IMG/VR virus record: IMGVR_UViG_3300020471_001437
Origin: an uncultured virus (IMG/VR IMGVR_UViG_3300020471_001437)
Lineage: Duplodnaviria > Heunggongvirae > Uroviricota > Caudoviricetes
Strand: one strand, 5' to 3'
Length of the DNA stretch: 56,340 nucleotides
Part shown: in pieces, positions 1 to 56,340 of the stretch
Numbering within the stretch: position 1 is the first letter of the stretch
Layout of the letters: the number at the start of each line of letters is the position of its first letter
Notes under the pieces: model-generated
What the model was told of the DNA's origin: nothing
The model's database searches: none
What the model saw: the letters and a program-made list of their open reading frames with translations, nothing else
Made by a program: the position numbers and the translations under genes

Positions 1-120
1 TTTCTTTTCTTCCATTTACTTCACAACCTGCTTCTGTTGAAATCAATGTTAGTGCTCAAGTTACACGCACATACGCGCGCGCGTGTGTAGTAATACTCCC
101 CACACCTGTTACACTTATCA

Positions 121-309
121 TCAGAATTCATTCAATCGCCTCTTATCGGGCTCAACTAACTGACCCGTGACGCGCATCTTAGCAGACACTCGTACATAAT
201 TGGCGACTGTCTCTCCACGACGTTCTGCTTCTGCTTGAAGTAGTTTCATCAGGTCAGGGTCAACCCTAACCCCAATGGTGTGGACTTTCCGCGCATCGCC
301 GTCTGCCAT
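121..309 (-). CDS. Ribbon-helix-helix (CopG/Arc-like) DNA-binding protein
   Basis: From the ATG at 309: TIGVRVDPDLMKLLQAEAERRGETVANYVR fits the RHH beta-strand plus two-helix pattern. Divergent from the structural operon. Confidence 0.7.
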   Translation of the reverse strand: MADGDARKVHTIGVRVDPDLMKLLQAEAERRGETVANYVRVSAKMRVTGQLVEPDKRRLNEF

Positions 310-475
310 GATACCCTGACGCTTCGAGAAGGCTATGAGGCTACCGCTTGGTTTCACTTTGTTTAACAAAGATTCACATGTGTATTCGTATTCGAGCGTC
401 CATTCATATACCAATGGTACATCCCACAGTTTGCCCCAACAACAAGGGCACTGAAAAAATAGGAGACTGAAAAAA

Positions 476-1090
476 ATGGAACTACGACCATACTACGATA
501 GACCTACGGCCGTTATCAGCGATTACCTCGCTCGTATCGACCAAAAGGTGAGAGCGAACTACCCTCATTGGGGTTACGAAAACAAAGGCGTTTGGCCGAA
601 AGGCGAATACGGAAAGGGTATTCTACGCGCAGACCAATTCTCATTATTGGGAACTTTTGGTCAGTGGCTTATCCCTTCTTCCGGAGCAAACGGTAACTCA
701 ACAACCATCAGCGTTGACTCATTCGGTTGGGCACAGCGCACACTTGACTTCAAAACTCTTGAAGAATTCTACTACTTGCTAATGGGAATTCAATACCCTG
801 TGACACCTCTTTTGGTGACAGAACACCAATGGAGAATTTCCGGTATCGAGACTCCGGTCATCGACCAGCAAATCTTCGAGGTACTTGAGGAACCATTCGT
901 ATGGTACGAAGAGCCAATCGTAATCGAACCTGAAAAGACCGTTGTCTGTGCACACCGTGTCGTTGGTGGACTTTCCAACTTCGGAAACAGCACCATCGCA
1001 GGTGGAGAGAAATGGCGTGTTATCGGCAGTGTAGTCGGTCAGCACCACGAATTGATTCAACAGAGACAATCCATTGGAGAGTTGTCCTGA
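476..1090 (+). CDS. Candidate major capsid protein (possibly single jelly-roll)
   Basis: First gene of the structural operon, strong RBS (AGGAGA), 204 aa, beta-rich, with an EEPIVIEPEKTV strand pattern reminiscent of jelly-roll capsid proteins. The fold is inferred, not shown. Confidence 0.4.
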   Translation: MELRPYYDRPTAVISDYLARIDQKVRANYPHWGYENKGVWPKGEYGKGILRADQFSLLGTFGQWLIPSSGANGNSTTISVDSFGWAQRTLDFKTLEEFYYLLMGIQYPVTPLLVTEHQWRISGIETPVIDQQIFEVLEEPFVWYEEPIVIEPEKTVVCAHRVVGGLSNFGNSTIAGGEKWRVIGSVVGQHHELIQQRQSIGELS

Positions 1091-1125
1091 TACCCTTTGG
1101 TATTCAGTAACAGGAGGAATCTAAA

Positions 1126-1824
1126 ATGGGAGCAATTGGAGGATTGGACGTCGCTTACGGTGCGTCCGCACAAATCATACAGACGAATGTACTCATTGTT
1201 GATAACACAGGCGAAACAGCCGGAGACGTCAATCCTGACGACATGGCTAACTTTTTGACACTATACAACCACCACGTAGTGAATCTTGCAAGCGGACGTT
1301 CAGTCCTTGAAGCAGACTTCATTTGCGCCGCTGTCGGTCCAACCGGTAGCACCGGTCAAGTGTCTCACCGCAATGTGCTTGAAGCAAACATTTCAGCAAT
1401 CACCGAAATCCCTGTGGCTGGTGCTGGTGCCGGAGACGGTACCGGATTGACCGGTGTCACACCTGTTTCAATCATCGCTTGCGGTGCTTGTGAGTTTACA
1501 GGTGGAAACGCCCTCAACGCCGCTACTGCTGGGGACTTACTCGGTGGAACAGGTGGATACGTCTCACAACTAAACGGAGACTTACTCGCTAACAACATCG
1601 GTACAGTCGGAAAAGAACACATGTTGCCTGTCGGCGACTTGTTGACTGACACACTCGGATTATTGACTAACGCAACCAACTTGAACCAAGCGAGCCTTGC
1701 AACAGGCACCTTCGTCGAGAAAGGTAACGCAACAGGCGCAACGCCAACGGCTATGAGCGACTTGACCGTGGGGGCTAACTCCATCGGACTTGCCACCATC
1801 ACCGCGCTTTGCTACAATATCTGA
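1126..1824 (+). CDS. Gly/Ala/Thr-rich putative virion protein
   Basis: 232-aa ORF, RBS AGGAGG, lies in the structural operon. Confidence 0.55.
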   Translation: MGAIGGLDVAYGASAQIIQTNVLIVDNTGETAGDVNPDDMANFLTLYNHHVVNLASGRSVLEADFICAAVGPTGSTGQVSHRNVLEANISAITEIPVAGAGAGDGTGLTGVTPVSIIACGACEFTGGNALNAATAGDLLGGTGGYVSQLNGDLLANNIGTVGKEHMLPVGDLLTDTLGLLTNATNLNQASLATGTFVEKGNATGATPTAMSDLTVGANSIGLATITALCYNI

Positions 1825-1862
1825 TTGTATCAGGACATTCGGCATCTGTATGCCCTTTGACG

Positions 1863-1907
1863 GGCAGACGTGGCAGTGAACGCTGTATAGCGTGAGCCAC
1901 GTCTGTC
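1863..1907 (+). promoter_or_regulatory. Intergenic stem-loop (processing/stability/terminator element)
   Basis: GGCAGACGTGGC (1863-1874) pairs with GCCACGTCTGTC (1896-1907), 12 bp with one G-U. Inner hairpin ACGCT-GTAT-AGCGT. Confidence 0.45.
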
Positions 1908-2017
1908 GGTTAACGGCTAAGTCGATGTGACCGGATAGGATTATATCCGCATACACATTCGGCTGACACAGGGCCGTACGGTCCACACCCACACAGAAAG
2001 AAAATAGGTGAATAGAA

Positions 2018-3007
2018 ATGGCAAACGCAAATCAGAGCGCAAACAGAGCAGGAAACGCATTCGGACGTGAACCGTCCGCCGGCTTCGTCGGGAACGATTG
2101 GGAGAACATAGTTCTCAAACCGGGGTACATCCTCAAGATTAGAGACCGGTTCCACCTTGTGGAAGCAGTCGAAGGTCTAACGGTTGACCTCTTCTTCAAC
2201 GATTCGTTTACTTACACGATTTCGTCAAGTGCAATCACAACCGCAAACGACGGTGCATTCTTAACGCAATACGGCGATAAAACCATGCAAGGTATCCTTC
2301 GTGGTTCAGACGACGGTGGAGCAGTAGTAGATGGTAGTTACACAGACATTGCAAACATGCTAAAACCAACTTACGATAGCGGTTACATTGAGTTCAAGGA
2401 CCTTGAACCATACCGCGGACACTTGTATCACTTGTGCCCGTCCGTACCGGTTCAACCAAAGTTCATGGACGTTGAAACAGGTGAATGGCTAATCGCAACA
2501 TCGGGTACAGAAGGTAAACTACCTAACGACGGTGGTATTCCTATCGGTTTCAAGGCAGGTTCCGGCAACTCCGACCACTATGTCAGAGTAGGAACGGTGT
2601 CACCAAAGGTCTACCTACGTCACCCAGCGGGTGTACCTAAGTGGGTTCTTGACGAAGCACCTGAAGGTTCCAGCGGTTCAGTAAAGACCGCTTCTACGGT
2701 TGAAGGATTATCCGGTTTCATTGACGGGCAAATTAGCCCAATCGAAGACCCGGATTGGACATACTCTCTATGGATTGAATCCGGGGAGAATAACCTTCCT
2801 TCATTCAAGATGGTCAACGACAGTGAAGAACTACTTGTCGACGCCCGTCTTCACCTTCAAGGATGGAAGTACAGAATCGTTGAACTTGGTATGGACCAAC
2901 TCAAGCAGATTCGTGACCGTAGTGGCGGACGTCTAACGTTCAAAATTATCAACCCGGCCGGTATTCCAACACCCGGTACCCTGCTTGCGGATTACTTCCC
3001 CCGTTGA
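2018..3007 (+). CDS. Putative virion structural protein
   Basis: 329-aa ORF, RBS AGGTGA, beta-rich, structural operon context. Confidence 0.55.
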   Translation: MANANQSANRAGNAFGREPSAGFVGNDWENIVLKPGYILKIRDRFHLVEAVEGLTVDLFFNDSFTYTISSSAITTANDGAFLTQYGDKTMQGILRGSDDGGAVVDGSYTDIANMLKPTYDSGYIEFKDLEPYRGHLYHLCPSVPVQPKFMDVETGEWLIATSGTEGKLPNDGGIPIGFKAGSGNSDHYVRVGTVSPKVYLRHPAGVPKWVLDEAPEGSSGSVKTASTVEGLSGFIDGQISPIEDPDWTYSLWIESGENNLPSFKMVNDSEELLVDARLHLQGWKYRIVELGMDQLKQIRDRSGGRLTFKIINPAGIPTPGTLLADYFPR

Positions 3008-3044
3008 GGAAGTGAAAAGTATAGGTTAGGGTAAGGGATGACAC

Positions 3045-4526
3045 ATGCAGAGTAACCGACAATCCACTTTCGGCGACACTCCTGATGGTAATCCTATTGC
3101 TATACCCGGAACCGGTGCACTTGGTATACCAACCATCTTCGCGGGTACCGCTAAGGACATGCGCAGTGCAGATAGCCTGTTGAGAGAAGATGAAAGACTG
3201 ATAGTTACAGAATTCAACAATTTGACTATTGATACAGGAAAGAACTTCCCTATTCTTGATGCCAAAGAAGCAGGTGAGTTACACAGCATCGTAGTTGTTA
3301 GTGACAACCCATACCTTCAGTGCTTCATTCAAATAGATGATTTCCGTAACCAAGAGCCCAATGGTATTACTGTTGCAGAACTACTGTACAATGGTAACAT
3401 GATTGGGACCTCTCAACGCAGATTTAGAGCGGGAGATGGTCAAAGTCCGTCAGTCGGTTATTCGTTGATATTTGAGCCTATGGAGCCTGTGCAGTACACA
3501 GACAGACTACGCATCATACTGTACAACAACATTCCATCATCTACATCCGTATATGGTAAAGGTCTCGGTTATCGAAATTCAGCAACACTACCCACACCAG
3601 CGGTCCCTGCTCACATGGCAGGCTCTACCTTTGAACAAAGTTCTCTTGCGGCAGTGTCTTTGAGCGACATGGCTCAAGCAATGACCACACCTGTCGGTTC
3701 ACCTGCATACTTTTCGGGTAAAACGTACAGTACTGCCTCAATCAATGGTTCAATTCTTTCAGGTTTGAAACTTGGAACAGACCATCCGTATGTGGGTATA
3801 GCAGGCAGACCTAAGTTCTCAATTGACCCATCTGCCGCCGCAATACCAAGAGAAAAGGTCGGGTCATCATCCCGTGATGCAGTATACAGACTCAAGATTA
3901 GAGACGAGGCTGAAAGATTCCCCGGCACAGTCGATTCCTATTCTTCTATGAAGGTAGACATCGTATGTCAAGTCGGAGAGTCCGGTGTGTTGAATGGTTC
4001 CAACGCAGGAACCCAATTGCTTACTACTGCCACATACAATGCAAACCTCGGGTTCGGGTATACTTCTGACGGAACCAACACGTCGGTTGACACCACTTCG
4101 CCAAATTTCCCCGTTGGTAAGCGCATCTTCTATCGAGTCGGCGGGCAAATCGCTATGCTCGGTGTTTGCACCGCAGTTAGTCTGACCTATGATAACGAAA
4201 GTACAGACGAATTGGTTCCTGTTGGGGGAGCGTCAGTAATTGGGAATTCGTTGACCGAGAGTACAGGGGTGCACACCTTTGCCAGCAAGAGCACTTCAGA
4301 CTTCAAGGCACCATCATATCACCTTCAAATTGAGCCGGGTCTATCTGCAACAAGCACAGACTTCGCTAACGAGGTATCTCCGTCAGGCACTCTTGCCGAT
4401 GGATTCACCGCGGCAAGTGATTTCGCTTGCTGGGGTACGGTTACGTCGAATGCCGATACAAACCCACAGATTCTCGTCAAGAAAGTAGACGTAAGGCGAA
4501 GGAAGGTATACAGTAAGGAGGGCTGA
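3045..4526 (+). CDS. Putative virion protein (vertex/penton-like)
   Basis: 493 aa. Beta-strand-rich N-terminal part (GELHSIVVVSDNP...YSLIFEP...LRIILYN) and a Ser/Thr/Gly-rich remainder. Confidence 0.45.
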   Translation: MQSNRQSTFGDTPDGNPIAIPGTGALGIPTIFAGTAKDMRSADSLLREDERLIVTEFNNLTIDTGKNFPILDAKEAGELHSIVVVSDNPYLQCFIQIDDFRNQEPNGITVAELLYNGNMIGTSQRRFRAGDGQSPSVGYSLIFEPMEPVQYTDRLRIILYNNIPSSTSVYGKGLGYRNSATLPTPAVPAHMAGSTFEQSSLAAVSLSDMAQAMTTPVGSPAYFSGKTYSTASINGSILSGLKLGTDHPYVGIAGRPKFSIDPSAAAIPREKVGSSSRDAVYRLKIRDEAERFPGTVDSYSSMKVDIVCQVGESGVLNGSNAGTQLLTTATYNANLGFGYTSDGTNTSVDTTSPNFPVGKRIFYRVGGQIAMLGVCTAVSLTYDNESTDELVPVGGASVIGNSLTESTGVHTFASKSTSDFKAPSYHLQIEPGLSATSTDFANEVSPSGTLADGFTAASDFACWGTVTSNADTNPQILVKKVDVRRRKVYSKEG

Positions 4527-4528
4527 TT

Positions 4529-5089
4529 ATGACAATGTTCAAACCAAAAGGCAAGCAAGAGTTCAAGCATCCAATCCTTGATTTTGCAGACCGAAGGTTG
4601 TTCCTTGGATTGGTTCTACTTCCCATCTTATTCGATTGGCCCGCAAAGGCCGTACAAGCAGGTGTACGTACCGCAAAGTACGGAGACCCACGATTGGGTT
4701 CTTCGCCACTTGCAATGGAAGAGGAAGCACAAACAGGTACAGCAGGTATCACACTTTTCGGAAGTTTGACCCGTCAAGGTGGGGCATTTGACGAAGGTGT
4801 GCAGTTCCCTCCACGCGGAGACGTATACAGAGACACCAGCCACCTAAACAGTGCAAAGACAGGACCAATGTACGGAGAGTCCGGCTTCTACAACGACACG
4901 CGTCACATGACACCTGCAAAACCAAGCCCTCAAGCGGGTAGTGAAGGCGGGTTCCTTGACGCAAAAGGAAAAGGGCCTAAGCCTGATAAAAGACCTTCAT
5001 ACAAGAATGCAAACCAAGGATTGGTTGACATCGTTGGGGGCGGTTCCGTTTTCGCAGGTATATCCGGTTACGGGAGGTTGCGAAGATGA
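4529..5089 (+). CDS. Putative membrane-associated virion protein
   Basis: Hydrophobic segment LFLGLVLLPILF; translationally coupled to neighbours. Confidence 0.55.
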   Translation: MTMFKPKGKQEFKHPILDFADRRLFLGLVLLPILFDWPAKAVQAGVRTAKYGDPRLGSSPLAMEEEAQTGTAGITLFGSLTRQGGAFDEGVQFPPRGDVYRDTSHLNSAKTGPMYGESGFYNDTRHMTPAKPSPQAGSEGGFLDAKGKGPKPDKRPSYKNANQGLVDIVGGGSVFAGISGYGRLRR

Positions 5090-5370
5090 ATCGTAGGCTC
5101 GCCGCCAACCCCTCATACATGTACGGGAGTCATTTTGGTGCCATCCCGCAAGTTGATGCGGGAAGTGCCACTGCCATGGTTATGGTTGGTGCAGTTGTAG
5201 GAGCAGTTGCTTCAGCGGTCTTAGTTGGGTCTGACCCCGTAAAGAATGCAAAATTACGTTCAATGGTAAGTTCACGTGGTAGTCTTGCCACAGGTGCCGC
5301 TATTGGGGCAGGTTTGGGCCTACTACTATCCGGTGCAGGTTTCGTTCACCAACAAGGGGGCTTCTCATGA
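5086..5370 (+). CDS. Small membrane protein (2 TM)
   Basis: Two Gly/Ala-rich hydrophobic helices; ATGA overlap. Confidence 0.6.
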   Translation: MNRRLAANPSYMYGSHFGAIPQVDAGSATAMVMVGAVVGAVASAVLVGSDPVKNAKLRSMVSSRGSLATGAAIGAGLGLLLSGAGFVHQQGGFS

Positions 5371-5537
5371 AGTCCTTTGCTGAATTGAGCAGTTCACAGA
5401 AATTGACACTTGGTGTCACAGTGGCGTATCTCGCGACGTCATTGATTCACTATCAAAACGACAGAAAGGCACTTGGATTAATGTTCTTGGGTTACTCTGT
5501 CGCTAACATGGGCGCAGTCGCGATGGAGGGGTTGTAA
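5367..5537 (+). CDS. Small membrane protein (56 aa, below the ORF-track cutoff)
   Basis: MKSFAELSSSQKLTLGVTVAYLATSLIHYQNDRKALGLMFLGYSVANMGAVAMEGL; overlaps both neighbours (ATGA, TAATG). Confidence 0.6.
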   Translation: MKSFAELSSSQKLTLGVTVAYLATSLIHYQNDRKALGLMFLGYSVANMGAVAMEGL

Positions 5538-5710
5538 TGGCTATGAGTGGAGCAGACGGTAAGAGGTTCACTATCAGCAAGAACAACCTATCAGCGGCTC
5601 CATTAGGGGGTATGATGCCCCAAATGAACAAAATCTTACCACCACTATTGTTAGGGGTCGTCCTTGTAGGCGGTTCTTACATGTTGGTGAAGTATTTGAG
5701 AGGAGATTGA
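5537..5710 (+). CDS. Small membrane protein (57 aa)
   Basis: MAMSGADG...LPPLLLGVVLVGGSYMLVKYLRGD; GGAGG RBS; coupled. Confidence 0.6.
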   Translation: MAMSGADGKRFTISKNNLSAAPLGGMMPQMNKILPPLLLGVVLVGGSYMLVKYLRGD

Positions 5711-5711
5711 A

Positions 5712-5996
5712 ATGCAACAAGGAACGATGAATGGACATTTGAACGGTTACGCCAATTTAGGTGCGCCACCCGACACAGCCGCTATGTGGGGAGGAATTGT
5801 ATTCGCGGCAGTAGCGGTCGGCGTGATAGCCCCAACAGTGATTGATACGCTCGTCAAATCTAAGGTTCTTGGATTCAATAACAAGTACAGTACAAAGAAG
5901 CAGATTGCTCGTTCTGCGGCAGTAGGAGCCGTCATAGGAGTTCCTATGGCATTATTGTACGGCGCGGGCACATACACCGCTGTAAGAGCATCGTAA
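5712..5996 (+). CDS. Small membrane protein (2 TM)
   Basis: Two hydrophobic helices; GAGGAG RBS. Confidence 0.6.
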   Translation: MQQGTMNGHLNGYANLGAPPDTAAMWGGIVFAAVAVGVIAPTVIDTLVKSKVLGFNNKYSTKKQIARSAAVGAVIGVPMALLYGAGTYTAVRAS

Positions 5997-6009
5997 GGAG
6001 ACGGATAAA

Positions 6010-6816
6010 ATGGGACTACTACCAAGCAGAAAAGAAATCAAGAAATTCGGAAAGAAGAACCCTATTCGTTCCATGATTTACCTTGGTTTCATCGGCTTCA
6101 CTATGGTAGATGTACTATCTTCATTCACTCTGCCTCGAGGTAGCGGCCCACTATCCAAGTACCCTGCCGCCGTCAGACAACTACAAGGCTCGACATCAAC
6201 AACCACTTCAACATCTACTTCTCATCCCCCTCACATCGTCAGAGAGGCACTGATTAACAACAATCTTGCCGGTTTCGGTATGACCAAAGCACAAATCAAG
6301 GCAAAGCACCCTAAAGGCACCAAACAAAGCCACATCGACCGTATGCACCACCATATGAAGAAAGGTATGGAGTTCGGACCTGCACATGAGCGTGCAGTGA
6401 GCGACGGTTTCCCTGCTATGGGGAGCGTTGGATTTCATCACGGTATAGGAGACCATTGTGATACCGGAGTCGGATTCCACCACGGTACAGGATTCCACCA
6501 CGGTATTGGTCACGCTACCAAATCACAACAAAGGAAACTCGACAAGATAGAAGGAGAGTTGAGAAAGGCGTCTAAGATGCACGCATCTCAAGCAGACCGT
6601 ATTGCAGACCTTGGTAGTACATCTACTCATTTACCACCCGGCCTTCGTCGTCGTATGATGTCAAGAACATATGAATCTGAAATATCAGGTTCTCACCTTG
6701 GTAAGCAAACTCTGTCTGTTGTAGACAGAGCACAAGAGGCCGCAGAGAAAAACTTCGGAGACATGTACGGACTTGCAGGCATTACACCCGAAACAGGTTC
6801 AGGCTGGATTGAATAA
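6010..6816 (+). CDS. Membrane-anchored His-rich protein
   Basis: N-terminal TM segment, Thr/Ser linker, three GFHHG repeats. Confidence 0.6.
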   Translation: MGLLPSRKEIKKFGKKNPIRSMIYLGFIGFTMVDVLSSFTLPRGSGPLSKYPAAVRQLQGSTSTTTSTSTSHPPHIVREALINNNLAGFGMTKAQIKAKHPKGTKQSHIDRMHHHMKKGMEFGPAHERAVSDGFPAMGSVGFHHGIGDHCDTGVGFHHGTGFHHGIGHATKSQQRKLDKIEGELRKASKMHASQADRIADLGSTSTHLPPGLRRRMMSRTYESEISGSHLGKQTLSVVDRAQEAAEKNFGDMYGLAGITPETGSGWIE

Positions 6817-6849
6817 TCCAATTGGAAAATCAATTTTGAAGGTGGAAAA

Positions 6850-7092
6850 ATGAGCGCGCGAAAACTCGAACTAAAGAAGCCTCGCGACCATCCAATCAAC
6901 AAGAACCCAATGAAAGTCTTAGGGTTCCATGAGTTTACAGAACTCGCGATTACAGACCCCCGTCTTGAGAAGTCAGCGGCACCACTATCAAAAAGACGTG
7001 GTGGTGTTGGTACAATCGTAACAAGACAACACAAGGATGTTGTTCTCCTTGCTATCGCTGGTTACGCGTTGTACAGAATGTCCACTAAGTGA
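6850..7092 (+). CDS. Small basic protein with C-terminal hydrophobic anchor
   Basis: 80 aa; VVLLAIAGYALY near the C-terminus; GGTGG RBS. Confidence 0.55.
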   Translation: MSARKLELKKPRDHPINKNPMKVLGFHEFTELAITDPRLEKSAAPLSKRRGGVGTIVTRQHKDVVLLAIAGYALYRMSTK

Positions 7093-7094
7093 AC

Positions 7095-7271
7095 TTAGTC
7101 TTCCATACCGGTAGACAGTTTTCCGCCCTTAGACAGAATCTTGATTTGAGTAGCGATGTCTTTGACACCCGCTTCAATCTCGTAGTCGTAAACGACACTC
7201 GAGATAGTCATTGCTATTCCGTCGTATTCAAATTGTGCAGTCACAGTCTTGGTCTTTGATTCCTTTGCCAT
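7095..7271 (-). CDS. Hypothetical protein
   Basis: Likely start MAKESK at 7271, preceded by AGGAGACTGAAAA (the same RBS text as the gene at 476). Confidence 0.55.
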   Translation of the reverse strand: MAKESKTKTVTAQFEYDGIAMTISSVVYDYEIEAGVKDIATQIKILSKGGKLSTGMED

Positions 7272-7275
7272 ATTT

Positions 7276-7863
7276 TCAGTCTCCTTTTTTCTTGTAGAGG
7301 TCAGCACGTTTCCTTGCACGTTTTTCGTTTTCGCTCGGCTTGTAATGGAGTTTCTTCTCATCCGTTGCTCGGTCGGCTTCATCTATACGCAATACCCTCT
7401 TACTCTTATAGGTTTTGGATTTGAGTTTAGATTTCTTGTCATATTTTTCATCGTGGTCACGTAGACCAACAGCCTGTTCATTCGACCAACGTATCGCATG
7501 TTTCTGCTGGTCAGATTGGTCAAGAGGTCGTGTCAAACCGATGGTTTCGTCCCAAGGGTTGCCGAGGCACGGGTTGGTCATTGCTACATGTGACCAAGAG
7601 CAAGATTCGCACCTAACGATGACTTGGTGAGTCCAAGGTTGAGCATCACCACGGTCAGATGTGCGTCCAAGTTCAACAGCGTTAACAGTGTGGTGCATAC
7701 GTATGTCCATATGTCCACATTCAGGACAGAACAACGGGTTGCCGTCGTCTCCCATCATTTGTTCGCCTTCAAGGTCGATTACCTTGTTCTTGATGTCCTC
7801 GCATATTGGGCATACTTTCTTGACATTCCATTCAGTCTGATTGATTCTCTCATCTGTTGCCAT
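7276..7863 (-). CDS. Zn-finger protein
   Basis: CPIC, CPECG and CESC motifs; basic C-terminus. Confidence 0.6.
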   Translation of the reverse strand: MATDERINQTEWNVKKVCPICEDIKNKVIDLEGEQMMGDDGNPLFCPECGHMDIRMHHTVNAVELGRTSDRGDAQPWTHQVIVRCESCSWSHVAMTNPCLGNPWDETIGLTRPLDQSDQQKHAIRWSNEQAVGLRDHDEKYDKKSKLKSKTYKSKRVLRIDEADRATDEKKLHYKPSENEKRARKRADLYKKKGD

Positions 7864-8077
7864 CTATGTTCACCTCGGGCGGCCTCTGTACGGATTCGAA
7901 TAGAACTTCGAGCAGAGCAGTGTTCGCGAGGTATGCAAGGGTTTTGGGGTTTCCGTTGTATGAGTAACCTGCACCCGTACCATCTACATACGAAGCGATT
8001 AGAACTTCGGTGATGCCGATTTCAGCAAGCCTCTTCTTGCATTCGTCCATAATGGCTAAAGCAACTTCACTCACCAC
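7850..8077 (-). CDS. Hypothetical protein
   Basis: 75-aa ORF overlapping neighbours in a minus-strand operon. Confidence 0.5.
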   Translation of the reverse strand: MVSEVALAIMDECKKRLAEIGITEVLIASYVDGTGAGYSYNGNPKTLAYLANTALLEVLFESVQRPPEVNIDGNR

Positions 8078-8540
8078 GGGCAGACCTCCTGATTGAATCT
8101 TTCAATTCAGTTATGATTTTGTTCATGTCACCGTCCGGCATGTTAGTCCCGAATTCAAATTCCTCCCAACGGGTTAAGAACGATTTGATTCTTTGAGAGT
8201 TAGGAAGGGGTTCCTCAATCCACTTATCTGAATCCCGTTTCAATTGGTTGAATGTCTTGTCTCGCAATTTCAACCAACACTTGTGACAAACTACCTCTGC
8301 GTCCTCTACAAGTTCATGTTTTTCAACCGCAGGGACGTCATCGTCGGTCTCGCCGATTCGTCTTGGTCGTGTTTCTTGAAGATAGGCTTCGTACACGGGC
8401 GGCTTGAGCACATGTGACCTTGTTCCGGTCCCACATTCTATGCACTTACTGTACGGTACGGCTTGGGTATAGTTCCCGCTCATGTACCCCGTACGCTTCG
8501 CATCAGACATAAGCATCACCAGCGACACACTAAAGTCCAA
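8067..8540 (-). CDS. Putative Zn-binding protein
   Basis: CIECG...CHKC; the true start may be the downstream MSDAK. Confidence 0.55.
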   Translation of the reverse strand: MDFSVSLVMLMSDAKRTGYMSGNYTQAVPYSKCIECGTGTRSHVLKPPVYEAYLQETRPRRIGETDDDVPAVEKHELVEDAEVVCHKCWLKLRDKTFNQLKRDSDKWIEEPLPNSQRIKSFLTRWEEFEFGTNMPDGDMNKIITELKDSIRRSARGE

Positions 8541-8559
8541 TCACATGCTGGGGTGGTTC

Positions 8560-9198
8560 ATGTCGAAGGATAGTGGAGTATCACCGGTAATTCCTCACGT
8601 AGCCACAAAAAAGAATTCATCAGCCTCAACACCCCTGCGTGGTGTGTCCAATTTGGACTCTCCAACTGCACGTTTAGAAGTAACAGACACAGGCCGAGAA
8701 GTATGGGCATATGATTTGCCATGTATACCACTCGTTGTACCACAATACAGCGATTTTAGTAGAATTCTGTCTTTGTTTGAAGTTATCAAACGACATCATA
8801 TTGACACATTTGATGCAGACACACAATACGCGTCAGGACAAAAAAAAGTGGAAGCGTTTGACGCAAGCGACATCCTTGCCCACAAAGGATTCCAATTCAA
8901 AGCAAACGCGGCAAACACGGGGGACATTCACTTCGCCACTCTTCCCAAGCCTTATGAAATCGGCAATTCCACCACTTATTCATCCAATTCAATTGGTGGT
9001 ACAACACAAGGACCACGGATTTTGAAGAATGTCGCGGCACCCACCAACACTGCATCTTACTTGACATGGGGAGCAACAGCGTACCCCGGAATCCCAATTT
9101 CACCATCTGAATCCTTTTTCGTTGAAATGACCCGCGCGTCTGAAATTTATGTCATCCCAACCGCCGCGAATTGTAAGTTACATTGGATGCCGGTTTGA
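8560..9198 (+). CDS. Putative virion protein
   Basis: ATG at 8560 with GGGGTGG RBS; begins the spike/fibre cluster. Confidence 0.55.
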   Translation: MSKDSGVSPVIPHVATKKNSSASTPLRGVSNLDSPTARLEVTDTGREVWAYDLPCIPLVVPQYSDFSRILSLFEVIKRHHIDTFDADTQYASGQKKVEAFDASDILAHKGFQFKANAANTGDIHFATLPKPYEIGNSTTYSSNSIGGTTQGPRILKNVAAPTNTASYLTWGATAYPGIPISPSESFFVEMTRASEIYVIPTAANCKLHWMPV

Positions 9199-9209
9199 GG
9201 TGGTAAAGG

Positions 9210-10913
9210 ATGTCAATGATTTCAGGAACCGCAAGCAATAACGAGTTAGAGTTCAATTCATTTCTCACCCCGGCCGGGCGAGATGCCTCTATTCTCGAAA
9301 TAGGGAACGTTTCCGGCGACATCGTAACTATTTCGGGGGGTACGGCAGACGAAGCCTACCAATCGCTTTTGGACACAGTATCAGCGGCAAGTCCGGCCAA
9401 TCCTTTCAACTTAGGCGATGTTAATCAATCTCCTTCGTCCATCGTTAACCTTCTCAACGGTTTGAAAGTGTACCAAGTCACTTCAACTGCGGGTCACGTA
9501 CTTCAGGCGGAAATCGTCAATGATGGTACAGGGTATTCTGCCGACCCATCCACCGCCTCCGCTACGTCGGGCGGCAGTGGAAGCGGTTGTCAAGTCGCAA
9601 TAACTTCAGTAAGTAGCAACAGGGTAACGGGTGTCAAAATCATCAATGCCGGTTCAGGTTATGTCGACGGAGAAACATTGACGATTAGCATTGGTGGTGG
9701 GAACGCAACAATCAGAGTCAACACAATCGTATTTTTCAAAACATTACTCTACACTCATGAATCGCATGGAATAGGCACAACGCAAAACTCAACCCTTTCG
9801 CAATTGAAGTCTCAAGCAGTGGCGTACACGGGCGGTAATACTGCCATGACCGATTTTGACTATGGGGCAGTAGGTGTGGCGGCACCAAAAATCTTTGATG
9901 AACCTTTGACCATTGTGAGTAAGCCTACCGATACATCGCACCGAGTTATCGTTGGTCAAGCAAGGAACCCTCACGCCGGTATTGGAGGAAAAAAGATTTC
10001 AGACGGCGGTTTGTTTCCCAACCCGTTTGGTTTTATGCCTGAAGATGGCATAATCTACTCGGCCGTCGATATAGTGTGTCGAAATTCCAACAACGCTCTT
10101 GCGGTAGGCCAACAAATAACAATGCCGGCTAACATCAGAGGGATGCTATCCGACAACCCCGCCTTCCTCACCTTTTTCCATGTTTTGGATGACGACCACA
10201 TTGTTCTTTTCACCAATTTAAGAATGCCGTCTCTCGCAGATTTTACTGCACCTGCAATGCCTAAATTCTTGACATCCGCGTCAGATAGGATGTTTGTAGG
10301 ACTTGGTTTTGAAGACGGAACCCCTTCGGGAACAGATAATTTTGCGTCTCCGGGTGTTATTGTCAACCCTCAATACTTGCAAATTGTTTCAGGTGAGTAT
10401 TCCAACAACGGCACTCTTATCATACCGACACATGTCAAGCGCATTGCCCTGTTCCCAAAAGACCATATGGCGTTCCTCCGTAGAGGAAAGTATCACCGCA
10501 ATGTATCACAGATGGGCCCTGATTTCGATGGGACTATCATTTCCGCTTCCATTTCAACGGCGGGTACGGGTTACGGCACAAATTCAGGAGGGGTTTCCTT
10601 CACTACAAGTGGCGGGCGTGGGAGTGGTTTCGCATTCACCACAGACACTAACGGCGGAGTAATCAACACAGATTTTACAATCACCAACGCAGGTGAAGGC
10701 TACTTGCCGGGAGAGATTTTGGATGTTGTTGGTGGTGCAGGTTCGGGTGCAAAAGTTACTGTTACTGCCGCAGGTAATTACTCACTTCCCTACATTAGTC
10801 TACCCGCAGGAGTAGTGTCTGAAATTGTGGTCAACACAGGAGAAGACTGTGCTATAACGCTTGTATCTACCGGCTCGAATGATGTCGTATATGTACAATA
10901 CTTAACGGGGTGA
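9210..10913 (+). CDS. Putative spike/fibre-associated protein
   Basis: Repeated GTGY...GGSGSG...I.NAGSGY..GE.L motifs typical of viral fibre/baseplate beta-repeats. Confidence 0.6.
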   Translation: MSMISGTASNNELEFNSFLTPAGRDASILEIGNVSGDIVTISGGTADEAYQSLLDTVSAASPANPFNLGDVNQSPSSIVNLLNGLKVYQVTSTAGHVLQAEIVNDGTGYSADPSTASATSGGSGSGCQVAITSVSSNRVTGVKIINAGSGYVDGETLTISIGGGNATIRVNTIVFFKTLLYTHESHGIGTTQNSTLSQLKSQAVAYTGGNTAMTDFDYGAVGVAAPKIFDEPLTIVSKPTDTSHRVIVGQARNPHAGIGGKKISDGGLFPNPFGFMPEDGIIYSAVDIVCRNSNNALAVGQQITMPANIRGMLSDNPAFLTFFHVLDDDHIVLFTNLRMPSLADFTAPAMPKFLTSASDRMFVGLGFEDGTPSGTDNFASPGVIVNPQYLQIVSGEYSNNGTLIIPTHVKRIALFPKDHMAFLRRGKYHRNVSQMGPDFDGTIISASISTAGTGYGTNSGGVSFTTSGGRGSGFAFTTDTNGGVINTDFTITNAGEGYLPGEILDVVGGAGSGAKVTVTAAGNYSLPYISLPAGVVSEIVVNTGEDCAITLVSTGSNDVVYVQYLTG

Positions 10914-13900
10914 TTGAGTGTGTCTAACCTCAACGGCAATTTGTCAGGAAAGGGTGCTCTTGTAGACACCAACAACGATGGCGTTGTTGACGGCTTTGCT
11001 CACACAATCAAGAACGCAGGTAATTTCAACACGTTCTCATTGACAAACGGCGTTCTCACAATACAAGGGCCAACAGGAGGTTCATCTATCGGGGGTTCTG
11101 ACACTCATGTTCAATTCAATGATGGAGGGGCTCTAAACGGTGAGTCCACGATGACGTACAACAAAACATCAAACACTTTGACAGTCAGCAATTTAACCGT
11201 CTCTGACACGCTTACCGTCACTACTACGACCACTCTAAACAGTAACACCGTTACAATCGGCGACTCGATTATCGTCTTGAATAGTGACGCTACCGGCTCC
11301 GCAAGTGCGAATGCTGGTATTGAGATTGAACGTGGTGATGATACTAACGTTCAGTTGCTTTGGGACGAAACCAATGACCAATGGGATTTCGACGGATTCG
11401 CGCTTGGTTCTGTCGGTAAAGTGTACGGTGCGGGTTCAGGTGCCGTTTACACATTTACTTCTGATACTGATACGGGTGTTGAACATACGGGCGCAGACCA
11501 ACTTGGTTTGCTTACGGGAGGTACCCGTGTATTGATGGTAAATGCAAATGGGGTCAATATCGCACCTGCGGGTGCAAGTGGCGCGAGTTCAAACCAAGCG
11601 TTACTTGTCGACGATGTCACAGTAGACACCCAAACAATTGGAACAAGTGGTAGCAACAAAAACCTCATTCTTGCGCCCCATGGTAGCGGAAGTGTTGAGT
11701 TAGGTGGAGTTAATTCAAATGCCACTTCGGTAACTACAACGGCTTCGGCACACAACGTAGTAGGTACAAGTGTCACAATTGGTGCTGGAAGTACAACCGC
11801 AGGTACAACAAACAACATTGCCGGTGGTAGTTTGACTTTGGCCGCAGGTCAAGGTAAGGGAAGTGCTGACGGAGGCTCTATTCTTTTCAAAACAGGTGAT
11901 GGTGCGGCTTCAGGTAGTTCGCTGAATGCACTGACTACTAAGATGATTATTTTGGATAGTGGTTTTGTCGGTATCTCGCAAAACACTCCCACAGTGCCAT
12001 TACATGTCGGTGGCGATGTAATCATTTCAGGCAATTTGACAGTTTCAGGGTCGTCTACTACGGTGTCGACTACCAATACGTTCGTTTCGGATGCTCTAAT
12101 GACCTTAAACAGTGGAGAAACAGGAAACGGTGTTACAGGTGGTATTGCAGGAATTGAAATCGACAGAGGAGAAAACAGCGGTAATGACAATCCAATAGCA
12201 CGATTCATTTTCGATGAGTCTGATGACGAATTCAAAGCGCAAATTGAGACAGGTTCCGACACAGGTAGTTACACTGCTACCACCCTCAAGGTAGGGGTGC
12301 TCAAAACAACAGGAATTAGCGACGATGATGCTAACACAATGGTTCAAGTCGAAGAAAGTGCAGATGAAAACAAGATTCGTTTCGATACTGCTGGTAGCGA
12401 GCGGATGATTATCACCGATGCCGGAAACGTCGGTATCGGTACATCGGCTCCCGGGTCTTTGTTGGAAGTAAGAGGACCAACAGGGACAGGCACCGCATCA
12501 GCAGGCGTCCTCACACTATCTACCGCAGAAACAAGTGTTGGTGACGGTGACCAACTTGGTAGGATTGATTTCCAAGCACCGTTAGAAGCGGATGGTTCAG
12601 ATGCTATATTGGTTGGTGCTTCTATCTACGCCGAAGCCGACGCTAACTTCACTAACACCGTGAACGCAACCGAATTGGTTTTCGCCACAGGTGCTTCAGA
12701 AGTTGCCGCAGAAAAGATGAGGCTTACTTCAGATGGTAAAGTGGGTATAGGAACAGCGACACCGAGCGAAATGCTTCATCTCGTTTCCAGCGCGGCCGCA
12801 AGCCCAACCATCATGATAGAGAACACAGGAACCGAAGCGGCAGAAGCAGAACTCATATTCCAAAGGACAGGTACGGCCGCGGCCTCTCAAGACATTGGTC
12901 ACATCAAGTGGAAGGCTCTCGACGATGGTGGGGCTACACACACCTATGGTAGTGTGTTTGTAGATGCCCAAGACGAGAGCGCAGGCACCGAAGATGGACG
13001 ATTCATTTTCATGGTTGCAAAAGGGGGCACAGACAACGTTGAAGTCTTGCGCCTAAGTGGCTCTGAAGGTTTCGTATGGAATGACCAATCCAAAGATGTC
13101 GACTTCCGTGTTGAGTCAAACGGCAACACGCACATGATACATGTTGACGCAGGTAACGACAAGGTCGGTATCGGAGGAACCCCAACAGCAGAGTTCCACA
13201 CATTCTCCGCAGGTAGTGGTGATAACGTAATCATTGAAACTACCGTAGCAAACTCCACAACATCTGCACCTAACCTTGTTTTGTACAGAAACGGCGCAAC
13301 AGCAGAAGACAACGACCTCATCGGACAAATTGTATTCAGAGGTAAGAATGACGCGGGTACACCCCAAGATGTCAACTATGTTACAATTGAAGCAGGGTTG
13401 GACGATGTGACTGATGGCAGTGAAGACGGTCACATGACAATCAATCTCATCGAGAACGGAACGCTTACGGAGTTCATGCGCATTAGAGCCGCTACCCGCG
13501 ACGTAGTAGTCAACGACCAAGGTGACGACATTGACTTCAGATGTGAAGGTAGTTCAGATGCTAATTTGTTATTCGTTGATGCTGATACTGATAAAGTTGG
13601 TATTGGTCTTGACGCCCCTAAAACAAAATTAACGGTTGAAGGAACTGTTACACTGAAAGAACAAGCCAACGCTGAAGCCGATACTGCGGCATACGGTCAG
13701 TTATGGGTCAAGACGGCGACACCAAACCAACTTTACTTCACAACTGACGCAGGCGACGACATTCAACTAACAAGTGGAACATCAATTGCTGGGGGCGGAG
13801 GCGGAACAGTAGATGTAGTCTCCAATGTGGCTACAAGCAGAATCCTTGGAAGGACAACCGCAGGTAGCGGTGATTCAGAAGAATTAACAGCGGCAAGCGT

Positions 13901-14357
13901 AAGAACCCTCCTCAATGTTGCAGATGGCGCAACAGCGTACGCCGACGCCAACGCCATCAGTGCCATTCAAACGGCGGCGACACTCGAATTAGCCGCAAAT
14001 GCAACATTCACAGCAAAAAGAAGCGTAGTTGAAGCGATTACCGCTAATGGCATCGCTGTTTCCGGTACTGCGTTAGATTTAATGGAAGACCAAAGAGGAA
14101 AGGTGTTGACCACTACTGTCGCAGGTGCCGCAGGTGTCAATACTATTGGTTTACCCAACCCCGCCGCATCTCAAATAGGGGACACCTATGTAGTCCTTAA
14201 CACGCATAGCGGTGCCTTCACAATTGATAGAGCCGGAGGAGCACACGGAACCGCTCAAAACTTGAACGGTGCGGCTTCAAATGGCTCATTGCCGGCGAAT
14301 GAAGCAGTCACTTTAGTTTACATAGACACAAATGCTTGGTGGGGAATAGGACTGTGA
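10914..14357 (+). CDS. Long fibre/spike (receptor-binding) protein
   Basis: 1147 aa, G/T/A/S/N-rich, repeated GNVGIGT.xP / KVGIG units and two AGIEIxRG modules. Confidence 0.75.
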   Translation: MSVSNLNGNLSGKGALVDTNNDGVVDGFAHTIKNAGNFNTFSLTNGVLTIQGPTGGSSIGGSDTHVQFNDGGALNGESTMTYNKTSNTLTVSNLTVSDTLTVTTTTTLNSNTVTIGDSIIVLNSDATGSASANAGIEIERGDDTNVQLLWDETNDQWDFDGFALGSVGKVYGAGSGAVYTFTSDTDTGVEHTGADQLGLLTGGTRVLMVNANGVNIAPAGASGASSNQALLVDDVTVDTQTIGTSGSNKNLILAPHGSGSVELGGVNSNATSVTTTASAHNVVGTSVTIGAGSTTAGTTNNIAGGSLTLAAGQGKGSADGGSILFKTGDGAASGSSLNALTTKMIILDSGFVGISQNTPTVPLHVGGDVIISGNLTVSGSSTTVSTTNTFVSDALMTLNSGETGNGVTGGIAGIEIDRGENSGNDNPIARFIFDESDDEFKAQIETGSDTGSYTATTLKVGVLKTTGISDDDANTMVQVEESADENKIRFDTAGSERMIITDAGNVGIGTSAPGSLLEVRGPTGTGTASAGVLTLSTAETSVGDGDQLGRIDFQAPLEADGSDAILVGASIYAEADANFTNTVNATELVFATGASEVAAEKMRLTSDGKVGIGTATPSEMLHLVSSAAASPTIMIENTGTEAAEAELIFQRTGTAAASQDIGHIKWKALDDGGATHTYGSVFVDAQDESAGTEDGRFIFMVAKGGTDNVEVLRLSGSEGFVWNDQSKDVDFRVESNGNTHMIHVDAGNDKVGIGGTPTAEFHTFSAGSGDNVIIETTVANSTTSAPNLVLYRNGATAEDNDLIGQIVFRGKNDAGTPQDVNYVTIEAGLDDVTDGSEDGHMTINLIENGTLTEFMRIRAATRDVVVNDQGDDIDFRCEGSSDANLLFVDADTDKVGIGLDAPKTKLTVEGTVTLKEQANAEADTAAYGQLWVKTATPNQLYFTTDAGDDIQLTSGTSIAGGGGGTVDVVSNVATSRILGRTTAGSGDSEELTAASVRTLLNVADGATAYADANAISAIQTAATLELAANATFTAKRSVVEAITANGIAVSGTALDLMEDQRGKVLTTTVAGAAGVNTIGLPNPAASQIGDTYVVLNTHSGAFTIDRAGGAHGTAQNLNGAASNGSLPANEAVTLVYIDTNAWWGIGL

Positions 14358-14361
14358 TACC

Positions 14362-15090
14362 ATGTGGGGAATGTTGGCAGTAAAGAAAGGCACCTCCATG
14401 AAGGATAAGAAGAAGCGTGCCGGGGGTGGTTCTCCGGCATCAGACGAGGTCAGAGTAGCAACAACCACAGGCACAGGTAATTTCGTCGACGCAGTTAAAA
14501 TCGGATTTTGGGATTTCGGAACATTTTCATACGCATATTCCGGCGGCATAAAAGACGGCTCAACTTCTGTATTATCAACAGGAAGTGACGTCAATGCAGG
14601 GTTTCCCTCTGCCACACCACGAACAATACAAACACAAAACTTCGCTGTTAGTGATTATCACGCGGCATTCAATTCAGTTTCCGCAGAGGTCCCAATCATA
14701 ATCGGTGGAGCAATAAGAACCACTTTAACCGGTAGCAACAGCAATACCAACAAGGAGCAATGGGGACAGATTTCGATTATTTCACAATCTTTGTCAAATG
14801 GCCTCCAAGCACGCTCATCACAAGTTGATGATACACTTGTTTATCCCGCGCAGGATAGAACAACTATGAACACAGGAAATACCAATCCTCCTTACGGTAT
14901 TTACAATTTGACAACGGGGAACTCTGGTGTCGCTATGATTTCGTTTAGAAACGGTAAAACGGGGGTCGCCGCTACTTCGTGTCCCCTCGCAGGTGACACG
15001 GTCACGGTGAGAGTTGTAGTCAATAATGCGTATAACCCCGGTCCTGTTGATATGTCAAGAGCCCATGATATAGTGATAAATTTCGTATGA
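14362..15090 (+). CDS. Putative fibre tip/adhesin
   Basis: Follows the fibre gene; T/S/N/G-rich. Confidence 0.5.
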   Translation: MWGMLAVKKGTSMKDKKKRAGGGSPASDEVRVATTTGTGNFVDAVKIGFWDFGTFSYAYSGGIKDGSTSVLSTGSDVNAGFPSATPRTIQTQNFAVSDYHAAFNSVSAEVPIIIGGAIRTTLTGSNSNTNKEQWGQISIISQSLSNGLQARSSQVDDTLVYPAQDRTTMNTGNTNPPYGIYNLTTGNSGVAMISFRNGKTGVAATSCPLAGDTVTVRVVVNNAYNPGPVDMSRAHDIVINFV

Positions 15091-15146
15091 AGGTAAACTT
15101 TGCTTAATGCGATTCATTCATGTGTAATGCGAAGCATGGGGTTATC

Positions 15147-15605
15147 ATGGCAGAGGTAGATTCCCCGTACAGAACGGGTCTAATCGACCACACCCCACCA
15201 AAAGTAGTTGGTGAGGAAGTGTGTACTGAACGGCCCTTTGAGTGGGCAGATGGCAACCCTGACGATGAAGACCGAAACGGGTACGGTGTCTCACTACGGG
15301 ATGGTAAACTTGTGATAGGTGAAAACCCAATAGTGGGCGTAACTACACGTGTAGATGACTATGACCCATCCATTCAGTGGGTTGCCACAAATGGATTTAC
15401 GAACATGCGTGCTACACGGGCTGACGGTAACGCCGGCTATGTTGACAAATCAGGCAGATTGTACTCCACCAAGAAAACTAAACATCGCAGTGGCCGCAGG
15501 ATAGGAATCGTGATGAAAGTCATAAAGGCCCCAAAATACACCTCATACATGTACAAGAAGAACGTTTGTGAAAAAGAAGGACTTGTCAGGGTCCTATTAT
15601 GGTGA
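15147..15605 (+). CDS. Peptidase G2 / intramolecular-chaperone-like domain protein (stand-alone)
   Basis: FEWADGNPDDEDRNGYGVSL..GKL and a C-terminal VMKVI...VRVLL resemble the phi29 appendage-type IMC domain. Confidence 0.5.
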   Translation: MAEVDSPYRTGLIDHTPPKVVGEEVCTERPFEWADGNPDDEDRNGYGVSLRDGKLVIGENPIVGVTTRVDDYDPSIQWVATNGFTNMRATRADGNAGYVDKSGRLYSTKKTKHRSGRRIGIVMKVIKAPKYTSYMYKKNVCEKEGLVRVLLW

Positions 15606-15611
15606 TTAAGA

Positions 15612-15902
15612 ATGGCAATAATACAGAAGATGGAATCTCCTTCGGGAGTTATGCTTGAGAACGGTTATCACAAAGTTACAGAGGGAACTTTGAGATGGAT
15701 AGAGAAGAAGCGACGTTGGTACATTCGGTACACAGTATCACATTACTTTGACCGAGCGGCTCGTAAGTCAGGTAAAGAACCTGTATTCTATTCCAACTAC
15801 AACATGAAGGTAAATTTGACCGACGAGGCACCCAATCCAATCACGCAAGCATATACACATTTGAAGACGACAGAAGGGTTTGAAGACGCTAAAGATATTT
15901 GA
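15612..15902 (+). CDS. Small fibre-associated/assembly protein
   Basis: MAI...NGYHKV...NPITQAYTHLKT.EGFEDAKD resembles small proteins commonly found after viral fibre genes. Confidence 0.5.
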   Translation: MAIIQKMESPSGVMLENGYHKVTEGTLRWIEKKRRWYIRYTVSHYFDRAARKSGKEPVFYSNYNMKVNLTDEAPNPITQAYTHLKTTEGFEDAKDI

Positions 15903-15923
15903 TGTGTATTCTGCATCTCATTT

Positions 15924-17483
15924 ATGACCAATCCGAAACGTACGGGTACCATGGCAGAGGTAACCGATGCAACACAGGAAGGCCGAAAGGTCACAGCGCA
16001 AGAAGTAAACATCATAGCGGCAAAGGAAATAGCCGCGTTGGTAAAATCGACGCTTGGACCAATGGGAATGGACAAGATGTTGGTCAAGAACGATGGTGGT
16101 GTTACCGTCACAAATGATGGTGCAACCATTCTTCGTGAAGTAAACATCACTCACCCAACGGCGCGCATGATTATTCAAGTCGCCAAAACACAGGAAGCAG
16201 AGTGCTACGACGGAACCACGTCAGCCGTCATTCTTGCGGGGGAACTGATGAAGCAGACAGAACAGTTGCTTGCTAAAGGAATCCACCCAACAATGATTGT
16301 ACGTGGTTTCAAGCAGGCCGCAAAGAAGGCCATCGCACACCTATCTTCTCTTGGTTTCAAAACGGAAGACAACATGCACAACGTGGCAATCACAGCCATG
16401 ACAGGTAAATCAGCAGAAGACGACGGAGAACACCTTGCAGAACTATGCGTACAAGCCGCAACTCGCTCTAAGCCGGTAGACGTCAATATCACCGTCAGAC
16501 CGGGTGCCCCCGTTGCAGATTCATTCTTCACCAATGGCTGTATCGTGGATAAGTCAAAAATGACACACAACATGCCTGATTTGATAGAAGATGCGCGTGT
16601 TGCTCTATTCGATTGTGAATTGGGTAATCAGCAGATGGGCAACGGAGTCAACATGCAATTTAGCGACTCCGAGTCAGCGAATAAGTTCATGGCAGACCGT
16701 AAGAGTGAACTTGTTACACTCGCCGAGTCCATTGTTTCAGTTGGTGCTACCGTTGTTTTGTGCATGAAGGACATAGACCCTGTCGTAGCCGAACAACTGT
16801 CCCGCATGGGGGTATACGCCGCACGCAGAGTAGCCGCTTCTGATTTAGAGGCAGTAGCAATTGCCACAGGAGGTACAATAGTTAGCAACGTGGAGGAACT
16901 TGAACCAACCGACCTTGGTTCTTGTGGTACCGTTCGTGAAAAGAAGTACGAACTATCTCCGCGTCCACTACTGTTCTTTGATGATGTCCCCAATGATACA
17001 GTTTCAAGTATCATGGTGTTTGCTCCAACAGAACACCTTGCTTACGAAATAGGTAGGGCACTTGACGACGCGGTTGGTGTTGTTTACGTAGCACACACTG
17101 ACAACGACATCATAGCAGGAGGTGGTAGTGCATACATGTCGATGTCACTTGCCGTCAAAGAATTTGCATCTTCCGTCGGTGGAAGGGCGCAATTAGCGGT
17201 TGAGGCATTCGCCACCGCGTTAGAGGTAATACCCTCTACGCTTGCCGAAAACTGTGGTTTGTCCCCCATCGACACCCTTCTCAAATTGCGTGTAGCCCAC
17301 AGTGAAGGCGCACACAACGCATACGTTGATGTCTACACCGGAGAGATTGAAACGTCGAATGCTGTCGTCGAACCCAAGCGGGTGGTTAAGACGGCAGTAC
17401 AATCAGCCACAGACACAGCATGTATGATACTACGTATTGACAACATTGTCACAGCGAAAGAACCCGACGAATTTGGGATGTGA
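15924..17483 (+). CDS. ths: Thermosome (group II chaperonin) subunit
   Basis: STLGPMGMDKML, TNDGATIL, HPTA, YDGTTS (canonical GDGTTS), AGGG, VVEP, ILRID. Alternative start at 15951. Confidence 0.95.
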   Translation: MTNPKRTGTMAEVTDATQEGRKVTAQEVNIIAAKEIAALVKSTLGPMGMDKMLVKNDGGVTVTNDGATILREVNITHPTARMIIQVAKTQEAECYDGTTSAVILAGELMKQTEQLLAKGIHPTMIVRGFKQAAKKAIAHLSSLGFKTEDNMHNVAITAMTGKSAEDDGEHLAELCVQAATRSKPVDVNITVRPGAPVADSFFTNGCIVDKSKMTHNMPDLIEDARVALFDCELGNQQMGNGVNMQFSDSESANKFMADRKSELVTLAESIVSVGATVVLCMKDIDPVVAEQLSRMGVYAARRVAASDLEAVAIATGGTIVSNVEELEPTDLGSCGTVREKKYELSPRPLLFFDDVPNDTVSSIMVFAPTEHLAYEIGRALDDAVGVVYVAHTDNDIIAGGGSAYMSMSLAVKEFASSVGGRAQLAVEAFATALEVIPSTLAENCGLSPIDTLLKLRVAHSEGAHNAYVDVYTGEIETSNAVVEPKRVVKTAVQSATDTACMILRIDNIVTAKEPDEFGM

Positions 17484-17488
17484 AATAA

Positions 17489-17701
17489 ATGACAGAGAAA
17501 CAAGAGGAAGAGAAACAAGAGCCCACAGTCAAGGACAAAGTCCTTACCGTTTTGGGGCATTTGAACGCATTGGAAGCCAAGTGTGTTAACATCGTATATA
17601 TTCCCTCCACAGGGGAATTGATGTTGAATCACACCACAGGTATGCCCCGACATGAAATAGTCGGACTATTGGAGGCTGTGAGAGATGAGACAAAAAAATG
17701 A
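17489..17701 (+). CDS. Hypothetical protein
   Basis: 70-aa ORF coupled in the operon. Confidence 0.55.
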   Translation: MTEKQEEEKQEPTVKDKVLTVLGHLNALEAKCVNIVYIPSTGELMLNHTTGMPRHEIVGLLEAVRDETKK

Positions 17702-18506
17702 CCACCCGTTAGGGATGATGGCCAATCCTCTCGTTGGTATGGCATTAGACCCATCAGCAGACCCACTGTTGAGCGAAGAAATGATGCAAGTGCGTGAAGA
17801 GCAAAGAGACCACGAACTTCGCTTACTTGGAACAATGTTGTTCCAAGCATTCTTTTTGTCACTGTGTATCTTACTCTATGAACGTTGGGAATGGTCTCAA
17901 TTCAACAGCCTTTACGAAGCCATGATATTTTGGTTTACAGCGTCGTTTGCGCTCCAAGCGGGGTTTTATTTTATTTACCGCGCAGGGTTTGAAGATTCTA
18001 ACAGCCACAGGAAAGGACTACGTAAGATGCGTACGTCTAACAAACGCCGTCTTGCAATGATTAAGTACCAACAGGAAAAGAGACAATTAGAGACTGTACT
18101 TGCACAACAAGTTCAGATGTTTGAACAGTCCTATGCAAACGCAATGTCTGATGGACATATCGACCAACAGGAGAACGCGATGCTGGGAAACCAAATGAAC
18201 CAACTGTTAGCAACAGTACAACAGTTACAGGGGTCTCAATCTCAATCCCAAGTCCCCCGTTCTCAATCTCCACAATTGACCCCAGCGGACGTGGGCCTCG
18301 GACGCATGGACATCATGGGGTTGCCTATCGGCCCGAAATTGTCGATTTCGTCACTACCCGATGGCGGACTACAAGGTGGTCAAGTATCATTCCAAGGCGG
18401 TCCCCCGAATCAACCCTCGAAATTGAACTTACAACCGGCAGGAACCCAAGAAGAACAGGAAATCAAGAAAGCAGAATCGTTGGAGGCAATAAACGAAAGC
18501 CTGTGA
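17685..18506 (+). CDS. Membrane protein with coiled coil and Q/P-rich tail
   Basis: Two TM helices followed by a Q-rich coiled coil. Confidence 0.6.
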   Translation: MRQKNDHPLGMMANPLVGMALDPSADPLLSEEMMQVREEQRDHELRLLGTMLFQAFFLSLCILLYERWEWSQFNSLYEAMIFWFTASFALQAGFYFIYRAGFEDSNSHRKGLRKMRTSNKRRLAMIKYQQEKRQLETVLAQQVQMFEQSYANAMSDGHIDQQENAMLGNQMNQLLATVQQLQGSQSQSQVPRSQSPQLTPADVGLGRMDIMGLPIGPKLSISSLPDGGLQGGQVSFQGGPPNQPSKLNLQPAGTQEEQEIKKAESLEAINESL

Positions 18507-18575
18507 TGTGCGGAGGGCTTACCAAAGCCGGCACGCCGTGTCGCAGAATTACCAAAGGTGGGAGGTGCTACTTAC

Positions 18576-18794
18576 ATGAATAGATGGAAACCCGTGTCAC
18601 CCAAACACTTTGCAAAGACCCTTAGACGCACTTCACAGTTGCTATTGGAATACCACGAAGAAAATGGCACACACCATATAGACGAAGTTACTAAGTTATT
18701 GTGTGTTCTTTCCAATTTGAAGTACACCAAGGTTGAGGAAACCGGAGAAGAGATGTACTTCATAGATTTCGTCGAATACATGGGGGGAGATTAA
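18576..18794 (+). CDS. Hypothetical protein
   Basis: GGAGGTG RBS before the ATG at 18576. Confidence 0.5.
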   Translation: MNRWKPVSPKHFAKTLRRTSQLLLEYHEENGTHHIDEVTKLLCVLSNLKYTKVEETGEEMYFIDFVEYMGGD

Positions 18795-18795
18795 C

Positions 18796-19044
18796 GTGCC
18801 ACTTGGCTACAACATCTTTCGTAACAAAGATGACGACCAAAGAGAAGCAATGGTTTCACAGAGCACGTATGCCAATGAAGGCATAACTTGGCACATTCGA
18901 ATGTTAAAATTGAGATACATGACGTACACTACACTTTGGACAGTGGGCGCGGTGTGCACTACTGCTCTTGTTGACTACTCTCTCTACATATTTACCGACC
19001 ACAAAGGGTTGCTTGGTTGGTTCATTTCTTCTGTCTTGGGGTGA
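18796..19044 (+). CDS. Small membrane protein
   Basis: GTG start, hydrophobic C-terminal half. Confidence 0.55.
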   Translation: MPLGYNIFRNKDDDQREAMVSQSTYANEGITWHIRMLKLRYMTYTTLWTVGAVCTTALVDYSLYIFTDHKGLLGWFISSVLG

Positions 19045-19050
19045 TGCCGA

Positions 19051-19764
19051 ATGGCATCCGGTGAAATCCTCGTTGCCCACGGAATGTGGGAGGTTATGAG
19101 ACAATCCCGTGGTTACGTGCCTCATTCAGTTGGCGTTTATGGGGCTTCTCAAACAGGAAAAACGACCCTCGATAGGCAGTTGACTACCCAAGGGGAAATC
19201 AGGCCATATGGTGAAGATGACAGAACCCACCACACGTTTCGCAGGGGTAAGTACATGCTTCCCGAAGCAACACACAAACGGATTCGTAGTAGGGGAATGA
19301 AAAGAACGATTGTATCAAGAGACATAGGGGGACACGTAGAGTACCATAGTACGTGGTTGCGTGACCTTTGGTTGCGCAAAGTCAAAACCATTGTTGTGGT
19401 AATGGACCATAGACACATGGAAGACCCAGCCAATACAGATAACCAAGTCGCGCTTTCGTACCTTGTAACTTCACTTCAAAACCAAACAAGACCCAAAGGA
19501 CTTGGTTTGAGGCGCATATTCCAACGTAGGTACATGCCACAGCGTATCATATTGCTGATGAACAAAGCCGACGAATGGATGAATCAAGAAACGTATTCAC
19601 AATGGGAGCAGGGATTCATACTACGCCACCCAATTTTTGACGCGTTTAGACAAACCTTGTACGAGATACAGGAAATGAAGATACCGCTACGCGCAGACGC
19701 TTGTTCTGCCGCAGTTGGGTGGAATGTAGATGAAGCAATTTTCAGAGGTTTAGCAGATTTGTGA
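19051..19764 (+). CDS. Small Ras-superfamily (Arf/Sar-like) GTPase
   Basis: G1 GASQTGKTT, G3 DIGGH, G4 NKAD and G5 CSA, in correct order and spacing. Confidence 0.85.
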   Translation: MASGEILVAHGMWEVMRQSRGYVPHSVGVYGASQTGKTTLDRQLTTQGEIRPYGEDDRTHHTFRRGKYMLPEATHKRIRSRGMKRTIVSRDIGGHVEYHSTWLRDLWLRKVKTIVVVMDHRHMEDPANTDNQVALSYLVTSLQNQTRPKGLGLRRIFQRRYMPQRIILLMNKADEWMNQETYSQWEQGFILRHPIFDAFRQTLYEIQEMKIPLRADACSAAVGWNVDEAIFRGLADL

Positions 19765-19818
19765 GACCGATTCATTGATGGCTGGTTACATGTTGGGAAG
19801 GGTAGAGGCGAATACACA

Positions 19819-20577
19819 ATGTCGTTCCATGACGAAAGAATGCTCAAGATGATGGAGCAACTTCCGCAGAACAATGAAAGCGGTTACAATGCGGTTGTTC
19901 CAATAGTAGAATGGGAGTTTTCACAGACAGGTGACCCCATAAAAGACAGGAGAAGAAACATCAAAAATGCAATAAAAGCACTCAAACCTGTCAAGCGATG
20001 GTTTGCTGTGCCCGGTTTCGGCTTTTTACCGTTCATTGGAAGGGCTCAATGGAAGTATTCAGACGGCAACCGCTGTGTCATTGACGGCGTTGACTGCTCT
20101 ACTCTTGATTACGGTGAACTATGGGACGTTTATTTCCGTGACCCAAATACCAAGGTAGTCAGACCTTTCCGACCGTGGACCGGCGTTCTACCCGGGAAGG
20201 GTACACAATTGTCCGGTACATACTGCCCTCAACACATGCAACTCTACCATTTACTGATGCAGTGGATTGACCAAGAGGCCGCAGAGAATGACAAAGGCTT
20301 CTTCAAGCGTATGAAAAAGAAAGGCGTGTCATTCATTCCTGTCCGCCGCGAAGAGAAGCAACAGACTGACCCTCTAATGATGAAATGGGAACAAGCATTC
20401 ATCGAAGCACAAAAAGACGGATTACCGATACTTCATTACCGAAATCCAATAACAGGAGAGAACGATTTAACGATGATTGTATTCGACAACAGACTACTAA
20501 ATATTCAATCTGAAAGGGCGAATACGCTATCAGGTAAGACGTACGAAGATATGAAATCCGAAACGGAACTGCAATAA
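19819..20577 (+). CDS. Hypothetical protein, possible Zn site
   Basis: CVIDGVDC...YCPQH. Confidence 0.6.
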   Translation: MSFHDERMLKMMEQLPQNNESGYNAVVPIVEWEFSQTGDPIKDRRRNIKNAIKALKPVKRWFAVPGFGFLPFIGRAQWKYSDGNRCVIDGVDCSTLDYGELWDVYFRDPNTKVVRPFRPWTGVLPGKGTQLSGTYCPQHMQLYHLLMQWIDQEAAENDKGFFKRMKKKGVSFIPVRREEKQQTDPLMMKWEQAFIEAQKDGLPILHYRNPITGENDLTMIVFDNRLLNIQSERANTLSGKTYEDMKSETELQ

Positions 20578-20602
20578 GCATACAATACATGGGGTGTAAC
20601 AC

Positions 20603-21316
20603 ATGGGACTATGGGGAAACAACAATAGCAACGGAAATGGGCTCATGCCCGGAGGCTTAGGCGGGGGTCCGTCTAACGAACAGAAACAACTTTTTGGTCA
20701 AGCGGCACAAGATTCAGGTCTTGCCGCTATGGGTGTTGGGATGCTCGACCAAATGACCGGTGGAAACAAGATGAGCAACGAGAACCAAGTTCAGATGTTC
20801 TACAACTTGATGGCGACTCATCCAAACGAAGTTTCGTTGTTTTTCCTTCATTACCCGGAATTCATGAAGAACTTCTTCGAAGTATTTCGTCTCATCATTA
20901 AACAGGAACTATACTCTCTGTTTTCATCTGATGCTATTCCACAATTCAAGATTGACGCGGCAAAGGGAACTGAATTAGGCTACGCGACAATCACACAGGA
21001 GAACATTGACGCGGCAATCGCCAAGACGGTACCACTCCAACAGATGCAAATGGAAGTATCTCAAGCGGACATGCAGGCTATGAACCAAATCAATAGCGCA
21101 AACATGGGCATGGTTCAACAAGGAATGACCCAACAACAACAAATGTATCAACAACAGATGCACCAGCAACAAATGATGATGCAACAACCACAACGCCCGG
21201 GAATGGGAAGTACACTCGGTGGCTTCGGTGCTTCACTAATCCGTGGGACACTCGGGTTGCCGCAACCACAGCAACAGCCTATGATGGGCTACCCACAGAT
21301 GCCGCCACAAATGTGA
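20603..21316 (+). CDS. Gln/Met/Gly-rich low-complexity protein
   Basis: Q/M-rich C-terminus with GFGASLIRG motif. Confidence 0.6.
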   Translation: MGLWGNNNSNGNGLMPGGLGGGPSNEQKQLFGQAAQDSGLAAMGVGMLDQMTGGNKMSNENQVQMFYNLMATHPNEVSLFFLHYPEFMKNFFEVFRLIIKQELYSLFSSDAIPQFKIDAAKGTELGYATITQENIDAAIAKTVPLQQMQMEVSQADMQAMNQINSANMGMVQQGMTQQQQMYQQQMHQQQMMMQQPQRPGMGSTLGGFGASLIRGTLGLPQPQQQPMMGYPQMPPQM

Positions 21317-21325
21317 GGCGGTTAG

Positions 21326-23719
21326 ATGGTTAGATTTCCCGAGCAGGACCCGAAAGAGCCTCCAAACATCCCCGAAACCTCACTTCAACAGAAGTGGAGA
21401 GCAGAGCACACTCGAGGATTGACTGCGCGAAGAACATGGAAATCGACACAAATGGCTTTAGAAGCGACGTGTAGCAGGTTCAAAACATTCTTAATTCGTG
21501 AGTTCGGTAATGATTACGTTTCCACCCTTATGGAAGAATATGGTGATGTCGATATTTCTAAGGTGAACGACTCTCGCTATGTCTCTGCAATCAAAACCCT
21601 TCAGGGGCCAAATGGTATGCCGGAGATAATGCCACCCACCCCACCATCAGATGACGCGCTTGATAGTGAAGTTGAAGCATTCAACACCGCAATGAAAACA
21701 TACAACGACGAAGTAGAAGTCAGAAAAACGTATCTTGGTATGCCTGTACCCGACGCGCAGACTGCTACAAGGATTCTGATTCTTATCCGCAGTTTGAGAG
21801 AATATAAGGACATAGCAGAAAAGGCCAACGATGACGCCATGTCATACGCCACACAGTCAATTATGAACGGAGAAGTACCTCCGGCCCCAATGTTGAGGGC
21901 GATTTCAAAGAACGCTCGAATATGGAAAAGTGGAGAAGGAATAGTAGATAGGAAGATTGATTGGAACAAGTATGGTATTTCTAACGACGACCCACGTCAG
22001 TGGAAACCAACAAACGCCGCATTCCAGCCGATTTATACCATGTGGTACGAACCTGAATTGAGAGCAACCATCAGCCTCGAATACGCGGCTTGGGTCAAAA
22101 ACAGAGACGCGGTCAAAGCAGGACAGGCACCTATCGGACCATACCAATCTTGGAGGTCAGTTTTCCTTCTTTTCTGTGAACGTGTATATGGCTTGAAGTA
22201 CGATAGTTTGGGGCTTTACGTATCGCCTTCTCCCAACTCCAAAGTGTACATAGGTCAAATGTTGCTGTTTGCCGCTAAATCGTACAGTAGAAACGCAGAC
22301 CCCCTGCACTATTGGTCAACTCAAAGCAAATACCGCCTAAACGCAACTGATTACGGTGCTAAGGGTGTAGTAGTGGAGTTGTGTTTAGTAGAGGCGAAAA
22401 TAGGTGCCCCTACCGGTGCATCAATGGTTGTAGCAACATACCCACCGGGAACAACAAGAGGACAAGCAATAGCAAACACCCGACCATACTATCCTCACGT
22501 AATGGACGTAGAAACAGGTAACAATCCTCAACTTGACGCTTTGGTGGCAACGGCCACTACACCAACTCACATCAAAAACGCTTCAGTAGAGTTCATGAAG
22601 CAACCTCAATCCTCAAGAGACGGTTACCGCTATGTAGCAGTGACCCGAACTGTTCTCGCATTCCCGGGTAGTGTATTGTATGAAAAAGCAAAAATTAGTG
22701 GACCAACAAGCGTGTCACAATTCGCATTGGCTTTCCGCAAAGATTCACAATTGAGAGGGAGACCTGACTTCATGCAATTCTTACTTGGTTGGGGTAAAAG
22801 TACGGCCGGGTTTGGTTCAGTAGACGGTCCTTGGAAATGGTCAAATTACATCAAAAATGACACAATGAAACAAATGGTGTTGGGAGTTCCCAATAAACAC
22901 CCTGACGCTCGTATGATTACAACGCTTGACATCGTACTTGTACCGTCTCATTTCGAAGACGGCATAATGGCGATAGAGCAAGAGATGAAACAGAGTGCAG
23001 AAGCAGTCGAAAGGGGAGACGGGAAAGGTAACGTAGACATCAAAAATTGGAACGTTACAAGTGGGGCCTTCGTTGCCCTTACATCAGGCCATTGGGCCGC
23101 AGAAAAGAATTGGCTAAGGACAAGCACATCTTTGCATGGCGGTTACCACACTAACGAAATGTTTGGGGCAATGGGAATACCGCTTCGTGTGTCTTTGGGG
23201 CCAATTACGGCCAAACTTAGGGACTACAACCTCTACGACCTATCGGGTCTGAAAACAGTGTATAGTGGGGCCGTTAATGACAAGGATGACGTTGTACGGA
23301 TAGTTACCAACTTCCAAGAGTCTTTCCCGGGTGTTTCAGAACTTGTTATGCCCGATACACAAAACATATCGGATATGGCTCCTGCTTCAAGACCTTTCCA
23401 CGCTAACGTAACTTCACTTTCAGTAGCACCATGTGTTAACATTCCAAGTGTAGCGCAAGGTGAGCATGGTTCTTACATCGTTAGGCGCATACCAATAAGA
23501 ACAAGCGGGATTAGTGGTAAGCAGTATACCTTCGGCGGTTTCACGCTAAATACTGCCATGCTTGAGTTTAGTACCAATGATTTTGCGATGGAAATGCCAC
23601 AGACTTCGTTTGGAGGCGCATCTTTACCATTAGTAGTAGGAGGCCTTGCTGTGGCCGGTTTACTCACGTATGCGGGGTATGGAGGAATAACCTCAAGAAA
23701 CGACAGCACTAAGTCATAA
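21326..23719 (+). CDS. Large protein with C-terminal membrane anchor
   Basis: 797 aa; LPLVVGGLAVAGLLTYAGY near the C-terminus. Confidence 0.65.
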   Translation: MVRFPEQDPKEPPNIPETSLQQKWRAEHTRGLTARRTWKSTQMALEATCSRFKTFLIREFGNDYVSTLMEEYGDVDISKVNDSRYVSAIKTLQGPNGMPEIMPPTPPSDDALDSEVEAFNTAMKTYNDEVEVRKTYLGMPVPDAQTATRILILIRSLREYKDIAEKANDDAMSYATQSIMNGEVPPAPMLRAISKNARIWKSGEGIVDRKIDWNKYGISNDDPRQWKPTNAAFQPIYTMWYEPELRATISLEYAAWVKNRDAVKAGQAPIGPYQSWRSVFLLFCERVYGLKYDSLGLYVSPSPNSKVYIGQMLLFAAKSYSRNADPLHYWSTQSKYRLNATDYGAKGVVVELCLVEAKIGAPTGASMVVATYPPGTTRGQAIANTRPYYPHVMDVETGNNPQLDALVATATTPTHIKNASVEFMKQPQSSRDGYRYVAVTRTVLAFPGSVLYEKAKISGPTSVSQFALAFRKDSQLRGRPDFMQFLLGWGKSTAGFGSVDGPWKWSNYIKNDTMKQMVLGVPNKHPDARMITTLDIVLVPSHFEDGIMAIEQEMKQSAEAVERGDGKGNVDIKNWNVTSGAFVALTSGHWAAEKNWLRTSTSLHGGYHTNEMFGAMGIPLRVSLGPITAKLRDYNLYDLSGLKTVYSGAVNDKDDVVRIVTNFQESFPGVSELVMPDTQNISDMAPASRPFHANVTSLSVAPCVNIPSVAQGEHGSYIVRRIPIRTSGISGKQYTFGGFTLNTAMLEFSTNDFAMEMPQTSFGGASLPLVVGGLAVAGLLTYAGYGGITSRNDSTKS

Positions 23720-23738
23720 AACGTATTCGGGTGACACA

Positions 23739-24203
23739 ATGGACCTTGCTTCGCAGACACAACGGAACCTTACGAAGCGCAATTTCGCTTCATCAATGAA
23801 CGGTTCACAACCCCCGTATCACCCGTCTCTCGGACAGGCATTTTCAAACACCCCAAACAAGTTCCCGTCTTTCGGGATGGTAGTTGCAGGCGACCACGCA
23901 CGCATTTCTGCTGAAACCGGTACGAAAGAACCCGTAGTAGACACAGGGCTGGAATACGAATCGCTTTCAGGACCATCTCAACACGTATTGCGTGCATATC
24001 ACGTAGACGGTCTTTCCAATGGAGGCTACAACCTTGCATTCATCGCTGGTGCGGCTCTAATCTTTGCAGGTCTTGATTTCCCATTCTTCGACACCATTGT
24101 TGACAAAATCAAAGGTGTTATTGAACGGCCAAAGCCGTTCGCACAAGCACTCGCACTTGGAGGCGGAACCTTCCTTGTAGCGACATCAATGGGAAGTGAT
24201 TGA
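23739..24203 (+). CDS. Membrane protein
   Basis: Two hydrophobic C-terminal segments. Confidence 0.6.
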   Translation: MDLASQTQRNLTKRNFASSMNGSQPPYHPSLGQAFSNTPNKFPSFGMVVAGDHARISAETGTKEPVVDTGLEYESLSGPSQHVLRAYHVDGLSNGGYNLAFIAGAALIFAGLDFPFFDTIVDKIKGVIERPKPFAQALALGGGTFLVATSMGSD

Positions 24204-24635
24204 ATGGCATATAGAGTACCACAACAATTTGGAAAAGCCCCTCTACCGCCCGGTTTGGGTGAAATTAGACAAGGGGAAACAGTTGACCACCCAATAGACG
24301 CCGAGGTAATGGCAGAAATGCAAGAAGCATTACCGGGCGAATTCGGTTCCTCACCGATTCCTCGCGCACGTGGTTCACCCCATGTACCCAATCCGAAACC
24401 ACTTGGTGCCGCAAAGATTCAGAAATACAAGCAATTAGGTGCCGCTGGTGGTGCTAAAGTGTCCAATTTCTTCCAACACCCATTCACACACTTGGGAGTG
24501 GGTGCATTCGCAGGTTTGGTACTCGCTGACATGTTACCTGACCGCCATGTAATGGGTCGCCTAAAGCACCCTACCTCTACTCTACTATTGACAAGCCTTG
24601 GAACATTGGGTGTCCTATCTGTGGTGCATAGGTGA
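24204..24635 (+). CDS. Membrane protein, Pro/Gly-rich N-terminus
   Basis: Two C-terminal hydrophobic segments. Confidence 0.6.
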   Translation: MAYRVPQQFGKAPLPPGLGEIRQGETVDHPIDAEVMAEMQEALPGEFGSSPIPRARGSPHVPNPKPLGAAKIQKYKQLGAAGGAKVSNFFQHPFTHLGVGAFAGLVLADMLPDRHVMGRLKHPTSTLLLTSLGTLGVLSVVHR

Positions 24636-25477
24636 TTGTAATGTGGGCAAATCGTAATCCGGCTTCACACGACCTTGGGCGTATCATGCGTTCAAGAGTA
24701 AGCAAGACCATTGCAAGAAACCATGTTGCCGCCCTACGTGGCTCATCATACTACGCGTACGACCAAGACCCGCTACAAAACCAAGTCAAGGCAACAGCGG
24801 GCCTCATGGACCGTCTTACCGGCCCTGACATTGGAGAATGGAAGAAGGGTGGTATGTTTGGTAGCGCACCTGACGAGCACAGTGAGTTCTACCAGCAGAG
24901 AGAGAAAACGATTGCCGACCTAAAGGAAGACCAAACCCACTCGATTCAACACATTAACACTCTCATCAACATACGCTCGGAATTGATGTCAAAGTATCAC
25001 GATGCAATGCACAAGGCGATACGCGCACGTAAAGCAAGAGACGAGGCAGACAGTAATACACACAGAGAACTTGGTAAATTCTTGTCTTATGTGCAGTCAA
25101 ACATTGGCAACAAAGATGTGATTCAAAACATGACAGGAGAGTCGTACGCTGAAATCAAACGCAAGTATGACACTACACAACTAATCATCAACAACGAACA
25201 GAAGATTATCGAGGAAAACGAAGAATTGATGACCGAATTAGAAGATGAAATCACCAAACAGGATGAAGGGATTAGGGATGCGGCAGACATAGCCGGCATT
25301 GACTTACCCGATACTCTTGACAAATTCCAAGCGTCTATCGCAAGCGACGTCCCACCATTCCTTCTTGGGGGCGTAGTAGCGATTGGTCTTTCAATACTGT
25401 TGGCTGGAAGGCGGGGAAGGACTCCGCCAGCACGCGGTAAGAGAGGCTCTGCGTATGATGTTTTCACAGGTAGATGA
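24632..25477 (+). CDS. Coiled-coil protein with C-terminal TM anchor
   Basis: Heptad-rich middle; FLLGGVVAIGLSILLAG followed by a basic tail. Confidence 0.6.
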   Translation: MIVMWANRNPASHDLGRIMRSRVSKTIARNHVAALRGSSYYAYDQDPLQNQVKATAGLMDRLTGPDIGEWKKGGMFGSAPDEHSEFYQQREKTIADLKEDQTHSIQHINTLINIRSELMSKYHDAMHKAIRARKARDEADSNTHRELGKFLSYVQSNIGNKDVIQNMTGESYAEIKRKYDTTQLIINNEQKIIEENEELMTELEDEITKQDEGIRDAADIAGIDLPDTLDKFQASIASDVPPFLLGGVVAIGLSILLAGRRGRTPPARGKRGSAYDVFTGR

Positions 25478-25505
25478 TAGACAACAACCGAATTATCTAT
25501 AACTG

Positions 25506-26027
25506 ATGTGTTGCTCCCTTCGACGTATGGGACTAACAGATGTTTCAAAATTAGCAGAGCAACTTTTCGTAAAGTTTGAGCAGTACCTCGTTGAGAAGTA
25601 CGGCTTAATCGACATTCACGGCCGCGGGGCCAAACCTTCGTTCATTCGGGGTTCCGACTATGTCGATTCGAATGAAAGTGAAACGGATTCAAATCCGGAT
25701 ACCGGGGATTCTAACCCGGTAAAAACTGAAACAGACCAAGGACAGGTGGCGAAAGACGCCTCATACATGTATGAGAAAAAAGAACAGGAAAACAGGCCCC
25801 CTGTAAAAGAACCTGAAAGTGTACTCAAGGAATCCAAATTGGAGACAAAGGCACTTGATACGGAGTGCCCTATTGGCGAGCACCGCGGCTCTACATTCCG
25901 CGATGTTTGGCACTTGTCCAAAAAGGGCGAGCAAACAATCAGAGTGCTTGCTAAATCTCAACATGAGGTATCGAAGATGGCCGCAGTTGTTGTCGGCTTT
26001 TACGACCAAGGGGATGGTGAGGAATGA
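25506..26027 (+). CDS. Hypothetical protein
   Basis: 173-aa ORF; the likely start is the downstream MGLTD. Confidence 0.5.
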   Translation: MCCSLRRMGLTDVSKLAEQLFVKFEQYLVEKYGLIDIHGRGAKPSFIRGSDYVDSNESETDSNPDTGDSNPVKTETDQGQVAKDASYMYEKKEQENRPPVKEPESVLKESKLETKALDTECPIGEHRGSTFRDVWHLSKKGEQTIRVLAKSQHEVSKMAAVVVGFYDQGDGEE

Positions 26028-26209
26028 TGTGGGCTGAACTTATCATCGCAGTGATTTTCTTCATGGCGTTGTATTGGTTTGTTTCGTACGAACCGATTTC
26101 TAAACACATTCCCATTGTACCCGAGCCGTGGGAAACGGAATCATCATACAACAAGGTTTCAGTGGACTTAGATGCTTGGCAAAAACACGCCTTCGGAGAG
26201 GAAGAGTAA
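26024..26209 (+). CDS. Small membrane protein
   Basis: N-terminal TM segment; coupled. Confidence 0.5.
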   Translation: MMWAELIIAVIFFMALYWFVSYEPISKHIPIVPEPWETESSYNKVSVDLDAWQKHAFGEEE

Positions 26210-26321
26210 TGTGGGATGAATTTGGGAGAACTTGTCAAAAGCGCGGGTGCAGACACCCCGTAAGACGTGGATTCCGGTTTTGTTACCGAAAAGACTGCGG
26301 GCCTGAACAGGAGGAAGAGTA

Positions 26322-26711
26322 ATGGGACTATTCGGACAACCAACAACACCGCCACTACCAGCGCAGGATAACCAAACGATGCTTTCAATGATGCTCCTTA
26401 TGCAACAACAACAGATGATGGCGTCGGCACAAAACCCACAATATCAACAACAATTACAACAACAACACCAACAGTACCAACAGTACCAACAACAACAGTA
26501 CCAACAACAGTACCAACAACAGTACCAACAACAGATGATGCAACAACGGATGATGGTACAAAACCCGCAATTACCACACGAAGGATTCGGTCATATCCCA
26601 CAATCCATGCCACAGGGGTTCGGTGCCTCACTAATCCGTGGCGTTCTTGGTATACCACCGGGATTTACATCGTTAAAACATGAAAACGGAATACCGTTTG
26701 ATGAGGCATGA
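26322..26711 (+). CDS. Gln-rich protein, short paralog of 20603-21316
   Basis: MGLFG start, QQYQ repeats, GFGASLIRGVLG. Confidence 0.55.
   Translation: MGLFGQPTTPPLPAQDNQTMLSMMLLMQQQQMMASAQNPQYQQQLQQQHQQYQQYQQQQYQQQYQQQYQQQMMQQRMMVQNPQLPHEGFGHIPQSMPQGFGASLIRGVLGIPPGFTSLKHENGIPFDEA
26446..26535 (+). repeat. Coding tandem repeat (CAA)n-CAGTAC encoding QQYQ
   Basis: Repeated caacagtaccaa units. Confidence 0.8.
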
Positions 26712-26977
26712 CTATGAAAGACGGTGAACTACAACTCCTGTGTGTGCTATTGGTCACACAAGTGTACAATGATATACGCGCGATTGTGCGGGAAGAATTG
26801 GCCCGTGTGGGTCTAAAGGAGGAAGAACCGAATGAGTGAAGAAGTTGTTGTTTCGACTTCTTTGACACTATTCGAAACAATCTTTCTCGGTTGTATAGGG
26901 TTAGTGGGTTTCGTTTTAGTGCTTAGTTTATTTTGGTATTGGCTATCGGAATGGAGTCAGATAAGGAGAGAGAAAGT

Positions 26978-27109
26978 ATGAGTAATGTACACAGTTCACA
27001 CGGCACGATTCCGTGCCCAAAATGTGAGAAAGAAGCCTGTCTATACCACATGACCTGTCACTTTTGTGGCTATCAAGTGCGTATAGCAGATAGGGAGGCT
27101 TCACAATGA
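26978..27109 (+). CDS. Small Zn-ribbon protein (43 aa)
   Basis: CPKC...CHFC; ATGA overlap with the next gene. Confidence 0.55.
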   Translation: MSNVHSSHGTIPCPKCEKEACLYHMTCHFCGYQVRIADREASQ

Positions 27110-27249
27110 GTACCGCATTCGCATGTCCTAACTGCGGTAAGCGTGAGTTTAGAATGGCAGTGTATAGGAAGACCTCTTCCCCATATTCTAAGGCAAGGAA
27201 TTCTGCCCTTTTCGAATGTTCAGCATGTGAATACAAGGAGAGGATTTAG
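27106..27249 (+). CDS. Small Zn-ribbon protein (47 aa), TFS/Elf1-like spacing
   Basis: FACPNCGKREFRMAVYRK...SALFECSACEYKERI; GGAGG RBS. Confidence 0.55.
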   Translation: MSTAFACPNCGKREFRMAVYRKTSSPYSKARNSALFECSACEYKERI

Positions 27250-27250
27250 T

Positions 27251-27424
27251 ATGGGTAGCCTTCTCGTAACCGACATGCGACGGGTTGACGTTCGGTGCTT
27301 GTGCGGGTTGTGGGGTAGATTGCTCTACACCGGAGACACAAGAGACGGTAAAGACGTCTGCCGATTCAAGTGCGGTTGCGAAGACCCCAAACCCAATTTG
27401 GAGAACCCGTATGCGGGTCTTTGA
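27251..27424 (+). CDS. Small Cys-rich protein
   Basis: CLCG...CRFKCGC; RBS upstream. Confidence 0.45.
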   Translation: MGSLLVTDMRRVDVRCLCGLWGRLLYTGDTRDGKDVCRFKCGCEDPKPNLENPYAGL

Positions 27425-27652
27425 GAAGATTTGGTGTAGTTTTCCTCGGAATGGTTATAGGCTATGGGATAGTGGACTATACTGAAGGAGATATACCTAT
27501 GCAAACCCCGCTGTACATAGCAATAACGATAGAAGAAAGTGAACTGAAACCCGAGGTACTTTGGGTTTCGAACGACAAGCCTGCGATGAAAGGATTCGTG
27601 CAGGCACTAATGAAGCAGAACCCCGCCCTAAACTTGTCAGTGGTGACATACC

Positions 27653-28555
27653 ATGTCGAGTAGTTCATGGAACCTTGGGCACGTTTCATACTCGATGTTG
27701 AGCACGTGGTTGACGTGCAGAGAGAAGATGTTACTGAAGTACGTCTTACGCAACAAAGAGCCTGACGGCATTTACTTCCCACAGGGTAATTCGATTCACG
27801 CCGCGCTTTACGATTTCCATCAAACACCTGATATTGACGAAGAACTGCTCGTTGAAATGTGTCAGGCGTATTGGGACAAGGAAGTCGAAGGCAAGGAGTT
27901 CTACGACTTCAAAGGTAACCGTCTTAATGCTGACCAAATAGAAGAAGCCCGTGTGGACACACTACGATGGTTGGCTGGTTACGTAGCCAAAGTCAAGTCA
28001 GGAGAGGTACCATTCATCGAGTTTGCTACCCCACCCGAACAGGATGTTTCTGCACCCGTTGAAGGAACAGTATTCACTGCGCGTGGCTACATTGATTTCT
28101 TCCCTTCCAAGGTCACCGCAATGGACACAGGCGAAGTACTGATGGACTGCAAGGACGACTACATACACATTGGTGATTTCAAGACAGGTTCTAAGAAATT
28201 CAACGCTTGGAACCAAGCAAAGGCTGACATCGACTTACAACCGACAGTGTACGGCTACATTATGGGTAAGAAGCCCGTAGCATTCCACTATGTGGTCATT
28301 GAAAAGACGGCTTCCCATGAGAAACCGTCAATCAAGCACATCATCACATACCGAGGCAAAGAAGACTACGAAAAATTCGAACGCCTTGTTCTCGACTTCC
28401 AAGAGAGCACAGACCGAGCCAATGGTTACGAAAATGGCAAGTTCTACCCTGAACCCGTCATGGGATTCGGGAGGTTCTGTTCTAAATTGTGCTCTTTCAA
28501 AGACATGTGCTGGAAGAAAAACTTTGAGCGTGCAGGCGCGCAGGGCGGTGAATGA
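27653..28555 (+). CDS. Cas4-like / RecB-family PD-(D/E)XK exonuclease
   Basis: SYSML...C, GNSIH, GYID, DFKTG, QxxxY and C-terminal CxxxCxFxxxC (Fe-S ligands). Confidence 0.85.
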   Translation: MSSSSWNLGHVSYSMLSTWLTCREKMLLKYVLRNKEPDGIYFPQGNSIHAALYDFHQTPDIDEELLVEMCQAYWDKEVEGKEFYDFKGNRLNADQIEEARVDTLRWLAGYVAKVKSGEVPFIEFATPPEQDVSAPVEGTVFTARGYIDFFPSKVTAMDTGEVLMDCKDDYIHIGDFKTGSKKFNAWNQAKADIDLQPTVYGYIMGKKPVAFHYVVIEKTASHEKPSIKHIITYRGKEDYEKFERLVLDFQESTDRANGYENGKFYPEPVMGFGRFCSKLCSFKDMCWKKNFERAGAQGGE

Positions 28556-28776
28556 TAGTGGACTATGGCCTCACAATGCAGATAATGGCAGTTATACTGC
28601 TGTTGTATCTTGTATGGGGCCAACTCAAACTATTTGACATGCTAAACGGGATTGGTACTATGTCTGCTCACGTCTTACTTCAGGTCGTACCGGATGAAGA
28701 CGGTAAAGATTTGAGCGAACTTACGGATAGGGTAGTAGAAAACGAATGGAGGAATTGGGATGGTAAACAAGGCTGA
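28552..28776 (+). CDS. Small membrane protein
   Basis: N-terminal TM segment; ATGA overlap. Confidence 0.5.
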   Translation: MIVDYGLTMQIMAVILLLYLVWGQLKLFDMLNGIGTMSAHVLLQVVPDEDGKDLSELTDRVVENEWRNWDGKQG

Positions 28777-28911
28777 TGCTGTTGGATGGAGAAGCAACTT
28801 CTACTGCCACAAGTGCCACATTGTTGATGAAGCATTTGAGGAAATCTATGGTCAACTGTCCTTTACTCACATTTCGTGTTGTAACACTGTGTTGATTGAG
28901 GTGGTGGAACG

Positions 28912-29151
28912 GTGATTTGGGACCCTGTGTTTGGATGGGATTACGATAGAATTCGTATGATTCTATACCTGCTTTCATTCACGTTCTTGTTTTCAGGATT
29001 CATTGCTTCCACTGAAGGATATGGGTTCTTTTACCCCGTCTTAACGCTTGCTTCATACATTCAAACGCACGATACTATCTTCCTTGGTGGAACGATTATT
29101 TTCAGTATGGCCGCCTTTGCTTGGTGGCGTAAAATAAACGGGTGGGTCTAA
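28912..29151 (+). CDS. Small membrane protein
   Basis: Highly hydrophobic, GTG start, GAGGTGG RBS. Confidence 0.5.
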   Translation: MIWDPVFGWDYDRIRMILYLLSFTFLFSGFIASTEGYGFFYPVLTLASYIQTHDTIFLGGTIIFSMAAFAWWRKINGWV

Positions 29152-29798
29152 TGGTTGCTGTGATGTACATATACCGTGAGACACCAAAACTCACACTAAA
29201 CTTGTATGAGCCTATTGTTGACCTTGCGGCTCACCGACATTCATTGAAGATTCAAAGCATCTACGCAGATGGTTTTGAAGAGATGGAAGTACCTAATGGT
29301 GGGTGGGAAAACTTGCTCAAGGACATCCCGAAGCGAGGCATCAAACACATAGTAATGCCCAATCTATCGAAATGGGATGACAACCCCGATGCGTTTACCG
29401 AGTCAATGAAAATCTTACTCAAACAAGGTGTTTCTGTTGTTGTCGGACAGGCTACTTTCATCAATAATGGGCTGATTAACGACAAAGGTTCGCTTGCACA
29501 AGCAATCGTCCTGATACAATCTAAGCGTTACTACAAGGAAGTCAAAGGGCTTCGTGTACGCGCGGGTCAAAAGGCGACTGACAAGAATATCGGTAACACC
29601 CCCTACGGCATGAAAAACGAGAGCGGTAAGTTGTTCATTGATGAAGTAGAAATGGACAATGTCCGACACATCATGAAGGCGCACATTGCAGGTGTATCAA
29701 AAGGCGGTATTGCCGAGGCAATGGGCCCTGAATTCAACTACGATAAGGTATATCACATCATCGAGTATTGGGAAAAGCGGTTAGGTGAGGTCCTATGA
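29151..29798 (+). CDS. Degenerate serine-recombinase-like protein
   Basis: Resolvase-like layout ending in NIGNTPYGMK plus a helical DNA-binding tail; the catalytic YxRxS appears replaced by YIYRET. Confidence 0.55.
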   Translation: MVAVMYIYRETPKLTLNLYEPIVDLAAHRHSLKIQSIYADGFEEMEVPNGGWENLLKDIPKRGIKHIVMPNLSKWDDNPDAFTESMKILLKQGVSVVVGQATFINNGLINDKGSLAQAIVLIQSKRYYKEVKGLRVRAGQKATDKNIGNTPYGMKNESGKLFIDEVEMDNVRHIMKAHIAGVSKGGIAEAMGPEFNYDKVYHIIEYWEKRLGEVL

Positions 29799-30025
29799 CG
29801 GACAGGAAAGTACATTCGGTGATTCCGAAGCCAACTACTTCAGTAGCGGAAAAACTTGGCCTTGACGACGTCAACCTCACAATCACTCTATCCGAAGACA
29901 CAAAAGAGGAACTGACAGCGGCAAGAGAAACCATTCAGACTGAAACGCAGAAAACAAGGATGGTTCTCATCGTTCTTGGTGTCCTAAATGCCATTTCATT
30001 CCTCATAGGCAAATATGCGTTTTGA
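29795..30025 (+). CDS. Small protein with C-terminal TM
   Basis: Coupled ORF. Confidence 0.5.
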   Translation: MTDRKVHSVIPKPTTSVAEKLGLDDVNLTITLSEDTKEELTAARETIQTETQKTRMVLIVLGVLNAISFLIGKYAF

Positions 30026-30176
30026 GGCTATCGAGGGTTTATTCTGATTTCCATGGCCGATAAACTTCAATGGTTCATATACCCTCGAATTGAAAACCTC
30101 TCTTCTCTCATATCATACATGTATAGTATGACAAGAGTAGTACACATTCAAGTCCGATGCGAAGCATCGTCCGTTT

Positions 30177-30251
30177 GGCCCCGTGGTGTAGTGGATAGCA
30201 TCATGGTTTGCGGAACCATAGACCCGAGTTCGATTCTCGGCGGGGCCGCCA
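30177..30251 (+). tRNA. trnR: tRNA-Arg (anticodon GCG), CCA encoded
   Basis: Acceptor GGCCCCG/CGGGGCC, D arm GTGT/GCAT, anticodon stem ATGGT/ACCAT with loop TTGCGGA, T arm CCGAG-TTCGATT-CTCGG, 3' GCCA. Confidence 0.95.
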
Positions 30252-30264
30252 CGGAAGTGGTGAC

Positions 30265-30720
30265 ATGAAAAAACAAGAGATTCGGAAGATGGTGATGGCC
30301 ATCAAACCGAATTACAAGCCTATCAAACTTGTATTCTACTATTCACTCGGATTCTACAAGAAAGGCGTCATTCAGTTTTACAAAGGTGGGCTCACTGACA
30401 ACATCCCGAAGCGTCTGTATGATTTGCGTTCGTATGTACAGAAGAGAGGCTACACCGTAGACTTTGAGCGAGACCCACACATATTTCGTACGTGGAAGAA
30501 AGCGAAGAAGTTTGAGAATTCTATGCTCGACAAACAGGAGGTAAGAACGGACTCGCCCTTTGGTTATTTCAATGGTCATACCGAGTTATTCAGCGTTGAA
30601 CCTCTCGGCCTCGCATATGATGAAGGAATCCTTGAGCCTAATTGGGAAGAATTTTGGGAAAATTTCGATGGAGGGGTACATCACCCCGCTTGGCACCTTG
30701 GTGGCTGGTTATTCGAGTAA
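30265..30720 (+). CDS. GIY-YIG superfamily (T5orf172/MUG113-like) nuclease
   Basis: FYY...YKGGLT.NIPKRL.DL...AKKFE...GHTELF pattern. Confidence 0.6.
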   Translation: MKKQEIRKMVMAIKPNYKPIKLVFYYSLGFYKKGVIQFYKGGLTDNIPKRLYDLRSYVQKRGYTVDFERDPHIFRTWKKAKKFENSMLDKQEVRTDSPFGYFNGHTELFSVEPLGLAYDEGILEPNWEEFWENFDGGVHHPAWHLGGWLFE

Positions 30721-30733
30721 AACATCGACGTTT

Positions 30734-31004
30734 TACCCCCTATTGGTGGGATGGGTATCTCCGAGGAAAGTGTAGTCTTCCTCAAGTGTAGTTTCATCCA
30801 CCCACAAACGTCATAACCACTTGTTTGTTGGGAGTGATTGGGCCGTGAGGGCTTACCTCAAATCTACACAGACATCCAAACCAACTTGCTTACTTTTCCG
30901 ACAAATAAACATGGTATTTTCCTCTTTCATCCTCACGGCCCACCCTACGCTCTCCTGCTTCACAGAGGGGGTTTCTACACACATATACCCCCCAATAGGG
31001 GGTA
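30734..31004. repeat. Nested inverted repeats upstream of the serine recombinase
   Basis: 30734-30750 versus 30988-31004 (16/17 inverted) and 30839-30850 versus 30931-30942 (12/12 inverted). Confidence 0.7.
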
Positions 31005-31046
31005 TGTAGGCCGTTTTTCCGTTAAACGGAGGCCCCCCATACACTT

Positions 31047-31952
31047 ATGCCCTCAATTAACCTCCCCGGGGACATGAAGAGAGCCTCTCTCGCCGGGATG
31101 GAATGCGTGATTTACTGTCGAACCTCGACAGACAAACAAGAAACAGGTCTCGACACCCAATACTTCGACTGTCGGACTCAAATTAGCAGAATAGGGTTAG
31201 AATTGGCTGTTCCCTCAATGGAGGAAGTCACAGTTGAGGAAGACTACACTTTCCTCGAATACTCCCACATGCAAGGAGGTTGGTTTGACGAGGGACAGTC
31301 CGGAGGGCTCGACCCTTTGGACCGACCCGGCTTCAAAAGCATGATGACATACGTTGAGCAGAATGAAATACCGATAATTGTCATGTACCACAATGACAGG
31401 CTTGCGCGTGACGTAGAATTGACACTTAGAGTGGTAAGGGAATGTAAAGAAAAAGGAATAGAGTTCCTATTTGGCAACCTACCGGACATCAACATAGACA
31501 CCCCTGAAGGGAAGATGCTCTTGACCCAAATGTCATCGGTTGGCGAATATTTCAGAAATGACGGTAAGAGGAAAACTAAGGCTGGGATGGCTCGCCTAAA
31601 GTCCGAAGGAAGGTGGTTGGGAGAGACTCCTTACGGCTACTATGCAATCACAAAACACGAAGACGAAGAGCAATATGGTGAGTTATTGTATGACTTCCAC
31701 GAACTTGACGCGCTTGTCAAACTGTTCCGTCACTTCCTTACCTCGCGCCCACCGTCTTATGCGGGGACTGCGAAGTACATGAATGAGCAAGGCATACCTA
31801 CACGAAGGGGCGGGCAGTGGACTCGAACCCACGTTTACAAGATTCTAACCAAGGCTGTAATCCGTAGAAAGCGAGATGAACTTGGTAGGAAATTCGGGGA
31901 ATACTTCCCCACCGATACAATGGAGGAAAATGTGTATGAAGAAGAAGTATAG
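31047..31952 (+). CDS. Serine recombinase (resolvase + recombinase domains)
   Basis: IYCRTSTDKQ (catalytic Ser), DEGQSGG, RPGF, DRLARD, GRWLGETPYGY. Confidence 0.9.
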   Translation: MPSINLPGDMKRASLAGMECVIYCRTSTDKQETGLDTQYFDCRTQISRIGLELAVPSMEEVTVEEDYTFLEYSHMQGGWFDEGQSGGLDPLDRPGFKSMMTYVEQNEIPIIVMYHNDRLARDVELTLRVVRECKEKGIEFLFGNLPDINIDTPEGKMLLTQMSSVGEYFRNDGKRKTKAGMARLKSEGRWLGETPYGYYAITKHEDEEQYGELLYDFHELDALVKLFRHFLTSRPPSYAGTAKYMNEQGIPTRRGGQWTRTHVYKILTKAVIRRKRDELGRKFGEYFPTDTMEENVYEEEV

Positions 31953-32193
31953 AATGAGGACACCGCCTTTGGCGGAACATGAGAAAGCAGACCCACTTTG
32001 GTGGTTACGACACCACAAGCAAAACGTGTCGTACTTGGTGATACGAATACAAGAGTTGTTAGATGCAAAGGACAATGGAGACAAACAATTTGAAGAGTTT
32101 TTCGAAGGGCACTTTAGGGCTTGTTTGAAGGACTTCGCCGAAAGTGTGGGTGTGGATTTACTAACCGATGAGGTGGTATCATCAGCGGATTGA
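31936..32193 (+). CDS. Hypothetical protein
   Basis: GGAGG RBS; coupled. Confidence 0.45.
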   Translation: MKKKYRMRTPPLAEHEKADPLWWLRHHKQNVSYLVIRIQELLDAKDNGDKQFEEFFEGHFRACLKDFAESVGVDLLTDEVVSSAD

Positions 32194-32639
32194 AAGACAA
32201 GGTCAAACGGGAACTCGTAGAGTGGAACGATGTCACACAGCGTATCTTTTTCGATGCTATGAGAGGATTACCTGAAGACGTGAAACGGGTCATTTTGTTT
32301 GAAATGACTACACAAAGATTGGCAGAAATCGCTTCGCATAAAGACGAACGCCTGATAAGGGCAACTTTCAACAGTGTTATCGAATTGACTAAGTCAAGAA
32401 AGGCCTTGCTTGGTGTTCTTGCAAAGAAGATTGGGGCGAGTGAAAACCACTCTGAATTAGATATGCAATGGGTACTCCGCTACGGAATGTCGTTTTTCGA
32501 CGAATATGTGCAAGAACAGTACCAAATTGAACGAGAAAAGGTGTATAGCAGGCTTATGAATTCCGGAATCCATAACCGAATCCTTCACATTATTGACAAT
32601 AATGAAGAGCACAACCTTGATGACCAATCCGAACAGTAG
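32190..32639 (+). CDS. Hypothetical protein
   Basis: TTG start with GAGGTGG RBS; helical. Confidence 0.55.
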   Translation: MKDKVKRELVEWNDVTQRIFFDAMRGLPEDVKRVILFEMTTQRLAEIASHKDERLIRATFNSVIELTKSRKALLGVLAKKIGASENHSELDMQWVLRYGMSFFDEYVQEQYQIEREKVYSRLMNSGIHNRILHIIDNNEEHNLDDQSEQ

Positions 32640-33081
32640 CGTGTACATGGGCAAGACCTACTACACATACGAGGGCAAGAAAAAAACGCTTGGCGGAATA
32701 TCAAAGATGTTCAACGACCTTGTGTTGATTGAGGACGAATGGGTTGACGCAATCCGCGCACAATTCAAGGATGGTGGTTACCAGCACTTCCTTGTGTTTG
32801 TCAAGAAAATTGTCAGGCACACTTTGTCTGTTGATTTGACTGACGCGCAAGCGTGGTTATTGATTCACGACATTACTAACGACGGTGTACCATTAGCACT
32901 ACGCGACACTGAAAACGATGAAGACGCAAACGCGGCTACCATCTTGAAAGGTGCTGTAAGTGCTGTCGCAAACACCGTTATGATGCCTGTTGAGGCAGGT
33001 GTTGGTGCTGTTAACAAGACAATCGGCAAGATGACAAGCAAGGGAGAAGACCTTCCTGAAGACACACCTCTTGAAGAGTAA
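32620..33081 (+). CDS. Hypothetical protein
   Basis: ORF in the operon. Confidence 0.55.
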   Translation: MTNPNSSVYMGKTYYTYEGKKKTLGGISKMFNDLVLIEDEWVDAIRAQFKDGGYQHFLVFVKKIVRHTLSVDLTDAQAWLLIHDITNDGVPLALRDTENDEDANAATILKGAVSAVANTVMMPVEAGVGAVNKTIGKMTSKGEDLPEDTPLEE

Positions 33082-33131
33082 TCTATACGTTATTCAACAC
33101 AATATCTATAACATGAGTTCTTTACCGCAGT

Positions 33132-33689
33132 ATGATGCGCGCAAGAGTTCCTGTCAGACAATGGCTGTCTATGACATCCAAAATGAAGCAACGTCACTAC
33201 ATGTTGCTTGCTAACAACCGTGTCGAAAACGGCTTTGTGTTGTTTGACGACGCTAACCTTCACATTCTCGAAGTAATTGTCGAGCAATTCCAAAGTGCTG
33301 GTGGATGTCCAACCTGCAAGTCCAAACTTGTCATGGAAAGCGTGATTGACGGACGTTTGATGGGTATTTGTACCGAGTGTGATGCTCAATGGCACCCTAA
33401 CCAAAGAACACCTGACTACTTTGAGGGTCGCGTTCCTGTTTACGAGAAGCCACAGCGCAACAAGAAGTATGCTCACACAATTGACGCTCGCACATTGTCG
33501 TCCTCTTTGGAAGGTTGGCACCGAAAGGACGCCAATTGGTTTGCTTGCCGTTGTCCTGTTCACAAAGGTGTTTCTACAAACAGCATGGTAGTCAATGCAC
33601 AGACAGGTGCTTACGGTTGCCACCAAGGTTGTGACAACGCAGACATTTACACCGCTTTGAAAGCAATGAAAGGAGATGAAGAGGAATGA
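33132..33689 (+). CDS. Zn-finger protein with primase-type CHC2-like domain
   Basis: CPTC...CTEC and CRCPVH...S....G.YGCHQGC. Confidence 0.65.
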   Translation: MMRARVPVRQWLSMTSKMKQRHYMLLANNRVENGFVLFDDANLHILEVIVEQFQSAGGCPTCKSKLVMESVIDGRLMGICTECDAQWHPNQRTPDYFEGRVPVYEKPQRNKKYAHTIDARTLSSSLEGWHRKDANWFACRCPVHKGVSTNSMVVNAQTGAYGCHQGCDNADIYTALKAMKGDEEE

Positions 33690-33880
33690 GCAACAAAAAA
33701 GAGTACTTATTCATACTACAAGGGGACATGACGCCCTTCCAACGAGCGACCATAGCCAAATGGATATTGAAAAAGGCAGTCCAACTTAACATAGGTATGG
33801 CTTGCAACAACACAAACGGCGAGGAACTTACTTATGCGGAGATGATGGACCGTAACAACCACCCACCGGAGGAAGTCTGA
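33686..33880 (+). CDS. Hypothetical protein
   Basis: Coupled small ORF. Confidence 0.5.
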   Translation: MSNKKEYLFILQGDMTPFQRATIAKWILKKAVQLNIGMACNNTNGEELTYAEMMDRNNHPPEEV

Positions 33881-34105
33881 ATGAATATTGATGCTAACTC
33901 ACTTTACCCGTCCGCGATGGGACAAGCAACCATTTGGGCCACCACATACCCTCCGGAACCACTCATCAAACAACAATCTGCTTACGTCGGTGGATGGATA
34001 GAAACCCCTGTGGAAGAAGACGAAGAATTCGTTGAGTTTATGGCCAAGTATGGAATCAACATCATGCTCTACGATGAAGATACAATACCTCCGGAGGAAG
34101 CATGA
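33881..34105 (+). CDS. Mini-protein carrying family B polymerase motifs
   Basis: Starts MNIDANSLYPSAM (PolB motif A) and contains YVGGWIETP. Confidence 0.55.
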   Translation: MNIDANSLYPSAMGQATIWATTYPPEPLIKQQSAYVGGWIETPVEEDEEFVEFMAKYGINIMLYDEDTIPPEEA

Positions 34106-34473
34106 TGGATGGTGAATTGGGAATACACCTCCCCGGTGACAACCCTGACTACGAACTATACAGCCACCGTTGCTACGGTGCATACTACGCTGTCATGGTC
34201 GAGTTTGACCCTATACAACACAGACACATCTTGACGTGGATGGATTGGGACCACAAAGAACAGTTAATCATTGACGACGATTACATCCACATGAAGCCGT
34301 CTTCATGGGTAACTGCTATGGATTTGATACGCTGTTTGCCTTTCTTTGTCGCTCTCGAATCACCCCACCACCACTCTCTATGGACAGGCGTTGTAGATGA
34401 CATTCGTTCTTTCCTCAAAAGCAATCAGAATCACATTCTCGACGAAGCACACATACCACATGAGGAGGCATAG
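34102..34473 (+). CDS. Hypothetical protein
   Basis: Coupled ORF with GGAGG RBS. Confidence 0.55.
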   Translation: MMDGELGIHLPGDNPDYELYSHRCYGAYYAVMVEFDPIQHRHILTWMDWDHKEQLIIDDDYIHMKPSSWVTAMDLIRCLPFFVALESPHHHSLWTGVVDDIRSFLKSNQNHILDEAHIPHEEA

Positions 34474-34475
34474 CA

Positions 34476-37400
34476 ATGGTAACAATCATCAACACAGTGA
34501 AGAAAAAGAATGACGACGTTGGACTGATTTCAGTACGATGGAGAGACGAAGACGGTAACCGTCAGGAAGACATATTCCGTCACTTTCCATACGTGTATGT
34601 CAACCCTGATGATGTGCGTCAGTTACAGTCATCCCGTGAACAAGTGAAAGGAACCGAGAGAAGGGAATACCCTATCGAAAAGAAACAATTCATGCGTCGT
34701 CTCAAGGAATGGAAGCGTAAGAAAGACAGTTACGCCCCTGCAAAGTGGGAACATAACGTCAAGATGGATGGAGTTGTTTCTCACGATGACGATGACGAGC
34801 AATACAACCTTGACGGCACACGCCTTCGCCGTGTAGATTTCCGTCGTGCGTCTGCTCGCAACGCCTTCCGTCGTGCGTATACTCCACTATACGGTTCTCG
34901 GACACAACACCCCGAGCAGTTCTGTATCAGACCGCCGATGGAACAAGACCAATTCGAATCATTGTTCAGTCTTGATGCACCCACACACATCGCATACATT
35001 GACCTTGAAACTCTACAATTTACACCTAATACAGACGACTATCCAAAGTACACTAACACAAACCACCCTCGTCATTCTCTACCTATTGGACCTAACCAAG
35101 CAGGGCTACAAGAAATCTCTATGATTGCCATATACGCCGATTGGCTTGACCAATACATCGTATGGGCACAACACCCTAACTTTGAGGAATACAATACGGG
35201 GGACTTGCCCCGGGAATACAAAGAGCGCGGTGAAGTGCGCTACTTCAATGATGAAAGAGACCTTTTGGTCAACTTCGTAGAATGGGTTGAGACATTTGAC
35301 CCTGATATGTTCGTTGCGTGGAATGGTGATGGTTACGACTATCCTATGTTGCACTACCGTCTTGATGTTACAGGAGTCGGGCCCGAAAGATTGTCCCCTA
35401 TCGTCCATTCATCAAACAACCAATTCACAAGCACTCGCGACTTCATGCCGCCTGCTGACAATTGGTCCGAAGAAGGAGAAAGGATTCTCAAAGGGCACTA
35501 CCGTGCTTCAAGACAACCTATTCGTGGTCGGGCTACCATTGATTTGATGCCTGCCTTTGCCAAATGGTGGCGTTCTACCAAGGGACAAGACATCGGGTTC
35601 CGTGTGAGCCTTAACCGAGCAACGAACGAACTTCTGAAAGACTACATTGATGTTGGTAAAGATGCTGACTTCAAGTGGGGGTTCTTTGACAAAGCATACG
35701 ACAAGTTCATCGAGGACTACATCTACTACAACATTCGTGACGTAGAGGCTATGGTTCAGGTTGAAGGCTACGCCAACGTCATACAACTACACCACGCCAT
35801 GCAGGTGTTCCTCAAAGTTCCATTTGGTTCTACATTCAACGCTACTCGTTTCTGTGGTGTAATGTTCAGTCGTGGTGCTGGTTTTCTGCCGGGAGACCCT
35901 GTGTGGGATAATCAGCCGTTTGCCAAATACATGGGCGTATTGATGGATGATTTGTCCTATGAAGGTGCAGAAGTAGTGGACGTAGAGGCAGAGGGTAACA
36001 TGGGACTACACCATAACACAGCGGCTCTTGATGCAATGGCAATGTACCCATACAACATCATTGGTAAGAACATCTGCTGGTTGACAGCGTACGAAGCAAA
36101 AGAAGGGGACGAACACGCAGTCACTTACGACATTCACAAGGAGAAAGACATCATTGGTTATGAGACAGTCGCTTTCCACCCGTCTACCGTCATGGAAGGT
36201 TCGCTTCCTAAGATGGTGAAAGTGGTTCTTGATGAGCGTGCCCATTACAAAGGCGAGATGAAGAAGGCAAGAGAGGCCGGGGACGACCTCGCTTACAAAC
36301 AGGCCGACAACATGCAGAAAGCCGTCAAGGTGGTTGCTAACTCGTTCTATGGTGTGTTGGGTAACGCGTGGGAATGGGGTCGTGATTCTGTCCCTCACGC
36401 TACTTGGGCACTTGCTGGTGCTACTACCAAATACGGTAAGAAGCAGATTCATACTGTGAGGGAATACTGTGAATCCCAAGGATTCAAGACTGTTTTCGGT
36501 CACACAGATTCAGTTTTCGTCAAGTTGGGTGACGACAAGACTGTCGAGGAATGTGTCGAGCAAGGTCACAAATTGACCGAGGAAATCAGTGAGTTCGTAC
36601 AGACCTCTCTCAACCACTCGGGCGCAGAATGGGAATTCGAGCAGTTCATGGATGAGTTCTTCATTGCTAAGAAGAATCGTTACGCAGGACGTATTGCATG
36701 GGCCGATGGCGAGTTTATCACCGGCAAAGACCTCAAGCAACGTCTCAAGGTATCCGGTTTTGAACTCAAGCGTGCTAACGCTTCCAAAGGTGTTGGTGAC
36801 GTCCAACTTGAGGTATTCGACTTAATGTTCAATCGTGCCTCCATGCAGGACATTGTTACACACTTACACAATCGCTACGAATCAGTAATGAACGGTGAAG
36901 TTCCTATTGAGCAACTTGTTGCGCGAAAGACAATGCGCAAGCACTTGCCGTGTGCTTACCGTCGTGTTGGGTACGGTCAGTGGGCATCCTGTAATTGTGG
37001 TTCTTGTCCTGTCATGAAAACACCGGGAATGACCAAAGAAGAGAAAGATGGGCTTGATAAGCGTAGAAGTGACGACCTTTGCTACTCTATCCGTGGGCCA
37101 AAGTCTTCCAACTACCGACGTTACATACACGGCGAACAGGTTTGGAGAACTATGGACCCTGACTTTGGTGCCGCCGCGTGGTACAACGCATACATGGCAA
37201 ACGACACTGAATCTTCAATTTCCAAAGGAGAATCATTTTACTTGGTTGCTTGTAGAGACGGGCCATATCCTATGCCATACCGAGAGCACAAGACTCTACG
37301 TCGTAATTATGGTCTTGTTGGGCTCAAAAGGGTTGAACAACTGTCAAGATTCACCCCTGACTACGAATATTACGCACATGAGACTGTTGTGCAATCTGTG

Positions 37401-37484
37401 AAGAACGTATTCGAAGGAATGGGCTGGTCACTTGAACTAATCAGTGGTGGAAAGGTCCCGACAATTACGGATTTCCTTTACTGA
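34476..37484 (+). CDS. polB: Family B DNA polymerase with 3'-5' exonuclease
   Basis: ExoI DLET, ExoII WNGDGYD, ExoIII YNIRD, YEGA, motif A DAMAMYP, motif B KVVANSFYG, motif C GHTDS, KNRYAG. Confidence 0.95.
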   Translation: MVTIINTVKKKNDDVGLISVRWRDEDGNRQEDIFRHFPYVYVNPDDVRQLQSSREQVKGTERREYPIEKKQFMRRLKEWKRKKDSYAPAKWEHNVKMDGVVSHDDDDEQYNLDGTRLRRVDFRRASARNAFRRAYTPLYGSRTQHPEQFCIRPPMEQDQFESLFSLDAPTHIAYIDLETLQFTPNTDDYPKYTNTNHPRHSLPIGPNQAGLQEISMIAIYADWLDQYIVWAQHPNFEEYNTGDLPREYKERGEVRYFNDERDLLVNFVEWVETFDPDMFVAWNGDGYDYPMLHYRLDVTGVGPERLSPIVHSSNNQFTSTRDFMPPADNWSEEGERILKGHYRASRQPIRGRATIDLMPAFAKWWRSTKGQDIGFRVSLNRATNELLKDYIDVGKDADFKWGFFDKAYDKFIEDYIYYNIRDVEAMVQVEGYANVIQLHHAMQVFLKVPFGSTFNATRFCGVMFSRGAGFLPGDPVWDNQPFAKYMGVLMDDLSYEGAEVVDVEAEGNMGLHHNTAALDAMAMYPYNIIGKNICWLTAYEAKEGDEHAVTYDIHKEKDIIGYETVAFHPSTVMEGSLPKMVKVVLDERAHYKGEMKKAREAGDDLAYKQADNMQKAVKVVANSFYGVLGNAWEWGRDSVPHATWALAGATTKYGKKQIHTVREYCESQGFKTVFGHTDSVFVKLGDDKTVEECVEQGHKLTEEISEFVQTSLNHSGAEWEFEQFMDEFFIAKKNRYAGRIAWADGEFITGKDLKQRLKVSGFELKRANASKGVGDVQLEVFDLMFNRASMQDIVTHLHNRYESVMNGEVPIEQLVARKTMRKHLPCAYRRVGYGQWASCNCGSCPVMKTPGMTKEEKDGLDKRRSDDLCYSIRGPKSSNYRRYIHGEQVWRTMDPDFGAAAWYNAYMANDTESSISKGESFYLVACRDGPYPMPYREHKTLRRNYGLVGLKRVEQLSRFTPDYEYYAHETVVQSVKNVFEGMGWSLELISGGKVPTITDFLY

Positions 37485-37671
37485 TATTGTTCGCAAGAGT
37501 TCTGGATGTTACCCGGGTACGCGTTGGATGTGGAGATAAGGTCTCGATAGTGTCATATTTTCTTACTATACATGTACAGTGTTACAACGTGTGTTATCGA
37601 CCGTAGATATACGTCACGTGTGACAAGAAACATGGCTTACGCTAAACGATGGTGAGACATGTCGAAATCAC

Positions 37672-40600
37672 TCAAGAGTAACGTCGCATAGTCTCTCCGA
37701 CAAGCGGGACTCTACCCGCAATCGTTGAACCTGTAACCGAACGCATGTTAGAATTGTTACCCATGGTAACTCCTGCTCGAAGATGTCGCTTCATATCTTC
37801 CATAGCCATAGCATCAAACGTGTTCTTTGCTTTAGGACCCATTCCTTGGCCGGGCCCTACTCCTACTACTTTACCGGTGATGCCCATAGCGTCCACAATG
37901 GTACGAACATAACGATAGTCGTAATCACCTATACCAACCCCATCACCGTTCATTTGGAAGTTCAGTTGCTCTTCTACACACCCAAGTGCGGCCTCTAAGC
38001 CGAGGAATTGCTCTACTGTATGTGGATTGTCACACCAAATAGTATCAGTTTGAACAAAGTCAGGTAGCAATGTAGTCAATGCTTCCCAAACCTTCGGGTG
38101 TGCGGAGTCAATAAGTAGAGTGTATGCGTCTCCGTCCTTTGTAACGTAGGTTGGTCCTCCTTGTTGTATACCTGATACTTGTATGAGGGAAATGAAGTCG
38201 CGCATGTTCATCATATCTCGCTGGTCTCCATCTACGCGTATTACAAATGAATCTCCATCCTGTATTTCAGCAATCATTTCTCCTTTAGGGGCGTTAGCGG
38301 CCTTTAATCCGCGTCTTACCTGTCTCATCATGAAACCGGCGTCGATTTCTTTTTCCCTAAACCTCCTCATGTTTACATTGAATATGCACAGTCTTGCTTC
38401 AGGGTCGTAATCAACTACCTCAAGTATTTCTTGTATGGTAACGGGTGAAGCCCAATTTGCGATAGATTGTGCGTCTTCATCGTTCCAATATTCGGGTTGA
38501 AGAACAACACTTGTGAAAATTTGTTTGCCTTTGGCATTCTGTTTGTTTACTGCTTCAACCACTTCTTCAAGACGGTCTACTGAAGCACCCTGTCCCTTAC
38601 CACCCGAGTGGAACGTTCTAAGCGAAGCCTGTGTAGCCGGTTCCGCCAAACAACCTGCGGCAGTAGAACCAATTGCTTCTCCTACTTCAACGAGGTTTTG
38701 GGTTGCCCACCAATCAAGACGGGACACCATGTCTCTTACTACCGGCTTCATTACCTCTCTTTTCGCGAGAACGTCAACTACGGCATTCGTTAGGCGTTCA
38801 TTATCCCATTTGCTATTGAATCCATCTACAAAGAAGTCGATGTGTGCACTGCCCTTCATACACTCATCACAGTCCATGCCAAGGGGAACGTCGTGTTTAC
38901 ATTTGAAATCAAAGAAGAATGGCTGTAACTCAATAGTGAAATCTTCGTTGTCGCCTTCTACTAACCCTTGCGGGTTCAATACTTGACCGTCAGGGAAGCG
39001 GTGTACCATCTTAGAAGAGTAACCACGGAAGCCGTCTCCGCCCGCTTTGAATGAAACAATGGTACCGTCTCTCAAGTCGATGGTACGTCCGTGCGAATCT
39101 ACTACGAGCGATTCAAGACCACGACGGACCTTGTTTGCAAGATAACCGGAATCTTGTAACGCACCGGACGAGGATTCCATGTCTGACCGTCTTCCGGCAA
39201 TACAGATTGTGAAGTATTCGTGTGGTTCCATTCCTGATTTGTATGAGTTCTTGACATACCCGTGATGTATTGGGTGTTCTATTTCATATCCACGCAGAGG
39301 GTAGTGTGCGAACTGTCTTTGGATTCCGTTCATGGTAGATTCAAGACCCCTTGTTGGGACTACTCCTGAAATCCGTACCTGACCATACGCCGCGCCCATC
39401 TGTTGAATGTTCAACTTCTTACCTCTACCACCTGACCTAACTGCTATTTCCATTGCGTTATCTGAACCCGATATGTCTGATACGGCCTGCGTAACAGACT
39501 CTTCCCACGGGGATTGCACTTGGTCAAGCAATTGACCTCTAAATTGATACGGGGCATTGTCAAGAATCTGTTGTTTGATTACTTGTTGCGTGTCGGGTAG
39601 CCAATTTTCATCATCTACATATTTCTGCATGTTTCTATCTGCAAAGTCTCTATTGATTTGAGCACATATAGCAGAGGACTCTTCATACCCGCTACGCACC
39701 TCTTCATACTGTTCAGAGGAAAGACCGCAATCAGCAACACCCATAGAGTAACCAAGTGCATGGTGAGCGGCGAAACCAAGTCTACAAAGCATATCAAGGA
39801 ACTTGTGCATCTCCTTTGAGCCCTCTTCGTAGCCGAAACGATAGTAGAATGCAGGTGCAAGTGTACCTTTTTCCTTACCCATGAATGTTCTATCAAGTGT
39901 ACCCGTGATTACCTCACCGTCGAGAATAATTGTTTCGTCTTTGACCTCTTTTCCTTTTTCATTCAACACCATTGTACCGTCAGGGTTGTACAGTATACCT
40001 GACTTGAATCTTGCATTGATGCCTTTGGGTAACAGTAGGCTGATACAGCGATAACCCGAATAGAACTTGCCCTTTACATCAGGTTCGCCATAGTCTAAAA
40101 TATACTCATACTCTCCCTCACCACTGTCGTGGAATACGTGGCTGAATATGCTGTTCATCATCCTTCTACTGAAATAAGGAACGCCGTCTTCGTCAAACCC
40201 AAGTCCAACTGACGGATTGTACGTACCGGCTTTGCTCTTATGCTTCATTGTGAGCAAGTAAACTCCTGATGTTTGGTCGTGGTCGGTACCAATCACCAAC
40301 TTACCCATCCTATGATGTATCACATTGTCTTTCAACTGCAATTGGTCTCTGATTTCATTCATTGCTTCTATTGAACCCGGAACATAGATGTTCATTTGGT
40401 CTCCGTCATAATCAGCATTGAATGGGACACATATTGCTGGATTCATTGAGATGGAATGCTGGTCTAATGGAACCACTCGTAATCCATTCAAAGATTGTCT
40501 GTGCAAAGACGGTTGTCTGCCGAATAGAACGTAATCTCCGGGCAAAACTGACCTCGCGACAATGTCACCTACACGGAGAGGCCGTAAGCCGTCTTCTGCG

Positions 40601-42612
40601 TACATTTCACGGCGATAGTTCATTGAATGGTCCCAAGCAAACTTCTCTCTCTCCCGAGCAACCATTATTTCCCAATCTTTCACTACGTCCTTAGTAGGGT
40701 CTTCGCTTGGTGCTGGTTTAGGTGGAAGTGTTTCTTTGTGCTCCAACCAAGCCAAACCACCTGCTGTCCAACCCTCTTGGGTGTACTTACCATCCACCCC
40801 TTTGGCCTCCCTGCTATTCCACAAAGGCCTATCCTTCAGGTTTTGATTATATTCTTGAAGTCCAAAAGGCTCAATCCAATGAGCACCGGGGTATCTTTCG
40901 TCAACTACCTTACCGTTCTTTGCAGGCGGTTTTTCGGGGAAGCCCCTAATCACAAGTTCTCTTAGTCTTTCGATGTTTTCTTCGGTTACCTTTTCACGCA
41001 CAAACGTGTTAAGACACGATACTTTGGGCACACCTACTTCATTGATGGAAAGACCACCGTTAGCAGAAATAACTGAACGAATAACGTTGTTGACTACCTT
41101 TGAGTTTATTCTACGACGGAAGGCCGTCTTTTTGCTACCATATCCTGAAAGATTGTCAAGGATACCTGCTTTGATAGTTTTCTTCTGTGTACCTGCTCTT
41201 GTGCGTACCATCTTTGGTTCGAACATGCCAATTTTTTGATTTTGATTGAAGAAGCAGTGAGCAACCGCAGTGAATAGGTCTGCCACCCTTCGCGTCTGAA
41301 TCATACCGGGGTCTTGACCTCCTAACTTGGCTTCTCTCAAAAAGTGATTTATGCGTAACACATTGGCGTACATTACAGTAAGGTCGTTTTCCATCGGTTT
41401 ACCTGTTTGGAAATCTTCTTGCATTGGGCGAATGTTATTGGGTGCCACAGGTAGATTCTGAATCATCATGTATTCGGGTCTCATTTCAGGCGCGTCGAAT
41501 CCCATCAGTCGGGCATCGGTATCAGATATGGATTGTAGTAGCATATACACTGTCGAATAAGGGTAAAAACGGTCACCGCCAAGACCTTTTCTCGCAGGTT
41601 CAAGAAGGAACATCTTGTTATTCAAATTCCATTCGACAAGTGGTGACTTTTCTTTACAGAGGGGACAATCCATGTAAGGACCTTGGATTACACCTTGCTT
41701 TCTGATAGTTTGTTTAGTCAAGCGTCGAATACGAGCAAGTCCGTTAGGGTTTTTGTCTACTTTGTGAATTCTTTCGGCCCTCTGAAGTAAGTCATTGTAT
41801 GTGTCTTTATCCTCGATTGGTATCTTTCCACAACCATGACAAAACATATTCAATACATCTGTAAAGTCATTGGGTTGTGTGGATATTGCAAACAGTACGT
41901 GTGGAACCGGTTCTTCCAACTCAATGTGGCCAAAATGGCCCGGGCATGTTTGGTGTGGCTTACCGATAAGACTTCCTTCGCAGGTCAAACACTTCGATTG
42001 TCGCTCGCTTGCACCAAGATGACCATCTGCGGGGCCACCCGCTACGGGAGAAGGTTGCTTTGTCTGCGTCAAAATATTGTAATTCGTAACCTTTAGCACA
42101 GACATCTCTTCGATTTCTTCAGGCGACATCATTCTAATACCGACCTTTCGAATCACTTTAGAATCGGTAGTTACGGTACGTGGAGTCATAACCACCTTTG
42201 CTTGAAACTTCAGTGGGGTCTTGATGTATGCGCCTGACATACCGAGACTGTCAAACTCATCGGGATAATCTTCTGATAAATCAAACACTTCGGGAGTAGC
42301 AAAGAACCCTTTCGGTGGCTCGGGAATGACGCCTTCTTCGTCGGGGGTATCATCAAACTCACCCAATTGAACCTTGACAAGATGGTACATTACTTTCTTT
42401 GAGCGAAGCCCTTCAGCATCAGGGTGAGTATAGAAATACGCGAGAGCAGATTGCTCCCGTTGAGGGACAAACCTTCGAGAAGAACCTTTGATGTCGAGGT
42501 CAACTACCTGTATTGTTGTACCGTCTTCTGTCTCTATTTCGTAGATTTCATCTTTGGTAAAGTACCAATAGAACTGTGTGACGGCAATCGGTCCTTGCTC
42601 TTCTTCAAGCAT
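37672..42612 (-). CDS. rpo1: DNA-directed RNA polymerase largest subunit (Rpo1; A' and A'' in one chain)
   Basis: CPGHFGHIEL, RSVIS, RQPSLHRQS, catalytic NADYDGD (40399-40419), bridge helix DSGYL, trigger loop EPATQASLRTFHSGG. Confidence 0.95.
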   Translation of the reverse strand: MLEEEQGPIAVTQFYWYFTKDEIYEIETEDGTTIQVVDLDIKGSSRRFVPQREQSALAYFYTHPDAEGLRSKKVMYHLVKVQLGEFDDTPDEEGVIPEPPKGFFATPEVFDLSEDYPDEFDSLGMSGAYIKTPLKFQAKVVMTPRTVTTDSKVIRKVGIRMMSPEEIEEMSVLKVTNYNILTQTKQPSPVAGGPADGHLGASERQSKCLTCEGSLIGKPHQTCPGHFGHIELEEPVPHVLFAISTQPNDFTDVLNMFCHGCGKIPIEDKDTYNDLLQRAERIHKVDKNPNGLARIRRLTKQTIRKQGVIQGPYMDCPLCKEKSPLVEWNLNNKMFLLEPARKGLGGDRFYPYSTVYMLLQSISDTDARLMGFDAPEMRPEYMMIQNLPVAPNNIRPMQEDFQTGKPMENDLTVMYANVLRINHFLREAKLGGQDPGMIQTRRVADLFTAVAHCFFNQNQKIGMFEPKMVRTRAGTQKKTIKAGILDNLSGYGSKKTAFRRRINSKVVNNVIRSVISANGGLSINEVGVPKVSCLNTFVREKVTEENIERLRELVIRGFPEKPPAKNGKVVDERYPGAHWIEPFGLQEYNQNLKDRPLWNSREAKGVDGKYTQEGWTAGGLAWLEHKETLPPKPAPSEDPTKDVVKDWEIMVAREREKFAWDHSMNYRREMYAEDGLRPLRVGDIVARSVLPGDYVLFGRQPSLHRQSLNGLRVVPLDQHSISMNPAICVPFNADYDGDQMNIYVPGSIEAMNEIRDQLQLKDNVIHHRMGKLVIGTDHDQTSGVYLLTMKHKSKAGTYNPSVGLGFDEDGVPYFSRRMMNSIFSHVFHDSGEGEYEYILDYGEPDVKGKFYSGYRCISLLLPKGINARFKSGILYNPDGTMVLNEKGKEVKDETIILDGEVITGTLDRTFMGKEKGTLAPAFYYRFGYEEGSKEMHKFLDMLCRLGFAAHHALGYSMGVADCGLSSEQYEEVRSGYEESSAICAQINRDFADRNMQKYVDDENWLPDTQQVIKQQILDNAPYQFRGQLLDQVQSPWEESVTQAVSDISGSDNAMEIAVRSGGRGKKLNIQQMGAAYGQVRISGVVPTRGLESTMNGIQRQFAHYPLRGYEIEHPIHHGYVKNSYKSGMEPHEYFTICIAGRRSDMESSSGALQDSGYLANKVRRGLESLVVDSHGRTIDLRDGTIVSFKAGGDGFRGYSSKMVHRFPDGQVLNPQGLVEGDNEDFTIELQPFFFDFKCKHDVPLGMDCDECMKGSAHIDFFVDGFNSKWDNERLTNAVVDVLAKREVMKPVVRDMVSRLDWWATQNLVEVGEAIGSTAAGCLAEPATQASLRTFHSGGKGQGASVDRLEEVVEAVNKQNAKGKQIFTSVVLQPEYWNDEDAQSIANWASPVTIQEILEVVDYDPEARLCIFNVNMRRFREKEIDAGFMMRQVRRGLKAANAPKGEMIAEIQDGDSFVIRVDGDQRDMMNMRDFISLIQVSGIQQGGPTYVTKDGDAYTLLIDSAHPKVWEALTTLLPDFVQTDTIWCDNPHTVEQFLGLEAALGCVEEQLNFQMNGDGVGIGDYDYRYVRTIVDAMGITGKVVGVGPGQGMGPKAKNTFDAMAMEDMKRHLRAGVTMGNNSNMRSVTGSTIAGRVPLVGETMRRYS

Positions 42613-43195
42613 GTCTACACCGAACCCTCATTACCAATCGGCGGGTTATCCGGTGATGCTCTGTACCTTCCTTCGCAAACCTTGGTCTTTCCACGTCCGC
42701 AAACAAAAGGCTTGAGAGGTCCGTCACCTGTCCCGCCGGGACACTATCGTGACCCCTCCTGCTGACATTGCGTCGGGTTATCGCCTTGTTTCCGCTTGCT
42801 TTGTCATAGAGGGCCTCATCTACCGCTGTCCATGTAATCAGCATAGGTACTGCCGAATAGACCTGCGGGGCCATTGTGAATCTGATGTTGTAGTTGTTGG
42901 ATTGAAGAATAGAATCAAAGTAACCATCTCCTACGTCTGATGTTACCTCTATTTCCCAAACACCGCCTTTCTCACCATTATTCTTGATTGTGAAGATGTC
43001 CGCTATTGGTATGTTGATTCCGGTTCGGATGTTTGTCTTGATATTGTTCCCGAAATTGAACAGTGCGAAAGGTTTGCCTCCGCGTTGGAGTTTTACGTTT
43101 GTACCGTATTCTCCTAATTTGGACCAAGGTGCGTCACCCGGCACTACACTCCGAGCGTCGGATAGTCTTGCCTTGTTCAGATAGTCCATCGTCAC
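42605..43195 (-). CDS. Hypothetical protein in the RNAP operon
   Basis: 196-aa ORF overlapping the Rpo1 start. Confidence 0.6.
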   Translation of the reverse strand: MTMDYLNKARLSDARSVVPGDAPWSKLGEYGTNVKLQRGGKPFALFNFGNNIKTNIRTGINIPIADIFTIKNNGEKGGVWEIEVTSDVGDGYFDSILQSNNYNIRFTMAPQVYSAVPMLITWTAVDEALYDKASGNKAITRRNVSRRGHDSVPAGQVTDLSSLLFADVERPRFAKEGTEHHRITRRLVMRVRCRHA

Positions 43196-43206
43196 ACCCC
43201 AAGCGT

Positions 43207-43650
43207 TCAGTCATCATAAGGGTAACCTGTGGAACAGGTATACGCAAGAAGGTCAGCAAAATCATTCAGCGGGTCAGACGAACGAGGAACCCACTCATAG
43301 GTTGGTTCAGCAGGAAGTGTCAAGTCTTCTACTCTCTCAACCAAGTGTACGAGGTTTTCTGAAGAAATCTCATATTCCCCATTAAGTCCTCGCGCTACCA
43401 CTTCGTTATCACTGTACACTCTTATCCCTTGTACTTCGCCCTCAATGCGCTTACTAACTTCTTCCAAGCATCTCAATACAGAATACATTTCTGCGTAGTT
43501 GCTGGTTTGTACTCCAATGTACTCTCCGCCACAGAACAGGATGTTGTTACCATCAGTTACAACAAAACCTATACCGCATTCTCCACGACCCTTTCCTTTT
43601 CTTTTGATAGTGGAACCGTCTGTCCAGCATTCAAGGATGTAATCACTCAT
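43207..43650 (-). CDS. rnhA: Ribonuclease HI
   Basis: WTDGS, GIG, TSNYAE, YSDNEVV, WVPR, NDFADLLA (all four acidic catalytic residues). Confidence 0.9.
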   Translation of the reverse strand: MSDYILECWTDGSTIKRKGKGRGECGIGFVVTDGNNILFCGGEYIGVQTSNYAEMYSVLRCLEEVSKRIEGEVQGIRVYSDNEVVARGLNGEYEISSENLVHLVERVEDLTLPAEPTYEWVPRSSDPLNDFADLLAYTCSTGYPYDD

Positions 43651-43897
43651 ATGAAATGACCCTCCACGTCCGTTCGGTACCCAAGGTAAGATTTCTTCTT
43701 TCAATCTGTACGATGTCGCCAACCTCCATTCCTTTACCTTCTGCACGCATACGTACAAGAACAGGGTCAGAGAAGAGAATGCGCGGCATCTTTTCGATGT
43801 CGTTTACGTTGTTGTTACGCATCATTAGTTTGGCTTGCGCCTTGGTTAGAACGGTGTGTTTTGGAACTTTGGGGTGCGCAAGCGGGTCTGCCATCAT
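43643..43897 (-). CDS. rpo5: RNA polymerase subunit Rpo5 (RpoH / Rpb5 C-terminal domain)
   Basis: HPKVPKHTVL...MPRILFSDP...GDIVQIER...WRVI. Confidence 0.9.
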   Translation of the reverse strand: MMADPLAHPKVPKHTVLTKAQAKLMMRNNNVNDIEKMPRILFSDPVLVRMRAEGKGMEVGDIVQIERRNLTLGTERTWRVISYE

Positions 43898-43907
43898 ACA
43901 AGGGGAG

Positions 43908-44153
43908 TTAGTGGTTGGACATATCCCTTTCCCGTTCAAAGCGTTTGACAGCAATGAACCCCATCAGCACTGAAACGAGTCCAATATAGGCGAGTAGTGG
44001 TGTCAAACCGTCTAACCACACGCCTAAAACGAACGTCAAAGACCCAAGAAAGCACAATAGCGTGTCAAACCACGCCATCAAAGAGTTTTTTTCTCTCTCA
44101 TCGGGTGGTTCGAAGGTGGGTATTTTTGAAAATGGGTCGTTTACATGTCCCAT
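43908..44153 (-). CDS. Small membrane protein (2 TM)
   Basis: Two hydrophobic helices. Confidence 0.5.
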   Translation of the reverse strand: MGHVNDPFSKIPTFEPPDEREKNSLMAWFDTLLCFLGSLTFVLGVWLDGLTPLLAYIGLVSVLMGFIAVKRFERERDMSNH

Positions 44154-44683
44154 TCGTCATCATCGTCCTCGTCGTCCTCTTCACTTTTCTTAGAAGATGG
44201 CTTTTTGGACTTCTTGATTCCCCACTCGTCTTCGTCGTCATCATCGTCGTCGTCGCCGTCATCATCGTCGTCGTCACTTGCCTCTTCTTCATCTGACTCG
44301 TCATCGAATTGGTCCCAATCTACATCATCTTCATCTTCCCAATCGTCGTCTTCGTCGTCTTCGGGCTCTTCGTCGAGGGTGTCCCAATCTGCATCTTCCC
44401 ATTCAGGGTCCCATTCGTCCTCTTCTTCTTCAGGTTCGGGTTTCTTTGAAGCGGTCTTCTTCGACTTTGTCTTCTTCGCTGAAGAACCTGCGTTGTCTGC
44501 AAGGTCTACGTTAAGCAACTTGATAGATTCGTTCTTCTTCAAAGCAAGGCTCGGTTCGAGCCAGCCCGATAATTTGTTCTTCGCTGATTCAAGGTTCTTG
44601 CCCGAAATCGAAATGCTGATGTTGAAATCAAACTCCTTCATGTACCTGCGCAGGTGAGATAAGGAGATAAGTGAATCGGTCAT
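44141..44683 (-). CDS. Highly acidic, Trp-punctuated protein
   Basis: Long D/E tracts with periodic W and two K/S-rich patches. Confidence 0.65.
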   Translation of the reverse strand: MTDSLISLSHLRRYMKEFDFNISISISGKNLESAKNKLSGWLEPSLALKKNESIKLLNVDLADNAGSSAKKTKSKKTASKKPEPEEEEDEWDPEWEDADWDTLDEEPEDDEDDDWEDEDDVDWDQFDDESDEEEASDDDDDDGDDDDDDDEDEWGIKKSKKPSSKKSEEDDEDDDDEWDM

Positions 44684-44894
44684 TGGCGATAGATTGTTTC
44701 ACAAAACCGTTATAGGCATCTACTCGATGGACCTGTCATGGCGAAGGGCAACTCAACAGTCGAAGACGCCTTTACCACCATCAGAATACGCCGGTTTGAC
44801 CATGACCGACTGATGGCTCTTCGTCGTGCGAATGAGACGCATTGGGAAGTAATCCGTCGTCTCCTTGATTCGCACGATTTGAGAGAGGATTAAC

Positions 44895-45293
44895 ATGTCC
44901 AAGGGCGAAAGAAAAGTACAGCAAATCAAGAAAGCGTTCGTTGCATTGCACGAACGGGACAGAATCAACGAAGTTTCTATCAGAGAAGTCAAGAATTGGC
45001 TTGATGATAACACGCGTGACGGCATGACTCTCATGCGACTCGCTAACTTCCTATCAAAGAGACCATCATTCAAGATGGTGCGTAGAGAGCGTAAAGTTGG
45101 TACCAATCAAACCGAATCGTTTTGGACAATGCCTGATGTAATGGTGAGCGAAGAATACACCAAGGCTGAAAACACTGCAAGAAGGATTGGTTGGGTAACT
45201 GACTACGGTAGATGCTTTGATTGCATGGAAATGAGCAGTCTGAATGCCGATGGCGTATGTTCTAAGTGCGAGTGGAAGTATCCGACGGCGTGA
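44895..45293 (+). CDS. Winged-helix DNA-binding protein with C-terminal Zn finger
   Basis: SIREVKNWL...TLMRLANFLSKRPSF...W plus CFDC...CSKC. Confidence 0.6.
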   Translation: MSKGERKVQQIKKAFVALHERDRINEVSIREVKNWLDDNTRDGMTLMRLANFLSKRPSFKMVRRERKVGTNQTESFWTMPDVMVSEEYTKAENTARRIGWVTDYGRCFDCMEMSSLNADGVCSKCEWKYPTA

Positions 45294-45300
45294 AATGTAC

Positions 45301-45345
45301 ACCACATATGTGGTTCACACACGCATGTATAATGAAGGAGGAGGA
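45301..45345 (+). promoter_or_regulatory. Promoter/operator copy 1
   Basis: 14-bp palindrome ACCACATATGTGGT; TATAAT starts 27 nt after the palindrome start; then a purine run. Confidence 0.75.
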
Positions 45346-45810
45346 CGCTCCAACGTCGCTGAGAAGCAAAGACGTGCAGGGACAAGGACCCTGCCCTTCA
45401 CAGACCAATGCGGGTTCGTTAGAGCCCGCAGTCCTCTTGAGGCTTAACTTTCGAGTTTATTCAATGCCTCTTGAGGAATCGCAAAAGTCCTACCCCTCCA
45501 AGGGTAGGCGAAAAAAAAATCTCCTAAACGTAATGGAGATTACTGTAACGAGGTGGTAGAATGGGCGACAGCCCGGGGGCCGGCCGGTGGAAACACCGCA
45601 CGGAACGCCACAATTAGCAATACATACTTGAAAAACAGGACTGCGACTACGAACCACATTTAATTGTGGCATCCCGTAAGGGATGGAGAAGAATGTGCTT
45701 GTGTTCACGCAAAGGTGTCGTCCCGGGTCATGCCGGCGATACTGACACAAGAGGAAACTCGCGGGAGTTACGGTAATCGTTGAGATTACGCGTGGATTAG
45801 CATCCACATA
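45340..45810 (+). ncRNA. Putative structured non-coding RNA
   Basis: No convincing ORF; consecutive hairpins (GCAGGG..CCCTGC, GCGGGTTC..GAGCCCGC, CCTACCC..GGGTAGG, AATCTCC..GGAGATT) directly after promoter 1. Confidence 0.45.
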
Positions 45811-46269
45811 GGCCCAATGGGTCACAGATAGGGTAAAATCCTCTTAATAGGAGGTGTAGACGTCCCTTCGGCTCGAAACACTCATGCAATTGGGTTGCCG
45901 TAAACTATGACCGTCGCCATGACTTTCAAAGGATTGTCGGAGCGGCGGAGGGGAAGATTGCACTTGCCCCACAGATATAGCGCAAACAGACTATTTACTC
46001 CGGAGGTGATTCTGTCACCACCCCAGCGAATAGGCGCGTTGACTATCCCATATGAGGTTCCGATACTTGTATGGAGCGGACGTAAGTCCAACCAAAATCG
46101 GATAGAACCACAGCAGAAACAGAGGACCTCTTCTGCACTAATTCGGTGAGAATATGGTGGTTTGATAACGTCCTCGGTGTACACAAATCTACGATTTTTG
46201 CCGGTGAAACGGTAGAATGAATAGAGGCGTGTCAGGTAGGGTTTGGGACCATTGTAATGATGGTATGAA

Positions 46270-46305
46270 GAAATTACTGATATACGGCCGTATATTGGTG
46301 ATTTC
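46270..46305 (+). terminator. Long hairpin ending the first unit
   Basis: GAAATTACTGATATAC-GGCC-GTATATTGGTGATTTC; all three non-Watson-Crick pairs are G-U on the + strand. Confidence 0.5.
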
Positions 46306-46327
46306 CTCGTAGTACAGAAAAAAGTGC

Positions 46328-46375
46328 ACCACATATGTGGTTCACACACACATGTATAATGAAGAAGGAGAGGGG
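46328..46375 (+). promoter_or_regulatory. Promoter/operator copy 2
   Basis: ACCACATATGTGGT at 46328, TATAAT at 46355. Confidence 0.75.
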
Positions 46376-46660
46376 AATAACCCAAAGAGGCCCCCCTAAG
46401 AGACACAAAACTTCTTCACAGATTGGCACCCATGATTGGGTTTTGTTGATAGTCAAGAGGGATTACGATTGAACACTTGTGTTCATGAATAGTCCAGCCG
46501 AGATGATTGAGCACTTGTGTTCTTTCATCAAAGCAACTCTTGAAAGGAGAAATTCATGATTGGGTGTCATCACAAATCAAACACAGATTTGATAGATAAC
46601 AACTAAGCCGATGGTCACTTCATACATGTATGACGTGACTGTCGGCTTTACTTTTTTTGT
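46370..46660 (+). ncRNA. Putative ~290-nt structured RNA with terminator-like end
   Basis: GGCACCCA/TGGGTGTC and TCAAGAG/CTCTTGA enclose two copies of GATTGA(A/G)CACTTGTGTTC; long G-U-containing hairpin at 46605-46648 followed by a T run. Confidence 0.55.
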
Positions 46661-46823
46661 GAAGACCATGAGTAGCGATTACTCCGTTTCGCGGATGGAA
46701 CCTATGGGCGAGAGATGGATTTCTCTACGACCCCATAGCAGGTGACGAGACGTAGGCAGAATGGAACTGCCATGGAGACATGCCTGCCCTAAACCAAATT
46801 ACCTTCACATAGTAATACAATAG

Positions 46824-46894
46824 ACTGCATCAAAGGAGGTGATATATTTGATTAGCAGTGTTTGGGGGTGTCTCAATAGCGGCGAGGCACCCCC
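46824..46894 (+). ncRNA. SD-in-loop hairpin + GC hairpin, copy 1
   Basis: ACTGCATCAAA/TTTGATTAGCAGT stem with loop GGAGGTGATATA; then GGGGGTGTCTC/GAGGCACCCCC. Confidence 0.6.
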
Positions 46895-47018
46895 TTAGAG
46901 CCTAAGACCACACATCGTAAAATATTCAGTCCCGCCAACCTTGAATATTGGCCTGCGCGCAGGTTGATGGTAGGAACAGAAAAAAGCCGGATAGAAAAGG
47001 ACCGGTTGTAGAGTTAAC

Positions 47019-47150
47019 ATGTCGAAGAAGTCAAATTCTAAGGCGGTCAAGAAAGTGGAAGTCCGAAAGGAAAGGAACAAGGCTCCGAACCTTGTTCCTT
47101 ACTGCGGTCAGTGCTTCCACGGGATTGACCACAAATGCAACTTGCAGTAG
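47019..47150 (+). CDS. Small basic Zn-binding protein (43 aa)
   Basis: MSKKSNSK...YCGQCFHGIDHKC. Confidence 0.45.
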   Translation: MSKKSNSKAVKKVEVRKERNKAPNLVPYCGQCFHGIDHKCNLQ

Positions 47151-47205
47151 CGGTTCGGAACCGAATGCTGTTTGTTACGGGACGTAATGCGTCCCACAGA
47201 GAAAC

Positions 47206-47457
47206 ATGGGTTCGCGTAAAGCAAATCCGTACGACCCTCTTTGGAAGGCCCTCCGGGCTGAAGGATTGGAGCACGTTGGCCGCAAGGCTATCGCGCTTCT
47301 TCCTCCGGCTCCGGTCGTTGCTTCTAAGGCTAAGAAAGGTGTGGAAGAGCGTGTCTCTTTCAACATCTGCCATATGTCTTGGAACTTCGATTCTTGGGCT
47401 TTGCTTGAGGAGTTCATGCCCACCCTTGTGGTGTGCGTGGCTTCCATGTTCGATTGA
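47206..47457 (+). CDS. Hypothetical protein
   Basis: Preceded by the hairpin-ACAG element at 47179. Confidence 0.5.
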   Translation: MGSRKANPYDPLWKALRAEGLEHVGRKAIALLPPAPVVASKAKKGVEERVSFNICHMSWNFDSWALLEEFMPTLVVCVASMFD

Positions 47458-47740
47458 ACATGAGTAGGGTTGTACAGAACCGCCTGTACAACAGTGTCTT
47501 CGGACACTGCGGGAGCGGTACTTCGGCTGAAATGGTAGTCAGTACGAAGGGGCACGGCGACTTCCTGCCCGCAAGTTATTTAGTCTACGAAAACGTATAC
47601 TTGCGAAAACATACCCGATGAATAAAAACAGTGCGCGAAAAACAGTACAAGTTCATCGTATCGCCGTAAGGTGGAACTGCCGTAGTGTAACAACCGGTAG
47701 ATGCGAGAAAGAGCAGGGTTAGTGCCTGCGATTACAAGAA

Positions 47741-47828
47741 ACTGTAAGCAAACATTACTACAAGGAGGTGACAATTTGTTTAGCAGTGTTCGGGGAGCGT
47801 CTCATGCCCGTGCGGCGAGGCGTTCCCC
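47741..47828 (+). ncRNA. SD-in-loop hairpin + GC hairpin, copy 2
   Basis: ACTGTAAGCAAA/TTTGTTTAGCAGT stem with AAGGAGGTGA in the loop; then GGGGAGCGTCTC/GAGGCGTTCCCC (compensatory versus copy 1). Confidence 0.6.
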
Positions 47829-47904
47829 TCAATTCGAGGCGATTAAGAATCGCCATCACGCATTCCCGTCGGGAATGCTTTTCACGGTGCTGGATAGCAC
47901 CAAC

Positions 47905-47935
47905 GGGCCACCTTCGGGTGGCCCAACTTTATTTT
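47905..47935 (+). terminator. UUCG hairpin followed by a T-rich tract
   Basis: GGGCCACC-TTCG-GGTGGCCC-AACTTTATTTT. Confidence 0.45.
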
Positions 47936-48165
47936 ACAGAGGGCCGTAAAGGCCACAGATGTCAGGAATACCTGAATATTTTCTCGCACGAAAGCGTGAT
48001 TGGCGAACCAAGGACCTCAAGCCCACTGACAATTGGGACGAGGCTACACTCCTTTGGGACGCTGGCGAATACGTGCGAATCGTGAAGCCCGGTGATACAT
48101 ATGACCGGCTTCAACAGTTCATCAACTCTCAATCTTGATGAAACAACGGCCTCATGGGCCATAGA

Positions 48166-48465
48166 ATGCAATTCAAGGATTGTATCAAGCGAGTTGTTCG
48201 TACACACGACATCGGACAGTTGCGAAAGGAGTACATCGTACTCCACGACGGTAACCGCTTTGCGTTGAAGCATGTTGACGAGTTCGTTCGTCAGTTCATT
48301 CTTTCCAACGCGAAGAAGGTATACACTGCTCACTTCGAGCACGTAGCACGCAAGAACGCGAACACTCTGCCTATGAAGCAGATGTGTTCCGCTTGCAATG
48401 CGGCTCGAAACGGGCAGTATGCCGTCGCTCGCGACACGCTGAAACGCTACGGCATTTCAGCATGA
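48166..48465 (+). CDS. Hypothetical protein
   Basis: ATG directly after hairpin-ATAGA. Confidence 0.55.
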   Translation: MQFKDCIKRVVRTHDIGQLRKEYIVLHDGNRFALKHVDEFVRQFILSNAKKVYTAHFEHVARKNANTLPMKQMCSACNAARNGQYAVARDTLKRYGISA

Positions 48466-48571
48466 TGTTGGGTGGAGACAATGTGTCACCGAGTGCTTGG
48501 GTGACAGCCACAGTTGGAGTTGAAAGACGAAGATTGTGATAAACGAGCACATTCGGACCTATGGTCCACAG

Positions 48572-48787
48572 ATGTTGTCTGAAGATGATGTTACACAGCA
48601 TGTATGCTTTCATCGCCCAATCAAGGGCGAGGCATACACAATATGCGGACACACATACACGGGAAGGCATGTACCATTTGCTAACCGAGTAAAGTGCCCG
48701 ACATGTGGCAAGACGGGAACCATTCAATTGGTTAAACCCAACTATGTGATGGAGAAGTATACGAAATTGTATTCATCTCTGTCTTGA
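48572..48787 (+). CDS. Small Zn-ribbon protein
   Basis: ICGH...CPTCG; ATG after hairpin-ACAG. Confidence 0.55.
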   Translation: MLSEDDVTQHVCFHRPIKGEAYTICGHTYTGRHVPFANRVKCPTCGKTGTIQLVKPNYVMEKYTKLYSSLS

Positions 48788-48960
48788 CCACAACCGGCCT
48801 CATGGGCCACAGAATGTGAGTTTACCCCAACACCAAGCGTTCGCCGAACAAGACGAGGAACGGAAAGAACAAAGTTGCGATAGGTAGTGACAACATAAAG
48901 GAGGTAGTCATTGCGACGCCTACTTTTTGCTGTCAATTCGGGGCGCAGACACGTTCACAG

Positions 48961-49155
48961 ATGAATTGCCCACATTGCAATGAAAACATCACGGTCCGGC
49001 TCGAAAAGCCGGGTAGGAAGGCGGCTCGACGTCGACTTCTTCGTGCTCGAAGAGCACAACGGCTATCAGAACTCCGTTCTGAAAAGCCAACTCAACCATC
49101 GGACACACCAAAGAACCCGTATATCACTCCGGTTCGCCAATCCGAGGAAGAGTAA
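48961..49155 (+). CDS. Small basic protein with CPHC
   Basis: ACAG-ATG start; Arg-rich. Confidence 0.5.
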   Translation: MNCPHCNENITVRLEKPGRKAARRRLLRARRAQRLSELRSEKPTQPSDTPKNPYITPVRQSEEE

Positions 49156-49174
49156 TCGGCCCAATGGGCCACAG

Positions 49175-49315
49175 ATGCCTCGCCGCACAAGAAAAATGCC
49201 GTATGGAGAGGGATGTCCACGGCAATGGAGACGCAAACTGCGTCGGCAAGGAAGAAGGGAAGCAAAGGATGAAATGATGGAATACACCAAGTCATCCAAA
49301 AAATCCCGGGGCTAA
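49175..49315 (+). CDS. Small Arg/Lys-rich protein
   Basis: Bounded by two hairpin-ACAG elements. Confidence 0.5.
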   Translation: MPRRTRKMPYGEGCPRQWRRKLRRQGRREAKDEMMEYTKSSKKSRG

Positions 49316-49326
49316 TGGCCCCACAG

Positions 49327-49770
49327 ATGTCTGAAGAAGTTAATTCTGAAATATCGTTAGCCGTCAATGACGGCGTCACCGTTCTTTCGAACGGTGTCAA
49401 GGTGGTGAATTCTTCACCACACCCATTTGTCTTTGACGATGGAACAGTAGTGCCACCGTGTGGCATTACGCTGAACGCTCAATTTATTGAGCGTGAACAA
49501 GGGTCTTTGCCTCTTGCCTCTCACACAGGTAAGCGTGTGACTTTCGTGGTCACGGACAAAGTCCCAACGGAGGAAGGTACGGCCTTCCTCGACGCTGTCC
49601 CTGACGGCGTCCTTGTACTCGGGTCGCTCATTGCGGCTGAAGCGTACTGCTTCCCGGTTGTTCAACCGGTCCCCACGCCGGAGACGGCTGGGCGAGGTAC
49701 TGCCCCCGCTGATAGACGGGTCCGGTCTGACCGGTTCACTCGATTTGGCCACGTGTCATTGTTTGAGTGA
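49327..49770 (+). CDS. Hypothetical viral protein
   Basis: VVNSSPHPFVFDDGTVVPP...VLGSLIAA; ATG after hairpin-ACAG. Confidence 0.6.
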   Translation: MSEEVNSEISLAVNDGVTVLSNGVKVVNSSPHPFVFDDGTVVPPCGITLNAQFIEREQGSLPLASHTGKRVTFVVTDKVPTEEGTAFLDAVPDGVLVLGSLIAAEAYCFPVVQPVPTPETAGRGTAPADRRVRSDRFTRFGHVSLFE

Positions 49771-49791
49771 GGAGACCTAATGGGTCACAGA

Positions 49792-50025
49792 ATGGCAAAA
49801 AAATACATTGCTGTACGAAACGGCCACGTTCAAAACGTGGTTTTTGTATGCACGGGTATGAACCGATGTTATTGGTACGACCACGTGTGGCCTCTCATTG
49901 AGGGAACACAATATCAGGATTTCAAGGGATTCGATTCTCTACCTGATGCTAAAGCATACGTCGGTCCCGACGTGGCTATCGCTTGGCGTCCTGACGCCGA
50001 GGATATGCTTATCGGGATGGAATAA
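49792..50025 (+). CDS. Stand-alone RNase H1 N-terminal hybrid-binding (viroplasmin-like) domain
   Basis: KKYIAVRNG...W...I.G..Y..FKGFDSLPDAKAY matches the YAVxxG..W....YKxFxxxxEAxxY pattern. Confidence 0.65.
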   Translation: MAKKYIAVRNGHVQNVVFVCTGMNRCYWYDHVWPLIEGTQYQDFKGFDSLPDAKAYVGPDVAIAWRPDAEDMLIGME

Positions 50026-50048
50026 ACAACGACCCAATGGGTCACAGA

Positions 50049-50285
50049 ATGAGCGACAAAACGTATACCGCTGACGACATTGGAAAAGAAGTGACCCTAA
50101 ATATTGATGGTGTTGCTCTCCAAGATGTAGTAGTCGAAGTTGCACTACCCGGAAGGGGAAGCATAATCGGCCCAACTTTCGTCTGCGCTCATATTTTTGC
50201 TCGTTTGACTATGATGGCCTCAATGATGCAGGCCTCCGAGCACGCCAACAAAGAGCGTGACGATTGGTCGGACGAGATGGCTTGA
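50049..50285 (+). CDS. Hypothetical protein
   Basis: Bounded by hairpin-ACAG elements. Confidence 0.55.
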   Translation: MSDKTYTADDIGKEVTLNIDGVALQDVVVEVALPGRGSIIGPTFVCAHIFARLTMMASMMQASEHANKERDDWSDEMA

Positions 50286-50661
50286 AAGCCGACCGGTCCT
50301 ATGGGCCACAGGTTCGTTGGGGTCGCGCTTAACCAGCGCGAGGTAAGTGAGTTACTGTAAGCATTGGTGATGATGTCGTAACCAACCCCAAGGTCCCACA
50401 GATGTACAAGAAGAAAGCGCAGGCCTTTGTGGTCTGCATGACTCTGATGATGTTTGGGTTTTTTACAACCCTCATCATGCAATTAGGCTAATGGCCACAG
50501 ATGGAACCACAATGGTTTTTGGACTTGCTCAACAGACGAGATGTTGAGAAGATGGTGGACTACGACCCTTTCATGGATGCAGTAGTTCACACATTCACCC
50601 ACGAACTGTGGGAATTTACCATCATACAACAATTATGATAACGGGTCAATGACCCATAGAA

Positions 50662-51231
50662 ATGTTCGATAACAAAAAAGAATATGAGTTCTACGACCCT
50701 GAATTTGGGCCGACAGAACGAACTGATTGGAAGGAGAACTACAAACAGTTCTTGAGAGACGAGGATGCGCAATACGTATACCCGACTTTCGAGAAGCCGA
50801 AGACGGTCACAATCATGAGAGGACTCCCCGGCTCGGGGAAATCTACTCACGTGCGTGACAACTTTCCGGACGCTGTTGTAGCATCTGCTGACGATTTCTT
50901 CATGGATGAAAACGGCGAGTACGTTTTCGTTCCATGGAAGATTGGTGAAGCCCACCAATCCTGTTGGACCGTTTTCATTAACGCTGTTTTCAACAGGGAA
51001 CGTAACATTGTGGTGGACAACACCAACATGTGCGGATGGGAATACTCCAACTACGTACTACTTGCACGCAAGATGGGATACGAAATTCAAATTCACACGA
51101 TGAAGGCTGGCTTAACAGACGACACCAAACTGACGACGCTTGCAAAGCGAAACTCACACGGTGTTGACTTGAAGACAATCAAATCAATGAAAGAGCGTTT
51201 CGAACCTGACTTTGGTGAGAAATACGTATAA
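50662..51231 (+). CDS. P-loop kinase (AAA_33 / N4BP2-like polynucleotide kinase)
   Basis: IMRGLPGSGKST, SADDFF, IVVDNTN, RNSHGV. Confidence 0.85.
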   Translation: MFDNKKEYEFYDPEFGPTERTDWKENYKQFLRDEDAQYVYPTFEKPKTVTIMRGLPGSGKSTHVRDNFPDAVVASADDFFMDENGEYVFVPWKIGEAHQSCWTVFINAVFNRERNIVVDNTNMCGWEYSNYVLLARKMGYEIQIHTMKAGLTDDTKLTTLAKRNSHGVDLKTIKSMKERFEPDFGEKYV

Positions 51232-51610
51232 CGGCCTTATGGGCCATAGTCTGGTAGTTACGAGGTGGCAATGCCCGCCTTAATCGTCCGAGGGTCGCCC
51301 CCTTGGGGCCTTGTAGCAACCTCGTTTGGGTGGAGGTGTCCCACCGCTTGAGTTTTCGTGCCCCCAAAGCGCGAGGATTAGGTGGGTGCTGGACACCCAA
51401 ACGTAGAGAATCCGTTATAGACGGTACGAAGCATGGCTGTTGCATGGAAGACTATCACGTACGATGTCAAGTTGCCGCAATGCTGTATGTTGGAGGACAA
51501 GTAAAGTCCTACGAAGAAGCCCTCAAAATTGCTGATAGCATGTTGAAGGCTTCACAAGCATACCAAGGTTAAGTCGACATATGTCGGCAGTTTGAGATGT
51601 GTATACTGAC

Positions 51611-51657
51611 ACCACATATGTGGTTCAGTCACACTTGTATAATGAGAGAAGGAGGGA
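51611..51657 (+). promoter_or_regulatory. Promoter/operator copy 3
   Basis: ACCACATATGTGGT at 51611, TATAAT at 51638; a related palindrome CGACATATGTCG at 51575-51586. Confidence 0.75.
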
Positions 51658-51746
51658 CCTTCTCTCATAACCGAGTGTCGCGGAATCACCAAGTTCCGAA
51701 GTCACTCGGTTATCTGTATTTTACAGAGGGCTGTAAAGCCCATAGA

Positions 51747-52004
51747 ATGCAAACACATTTTGCAAATGGATGGAGAGTTTCCATCATCTGCTCCGAATTT
51801 TCTTACGGTGGCAAAGATGGTCTCTTCGAGTTGGCCGTTCTTGATAAGAACGGTAGACTCCACTATGACAACCCCGTTTCTAACGGGGATGTCCGTGGAT
51901 GGTTAACGGAAGCCGAGGCGCAAGCCTTGGCCGACGAAGTTGCCTCTTGGCAACCTGACCAACACCCTCCTGCGCCCAAGGAATCTTGGGAAGAAGAGGA
52001 ATAA
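51747..52004 (+). CDS. Conserved small viral protein
   Basis: FANGWRVSII...SYGGKDGLFELAVL...DVRGWLT resembles a widespread uncharacterised phage family. Confidence 0.6.
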   Translation: MQTHFANGWRVSIICSEFSYGGKDGLFELAVLDKNGRLHYDNPVSNGDVRGWLTEAEAQALADEVASWQPDQHPPAPKESWEEEE

Positions 52005-52019
52005 GACCTAATGGGTCAC

Positions 52020-52690
52020 AGATTACGCGTATTGTAAATCTATGAGTGCTCCCCTCGCGGGAGTTGGTTCCGATAACTTCGGGGCCCCACGGGAAACCGT
52101 GCCTAATTGTAGTCTTACGCGGGGCACCAACACTCCGGCTTGGCCGGTTGGAGTTGGGAAGTGTCTTACCGGGGAGTAGCATGAAGACTCCCAAGGTAAG
52201 GCTTGGGTATCACCCGTTCAAAAGGGTGGTAATGCGCTGTCGAGCGCGAGATGAGAAAAGACAGGAAATTAGTTCGCCGGTAACCAACCCGGGGCTTATG
52301 GAACGTTCGCCTTCGGGCGAAGATGGTGTGCCGGGAAGAGGAAACCCGGTTGCTCTCGGAATCGTACATGCCGTACGTGGGTCTTGGCACCCACAGGATG
52401 TATGACGAAAGGGGACCCTTCGGGGATACGGAAACAGGTCATGGGCCGGGACTAACACTCTCGGGTTCCCGCTGTTTCTAACGTGCTTGCGGAGTTGATA
52501 GGCCGCAGGACACCGACTATGACGCGAAAGCCAAAAAGTCGGCACCTGACACCACCGTGAAAACGGAGCAAGTAGGCTTAACACCCCGAAAGCATTCTCA
52601 GAATCGTGAACCAGCCGGTTTAAGACCGGACGGGCCGAAAGGTATCGACAGGACTGAGGGACCGCTGAATAAGCGGGTTGGCGTTTAGTC
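52020..52690 (+). ncRNA. Putative large (~670 nt) structured RNA
   Basis: Dense hairpins with stable tetraloops (CACGG-GAAA-CCGTG at 52088, TTCGCC-TTCG-GGCGAA at 52306, CTTACC..GGTAAG, CCGACT..AGTCGG); only implausible ORFs. Confidence 0.6.
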
Positions 52691-53077
52691 ATTTACCGAA
52701 ACAAGGAATGGATACGTATCGAGCGATAATGAATTATCACCATGATATGCGTTCTGCGGTTAGTTCCGTTCCTGTGGATAACTCAAATGCTCATGGGGGA
52801 TGTAGCCGTAGAACGTTAAATCCGCCGCCAATTGAGCCTCCCCATGCCTCCCCGGAGGACACATAGAACATGATAACAGGTATCAGTGTTAGTACCGTAA
52901 TGCGGTATGCTGGTTCTACAAATAGAACCAACCAATATGCCGGAGACGGCACAGCAAGTCTGTCTGATAGCGTAAGGGCTCTCATTACAGACATGAAGAA
53001 AAGAGGCTATACGCCGGAAAATTCCAACTTATTGAAGAGAGTTTAGTTGGTTACGGTCGAGAGGCCATAGAGGTACC

Positions 53078-54490
53078 ATGTCAAACAAAAAGACTAAGGA
53101 AAACCGACAGGCTGGTAATGCCAGCCAAAAAGGCAAGGAGGTAAGTCACCTAAAGCAAGGTCGTAAGACCAAGCGGGTGAAGGGCCAAGATGCCAAAATG
53201 GGAAGTCGCGGTGGTTATGACCACGCACGACCCATCAACAACAGGAAAAGCAAGAAGCACGTTACAAGCCGAAAGGTTACTGCTTCACGCGCCGCTGGCA
53301 ACGGAAAGCCACGTGTAGAGAAAGCCCCTCCGGGCAAACTCCCACGCGGCAAGAACGGTGACGGAAAGCGGTGGGTTCCTTGGGTAGAGATTCCAAACTC
53401 TGCACAAGTACACCACTACTACTACGTCATCCGTGAGATGCTTGAAGGCGCGGTTCCTGCTGATGTGAAGGATAGGGCACACCGCCTTGGAGTTCAGCAG
53501 TTAGACCTACACGGTCCAACAGTAGGGAGTGTTGAATCGCTCTTAACGAACTCACCACGACTTCGCCGTGATTGGCGTTCAGTCGTAGGAATCCTTCGTA
53601 TGTTGCATGAAGACAACTACATTCCGGCATCCTTCGTTGAGAAGGTGCTGAAGAACCACCCCTTAACGGGTGCGAAGAGTGTACAAGTTGTGCAAGACAC
53701 GTCAGTGGTTGAGGACTTTGTCCAAGACCGTGTTCGTGCAAGCAACAAAAAGTGGGTGTCTGAAGCGAAGGCTTCGTACGCTCGCGCAATCACAAAACTG
53801 CGTGAAAACTTCAATGAGTCATTCACGGAAGAGCAACAACAGTTGTTCCCCGGACTTACAGAAGAACAATACATGCAGGCGGCCGATAAGGCTTGGGCAG
53901 GATGGCCGGAAAATCGTAAGATGCCGGTTATCGACCACGATGGACAGACATTCGTTTGTAAAAACGAACAGGCCTTCGTTACAGCCCACATGACGCGACG
54001 CGCCTACAAGGCGGCTCGCCGTCTCCCGACCCTATTCAGGATGTCGGGCGGCATATCCTACGAAGTGTTGGAGGATAACGAATTCAAACGCAAGTCTGAC
54101 TTCGTAAACATCGAATACGCAACCAAACCCGATGGTGGAGTTTGGTTCGCAGTCGTTAACGGCGGAAACAAGAAGAAGAGTGCAAACTCTCCGTTCCGCT
54201 CACAATACTGCCAAATGTCATCTCACAAAGATGTCAGGCTGTACATTGACGACATTGACACGCCGAAGTCCGCTACAACGGACCACATTCAGCGTGCACC
54301 AAGAGATGTTGCTCCTGAAATCACTGACGACATGTCTGTACCCGAGATGCTTCGGGTAATGGAAGACAGAGGATGGAGTGCTGGACGAGTCAAGGCTCGC
54401 CCGGAACGAAAGCGTCAACCGAAGAGGACACGGAAGATTCAACCCTCCCGTGGCAAACCTCGAGTCGGCCGCAAATCCCGAGAGGGATGA
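53078..54490 (+). CDS. Hypothetical protein with very basic termini (possible RNA-binding)
   Basis: 470 aa; K/R-rich N- and C-terminal tails; lies between two structured RNAs. Confidence 0.65.
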   Translation: MSNKKTKENRQAGNASQKGKEVSHLKQGRKTKRVKGQDAKMGSRGGYDHARPINNRKSKKHVTSRKVTASRAAGNGKPRVEKAPPGKLPRGKNGDGKRWVPWVEIPNSAQVHHYYYVIREMLEGAVPADVKDRAHRLGVQQLDLHGPTVGSVESLLTNSPRLRRDWRSVVGILRMLHEDNYIPASFVEKVLKNHPLTGAKSVQVVQDTSVVEDFVQDRVRASNKKWVSEAKASYARAITKLRENFNESFTEEQQQLFPGLTEEQYMQAADKAWAGWPENRKMPVIDHDGQTFVCKNEQAFVTAHMTRRAYKAARRLPTLFRMSGGISYEVLEDNEFKRKSDFVNIEYATKPDGGVWFAVVNGGNKKKSANSPFRSQYCQMSSHKDVRLYIDDIDTPKSATTDHIQRAPRDVAPEITDDMSVPEMLRVMEDRGWSAGRVKARPERKRQPKRTRKIQPSRGKPRVGRKSREG

Positions 54491-54616
54491 GTGGGGACGG
54501 GCTAATGGCCCACCCACATAGTAAATTGATTGAAGGCGAGGCCTGCGGAAACGCGGCTTCGTCTTCATTTTTTTTTTGGTGGCGACTTTAAGTACTGTCA
54601 CCTTAGAGGTAACGAC

Positions 54617-55120
54617 ATGAGTCATTACACTGAAGTGAAGTCCGCTTTCAGCATCGAACATAGAGATGAACTGATTGCGACTTGTAAGGAACTGTGGCCC
54701 GAAGCCACTGTCCTCGTCGCCGACGAAGGAAAGCACGTAAAATGCCGTGGTTGGCCGGGTCAAACCCCGCGCAACTGCGACATTGTTGTGAGATTCCGTC
54801 GACCGACAGAAGAAAAACAAGGTAACTACGACATTGGCTTCGTTAAGAGAGCCGATGGTTCTTATGCCATGATTTCGGATTGGTACGCTTGCACGTACCC
54901 CGAAGCAACCAACGACAAGGGACGTACAGGTTCCGCGGCGGTTGAAGGCATGTTGAAGCCAATCTACACCCGACGTCTGATGAAGAAGACGCTGAAAAAG
55001 AAGAAGTCCCTGAAAGGATTCAAGGACATTTCAAAGAAGGGTGACGTGATTACTCGAAAGAACAAAGACGGGAAGGAAATACGCTACGCGCGTTTGAAAT
55101 TCCGCAGGGCGGGGCTGTGA
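54617..55120 (+). CDS. DUF1257 (Ycf35-like) protein
   Basis: MSHYTEVK...DIVV...YDIGF...DGSYAMISDW. Confidence 0.7.
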   Translation: MSHYTEVKSAFSIEHRDELIATCKELWPEATVLVADEGKHVKCRGWPGQTPRNCDIVVRFRRPTEEKQGNYDIGFVKRADGSYAMISDWYACTYPEATNDKGRTGSAAVEGMLKPIYTRRLMKKTLKKKKSLKGFKDISKKGDVITRKNKDGKEIRYARLKFRRAGL

Positions 55121-55124
55121 TAGA

Positions 55125-55343
55125 ATGGCTCTGAAGAAACCTGAAATTGTCGAAGTACTTGTGCCGATTGACGACCCGAATGAGGCAATCGTTATTGACG
55201 CGCTGAATTTTGAGGGAGACGCTTGTTCTCTCGCCACCGCAGAGTTCGAGAAGGCTCTTGGTAAGGTTGAGAAGAAGAAGTTGAAACCTGAATTCAGAAA
55301 GAAAAAGGCAAAGGCTCAACGCAACATTAAGTTGGGCAATTGA
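55125..55343 (+). CDS. DUF2997-like protein
   Basis: IDALNFEGDACSLATAEFEKALG...KPEF; usual partner of DUF1257. Confidence 0.7.
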   Translation: MALKKPEIVEVLVPIDDPNEAIVIDALNFEGDACSLATAEFEKALGKVEKKKLKPEFRKKKAKAQRNIKLGN

Positions 55344-55537
55344 CCGGGGAATAGTCCCCATAGAATGAAATTTAACTGACTCGCGCGGCTTGCGGCCGCA
55401 GAGAAACGAGTAGACCCCCATACGTGGGACTATCGAAAGATAGTATGTGTCTACAAACGAAGCATGAGGTTACGAGAGAGCCGGAAGGGCGAATCTGATA
55501 GTTTCGAGTAATGCAACACACCTAATGGGTGTATAGA

Positions 55538-56104
55538 ACAAGTACAGACGGTCTTTGACAAGACACACCACATAGTAGAGGACCGCAACCGTCTGTGCGA
55601 GCAATTCCGAAAGGATTAGTGTGGTGTGTCGTTGAATGGAGCAGGTGAATCCGAAAGGTGAAACCCGTTCGCTAAACACGTGGTGGTGCATTCAGGGGTC
55701 CGGCATAACAGGGAGTAATCCGCACGTTGATGGTGTCGCAACCGGAGTGCTGTTGGCGTCTCGCAGACGCTACGCAAACTGTGAAAACCCACGGGCTCAC
55801 GTCGAGAAGCGGTTAGACCGCAGGCGGGAACCCTCGAACCGGAAACAGGAAAGACGCCTTCACTAAGTCGTGGAGGACCTGATTCCCAAGATTACAACGT
55901 GACCGTCAGGTCACTTAGGGTGTGGCTTGAGGCATTGCGAGAGTGCAATGTCACTCGATGACCACAATTAAACAACGGAGTCCCCTTACGTGGGGACGCG
56001 CTGAACCTTTGCAGGTTCACGCGCCAAACGAGTCGTACGTGTACGACGAAGGCTCCGCCGACGCAACAGACGCAACGTAGTGCCCATTAAGGGGACTCCG
56101 TTGT
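55538..56104 (+). ncRNA. Putative large (~570 nt) structured RNA with pseudoknot
   Basis: Crossing 11-bp helices 55542-55552/55588-55598 and 55562-55572/55620-55630; 17-bp helix 55972-55988/56088-56104; many hairpins. Confidence 0.7.
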
Positions 56105-56117
56105 ATGTAGTGTTGAT

Positions 56118-56219
56118 GTGTATACGGTGCACCCAGCAGGATTCCTACAATGGATGAATGACAAAGCACCAACGATTACTACTAACGTAAACTACCCTCA
56201 TTGGGGATATGAGAACAAG
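56118..56219 (+). other. Mosaic of short fragments homologous to this virus's structural genes
   Basis: 56190-56219 matches 557-586 at 26/30 nt (NYPHWGYENK); 56118-56171 encodes VYTVHPAGFLQWMNDKAP versus VYLRHPAGVPKWVLDEAP in gene 2018-3007. Confidence 0.75.
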
Positions 56220-56340
56220 TGCAATGGAAATTGCAATACCAAAAGTTCTCCAAAAGTTTGCGAAGAAACTTACCCATTATTCTCCGGACGCCGGGACCCA
56301 AGGCCTTTGGCCATCCCAAGGCGATTATAGACAGTGGATG

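What the first reader, a model, noticed from the sequence alone, without database searches (positions are those of the whole stretch)
37672..43897. Archaeal virus encoding a fused Rpo1 and Rpo5 but no visible Rpo2
Seen: a 1646-aa largest RNAP subunit with Zn-clamp motifs, NADYDGD (Y in place of the canonical F), bridge helix and trigger loop in one chain. It has a ~150-aa N-terminal extension, and Rpo5 is in the same operon. I recognise no second-largest subunit anywhere in the 56 kb. Established: euryarchaeal hosts split this subunit into A' and A'', Rpo5 binds Rpo1, two-barrel RNAPs need both large subunits, and characterised archaeal viruses generally use host RNAP. Inference: the virus either swaps its own Rpo1/Rpo5 into the host enzyme to make a hybrid polymerase with altered promoter use, or has Rpo2 outside the window. 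Either would be unusual.
Basis: partly seen in the sequence, partly recalled or inferred. Interest (0 to 1): 0.87.

Follow-up and report, generated by a model that had tools for sequence, protein, structure and literature searches.

The report
Archaeal virus with half a polymerase
A family of large marine viruses of archaea carries only part of an RNA polymerase, including its catalytic subunit, and probably completes it with subunits borrowed from the host, a way of hijacking transcription not described before.

Summary
Confirmed. The window encodes an intact 1646-aa Rpo1 (A' and A'' in one chain) in an overlapping operon with Rpo5. A collinear 140-kb relative with terminal repeats has no Rpo2: a profile that scores giant-virus Rpb2 at 391-455 bits finds nothing. 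Rpo5 lies upstream in 59 of 59 informative loci; dN/dS is about 0.06. NADYDGD is not special (some hosts have it; 18 of 81 viral copies have F). The element matches 'magrovirus group D', whose 'RNA polymerase A' gene Philosof 2017 listed without knowing what the element was; this scan found the same cassette earlier on other DNA. Added here: a predicted single-jelly-roll capsid protein (best match SPV1) and a packaging-like ATPase point to a tailless virus; the N-terminal extension weakly resembles an ADP-ribosyltransferase fold; and a 128-kb sister lineage encodes only Rpo1C plus a TFB-like protein. That piece cannot work alone, which supports subunit swapping into the host (probably Poseidoniales) enzyme. 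Binding to host Rpo2 is inferred, not shown; the gene's origin is unresolved.

The parts
37672..42612 (-). Fused largest RNA polymerase subunit (Rpo1N+Rpo1C equivalent), 1646 aa
   Evidence: Pfam Rpb1_1-5, TIGR02390 + TIGR02389 in one chain, PDB Rpo1N best; dN/dS about 0.05-0.07 in 4 of 5 pairs, fifth saturated
42163..42612 (-). N-terminal extra domain (aa 1-150), weakly ADP-ribosyltransferase-like fold, probably without ART catalytic residues
   Evidence: AF2 pLDDT about 90 over aa 10-150; VIA best Z 4.3, rmsd 4.6, 91 aligned; 49 of 50 listed rows are ART-fold entries by my recall of those folds; motif in 54 of 57 full-length copies
40573..40977 (-). Dock region (aa 546-680) with a lineage-specific insertion; the dock binds the TFB/TFIIB zinc ribbon (recalled)
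   Evidence: Span 181 aa here against 90-101 aa in 21 measured Thermoplasmatota outside the host order; long in 29 of 63 distinct viral copies only
40399..40419 (-). Catalytic loop NADYDGD (aa 732-738)
   Evidence: N, A, D, D, G, D invariant in alignment A4 of 46 sequences; Y/F varies
38800..39024 (-). Linker across the A'/A'' junction (aa 1197-1271) with a C-x-H-x(6-9)-C-x2-C putative zinc site
   Evidence: C1238, H1240, C1248, C1251 invariant in A1; pattern in 47 of 57 full-length copies
38608..38643 (-). Trigger loop EPATQASLRTFH (aa 1324-1335)
   Evidence: EPATQ/EPVTQ in 50 of 57 and RxFH in 57 of 57 full-length copies
42605..43195 (-). Unknown 196-aa ORF between RNase H and Rpo1; not universal in the family
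   Evidence: No Pfam, PHROGs or NCBIfam hit; family in 27 of 81 loci, another family in 12, none in others; not folded
43207..43650 (-). RNase HI, sitting where cellular archaea have rpo2 in the rpo5-rpo2-rpo1 operon
   Evidence: Pfam RNase_H, PHROG 531; in 58 of 59 loci with enough upstream DNA; host order rpo5-rpo2-rpo1N-rpo1C
43643..43897 (-). Rpo5 (about 84 aa, archaeal size, no eukaryotic N-terminal domain)
   Evidence: Pfam Rpb5_C E 5.5e-13, NF007129; in 59 of 59 informative loci within 1.5 kb of Rpo1
44141..44683 (-). Acidic ORF at the head of the operon (with a small membrane ORF 43908-44153)
   Evidence: Sequence; similar acidic ORFs upstream of Rpo5 in many loci
34476..37484 (+). Family B DNA polymerase, convergent with Rpo1
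   Evidence: Pfam DNA_pol_B; same arrangement in 56 of 81 loci
31047..31952 (+). Serine recombinase/resolvase
   Evidence: Pfam Resolvase + Recombinase
15924..17483 (+). Thermosome subunit, closest to the presumed host order
476..1090 (+). Predicted single-jelly-roll capsid protein (204 aa)
   Evidence: 86-98% identical among close relatives; model pLDDT 58; VIA best SPV1 capsid chain 6oj0_T Z 8.5, rmsd 3.7, 134 aligned, next row 6.1

Best explanation
A tailless, ~130-145 kb dsDNA virus of marine archaea (probably Poseidoniales) makes its own catalytic largest subunit and the Rpo5 that binds it, and assembles them with the host's Rpo2, Rpo3/10/11/12 and the other small subunits into a hybrid RNA polymerase. 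The viral chain replaces both host Rpo1N and Rpo1C and so controls the clamp, dock, active site, bridge helix, trigger loop and jaw, the parts that meet TFB, TFE, Spt5 and TFS (recalled). The likely gain is to divert Rpo2 subcomplexes from host transcription and to read viral (probably late) promoters. Shown: gene content, intact catalytic motifs, purifying selection, absence of Rpo2. Inferred: assembly with host Rpo2, activity, promoter switch, role of the ART-like domain.
For: No Rpo2 in the closed relative G001: PF00562 0 of 1 while 14 of 14 controls ring; none in 89 + 111 G001 ORFs scanned by Pfam; a 36-sequence archaeal Rpo2 profile scores giant-virus Rpb2 at 455 and 391 bits but finds nothing at E<=1 in six frames of G001 + window or of G377-G379, whereas the matching host Rpo1N profile finds viral Rpo1 at 372-420 bits. 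4 of 4 held relatives found by another gene carry Rpo1, 0 of 4 Rpo2. Rpo5 within 1.5 kb upstream in 59 of 59 informative loci. Catalytic Asp, Zn ligands and trigger-loop residues kept; dN/dS about 0.05-0.07. The 128-kb relative G459:C65 encodes an intact 895-aa Rpo1C-only protein behind RNase H and a TFB-like ORF, with no Rpo1N, Rpo2 or Rpo5 found; intact homologs exist (P0291, P0292). The active site needs both large subunits (PMC5569661, passage).
Against: No binding or activity was shown. Viral Rpo1 is only 26-31% identical to host-phylum Rpo1N, and only 90 of 271 positions invariant in 11 hosts are kept in at least 80% of 35 viral rows, which is a lot of change for a chain that must fit an unchanged Rpo2. 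G001's terminal repeat is 55 nt inside a GC-rich repeat array, and G459:C65 has only an imperfect ~78-nt end repeat. No virus-specific late promoter motif was established. Host assignment rests on binning and on the thermosome.
Confidence: 0.65

Rival explanations
1. Decoy or shut-off: viral Rpo1 (or Rpo1C) binds host Rpo2 subcomplexes but mainly poisons or modifies the host enzyme, for example through the ART-like domain, rather than transcribing viral genes.
For: ART-like N-terminal fold, weak; T4 Alt/ModA modify host RNAP (recalled); bridge helix carries a family-wide one-residue insertion and many changes.
Against: All catalytic residues and the trigger loop are kept under strong purifying selection over 1646 aa, costly for a mere decoy; the ART-like domain has W at the first-strand catalytic position and no conserved catalytic Glu in alignment A2 (ART motif positions recalled).
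Confidence: 0.13
2. The virus has a complete own polymerase whose second subunit is unrecognisable in sequence (as with split jumbo-phage subunits, recalled), hidden among large unknown ORFs of the 100-138 kb region.
For: G001 has several unknown ORFs of 800-1440 aa with no Pfam hit.
Against: Rpo1 is found at about 400 bits while Rpo2 gives nothing; no GDK..GQKG..GEME set in any ORF; these ORFs are poorly conserved (25-38% over parts); no Rpo3/10/11/12 by Pfam. They were not folded.
Confidence: 0.1
3. The assemblies are incomplete or the virus is multipartite or helper-dependent, and Rpo2 sits on DNA not seen.
For: Short terminal repeat in a repeat array; only one held genome is rated complete.
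Against: Independent contigs of 132-144 kb give the same size; G377, G378 and G379 run across G001's junction without Rpo2; 0 of 93 loci (1.36 Mb) hold Rpo2.
Confidence: 0.07
4. The element is not a virus but a plasmid-like element or a piece of an unknown cell.
For: [quoted passage not shown]
Against: Jelly-roll protein whose best match is an archaeal virus capsid, with HCIV-1, HHIV-2 and P23-77 capsid chains also listed; HerA-like ATPase, retropepsin and very large ORFs next to it; fibre-like ORF; no ribosomal or other cellular core genes among the ORFs scanned. A plasmid would still need host Rpo2.
Confidence: 0.05

Closest known systems
'Magrovirus group D' (Philosof et al. 2017, PMC5434244; Xu et al. 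2023, PMC10160649; passages read)
   Same: [quoted passage not shown]
   Different: Those passages give no closed genome, no capsid, and say nothing on Rpo5, fusion, the missing Rpo2, the N-terminal domain or a hybrid enzyme; the element's nature was left open. Supplements were not read and may list more genes.
Archaeal cellular RNA polymerase (Rpo1N/Rpo1C/Rpo2/Rpo5)
   Same: Closest solved structures; archaeal-size Rpo5; rpo5 before rpo1.
   Different: Rpo1 fused while all 41 Thermoplasmatota operons fetched gave a separate Rpo1N; rpo2 replaced by RNase H; extra N-terminal domain and zinc linker; about 30% identity.
Multisubunit RNA polymerases of Nucleocytoviricota and of jumbo phages
   Same: Virus-borne two-barrel largest subunit; Rpb5 in giant viruses (recalled).
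   Different: Those carry both large subunits (recalled; Rpb2 seen next to Rpb1 in L086 and L319). The viral clade here does not nest in the giant-virus rows.
Plant Pol IV/V (recalled, not tested)
   Same: Works like them in that a specialised largest subunit and fifth subunit are combined with shared small subunits.
   Different: Cellular paralogs with their own second subunit; here the second subunit would come from another organism.
Single-jelly-roll viruses (Portogloboviridae SPV1, Halopanivirales HCIV-1, P23-77)
   Same: Predicted single-jelly-roll capsid protein and HerA/FtsK-like ATPase.
   Different: Genome about 140 kb, with PolB, MCM, primases and RNA polymerase parts; the known members are far smaller and lack these (recalled).

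Membership tests
Largest subunit of two-barrel multisubunit RNA polymerases | NADxDGD with three Asp in a double-psi barrel, clamp zinc sites, bridge helix, trigger loop | tested here: met
Largest subunit of two-barrel multisubunit RNA polymerases | Catalytic activity with a second-largest subunit | not testable with these tools
   Needs reconstitution
Complete viral multisubunit RNA polymerase (giant-virus or jumbo-phage type) | Second-largest subunit encoded in the same genome | tested here: not met
   sequence profiles only, large unknown ORFs not folded
Magrovirus group D | PolB, thermosome, resolvase and RNA polymerase A, all archaeal-like | tested here: met
   All four in the window; definition from PMC5434244 passage
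Magrovirus group D | Placement in the group D branch of the PolB tree | not tested
   The published group D sequences were not fetched
Caudoviricetes (true magroviruses) | HK97 capsid, portal, terminase | tested here: not met
   No such Pfam family in 200 G001 ORFs nor PHROG capsid/portal/terminase hit of note in 61 window ORFs; only fibre- and baseplate-like weak hits
Single-jelly-roll viruses (Portogloboviridae/Halopanivirales-like) | Single-jelly-roll major capsid protein | tested here: inconclusive
   Best match SPV1 capsid Z 8.5, rmsd 3.7, 134 aligned, from a pLDDT 58 model; Foldseek E 5.7e-3
Single-jelly-roll viruses (Portogloboviridae/Halopanivirales-like) | FtsK/HerA-type packaging ATPase near the capsid genes | tested here: inconclusive
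   G001 L010:18060-18788 hits AAA_22 and DUF87/HerA below cut-off for the latter; lies about 3 kb from the capsid candidate across the junction
ADP-ribosyltransferase superfamily | ART fold | tested here: inconclusive
   Best Z 4.3, rmsd 4.6, 91 aligned; 49 of 50 listed rows ART-fold by recall; Foldseek, Pfam and Atlas blank
ADP-ribosyltransferase superfamily | H/R in strand 1 and a catalytic Glu | tested here: not met
   Invariant W16 and no conserved Glu in 30 aligned N-termini; positions assigned by eye from recalled motifs

The most novel reading that the evidence does not exclude
A large family of single-jelly-roll viruses of marine Poseidoniales takes over transcription by subunit replacement: one lineage swaps in a fused catalytic Rpo1 with an ART-like domain plus Rpo5, a sister lineage swaps in only Rpo1C (trigger loop and jaw) plus its own TFB, each building an active virus-host hybrid RNA polymerase with changed promoter choice.
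Probability: 0.55. Interest if true: 0.93.

Novelty: categorically new. Interest (0 to 1): 0.85.

Why it matters
Archaeal viruses are stated not to encode RNA polymerases, searches for the NADFDGD motif having failed (PMC5569661, passages). Known viral strategies are a complete own enzyme or factors that bind the host's. Replacing the host's catalytic subunit is a third route, and archaeal polymerases can be rebuilt from single subunits in vitro (same paper), so it is directly testable. The capsid candidate would also settle what 'magrovirus group D' is, and the deep, fast-evolving Rpo1 clade bears on RNA polymerase trees. The presence of the Rpo1 gene itself is not new (PMC5434244).

Tried and rejected
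Shared dock insertion as a link to the host order: seemed promising but only 29 of 63 distinct viral copies have a long insert and it does not resemble the Cys-rich host one; rejected. N-terminal extension as a remnant of Rpo2: no Rpo2-profile match. The best Rpo2-profile row, an 83-aa zinc-ribbon ORF at 48536-48787 (E 0.015-0.08), vanished with the archaea-only profile; treated as chance. The control was in its own training set and was redone. Origin of Rpo1: FastTree puts the clade beside the bacterial outgroup; LG+C20 PMSF without bacteria puts it between archaea and eukaryotes/giant viruses on a stem of 1.66 (40 of 91 rows kept). AU tests on fixed grafts disagree: sister to host order p 0.095 (LG+F+G4) and 0.042 (PMSF); Thermoplasmatota root 0.010 and 0.156; Pol II + giant viruses 0.039 and 0.062. 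Unresolved. Rpo1C tree (203 columns) did not join the fused and C-only viral clades; two outgroup rows were misaligned. No complex prediction of viral Rpo1 with host Rpo2 was obtained, so no verdict. No RNA holder listed; one 155-nt contig identical to the Rpo1 gene in one RNA library is too little to show expression. Foldseek, ESM Atlas and Rfam gave nothing clear. No clear late-promoter motif. Paper searches found no report of a hybrid viral-archaeal polymerase and also missed PMC5434244, so they are not exhaustive.

Full report
What is there. The minus-strand ORF 37672-42612 is a 1646-aa largest RNA polymerase subunit: all five Pfam Rpb1 domains match (four over cut-off), the archaeal A' and A'' models hit one chain, and the best solved relatives are archaeal Rpo1N. 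Upstream lie a 196-aa unknown ORF, RNase HI and an 84-aa Rpo5, with two 8-nt stop/start overlaps. The rest of the window holds PolB, a resolvase, a thermosome subunit, a fibre-like ORF and one tRNA, and no cellular core gene was seen among 61 ORFs scanned. Catalytic Asp, both clamp zinc sites, RxPxLH and the trigger loop are kept across the family; the bridge helix has a one-residue insertion in the viral consensus. The Y in NADYDGD is ordinary: 62 of 81 viral copies have Y, 18 F, and 3 of 41 cellular Rpo1N have Y.

Is Rpo2 elsewhere? No genome is held for the window, but IMG/VR has a relative, G001, of 140,336 bp, classed as having terminal repeats and 100% complete, with which the window is collinear over about 1-59 kb. 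PF00562 found 0 matches there while 14 of 14 controls rang. Pfam scans of 89 larger and 111 further G001 ORFs found Rpb5_C but no Rpb2 family and no other RNA polymerase subunit, TBP or TFB. A profile of 36 archaeal Rpo2 scored two giant-virus Rpb2 at 455 and 391 bits yet found nothing at E<=1 in six frames of G001 plus the window, or of G377-G379; the matching Rpo1N profile found the viral Rpo1 at 372-420 bits. An unfiltered search of 30,331 segments from 93 loci (1.36 Mb) gave a best E of 0.08. The terminal repeat is only 55 nt in a repeat array, but three relatives run across that junction without Rpo2, and independent contigs reach 132-144 kb. Large unknown ORFs were not folded, so absence rests on sequence profiles.

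A family trait. A metagenome scan found 176 relatives among 268 pattern matches; the best 80 were kept, at 29-100% identity. Of 81 loci, 59 had enough upstream DNA: Rpo5 was in 59 of 59, RNase H in 58 of 59. Four of four held contigs found through the ATPase gene carry Rpo1, none Rpo2 (five handles given, four held). dN/dS is about 0.05-0.07 in four of five pairs, the fifth saturated. In the cellular operon the order is rpo5-rpo2-rpo1N-rpo1C; the virus keeps rpo5 before rpo1 with RNase H in the place of rpo2.

Host and kind of element. One viral-type Rpo1 contig is binned in an archaeal MAG, G002, whose order holds over 400 genomes, those listed being 1.1-2.3 Mb; I infer Poseidoniales, which no tool named. 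The viral thermosome's best hits put all 7 genomes of that order above the other 54 of the phylum sample, the top hit being itself a viral contig. Two of 401 genomes of the order hold the conserved 204-aa ORF. That ORF (476-1090) folds, at modest confidence, into a jelly roll whose best match is the SPV1 capsid protein (Z 8.5, rmsd 3.7, 134 aligned; next 6.1), with HCIV-1, HHIV-2 and P23-77 capsid chains lower in the list. G001 also has a HerA-like ATPase, retropepsin, MCM and primases, and no terminase, portal or HK97 family. A tailless virus is the simplest reading.

The extension. Residues 1-150 form a well-predicted domain kept in 54 of 57 full-length copies and under purifying selection. 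No single match is strong (best Z 4.3, rmsd 4.6), but 49 of the 50 listed rows are ADP-ribosyltransferase-fold entries by my recall. The usual catalytic residues seem absent, so a binding module is more likely than an enzyme. This is a lead, not a result.

The sister lineage. G459:C65 (128,049 bp, imperfect ~78-nt end repeat) shares the capsid candidate, ATPase, thermosome and RNase H with G001, but behind RNase H it encodes an 895-aa protein that matches only the Rpo1C part. No Rpo1N, Rpo2 or Rpo5 was found; a TFB-like ORF is present (Pfam TFIIB E 2.6e-4, under cut-off). Intact homologs of 858 and 824 aa exist, one on a 128,869-bp contig. Rpo1C holds the trigger loop but no active-site Asp, so it can act only inside a host-derived enzyme. 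Whether it shares an origin with the fused form is open, and the contig may be incomplete: no PolB or MCM was seen in it.

How it most likely works. The active site lies between the two large subunits (PMC5569661, passage). With no Rpo2 or assembly-platform subunits of its own, the viral Rpo1 can transcribe only with the host's. I therefore favour subunit replacement (0.65): viral Rpo1 and Rpo5 join host Rpo2 subcomplexes, and the remodelled clamp, dock and extra domain change which factors and promoters are served. Against it, only 90 of 271 host-invariant positions are kept in most viral copies, and no complex prediction was obtained. Rivals are a decoy or modifying role (0.13), a hidden own Rpo2 (0.10), unseen DNA (0.07) and a non-viral element (0.05). 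The gene's origin is unresolved: the viral copies form one clade on a very long stem, outside the giant-virus rows, and AU tests differ by model.

What is known. Earlier notes of this scan report the same cassette on other DNA and pointed to 'magrovirus group D'. Philosof et al. 2017 (passages) list PolB, thermosome, resolvase and RNA polymerase A for group D, with no closed genome or capsid block and its nature undetermined; Xu et al. 2023 (passages) again found no structural genes. Their supplements were not read. A review states that archaeal viruses do not encode RNA polymerases (PMC5569661, passages); PMC11706807 and PMC13257274 (passages) add nothing on this. Seven searches found no account of a missing Rpo2 or hybrid enzyme, though they also missed the 2017 paper. 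So the gene is on record; the incomplete enzyme, the capsid candidate, the ART-like domain and the Rpo1C-only lineage were not found in print. Verdict: real, conserved, probably a new mode of transcription takeover; interest 0.85.

Noticed in passing
window 45390-45820; L004:16540-16980: About 430 nt of non-coding DNA roughly 90-95% identical between the window and G001 while neighbouring proteins are about 60% identical; no Rfam family. Candidate non-coding RNA or origin.
   Followed up: partly
window 45293, 46320, 51603: Three copies of a ~50-nt element with a CACATATGTG palindrome and TATAATGA, also in G001; promoter-like.
   Followed up: partly
G001 47-91 kb (L004-L007); window 45810, 49146, 49773, 50030, 52004: A repeated leader ending GGTTCACAGATG at the start codon of many small early-region ORFs, 20 matches all on one strand in G001, often preceded by CATAGAACCGAACCA that could pair with it; a related CCCAATGGGTCACAGA in the window. 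Cassette-like.
   Followed up: partly
window 56190-56218: A second copy of a 29-nt stretch of the capsid-candidate gene (557-585) near the window's end.
   Followed up: no
L010:6658-17608 and L009:3522-18200 (G001 108-138 kb): Very large ORFs with a recurring short Asn-Pro motif and mixed enzyme domains (NUDIX, HAD, Ham1, guanylate kinase, ligase-like), next to a zincin and an ATPase; perhaps protease-processed virion polyproteins.
   Followed up: no
L396:11575-12783: TFB-like ORF in the Rpo1C-only relative; no clear homolog in G001 or the window.
   Followed up: partly
L177:5519-14561: In the presumed host order, Rpo5 and Rpo1C share a homologous ~50-aa N-terminal extension, and Rpo1N has a Cys-rich ~135-aa dock insertion, seen in all 20 other order genomes and G002 but in none of 19 other class genomes with a match.
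   Followed up: partly
window 19051-19764: Small GTPase-like ORF conserved in all relatives including G459:C65, within a block of membrane-protein genes.
   Followed up: no
window 30177-30251 and 31047-31952: tRNA-Arg next to a serine recombinase; could mark an integration module.
   Followed up: no
L006:6290-6667: SWIB/MDM2-domain ORF in G001.
   Followed up: no
window 46114-46290 and 46421-46658: Contigs from marine RNA libraries match this non-coding stretch almost exactly; a weak hint only.
   Followed up: no

What the first reader, a model, noticed from the sequence alone, without database searches (positions are those of the whole stretch)
45792..55537. About 20 covarying hairpin-A(C/T)AG elements punctuate the accessory region into cassettes
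Seen: a 4-7 bp stem, usually with an AAT/TAT/CAT loop, followed at once by ACAG or ATAG and, in most cases, ATG 0-2 nt later. Examples: GGCCC-AAT-GGGCC-ACAG-ATG (49158), GGACC-TAT-GGTCC-ACAG-ATG (48555), GACCC-AAT-GGGTC-ACAGA-ATG (50031), GGGTC-AAT-GACCC-ATAGAA-ATG (50643), GGGACGT-AAT-GCGTCCC-ACAG (47179), ACACCT-AAT-GGGTGT-ATAG (55518). Stem sequences change but pairing is kept, and non-canonical pairs are G-U on the + strand, so the structure acts on the transcript-sense strand. Copies begin within about 10 nt of the previous stop codon (49155, 49770, 50025, 50285, 51231, 52004, 54490, 55343). They also precede non-coding units (45811, 52005, 55518). Most genes behind them lack SD motifs, unlike the rest of the genome. 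Inference: an RNA-processing signal that cuts a polycistronic early transcript into near-leaderless mRNAs and ncRNAs. Alternatives are an SD-independent initiation element, a hairpin promoter for the viral RNAP, or a cassette recombination site.
Basis: partly seen in the sequence, partly recalled or inferred. Interest (0 to 1): 0.9.

Follow-up and report, generated by a model that had tools for sequence, protein, structure and literature searches.

The report
Hairpin-AYAG punctuation marks between viral genes
A marine virus that probably infects archaea places a tiny hairpin followed by AYAG in front of nearly every small gene and non-coding RNA in one long block, most likely as an RNA cutting mark that yields messages with almost no leader.

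Summary
In the window, 21 of 96 plus-strand AYAG between 45.8 and 55.5 kb are abutted by a G+C-rich 4-7 bp hairpin. Shuffles give 0.94 and the rest of the plus strand gives 7 of 408.

The motif recurs in four related metagenomic virus lineages. In a complete 140-kb relative it runs on for about 45 kb, 63 copies, one strand only.

Wobble pairs are G-U on the sense strand (28, against 1 A-C). AYAG always sits at the stem base whatever the stem or loop length. Orthologous hairpins carry compensatory changes. Gene order is shuffled between relatives with breakpoints at the motif.

Twelve promoter-like modules place a variable leader hairpin flush against AYAG. RNA contigs start inside the motif, and RNA abundance jumps more than 1000-fold across one copy.

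Best reading (0.5): a structure-anchored RNA processing or 5'-end-forming signal that gives near-leaderless mRNAs and discrete ncRNAs. A promoter or initiator role (0.25) is not excluded. No nuclease was identified.

Gene content fits the poorly known 'magrovirus group D'.

The parts
45304..45403 (+). Promoter-like module 1: palindrome core ACATATGT (45304-45311), 22-nt spacer, 66-nt leader hairpin GAAGGAGG...CCCTTC (45334-45399) flush with ACAG (45400-45403)
45404..45811 (+). Conserved unit (92% identical to G001), bounded by ACAG on the 5' side and by its own hairpin GTGGAT-TAGC-ATCCAC (45792-45807) plus ATAG (45808-45811) on the 3' side
   Evidence: mismatch phases 11/4/17, so coding status is unsettled
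45811..45827 (+). Hairpin GGCCC-AAT-GGGTC + ACAG, overlapping the G of the previous ATAG (an empty cassette)
46331..46421 (+). Promoter-like module 2: ACATATGT, 22-nt spacer, 57-nt leader hairpin (46361-46417), ACAG (46418-46421)
46421..46658 (+). Roughly 238-nt RNA seen as contigs that start in the ACAG and end in the T-run after the hairpin AGCCGA...TCGGCT
   Evidence: (X15 and X16 are one sample; depth 31-96)
46864..46898 (+). Variant: stem GGGGGTG...CACCCCC flush with TTAG. An RNA contig from a related strain diverges from the window just after it, at 46901
   Evidence: table 7
47179..47199 (+). GGGACGT-AAT-GCGTCCC + ACAG, ATG 6 nt later
47942..47958 (+). GGCC-GTAAA-GGCC + ACAG + ATG, preceded by a terminator-like hairpin and T-run (47905-47935)
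48148..48164 (+). GGCCT-CAT-GGGCC + ATAG, ATG 1 nt later
48555..48571 (+). GGACC-TAT-GGTCC + ACAG + ATG
48796..48812 (+). GGCCT-CAT-GGGCC + ACAG, no ORF behind it
49158..49174 (+). GGCCC-AAT-GGGCC + ACAG + ATG. Best covariance-model score (34.9 bits)
49308..49326 (+). GGGGCT-AAT-GGCCCC + ACAG + ATG
49774..49790 (+). GACCT-AAT-GGGTC + ACAG, ATG 1 nt later
50031..50047 (+). GACCC-AAT-GGGTC + ACAG, ATG 1 nt later
50295..50311 (+). GGTCC-TAT-GGGCC + ACAG. Homology to two relatives ends exactly at its G. It is followed by a roughly 90-nt non-coding unit that ends in a second ACAG-ATG (50398-50404)
50486..50500 (+). GGCT-AAT-GGCC + ACAG + ATG. The stop codon of the upstream ORF lies in the loop
50643..50659 (+). 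GGGTC-AAT-GACCC + ATAG, ATG 2 nt later (P-loop kinase-like gene 50662-51231)
51233..51249 (+). GGCCT-TAT-GGGCC + ATAG before a non-coding unit. The orthologue in G001 is GGTCC-AAT-GGACC (compensatory change)
51614..51670 (+). Promoter-like module 3: ACATATGT, 22-nt spacer, 23-nt hairpin, tail ATAA instead of AYAG, then a hairpin and T-run
51728..51745 (+). GGGCT-GTAA-AGCCC + ATAG, ATG 1 nt later
52005..52021 (+). GACCT-AAT-GGGTC + ACAG, starting 0 nt after the upstream stop codon. RNA depth is 0 in the bin upstream and 1468-2153 in the bin downstream
52022..52866 (+). Roughly 850-nt non-coding unit, about 80% identical to G001, very abundant in metatranscriptome contigs, no Rfam match
53055..53070 (+). 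GGTC-GAGA-GGCC + ATAG, ATG 7 nt later (470-aa ORF). RNA contigs start at 53,081-53,088
54491..54521 (+). Two-tier hairpin GTGGG-GAC-GGGCT-AAT-GGCCC-A-CCCAC flush with ATAG, directly after the stop codon of the 470-aa ORF
54578..54606 (+). Variant: stem GGTG...CACC flush with TTAG, after a hairpin and T10 terminator-like site. ATG at 54617
55346..55363 (+). GGGGA-ATAG-TCCCC + ATAG. The orthologue in G001 is GGAGGA-ATA-TCCTCC
55518..55536 (+). ACACCT-AAT-GGGTGT + ATAG before a non-coding stretch. An abundant RNA contig starts at 55,575, inside a further ATAG (55573-55576)
55899..55918 (+). Variant GTGACC-GTCA-GGTCAC + TTAG. The aligned part of an RNA contig starts at its G (55,918)

Best explanation
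The hairpin-AYAG element is an RNA-level punctuation signal read on the sense transcript. Any stem whose 3' strand ends in C, followed at once by single-stranded A-Y-A-G(-A), marks where one RNA unit ends and the next begins. The stem can be a short 4-9 bp hairpin or a long-range stem.

Most likely a structure-specific endoribonuclease, viral or host and not identified here, cuts within AYA. The upstream unit then keeps a protective 3' hairpin. The downstream unit starts 0-2 nt before its AUG, as a leaderless-type mRNA suited to an archaeal host, or at the first base of a non-coding RNA.

Primary transcripts come from a few promoter-like modules, and their own leader hairpin supplies the first cutting mark. 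Because about 100 near-identical short marks lie between genes, they also act as points of recombination, which has shuffled the genes as cassettes.

Shown: the motif, its strand and region specificity, sense-strand pairing with covariation, stem-base anchoring, breakpoints at the motif, and RNA contigs that start in the motif.
Inferred: cleavage itself, its exact position, the enzyme, and leaderless translation.
For: 1. Enrichment. 21 of 96 AYAG (window) and 63 of 385 (G001) carry the hairpin, against 0.94 and 2.84 in shuffles and 1-3% elsewhere or on the other strand. The covariance model places 54 of 56 hits on the plus strand inside the accessory blocks.

2. Pairing is selected on the sense strand. 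There are 51 perfect 5-bp stems. Among 42 stems with one non-Watson-Crick pair, 28 are G-T/T-G and 1 is A-C/C-A. Away from the loop-closing pair the count is 15 against 0.

3. Orthologous hairpins, defined by flanking homology, change by compensation: GTGGAT/ATCCAC to GTGGTT/AACCAC to GTGGCTT/AAGCCAC; GGCCT/GGGCC to GGTCC/GGACC; GGGGA/TCCCC to GGAGGA/TCCTCC; GACCT/GGGTC to GGCCC/GGGCC.

4. AYAG is flush with the stem base for stems of 4 bp (33 copies), 5 (70), 6 (20) and 7-9 (6), and for loops of 3-5 nt: 129 copies at offset 0 against 11 at offset -1. The same holds for 37 units of 41-43 nt in G001, whose terminal stem GAGC/GCTC or GAACC/GGTTC starts at the G of the previous AYAG.

5. In 12 of 12 promoter-like modules from five genomes the leader starts exactly 22 nt after the palindrome and folds so that its first and last bases pair. 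In 10 of 12 the stem is flush with AYAG, while leader length varies from 23 to 117 nt. Conservation between window and G001 starts at the stem base and ACAG, and the leader interior is unalignable.

6. RNA contigs. One starts at 46,421 inside ACAG, about 60 nt downstream of the leader start, and ends at a T-run. Others start at 55,575 inside ATAG and at 55,918 inside TTAG. Depth is 0 in the bin before the copy at 52,005 and 1468-2153 in the bin after it. None of the 31 listed pieces bridges a strong copy.

7. The motif precedes both genes and non-coding units, so its role is not confined to translation.

8. SD-like motifs are rarer behind it: 3 of 9 and 14 of 52, against 26 of 51 and 40 of 81 elsewhere.
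Against: - No cleavage is shown. The RNA evidence is assembled contigs, which cannot prove ends. X15 and X16 are one sample, and 51 of 82 laid pieces were not listed.
- Contigs for the 470-aa gene start 11-18 nt after its ATAG, not in it.
- No candidate nuclease was found. Cas6 and Csy4 Pfam models gave no match in the complete relative.
- Three copies lie just after terminator-like hairpin and T-run sites (47,905; 51,700; 54,540). If those terminators are efficient, the genes behind them need their own promoter.
- In G001 the sequences after ATAG fall into a few conserved classes (AGCAAAAC, AACCGAACC), and the 41-43-nt units have conserved inner blocks about 22-24 nt upstream of the next AYAG without covariation. 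That pattern looks promoter-like.
- The two halves of the block prefer different tails: ACAG in 12 of 20 copies against ATAG in 41 of 43. This resembles temporal promoter classes.
- The covariation count on alignment A3 is circular, because its rows were chosen for pairing.
Confidence: 0.5

Rival explanations
1. Promoter or initiator, or a composite terminator-initiator, for a virus-specific transcription machine. The virus encodes an Rpb1/A-type largest RNA polymerase subunit. On this reading transcription starts in or just after AYAG (Y at -1, A at +1) at every gene, and the hairpin either ends the upstream transcript or is recognised as a folded non-template strand.
For: - The window encodes a 1646-aa protein with Rpb1 domains 1-5, so a private transcription specificity is plausible.
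- YA in AYAG fits the usual pyrimidine(-1)/purine(+1) start rule (recalled).
- With a 5-bp stem and a 3-nt loop, the A after AYAG lies 11 nt from the loop centre, the geometry recalled for phage N4 hairpin promoters.
- RNA contigs start in the motif.
- Some copies follow terminator-like sites.
- Conserved sequence classes follow ATAG, and conserved A/T-rich blocks lie about 22-24 nt upstream of AYAG in the 41-43-nt units of G001.
- The two halves of the block prefer different tails.
Against: - No conserved sequence lies upstream of the simple hairpins. AYAGA alone carries too little information for a promoter.
- Wobble polarity (15 against 0) puts the fold on the sense strand, not on the template strand as in N4.
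- AYAG is measured from the stem base, not from the loop, for stems of 4-9 bp and for loops up to about 100 nt.
- 10 of 12 promoter-like modules already sit 54-117 nt upstream of an AYAG, with a leader hairpin that would serve no purpose for a promoter.
- No B-type subunit was found in the complete relative (0 matches to PF00562).
- Genes behind the best-scoring copies (48.2-50.9 kb) have no RNA contigs.
Confidence: 0.25
2. An uncut RNA element that acts in place. The hairpin-AYAG-AUG would be an SD-independent translation start or a termination-reinitiation device, and the hairpin would stabilise RNA ends.
For: - The stop codon lies 0-9 nt before the hairpin.
- ATG follows AYAG within 0-2 nt in 51 of 128 copies.
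- SD-like motifs are scarce behind the motif.
- Pairing is on the sense strand.
Against: - 62 of 128 copies have no ATG-ORF within 12 nt.
- Copies flank non-coding RNAs and follow promoter modules.
- RNA contigs start in the motif, and abundance changes more than 1000-fold across one copy.
Confidence: 0.1
3. Primarily a DNA recombination site. On this reading a folded single strand is recognised by a recombinase, as with integron attC sites, or the motif is simple microhomology, and either way it builds the cassette array.
For: - Gene order differs between five lineages at the level of single genes, and many homology ends fall 0-6 nt from the end of AYAG.
- Contigs from related strains diverge from the window right after ...CCAC-ATAG-GA (46,901) and ...TTT-ACAG (56,264) (table 7).
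- Sequence varies while structure is kept.
- The genome encodes serine recombinases.
Against: - The tight coupling to start codons and to RNA ends is not needed for recombination.
- Homology ends fall on either side of the hairpin without a fixed crossover point.
- The hairpins are far smaller than any known folded recombination site (recalled).
- Shuffling is an expected by-product of about 100 dispersed short repeats, as reported for T4 PeSLs (abstract of PMC4122927).
Confidence: 0.07

Closest known systems
PeSL (promoter-early stem-loop) cassettes of T4-type phages (abstract of PMC4122927; PMC2839356 seen in the search listing only)
   Same: Short intergenic motifs that contain a stem-loop, repeated between small genes of unknown function in hyperplastic regions. 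They serve as points of exchange that shuffle genes between related phages.
   Different: PeSLs are composite terminator plus sigma-70 early promoter sequences of bacteria and are conserved in sequence. Here only the structure plus AYAG is kept, no promoter consensus lies beside the simple hairpins, and the gene content points to an archaeal host.
Cas6-family processing of CRISPR repeats (recalled)
   Same: A small G+C-rich hairpin with a cut at the 3' base of the stem, giving products with a defined short 5' tag and a 3' hairpin. The cut is anchored at the junction between paired and unpaired RNA.
   Different: CRISPR repeats within an array are identical in sequence. Here the stems differ from copy to copy. 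The units are genes and ncRNAs, not spacers. No Cas6 or Csy4 domain was found in the complete relative.
tRNA punctuation of mitochondrial transcripts, and tRNA-like elements cut by tRNase Z or RNase P (recalled)
   Same: Structured RNA between genes is the cutting mark, and the resulting mRNAs are leaderless.
   Different: The marks here are 11-19-nt hairpins, too small to mimic the acceptor and T arms. ARAGORN and Rfam find no tRNA in the block.
Hairpin promoters of phage N4 virion RNA polymerase (recalled)
   Same: A 5-7 bp stem with a 3-nt loop. The start lies about 11 nt from the loop centre, which here would be the A of ATG.
   Different: N4 hairpins form on the template strand, number three per genome, and are read by a T7-like enzyme. 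Here the wobble polarity is sense-strand, the distance is set from the stem base, and there are 63 or more copies per genome.
Integron attC sites (recalled)
   Same: Sites between mobile gene cassettes whose sequence varies while the folded structure is conserved.
   Different: attC sites are 57-141 nt with defined boxes and extrahelical bases, and they are cut by a tyrosine integrase. None of this is seen here.
RNase III sites between phage T7 genes, and the Mimivirus 'hairpin rule' (recalled)
   Same: Intergenic hairpins define transcript ends and leave a stabilising 3' hairpin.
   Different: Those hairpins are much longer. There is no AYAG-type single-stranded tail and no coupling to the start codon.

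Membership tests
T4-type PeSL | Stem-loop joined to a sigma-70-type early promoter consensus | tested here: not met
   Sigma-70-like sites number 10, against 10.1 in shuffles. No conserved block flanks the simple hairpins.
T4-type PeSL | Motif lies at insertion, deletion and replacement junctions between related genomes | tested here: met
   Homology ends fall 0-6 nt from the end of AYAG in many pairs, and gene order is shuffled. Loose ends of related strains support this (table 7).
CRISPR repeat / Cas6 site | Near-identical direct repeats that separate spacers of similar length | tested here: not met
   Stem sequences differ between copies. Units range from 16 nt to more than 1.4 kb.
CRISPR repeat / Cas6 site | A Cas6-family nuclease encoded nearby | tested here: not met
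   PF01881 and PF09618 give 0 matches in the complete 140-kb relative. A host-encoded enzyme was not testable.
N4-type hairpin promoter | Hairpin forms on the template strand | tested here: not met
   G-T wobble appears on the sense strand only, 15 against 0 away from the loop-closing pair.
N4-type hairpin promoter | Start site at a fixed distance from the loop | tested here: not met
   AYAG is flush with the stem base for stems of 4-9 bp and for loops from 3 nt to about 100 nt.
N4-type hairpin promoter | A T7-like single-subunit virion RNA polymerase | tested here: inconclusive
   The large proteins of G001 have no Pfam, PHROG or Atlas match. No fold search was run.
Integron attC | A 57-141-nt imperfect palindrome with R and L boxes and an adjacent tyrosine integrase | tested here: not met
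   Elements are 15-21 nt. Only serine recombinase domains were seen.
Intrinsic (bacterial-type) terminator | G+C-rich hairpin followed by a T-run | tested here: not met
   The tail is AYAG-A, not T-rich. Separate hairpin and T-run sites exist at 46,605-46,659, 47,905-47,935 and 54,533-54,576.
Any Rfam family | Match to a curated covariance model | tested here: not met
   Only the tRNA at 30,177 passes the gathering threshold. In 45,200-56,340 the only hit at E<=1 is one sub-threshold chance match.
Magrovirus 'group D' (the genome, not the motif) | Family B DNA polymerase, thermosome, resolvase and RNA polymerase subunit A together, in marine samples | tested here: met
   (PolB, Cpn60_TCP1 at 463 bits, Resolvase, Rpb1 domains 1-5). 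Marine runs. Description read in passages of PMC5434244. No phylogeny was run.

The most novel reading that the evidence does not exclude
Hairpin-AYAG is a structure-specific start signal for an archaeal-type multisubunit RNA polymerase that the virus reprogrammes with its own A subunit. A folded sense strand at the stem base would position initiation so that transcripts begin at or 1-2 nt before the AUG. This would be the first hairpin promoter known for a multisubunit polymerase, and the first private promoter class of an archaeal virus. The two tail and loop classes (ACAG with NAT loops; ATAG with 4-5-nt loops) would then be temporal classes.
Probability: 0.2. Interest if true: 0.9.

Novelty: new variant of a known kind. 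Interest (0 to 1): 0.75.

Why it matters
- If the mark is cut, this virus turns long transcripts into leaderless messages with a 15-20-nt tag. That would explain how dozens of SD-less genes are expressed in an archaeal host.
- It would also imply an unknown nuclease that reads only a stem base plus AYAG. Such a tag and enzyme pair would be a compact tool for operon engineering.
- If the mark is instead a start signal, it would be a new promoter type tied to a virus-encoded polymerase subunit.
- Either way, the motif gives a simple handle to annotate gene starts, small RNAs and cassette boundaries in an abundant but uncultured group of ocean viruses. It also shows how their accessory genes are shuffled.

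Tried and rejected
- No whole genome is held for the window.
- Close DNA relatives among deposited phages: none.
- Relatives of the 470-aa cassette protein in viral contigs: none.
- The pattern GGCCN{3,5}GGCCAYAGATG in viral contigs returned 120 or more loci, nearly all single chance matches. They were not used.
- The RNA polymerase protein in viral contigs found only G001.
- The thermosome search of genome contigs gave 32-46% identity to many archaeal (and a few bacterial) lineages and no host assignment. Scanning host genomes with model R1 was therefore not possible.
- Earlier findings of this scan: nothing by place, words or sequence.
- Rfam at a relaxed threshold: no family for the non-coding units.
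- Cas6 and Csy4 models: no match in G001. Rpb2 domain 6: no match.
- PHROGs and the protein Atlas gave nothing for the giant proteins of G001.
- PDB sequence search with the kinase-like protein: no hit.
- RNAalifold on the 41-43-nt units predicts only the terminal stem.
- A bulge-helix-bulge (archaeal splicing endonuclease) reading was considered and dropped, because the two AYA linkers lie on the same side of the 4-bp stem. A self-cleaving ribozyme reading was dropped because the element is too small.
- Linkage of each hairpin to its upstream gene was examined. Homology ends fall on both sides of the hairpin, so no claim is made.
- RNA cover: 48,175-50,899 and 51,445-51,989 had no contigs in any of the four runs. 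This is no evidence of silence.
- Chance that 2 of about 12 high-depth contig starts fall in stem-abutted motifs: my rough estimate is about 0.01. It was not computed by a tool.

Full report
WHAT THE WINDOW IS

The window aligns collinearly, at 65-80% nucleotide identity, with the first 60 kb of a complete 140,336-bp viral contig with direct terminal repeats (G001). The window encodes:
- a family B DNA polymerase;
- a group II chaperonin (Cpn60_TCP1, 463 bits);
- a serine recombinase (resolvase);
- tail and head proteins;
- a tRNA-Arg(GCG);
- a 1646-aa protein with Rpb1 domains 1-5.

G001 adds an MCM helicase, two archaeo-eukaryotic primases and RNase H. Runs that hold the sequence are marine.

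This gene set is the one Philosof et al. 2017 describe for 'magrovirus group D' of Marine Group II archaea, for which they had no closed genome (passages read). A 2025 paper still calls group D 'MCP-lacking' (passages read). I ran no phylogeny. The archaeal host is an inference from gene content and from that paper.

THE OBSERVATION

The quoted examples are in place. I scanned for stems of at least 4 bp (G-U allowed, at least 3 G-C pairs), with a loop of 3-5 nt, flush with A[CT]AG.
- Window: 21 of 96 plus-strand AYAG in 45,791-55,540 carry such a hairpin. The opposite strand gives 3 of 47. The rest of the window gives 7 of 408 and 4 of 300. Dinucleotide shuffles give 0.94 +/- 1.0, with a maximum of 4 in 200.
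- G001: 63 of 385 in 46.9-91.5 kb, against 8 of 709 elsewhere on that strand and 2.84 +/- 1.67 in shuffles.
- Of all 256 tetramers that follow such hairpins, ATAG (57) and ACAG (27) rank first.

A covariance model built from 49 copies with a 5-bp stem and 3-nt loop (A3, R1) returned 56 hits at E<=1 over 196 kb searched on both strands. Of these, 54 are on the plus strand inside the accessory blocks and 2 are on the minus strand. None fall in the structural or late parts of either genome. Twenty-five hits were training copies.

The block therefore does not stop at 55.5 kb. In the complete relative it runs for about 45 kb.

RELATIVES

A metagenome scan with the polymerase subunit gave 20 loci. 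Every locus that reaches far enough upstream carries the motif on the strand opposite the polymerase gene, starting about 3.4 kb from it with the same conserved first hairpin. The copy counts are L137 (the G001 sequence) 12, L138 8, L143 and L144 19 each, L147 17, and L146 8. With the window, this makes five lineages.

THE FOLD IS SELECTED ON THE SENSE STRAND

For 5-bp stems flush with AYAG in the five lineages:
- 51 stems are perfect;
- 42 have one non-Watson-Crick pair, of which 28 are G-T/T-G and 1 is A-C/C-A;
- away from the loop-closing pair the count is 15 against 0;
- the antisense strands give 1 perfect and 6 imperfect stems in all.

The pair counts on A3 show 33 cells with changes on both sides, against 4.8 in shuffles. 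That set was chosen for pairing, so I give it little weight.

Orthologous hairpins defined by flanking homology give non-circular support. The changes seen are GTGGAT/ATCCAC, GTGGTT/AACCAC and GTGGCTT/AAGCCAC; GGCCT/GGGCC to GGTCC/GGACC; GGGGA/TCCCC to GGAGGA/TCCTCC; and GACCT/GGGTC to GGCCC/GGGCC. Four further pairs differ only by a change to or from G-U, and none loses pairing.

ANATOMY

- AYAG is flush with the stem base whatever the stem length: 4 bp in 33 copies, 5 in 70, 6 in 20 and 7-9 in 6. The same holds for loops of 3 nt (74), 4 (38) and 5 (17). Offset 0 has 129 cases and offset -1 has 11.
- The last stem base is C and the base after AYAG is A in 103 of 128 copies.
- Nothing is conserved upstream of the hairpin.
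- ATG with an ORF of 25 aa or more follows within 0-2 nt in 51 of 128 copies (window 10 of 21), within 3-12 nt in 15, and not at all in 62.
- Stop codons lie 0-9 nt before the hairpin in the seven listed copies that the scan covers, and directly abut it at 54,490; in one copy (50,486) the stop lies in the loop.
- Variants exist with a TTAG tail (46,895; 54,603; 55,915) and with two-tier or long-range stems (54,491-54,521; the leaders below).

PROMOTER-LIKE MODULES

Three sites in the window (45,304; 46,331; 51,614) and nine in the relatives share a palindrome core ACATATGT.
- In 12 of 12, a leader starts exactly 22 nt after the core.
- The minimum-energy fold of that leader pairs its first bases (GAAGGAG) with its last (CTCCTTC).
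- In 10 of 12 this stem is flush with ACAG or ATAG. In the other 2 the tail is ATAA.
- Leader length varies from 23 to 117 nt.

Between window and G001, the leader interior cannot be aligned. The stem base, ACAG and the following 408 nt are 92% identical, and that identity ends exactly at the next hairpin-ATAG.

The fixed point is therefore the first base of the hairpin, most simply a transcription start. AYAG lies at a variable distance downstream. That the palindrome is a TATA-like element about 27 nt upstream of that base is my inference.

RNA

Four marine metatranscriptome runs were laid as contigs (X15 and X16 are one sample).
- The polymerase region 40,000-43,800 has depth 0.
- The non-coding unit after the mark at 52,005 has depth 1468-2153, while the bin holding the gene just before it has depth 0.
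- A 238-nt RNA starts at 46,421, inside the ACAG of module 2. That is about 60 nt after the predicted leader start. It ends in the T-run of a terminator-like hairpin at 46,658.
- Another contig starts at 55,575, inside ATAG 55,573-55,576.
- The aligned part of another starts at 55,918, the G of a hairpin-TTAG.
- Contigs for the 470-aa gene start at 53,081-53,088, which is 11-18 nt after its ATAG.
- None of the 31 listed pieces bridges a strong copy.
- 51 pieces were not listed, and contigs cannot prove ends.

CASSETTES

Homologous genes sit in different orders in the five lineages. Many homology ends lie 0-6 nt from the end of AYAG in both partners, for example 45,811, 50,311 (in two relatives) and 50,501 (in three relatives). 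Two RNA contigs from related strains diverge from the window immediately after '...CCAC-ATAG-GA' (46,901) and '...TTT-ACAG' (56,264) (table 7). The cassette genes are small and almost all lack a Pfam family: 11 of 14 gave no hit.

BEYOND THE WINDOW

In G001 the second half of the block (60-91.5 kb) uses ATAG in 41 of 43 copies, with 4-5-nt loops. It often inserts one or two units of 41-43 nt between the simple hairpin and the ATG. There are about 23 'AACCGAACC...GGTTC' units and about 15 'AGCAAAAC...GCTC' units.
- Their terminal stem (GAACC/GGTTC or GAGC/GCTC) begins with the G of the previous AYAG and is flush with the next AYAG.
- Their interior has conserved blocks without covariation.
- They obey the stem-base rule, but their inner blocks look like protein-binding or promoter elements.

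HOW IT MOST LIKELY WORKS

Four things point to a signal read on the transcript at the junction between a stem and a single-stranded AYAG: the sense-strand fold, the anchoring at the stem base, the leader hairpins behind promoter-like modules, and the RNA ends and abundance steps. I take it to be a cutting mark (confidence 0.5).

The cut would lie in AYA, because the G is the first base of the next stem in tandem units and the contigs start at AG or G. The upstream product would keep a 3' hairpin. The downstream product would start 0-2 nt before AUG. This suits leaderless initiation, which is common in archaea (recalled), and fits the lower SD frequency behind the marks: 3 of 9 and 14 of 52, against 26 of 51 and 40 of 81 elsewhere.

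The enzyme is unknown. A P-loop kinase-like gene lies in the block (50,662-51,231), and a HAD-PNKP/NUDIX protein is encoded in G001. Both are compatible with RNA end-healing, but that is speculation.

RIVALS

The main rival is a start signal for a virus-modified polymerase (0.25). In its favour are the virus-encoded A subunit, the YA start rule, copies placed behind terminator-like sites, and the conserved sequences after ATAG. Against it are the lack of any upstream consensus, the sense-strand wobble, the stem-base anchoring and the redundant leader modules.

An uncut translation or stability element (0.1) fails to explain the copies before ncRNAs and the RNA steps. A recombination site as the primary function (0.07) does not explain the coupling to start codons. 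Shuffling is better seen as a by-product, as described for T4 PeSLs (abstract read).

NOVELTY

My five literature searches, over a library that lacks most subscription journals, turned up no description of this motif. No Rfam family matches it. It works like known intercistronic processing hairpins and like PeSL cassettes, but it fails the membership tests of each. I rate it a new variant of a known kind.

Noticed in passing
window 37672-42612 (-): A virus-encoded 1646-aa largest RNA polymerase subunit (Rpb1 domains 1-5). The complete 140-kb relative has no detectable second-largest subunit (PF00562: 0 matches). The virus may supply only one subunit of a hybrid enzyme, or its partner may be too divergent to detect.
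   Followed up: partly
window 52022-52866 (+): A roughly 850-nt non-coding unit. Its substitutions against G001 are spread evenly over codon phases (56/60/52), with many indels that are not multiples of 3. Depth in metatranscriptome contigs is 1,400-3,200, and it has no Rfam match. It is probably a new large viral ncRNA.
   Followed up: partly
window 45404-45811 (+): A unit 92% identical to G001, far above neighbouring genes (65-80%), bounded exactly by ACAG and hairpin-ATAG. Mismatch phases of 11/4/17 leave open whether part of it is coding.
   Followed up: partly
window 55575-55843 and 55918-56293 (+): Two further abundant RNAs in non-coding sequence (depth 172-311 in three samples, and 28-108). 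Both lie behind AYAG or TTAG marks.
   Followed up: no
G001 53.4-91.5 kb (L007-L009): Two families of fixed-length 41-43-nt intergenic units (about 23 'AACCGAACC...GGTTC' and about 15 'AGCAAAAC...GCTC'). They have a conserved central G-W-A-W-T-R-C-A block, a terminal stem and variable segments of about 8 nt. They could be small RNAs or middle-gene promoters.
   Followed up: partly
window 45304, 46331, 51577/51614; also in G001, L138, L143, L147: A palindrome CCACATATGTGG followed 22 nt later by GAAGGAGG. It occurs only in the first part of the accessory block. It is probably an operator or TATA-like promoter element that could work in both directions.
   Followed up: partly
window 46828-46900 and 47755-47830 (+): Two copies of a strong Shine-Dalgarno sequence (AAGGAGGTGA) followed by TTG and a conserved short reading frame beginning ...SSV. 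They look like paired mini-ORFs or leader peptides in otherwise non-coding stretches.
   Followed up: no
window 30177-30251 (+): A tRNA-Arg with anticodon GCG. This anticodon is usual in archaea rather than bacteria (recalled), which fits an archaeal host.
   Followed up: no
window 50662-51231 (+); G001 120396-123200: A P-loop kinase-like protein (AAA_33; PHROG polynucleotide kinase / RNA ligase families) inside the cassette block. G001 also encodes a 934-aa HAD-PNKP phosphatase plus NUDIX protein. Together they may be RNA end-modifying enzymes.
   Followed up: no
window 54617-55343 (+): An adjacent DUF1257 and DUF2997 gene pair. They are joined by GTGATAGAATG, where the stop codon overlaps an ATAG with no clear hairpin. 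RNA contigs bridge this junction.
   Followed up: no
G001 52046-53083 (L007:12046-13083): A transposase-like gene (phrog_4285, E 2e-29) sits inside the accessory block of the relative.
   Followed up: no
window 49157-49171, 49307-49323, 50029-50045, 48146-48162 (-): Read on the minus strand, several mark hairpins are followed by T-rich runs and score as terminator-like sites. They might also stop antisense transcription.
   Followed up: no

Follow-up and report, generated by a model that had tools for sequence, protein, structure and literature searches.

Strong Shine-Dalgarno sites with a conserved TTG start in the early RNAs of a marine virus: candidate dead-end sites for ribosome capture

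The early region of a large marine virus contains RNA elements in which a strong complement of the 16S rRNA tail (a Shine-Dalgarno sequence, SD) is followed at initiation spacing by a TTG codon. Two of them, copies 1 and 2, are genuine paralogues that chance does not explain, and what has been kept in diverged relatives is the initiation site itself (SD plus TTG), neither the peptide nor an open loop. It is highly probable that these elements are functional ribosome-binding sites whose product is irrelevant. That they are selected as dead-end initiation sites capturing ribosomes, like CreT RNA toxins or toxic minigenes, is an analogy that we hold, as a whole chain, with somewhat less than even confidence, and damping of host SD-led translation in trans is a serious possibility that falls short of being probable. 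Both ribosome binding and host shut-off are functions that we infer.

The stretch analysed here (the window; 56,340 nucleotides, with all features given below on the plus strand) encodes an Rpb1-type RNA polymerase subunit (37672–42612), Rpb5, PolB, a thermosome and many unknown proteins. Its gene content is that of a large marine virus whose hosts are probably Poseidoniales archaea, the closest named cellular thermosomes being those of marine group II Euryarchaeota (MGII/Thalassarchaeaceae; ~44% identity); the host link depends on these thermosome neighbours, because scans of genome contigs gave no match. The only tRNA is a tRNA-Arg. Comparison of 43 proteins with PHROGs returned an FtsK/terminase-like ATPase and no major capsid protein, and for the capsid type a single-sequence fold reached a pLDDT of 38.8 and had no match in the structure atlas. 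No Cas family was detected when 52 window ORFs were compared with Pfam (one PD-(D/E)XK nuclease lies far away), and positions 45000–56340 contain no spaced repeats of a creA or CRISPR-like array besides the gene-leader motifs. Rfam covariance models applied to 45300–56340 (E<=5) gave one sub-threshold, unrelated match. A CreTA module, with no cas or creA seen, and a known Rfam family were thus both discarded as identities. The accessible part of a study of Poseidoniales viruses (PMC11706807) does not mention RNA polymerase, ncRNA or leaderless mRNA, and that of a halovirus ribosome-profiling preprint (10.64898/2026.09.13.751334) has nothing on such RNAs.

Complements were scored against an 11-nt 16S tail that we assume to apply here. 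Copy 1 (46824–46859) carries the top complement of the window, the 10-nt AGGAGGTGAT at 46834–46843 in the loop GGAGGUGAUAUA, with the TTG (46848–46850) in the 3′ arm; this sequence is unaltered in L027, a relative about 96% identical to the window. The mini-ORF of 16 codons that starts at the TTG (46848–46898) has no counterpart in other lineages. A GC hairpin (46864–46894) begins at +17 from the TTG, which may correspond to the edge of an initiating ribosome. Copy 1 is the only element with a fully open SD (0.96 unpaired, both in short contexts and within the predicted unit); the value falls to 0.22 in one of five contexts, once an anti-SD-like stretch upstream, AATTACCTTC (46797–46806), is included. 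This stretch, able to mask copy 1 in folds, lies just 5′ of the predicted unit start and could act as a switch for copy 1. The predicted RNA unit (46812–47198), delimited by two CAYA^G motifs of which the one at 46812 has no local stem, holds copy 1 at its 5′ end and then a 43-aa gene (47019–47150) with a homologue in lineage C (see below).

Copy 2 (47741–47787) has a 9-nt complement, AGGAGGTGA, at 47763–47771, half paired in folding (0.39 unpaired), and its TTG (47776–47778) again lies in the 3′ arm. It is followed, also at +17, by a GC hairpin (47792–47828) paralogous to that of copy 1. The ORF from its TTG has 57 codons (47776–47949), and the C-terminal part is altered in L027 by a +1 and a −1 indel. 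The predicted unit around copy 2 (47199–47957) comprises a conserved 83-aa gene (47206–47457), a structured 3′ region and a terminator-like hairpin (47905–47935). Local alignment of the two copies scores 55, compared with a maximum of 26 in 200 shuffles, and folds that include the GC hairpin reach z-scores of −3.9 (copy 1) and −4.9 (copy 2), the SD hairpins alone being at about −1.9. Compared by eye, the two GC hairpins show one pair changed on both sides (U-A to C-G), one altered from G-C to G-U and a single additional pair; RNAalifold, on an imperfect alignment, finds 1 of 17 pairs altered on both sides. A first-pass annotation of this DNA had noted a sequence shared by the two copies and a following GC hairpin with compensatory changes; the kinship is upheld as paralogy, and the covariation is thin.

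That annotation had described three hairpins, with correct sequences and coordinates, as displaying the SD in the loop and burying the TTG in the 3′ arm. The former is fully true of copy 1, half true of copy 2 and fails for copy 3 in wider contexts; the latter is true of copies 1 and 2 and, for copy 3, of the isolated 31-mer. As a 31-mer, copy 3 (48884–48914, with AGGAGGT at 48899–48905 and TTG at 48911–48913) does fold as described (z −3.85), but in all five wider contexts, and in its closed 148-nt module (48812–48959), the SD is mostly paired (~0.3 unpaired) and the TTG is open. The module is replaced in L027. Since its SD is paired in context and it is missing from so close a relative, copy 3 is weak and dispensable.

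The window contains, on both strands, three complements of at least 9 nt, namely copies 1 and 2 (the top two) and one at 46002, and all three lie in a single 3-kb stretch of early RNA that follows a conserved non-coding RNA; for this stretch, which was picked after the matches had been seen, the expectation is 0.04 and 0 of 1000 shuffles gave the same clustering. Copy 3 is one of five 8-nt matches. The three hairpins had rightly been counted among the best complements, and the match at 46002 had been overlooked. The latter site (46002–46010) is paired, belongs to a conserved ~350-nt non-coding RNA starting at 45974, and has no ATG, GTG or TTG at initiation spacing. Duplex energies of the sites range from −15.6 to −18.4 kcal/mol, compared with −13.2 kcal/mol for the best window gene listed.

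Scans of viral contigs by Rpb1 and by the RNA pattern found one relative, G001, a complete genome of 140,336 bp with direct terminal repeats, an Rpb1 63% identical and the same gene order. The copy 1/2 pattern matched two loci in viral contigs, both unrelated and by chance, and a scan for the leader motif gave two unrelated loci besides G001. Searching metagenomes from an anchor in the neighbouring RNA yielded 17 loci, 11 of which have a site of at least 9 nt 1.3–2.5 kb past the anchor; of the other six, five end within 724 nt of the anchor and one at 1811 nt. Two loci (L036, L039) are near-identical to the window and hence not independent. The loci collapse to three lineages: A (the window and L027), B (G001, L034 and L035/L038) and C (L037), with Rpb1 of B and C 62–67% identical to that of the window.

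Lineages B and C keep one site of at least 9 nt each, with flanks alignable at the SD core alone. The lineage-B site occupies the slot of copy 1 and the lineage-C site that of copy 2, where it likewise follows the 83-aa gene and precedes the terminal hairpins. Over 140,000 of its 140,336 bases, G001 has two complements of at least 9 nt, one leading a gene and the other in the copy 1 slot, and the SD of one G001 gene is just as strong (−16.9 kcal/mol). Per-lineage P values for the B and C sites are 0.04–0.06, so that their statistical weight comes from recurrence and not from any single lineage. A covariance model of copies 1 and 2 finds no significant homologue in B or C; its hit on the C site (13 bits, E 1.3) is at the syntenic place and is one of three weak matches. 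The model of the 161-nt unit B matched only its downstream hairpin, in lineage C.

In copy 2 and in the B and C sites the SD is 0.4–0.7 unpaired (in units or short contexts). TTG is the sole start codon 3–16 nt past GGAGG in all eight sequences (four unrelated modules, copies 1 and 2 being counted once), at spacings of 8, 7, 7, 6, 7, 7, 7 and 11; the background for TTG only is 0.095 per site, and the range of spacings was chosen post hoc. The peptides that would be read from the TTG are unrelated between lineages and have 16, 57 and 17 codons in copies 1, 2 and 3, 3 in B and 11 in C. The four lineage-B sequences do not differ in the 25 nt that run from the SD to the stop of M-N-L, and their 5′ arm is variable; this 25-mer is tied for the longest of two invariant runs, 72% of columns being invariant. 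The downstream hairpin recurs at +19 in two of three B variants and is weak or different in C and copy 3. The open loop, taken at first as the key feature, therefore gives way to SD plus TTG. The view that the sites lead no convincing gene is sustained by the lack of peptide conservation across the three diverged lineages; for copies 1 and 2, neither of the outcomes that the annotation had named as refuting (protein-level conservation of the TTG ORFs, or loops and stems that are not conserved or not transcribed) was obtained.

The surroundings of the sites are distinctive in their gene starts. A repeated stem followed by ACA or AUA ^ G (45403–55575) precedes early genes and RNAs and marks predicted 5′ ends; its stems covary, with G-U pairs on the sense strand, and CAYAG occurs at 37 positions in 44600–56340 (11,741 bases). 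Among motif-led early genes, an SD of −7 kcal/mol or better is present in 1 of 14 in the window and 3 of 59 in G001. Outside the early region 27 of 37 window ORFs of at least 150 codons, among those listed, reach −7, a figure that takes the best of several starts, uses a 12-nt instead of an 11-nt tail and includes some spurious ORFs. The RNAP, PolB and structural-region genes of the virus are SD-led. The early genes beside the hairpins are thus SD-less, as first noted, and look near-leaderless, since they have no SD and the motif stands where RNA contigs begin; whether it is a promoter or a cut site, either would give near-leaderless mRNA.

RNA data came from four runs, representing at most three samples and two studies. 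Of the 25 distinct left edges among the 32 RNA contig pieces listed, five coincide with the motif G, all from one study, and contigs cannot prove RNA starts. Transcription of the hairpins, a suggested check, is seen for copy 2, which lies within RNA contigs 47332–47841 (X2) and 47567–47841 (X1, same sample) and partly within 47619–47765 (X4); copies 1 and 3 have no cover among the pieces listed, which is not proof of absence. Contig depth at copy 2 is 44–98, compared with 1600–3200 for the neighbouring non-coding RNA at 52050–52870; this is low for a stoichiometric sponge, depth being a poor measure that cannot rank RNAs. The large non-coding RNAs and the leader motif around the hairpins may merit more attention than the hairpins themselves.

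A dead-end role is suggested by the combination of a near-perfect complement, no start codon other than TTG at initiation distance, a weak enclosing hairpin, a second hairpin 17–19 nt past the start in copies 1 and 2 and lineage B, no conserved peptide and SD-less neighbours. Early RNA would be cut or started at stem+AYA^G, giving near-leaderless early mRNAs and releasing the modules. The long SD would then capture the small subunit while the hairpin melts, and the weak start, with a downstream stem or an early stop, would leave the ribosome stalled or cycling. Ribosomes, initiator tRNA or peptidyl-tRNA would be tied up, and SD-led host translation would be damped early while leaderless viral mRNAs are spared. 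Before the SD-led core genes come to be expressed, the RNAs would need to be degraded or masked, because a lasting decoy would harm a virus whose own core genes are SD-led. RNAs with SD, start and stem-loop retain their toxicity when the peptide is lost, and a UUG start functions if the SD is strong (PMC8501985); RNA toxicity of an SD and start-codon stem has a precedent (PMC10097628). Host selectivity may be small, because leaderless mRNA is widely used in Thermoplasma, according to the accessible part of a review (PMC7531240). More broadly, we tentatively put forward, as a rather doubtful proposal, an RNA-based translational takeover by an archaeal virus: one motif would make early mRNAs near-leaderless, and small RNAs with the strongest SDs and crippled starts would trap ribosomes through the 16S tail, shutting off SD-led host translation and sparing early viral genes. 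The proposal draws on three lineages and a predicted host.

Other explanations account for part of these data. A ribosome sitting on a strong SD could shield processed RNA from 5′-to-3′ decay, as in the STAB-SD and SP82 cases, with no host effect intended; such stabilisation in cis is the chief competing explanation, which we regard as fairly unlikely. It would fit copy 1 and the lineage-B site, 24 and 28–29 nt from predicted 5′ ends, would not clash with SD-led core genes and would not need high abundance, and strong SDs do stabilise transcripts without productive translation, phage mRNA included (PMC7509114, accessible part). However, copy 2 (at about +565) and the lineage-C site are near the 3′ end of their units, a stabiliser requires no start codon and yet TTG is kept everywhere, the far more abundant RNAs at 45403 and 52050 have no site of at least 8 nt, and the unit that would be protected in B is non-coding. 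The positions of the ORFs would instead speak for regulatory uORFs that act on the following viral gene by loading ribosomes, by translational coupling or by attenuation: the stop of the copy 3 ORF overlaps the ATG of gene 48961, the copy 2 ORF reads through the terminator-like hairpin and stops 9 nt short of the next ATG, two L027 indels in it restore the same stop, and copy 1 can fold alternatively with the anti-SD stretch upstream of it. The copy 3 overlap is nevertheless automatic from the ACAGAUG motif, in L027 and G001 an ordinary motif leader precedes gene 48961, and the length of the ORFs (3, 11, 16, 17 or 57 codons) and their place relative to terminators and genes vary by lineage, which makes regulatory uORFs improbable. 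Leader-peptide attenuators, offered in the first-pass annotation as an alternative, fit poorly on the same variation, there being no conserved leader peptide or fixed terminator geometry across lineages.

The spacing of SD and start (6–11 nt) is proper for translation, small genes are readily exchanged in early regions, codons 3–5 are common to copies 1 and 2, and one L027 change is synonymous, all of which would suit real small proteins encoded by early genes with a fast turnover, every peptide having a function of its own. This is very unlikely, since M-N-L cannot be a protein, the peptides are unrelated between lineages, L027 has frameshifting indels, true early genes avoid SD and the ORFs cross strong hairpins. 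Similarly low is our estimate for SD-like words that have nothing to do with ribosomes and reflect a protein-binding loop, a structural purine run or chance: the SD is often half paired, words resembling GGAGG are also present in the stems that follow the repeated promoter-like element and the single-lineage P values for B and C are no lower than stated above, but the joint recurrence in three lineages with a TTG at spacing each time, and an invariance in B that runs from SD to stop, argue for an initiation site.

If the sites do act as decoys against SD-led host translation, a virus that combines SD-less early genes, SD-led core genes and SD decoy RNAs would have an RNA route to selective translation, and its elements would be a CRISPR-independent viral counterpart of CreT toxins for host shut-off. 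Host shut-off by archaeal viruses is poorly understood; to our knowledge, the known prokaryotic routes use proteins or nucleases. The elements would also be a short, cheap reagent for asking whether SD-led and leaderless initiation uncouple in archaea. Even if they act as stabilisers, the expressed, covarying non-coding RNAs clustered in this region of a marine virus with its own RNA polymerase would be undescribed: a literature search, mainly of open-access papers, returned no account of them, no viral SD-decoy RNA and no description of this virus group.

Among known systems, haloarchaeal CreT has, in the accessible part of its description (PMC8501985), a strong SD, a UUG start tolerated with that SD, an irrelevant peptide and a downstream stem-loop. 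The strong SD with a start is found here too, as is the stem-loop, at +17 or +19 in the copies and variants named above, and copies 1 and 2 carry tandem AGC AGU, read by one tRNA-Ser by standard wobble. Unlike CreT, the elements belong to a virus in which neither a CreA antitoxin nor a CRISPR locus was seen, and their start codon is buried together with the SD in a stem; the two tandem codons differ from each other, are not the rarest ones and do not occur in B or C. AGC and AGU occur at 7.7 and 11.8 per 1000 in eight viral core genes (viral, not host, usage); AGY makes up 16 of 92 Ser codons in early viral genes versus 168 of 645 in core ones (P 0.09), and in every lineage, not in B alone, TTA is infrequent in early genes. 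Acinetobacter CreT, as accessible in PMC10097628, has SD and start inside a hairpin stem and an RNA-level toxicity thought to hit initiation. It needs TTT and AGC as codons 2 and 3, which are identical in copy 2 and ATT AGC in copy 1; copy 1 shares the UUAGC word at +5 to +9, a 5-nt match noticed post hoc, whereas B, C and copy 3 do not have it. Its start is in the 5′ arm, here it is in the 3′ arm, and the stem of Acinetobacter CreT (pairs 1-15 to 4-12) cannot form, copy 2 giving U-U, U-U, G-G and U-U. The codon match of copy 2 to CreT is a lead only.

Toxic minigenes, of which lambda bar is an example, offer another parallel. Their short ORFs recycle ribosomes and drain tRNA through peptidyl-tRNA drop-off (PMC2490762), and the lineage-B site likewise consists of SD, start, two codons and stop; such minigenes are known mainly in E. 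coli with limiting Pth. Minigene size (at most ~8 codons) is found in B and not in the window copies or C; copies 1 and 2 and C span 11–57 codons, and the sites are conserved in structured RNAs. STAB-SD and SP82 elements share a strong SD without useful product near the 5′ end of a phage RNA (PMC7509114, accessible part), but two of the four conserved sites here are not near a 5′ end (as judged from predicted ends), the start codon is kept and the host is archaeal. The ~160-nt rreB RNA of Bradyrhizobiaceae (PMC5711450, accessible part) has an over-strong SD and a weak start, binds 30S and is poorly translated; it is cellular, with a 17-nt SD and a conserved peptide, whereas the SDs here have 9–10 nt and no conserved peptide, and extended pairing beyond 10–11 nt, as in rreB, was not seen. 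By analogy with these systems, the elements would act in the manner of CreT, minigene or STAB-SD RNAs, in a viral context that is new.

A structured non-coding RNA of about 800 nt is predicted at 52050-52870 from its fold, its identity with the complete relative G001 (140,336 bp) and metatranscriptome contigs. Its folding z-score is -4.0, and it is 82% identical to its counterpart in G001, compared with mostly 65-73% for genes. The RNA is seen in all four RNA runs (4/4), and the contigs that cover it are by far the deepest, at 1600-3200 in X1 and X2, two runs of the same sample, contig depth being a poor measure of abundance. A covariance-model search of the region 45300-56340 returned no Rfam match here, and we regard this stretch as a candidate new large viral non-coding RNA.

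Two further conserved non-coding RNAs, both covered by RNA contigs, lie at 45403-45811 and 45974-46320. The former, of 410 nt, is recognized by its fold (z-score -5.7), by 92% identity to G001 and by covariation, with two-sided changes in 23 of the 118 predicted pairs among five sequences; a 32-nt insert within it is optional. The latter, of about 350 nt, occurs in all three lineages (A, which includes the window, B, which includes G001, and C) and starts at the G of a motif composed of a stem followed by ACA or AUA and then G (CAYA^G, where ^ marks the predicted RNA 5′ end). A discrete RNA contig of about 240 nt (46421-46658) likewise begins at a motif G and ends at a conserved terminator, its upstream part not being conserved between lineages. 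Additional structured non-coding stretches, in part conserved in G001, are found at 51249-51420 and 55360-56300, the second of which has deep RNA contigs over 55575-55842.

A covarying hairpin with a UGGAU loop (46697-46745) shows two-sided changes in 6 of 11 pairs among seven sequences. Lineage A has one copy, lineage B one, within its predicted 161-nt RNA unit carrying a strong Shine-Dalgarno site, and lineage C two. We also observed in L034, a lineage-B member, another hairpin whose loop contains GAGGUG (oriented position about 2226); it has no start codon at normal spacing and was observed in that strain only.

A divergent fused Rpb1, together with Rpb5, is encoded at 37672-43954, in a marine virus group of 140-kb genomes for which scans of viral contigs found only one IMG/VR contig. 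The single tRNA-Arg (30177-30251; L013 10366-10440) has anticodon GCG in the window and CCG at the corresponding position in G001.

Three promoter-like repeats (45293-45343, 46320-46370 and 51603-51653), each with a CACATATGTG palindrome, are kept in lineages B and C; 3′ of each lies a stem rich in purines, which extends to a CACA^G motif. The stem and ACA/AUA^G motif precedes nearly all early genes and RNAs (45403-55575; about 46500-92000 in G001), and some RNA contig edges coincide with its G. The motif would act either as a processing site of the virus, with a 3′ end that resembles a tRNA's, or as a short promoter.

Follow-up and report, generated by a model that had tools for sequence, protein, structure and literature searches.

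The data support a conserved, covarying non-coding RNA region, outside every Rfam family and present in RNA libraries, near the end of the window (the whole 56,340-nt stretch of viral DNA analysed here, to which positions refer unless a contig or genome is named). It is a real pair of new structured RNAs tied to a new kind of array: a pseudoknotted RNA, B1 (55537 to ~55890), is followed by B2 (defined as 55918–56104, a hairpin and a long helix), which directly heads an array of gene pieces (Table 1). In this anatomy of helices, modules, leader and array we have high confidence. The reading that we favour, tentatively, is that of two adjacent conserved RNA modules, in which B1 would be a structural RNA and B2 the leader of an array of probable capsid-gene pieces that could serve as guides against co-infecting relatives. 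It is seldom that a large structured RNA belongs to no known class, and such RNAs have time and again proved to be ribozymes, guide scaffolds or RNA cages; a little-understood marine virus group here has two of them side by side.

Table 1. Coordinates of the features discussed in the text
Feature	Position	Strand	Remarks
204-aa gene, source of array pieces	476..1090	+	Best conserved among 30 genes of the family (98% identity in G001)
RNA-A, second large structured non-coding region	52030..52860	+	~800 nt, 2.7 kb upstream of B1; no Rfam family
Genes between RNA-A and B1	53078..55343	+	Basic 470-aa protein of unknown fold, DUF1257, DUF2997
Hairpin + ATAG boundary element, opens B1	55518..55536	+	Precedes many early-region genes
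Helix P1 (55542-52 with 55588-98)	55542..55598	+	7-bp core in all homologues; one pair with a two-sided change
Pseudoknot PK1	55562..55630	+	10 bp, sequence-invariant; 12 bp in L051 and L059
Helix P3	55634..55693	+	Lineage-specific inserted hairpin; 3-bp hairpin with conserved 6-nt loop
Candidate second pseudoknot PK2 (55681-83 with 55789-91)	55681..55791	+	3 bp in 11/11 rows
Helix P4	55696..55798	+	Closes multi-branched domain with variable hairpins
Conserved hairpin	55809..55827	+	Strands alternatively pair with 55581-86 and 55589-97, competing with P1
Hairpin at B1 end	55841..55886	+	Sequence variable, structure conserved
Internal hairpin + TTAG between B1 and B2	55899..55918	+	ORF insertion site in L059
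B2 5' motif, YGAG-hairpin-RATGAC	55919..55963	+	Also ahead of second G001 array and G009 array
B2 long helix	55972..56104	+	17 bp here; closes A-rich multi-loop; directly heads array
Array start, cut by contig end	56105..56340	+	Hypervariable; ~1.7 kb in relatives
Diverged piece of 329-aa structural gene	56109..56171	+	52% over 21 codons, E 0.009, weak; directly follows helix
29-nt piece of 204-aa gene	56190..56218	+	10/10 residues identical, 3 silent differences

Viral genome and gene order

The window is the end of a 118-kb virus record (G000) that encodes PolB, a thermosome, an Rpb1-like polymerase, a serine recombinase and an FtsK-like ATPase. Excerpts of published accounts of magrovirus group D, which is associated with marine group II archaea, give a gene set of PolB, thermosome, resolvase and RNA polymerase A (PMC5434244; PMC10160649). 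All four genes are present in the window's virus too, and a head-tail module was recognised neither there nor, as far as the excerpts go, in group D. Judged by gene set, not by tree, the virus appears to fit this group; its host is likely archaeal. The excerpts mention no non-coding RNA or array, and the word 'noncoding' occurs 0 times in that of PMC10160649.

One complete relative (G001, 140 kb, polymerase identity 63%) and a distant one (G009, polymerase identity 31%) are referred to below. In G001 the block has the same order as in G000, namely RNA-A, the 470-aa gene, DUF1257, DUF2997, B1 and B2, 2 kb of non-coding sequence and an AAA ATPase. For the 470-aa protein no match was found in Pfam, PHROGs or Foldseek and no clear one in VIA; an Atlas match to a minor capsid family at 0.90 is taken as a lead only. 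RNA-A folds with a z-score of −4.1, is 82% identical in G001 and, on every contig long enough to include it, occupies the upstream position in this block. It is covered by the deepest RNA contigs in 4/4 runs, though it lies outside the query used to find them. At the RNA-A position of G009, upstream of a basic-ended gene, a long non-coding stretch (L112:1250-2960, − strand) contains two pairs of duplicated 55–110-nt elements and had no Rfam match at the gathering level; it is possibly a divergent RNA-A analogue.

Elsewhere in the early region of the window, a ~40-nt repeated element occurs in three copies (45266-46456 and 51597). Circular joining of the contig end to the primase gene was ruled out, as L046 continues with different sequence.

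Homologues, covariation and database searches

Homologues were sought with a 19-mer shared with G001, which makes the 19-mer itself invariant by construction. Eighteen metagenome loci were matched, of which 15 are homologues and three (L048, L054 and L062) were dropped as chance matches; G001 adds one more homologue. They fall into about four groups, with some near-duplicates, and gene order is the same wherever a contig reaches the neighbouring genes. Among 22 viral matches to a 16-mer, 21 belonged to one unrelated protein-coding family and were taken as chance, as were 17 of the 18 matches to a looser pattern. No homologue was found in annotated phages or in species genomes, nor by BLAST in 14 related virus records (12 of them incomplete), and an nhmmer search over stretches of related genomes recovered B1 and RNA-A only in G000 and G001. 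The literature searched (main texts, mostly open-access; supplementary RNA-motif or TIGR tables could list loci) holds no description of these RNAs or arrays.

The first-pass annotation, made from the one sequence, had called the region an unclassified RNA and had proposed a covariation test and an Rfam scan as checks; the call came through both. Two-sided changes were seen at 11 of the 64 pairs in an alignment of 11 rows, and 0 of 500 shuffles gave so high a number (a control that related sequences can inflate). With Rfam 15, positions 55340-56340 gave no match at the gathering level or up to E 10, in agreement with the earlier failure to recognise RNase P, SRP, tmRNA or group I/II introns; the families without a match there include ROOL, GOLLD, OLE, raiA, HEARO, IMES, the small ribozymes and rRNA. 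Eight homologous loci had only chance-level snoRNA/miRNA matches in Rfam (E 0.08–0.9). A tmRNA would combine a tRNA-like domain with a tag reading frame; ARAGORN found none in the window or the genome.

Folding of the whole 621 nt gave z-scores of −4.3 on the + strand and −3.1 on the − strand (20 shuffles). B1 alone reached only −1.0 with a folding model unable to count pseudoknots, and many intergenic stretches of the same region also fold well.

B1, a pseudoknotted RNA

Two crossing helices had been proposed at the 5' end of the region, and both could be reproduced: 55542-52 pairs with 55588-98 over 11 bp with 1 GU (P1), and 55562-72 pairs with 55620-30 across it, in a helix extendable to 12 bp (PK1). 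None of 1000 dinucleotide-shuffled versions of the 567 nt contained two crossing 11-bp helices. Since looser crossing pairs (at least 9 bp) are common, at 13 to 16 per genome in three genomes, homologues were needed before the pseudoknot could be trusted. The homologues keep the crossing helices; covariation support for PK1 did not materialise, its sequence being identical in 10/10 aligned rows, an invariance by which covariation cannot test it. One event in its favour is a pairing 2-nt insertion that lengthens the helix in two loci (Table 1). The changes elsewhere include two-sided ones at 4/8 pairs of P3 (helix 4) and, in the candidate PK2, one G-C to A-U change that represents a single event. 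The inner hairpins and the GGCATTGC hairpin described earlier are present in predicted folds.

In all rows that reach these positions, the 3' strand of P1 can also pair with 55820-27 and 55581-86 with 55809-14. As read from the sequences, this alternative to P1 is a possible switch.

The hairpin-ATAG element described directly before the unit start is indeed there, at 55518-55536. Elements of this type number 30 on the + strand against 7 on the − strand in G000, and 40 against 13 in G001. Between DUF2997 and B1 lie 170–270 nt of hairpin-rich, group-specific sequence (window 55344-55517; L002:4720-4985), which may be an extension of the RNA in the G001 group.

The B1/B2 boundary and the B2 leader

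The region had been taken for a single unit of ~570 nt. It consists instead of two modules: a second hairpin followed by [A/T]TAG lies inside it, an ORF is inserted between the modules in L059, RNA contigs are interrupted at this point, and two other arrays are preceded by the 3' third on its own. A hairpin with [A/T]TAG precedes position 55919 in 12/12 sequences and resembles the element that opens B1. The inserted ORF (L059:1755-2018, + strand) has 87 codons and a hairpin-ATAG at its end.

As to the 3' part, the helix that the first-pass annotation described (55972-88 with 56088-104) is a perfect one of 17 bp with no GU, found in 1 of 1000 dinucleotide shuffles of the 567 nt; what had been missed is that the 3' part is a leader, with an array of capsid-like gene fragments behind it. 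Across 11 full-length homologues the long helix has 17–24 bp with differing sequences (the B2 helix is otherwise given as 15–23 bp). In the second G001 array and in the G009 array, the latter lying between DUF2997 and the ATPase, the B2 motif is followed by a 15- or 18-bp helix, with no detectable B1. The motif has 19 matches in 0.93 Mb, and the 4 that are followed by a helix of at least 15 bp are all array heads, with a descriptor that was drawn from the very array-head cases counted. Identity of the motif with a K-turn or a hammerhead was considered and rejected, because the stem in L051 is altered with Watson-Crick pairing preserved, and the window's type has no A-rich strand.

RNA-library contigs

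Evidence at the RNA level comes from metatranscriptome contigs, from runs chosen by query, without strand information or a DNA control. Deep contigs cover the region, contig depth being a quantity that cannot rank expression. In 6 of the 7 marine RNA runs compared, contigs extend over B1 and end at 55828-55858. For B2 and the array, contig starts are at 55918 (in one study, three runs), 55926 and 55938, and from there the contigs continue towards the array or enter it. Neither stretches without contig coverage nor 16 listed runs of small or no share, match-bearing or from the same study, count as evidence here. The contig ends give a weak hint of separate B1 and B2+array transcripts. No joint across the region was seen in the RNA contigs, which drop rare forms. 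Two array alleles were present in one sample.

The array and its source gene

The arrays are made up of 13-nt repeats and folded units of 150–250 nt that carry gene pieces of 25–150 nt. When nucleotide profiles of 28 conserved genes were compared with 14 arrays, 42 of the 44 matches were to the 204-aa gene; a three-fold shuffled control gave 1 match. The pieces of this gene are in both orientations (28 sense and 14 antisense). Of the 444 mismatches counted against the best-matching intact gene, 267 are at the third codon position, as pieces of homologous genes would be expected to show. Most pieces are only 70–94% identical to any of 19 intact genes, some contain stops or indels, and several are closest to a clade at 51% protein identity. 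The pieces do not clearly avoid a virus's own gene: three L046 pieces best match the gene of the window.

The direct repeats are 12–13 nt long, degenerate and 130–550 nt apart, and they differ between the two main groups. Inside the two G001 arrays lie 11 of the 24 matches to the G001 repeat; repeats of this type are semi-palindromic and in G001-type arrays nearly all point in the same direction. The units fold well (z −2.5 or lower for 23 of the 25 among the scores listed), and the gene pieces are predicted to be 53–78% paired, not exposed. In all 12 pairs compared, the arrays have diverged more than the RNAs (W/L046 100, 100 and 71%; L057/L052 87, 87 and 52%).

The second G001 array (L076:17165-18450; G001 77.2–78.4 kb) contains five clear repeats and part of the 329-aa gene, and it has a separate B2-like leader. 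In G006 and G008, gene pieces are scattered and have no leader. One piece lies inside another ORF in a different frame, with 17/17 residues identical to a homologue (L105:6587-6661, G006 46.6 kb; G008 20.5 kb). Each long array of both groups contains, on the opposite strand, a small acidic Ser/Thr-rich ORF of 78–110 aa (e.g. L002:6009-6341, − strand). No anti-repeat of the tracrRNA kind was found in B1 or B2, and no convincing conserved pairing of B1/B2 with the 204-aa gene or RNA-A.

The 204-aa protein is probably a jelly-roll capsid protein, judging from its gene position and from the fold matches of a poor model (pLDDT 40), in which jelly-roll capsid proteins ranked 1, 2, 4 and 6 at Z 4.6–5.7, values too weak for proof. 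Searches for a PDB sequence match and for a phage match gave neither.

Comparison with known systems

In excerpts of a study of ornate phage RNAs, ROOL and GOLLD are large, multi-helix and pseudoknotted, with no known function and no obvious partner (10.1101/2024.12.08.627333). RNA-A (~800 nt) and the ~570-nt region are of similar size and likewise multi-helix with pseudoknots, and extensive covarying structure is found here as well, PK1 being based on invariance and PK2 on one event. ROOL and GOLLD are often near tRNA islands, whereas B1/B2 lie 25 kb from the single tRNA gene of G000, a tRNA-Arg(GCG) (30177-30251, + strand). In further contrast, the region has no covariance-model match, belongs to an archaeal-type virus, falls into two modules and is followed by an array of gene fragments. 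Very high abundance during infection and protein-free multimeric nanocages are further traits of the ROOL and GOLLD type of RNA.

CRISPR mini-arrays of archaeal viruses consist of a leader, direct repeats and variable inserts from related viruses, and they are used against other viruses. The arrays described here share the leader, the direct repeats and inserts derived from related viruses, and a virus-versus-virus role is plausible for them. They differ in their repeats of ~13 nt, in their folded 150–250-nt units and in their 25–150-nt inserts, which come essentially from one gene and are rarely exact. Instead of the long near-identical repeats and uniform short spacers of CRISPR arrays, their repeats are of 12–13 nt and 130–550 nt apart. 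No Cas Pfam family was found in 145 of the 156 G001 ORFs.

In stem-loop TIGR-TasA arrays, according to the excerpted sources, hairpins bound the processed units (PMC12045711; 10.64898/2026.09.09.750476). The window's virus resembles these systems in that it encodes a Tas-like protein and has two-spacer units preceded by hairpin-ATAG elements. The 343-aa Tas-like protein had weak matches only (PDB 9mty_A, E 0.008; Pfam Transposase_20, E 0.03), and at least 30 TIGR-like units occur in G000/G001 (L069:2473-11400, the start of G000; G001 53–92 kb), none of them within B1, B2 or an array. Neither B1 and B2 nor the array units show two 8–9-nt spacers laid out between box C and box D; they are far longer, and the 30 guides parsed do not target them. 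With its tiny repeats, long folded units, one essential gene and both orientations, the array layout fits neither CRISPR nor TIGR.

The non-coding RNAs of DGRs, retrons and DRT systems find no counterpart either, in that no reverse transcriptase was detected in 145 of the 156 ORFs of the complete G001 genome, an RVT_3 match being an RNase H protein. A self-splicing intron does not fit loci that are all intergenic, and no spliced joint was seen in the contigs. The element of the Charybdis preprint, as far as it is described in the excerpt, is different from B1, B2 and the array.

Proposed function and alternatives

In the guide reading, a long transcript would be cut at hairpin-[A/T](T/C)AG elements into B1 and B2+array, and the array units would be released at the 13-nt repeats. 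A protein effector would then use the units on a target, suggested to be double-stranded because pieces occur in both orientations, and would thereby suppress the assembly of rival group D viruses. B1, together with RNA-A and the basic 470-aa protein, could form the scaffold of an RNP or of an RNA cage, similar to what has been proposed for ROOL and GOLLD. Each half of this scheme we put forward with some reserve: the array may have a guide function, and by analogy B1 may act as a free, abundant structural RNA or scaffold, and neither is more than possible. Several results argue against the guide mechanism proposed: a search of 145 of the 156 G001 ORFs gave no effector family (Cas, Argonaute, TnpB or reverse transcriptase), the pieces are imperfect and partly paired, self-avoidance and an anti-repeat are lacking, and some arrays have no B1. 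The most far-reaching form of the idea we regard as doubtful, namely a novel RNA-guided virus-versus-virus system that combines a pseudoknotted RNA, possibly catalytic or paired with RNA-A, with leader-headed and refreshed long folded guides from the capsid gene of rivals and dispenses with Cas, Argonaute and reverse transcriptase. If the array were a guide store, it would be a new adaptive RNA system and would offer a way to test mutual exclusion among viruses of uncultured marine archaea; even otherwise, in vitro synthesis of B1 (~350 nt) and RNA-A for probing or imaging is feasible.

The array could instead act as a decoy or sponge, its RNA or DNA soaking up guide-loaded effectors of the host or of rivals (CRISPR, Argonaute, nuclease-less TasA) and so shielding a capsid gene that is unable to mutate away. 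We consider this unlikely, although it would suit the use of a single gene, the least variable one, the presence of both orientations and of varied synonymous versions of pieces, the additional scattering of pieces in G006 and G008, and a family that has a Tas-like protein and two-spacer guide units. Against it, no targets of the TIGR-like guides were found: the 30 guide units parsed from G000/G001 had 0 matches at 0–1 mismatch in 1.08 Mb, and none of 10 two-mismatch matches lay in the 204-aa gene or the array, which weakens a decoy for the Tas system only. For a decoy made of DNA, folded units or a conserved RNA leader would be superfluous.

It is rather unlikely, too, that the pieces are relics, that is, left-overs of illegitimate recombination in a dispensable region, with B2 as a stabilising or terminating stem and B1 as an unrelated neighbour. 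The stops, indels and low identity of the pieces, their leaderless scatter in G006 and G008 and the absence of B1 beside two arrays are what such a process would leave. Random debris, however, would not derive from one of 28 genes, nor would it sit between same-direction repeats, and the same leader is found at three separate loci, one of them in the virus with 31% RNA-polymerase identity.

With regard to B1, a catalytic or switching RNA, for example a nuclease that would cut transcripts at hairpin-AYAG elements via the alternative pairing of the P1 strand, appears improbable. Invariant single-stranded and paired cores with two likely pseudoknots, a conserved alternative pairing that lies 1–7 kcal/mol above P1 in a nested model, and the abundance of hairpin-AYAG elements in both B1-bearing genomes speak in its favour; yet no ribozyme model was matched, the RNA contigs contain no joints, and the alternative pairs are invariant and so without covariation support. 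The topology of B1 does not appear to match the cores of hammerhead, HDV-like, group I, group II or RNase P RNAs.

That the whole 570 nt is one RNA, with 55841-55918 as a peripheral loop that tolerates ORFs as in introns, is very improbable. Every full-length homologue has B1 next to B2, and strain variation could cause the contig breaks, but no conserved helix joining them has been established (one consensus proposal competes with PK1 and is built on one-sided changes), B2 is found alone, and the hairpin+TAG before B2 is present in all 12 sequences.

Finally, a DNA cassette store that diversifies the capsid gene by gene conversion or inversion is scarcely credible, as, despite the two orientations, the semi-palindromic repeats and the serine recombinase in the genome, the capsid gene is the least variable in the family, pieces contain stops and G001-type repeats run nearly all one way.
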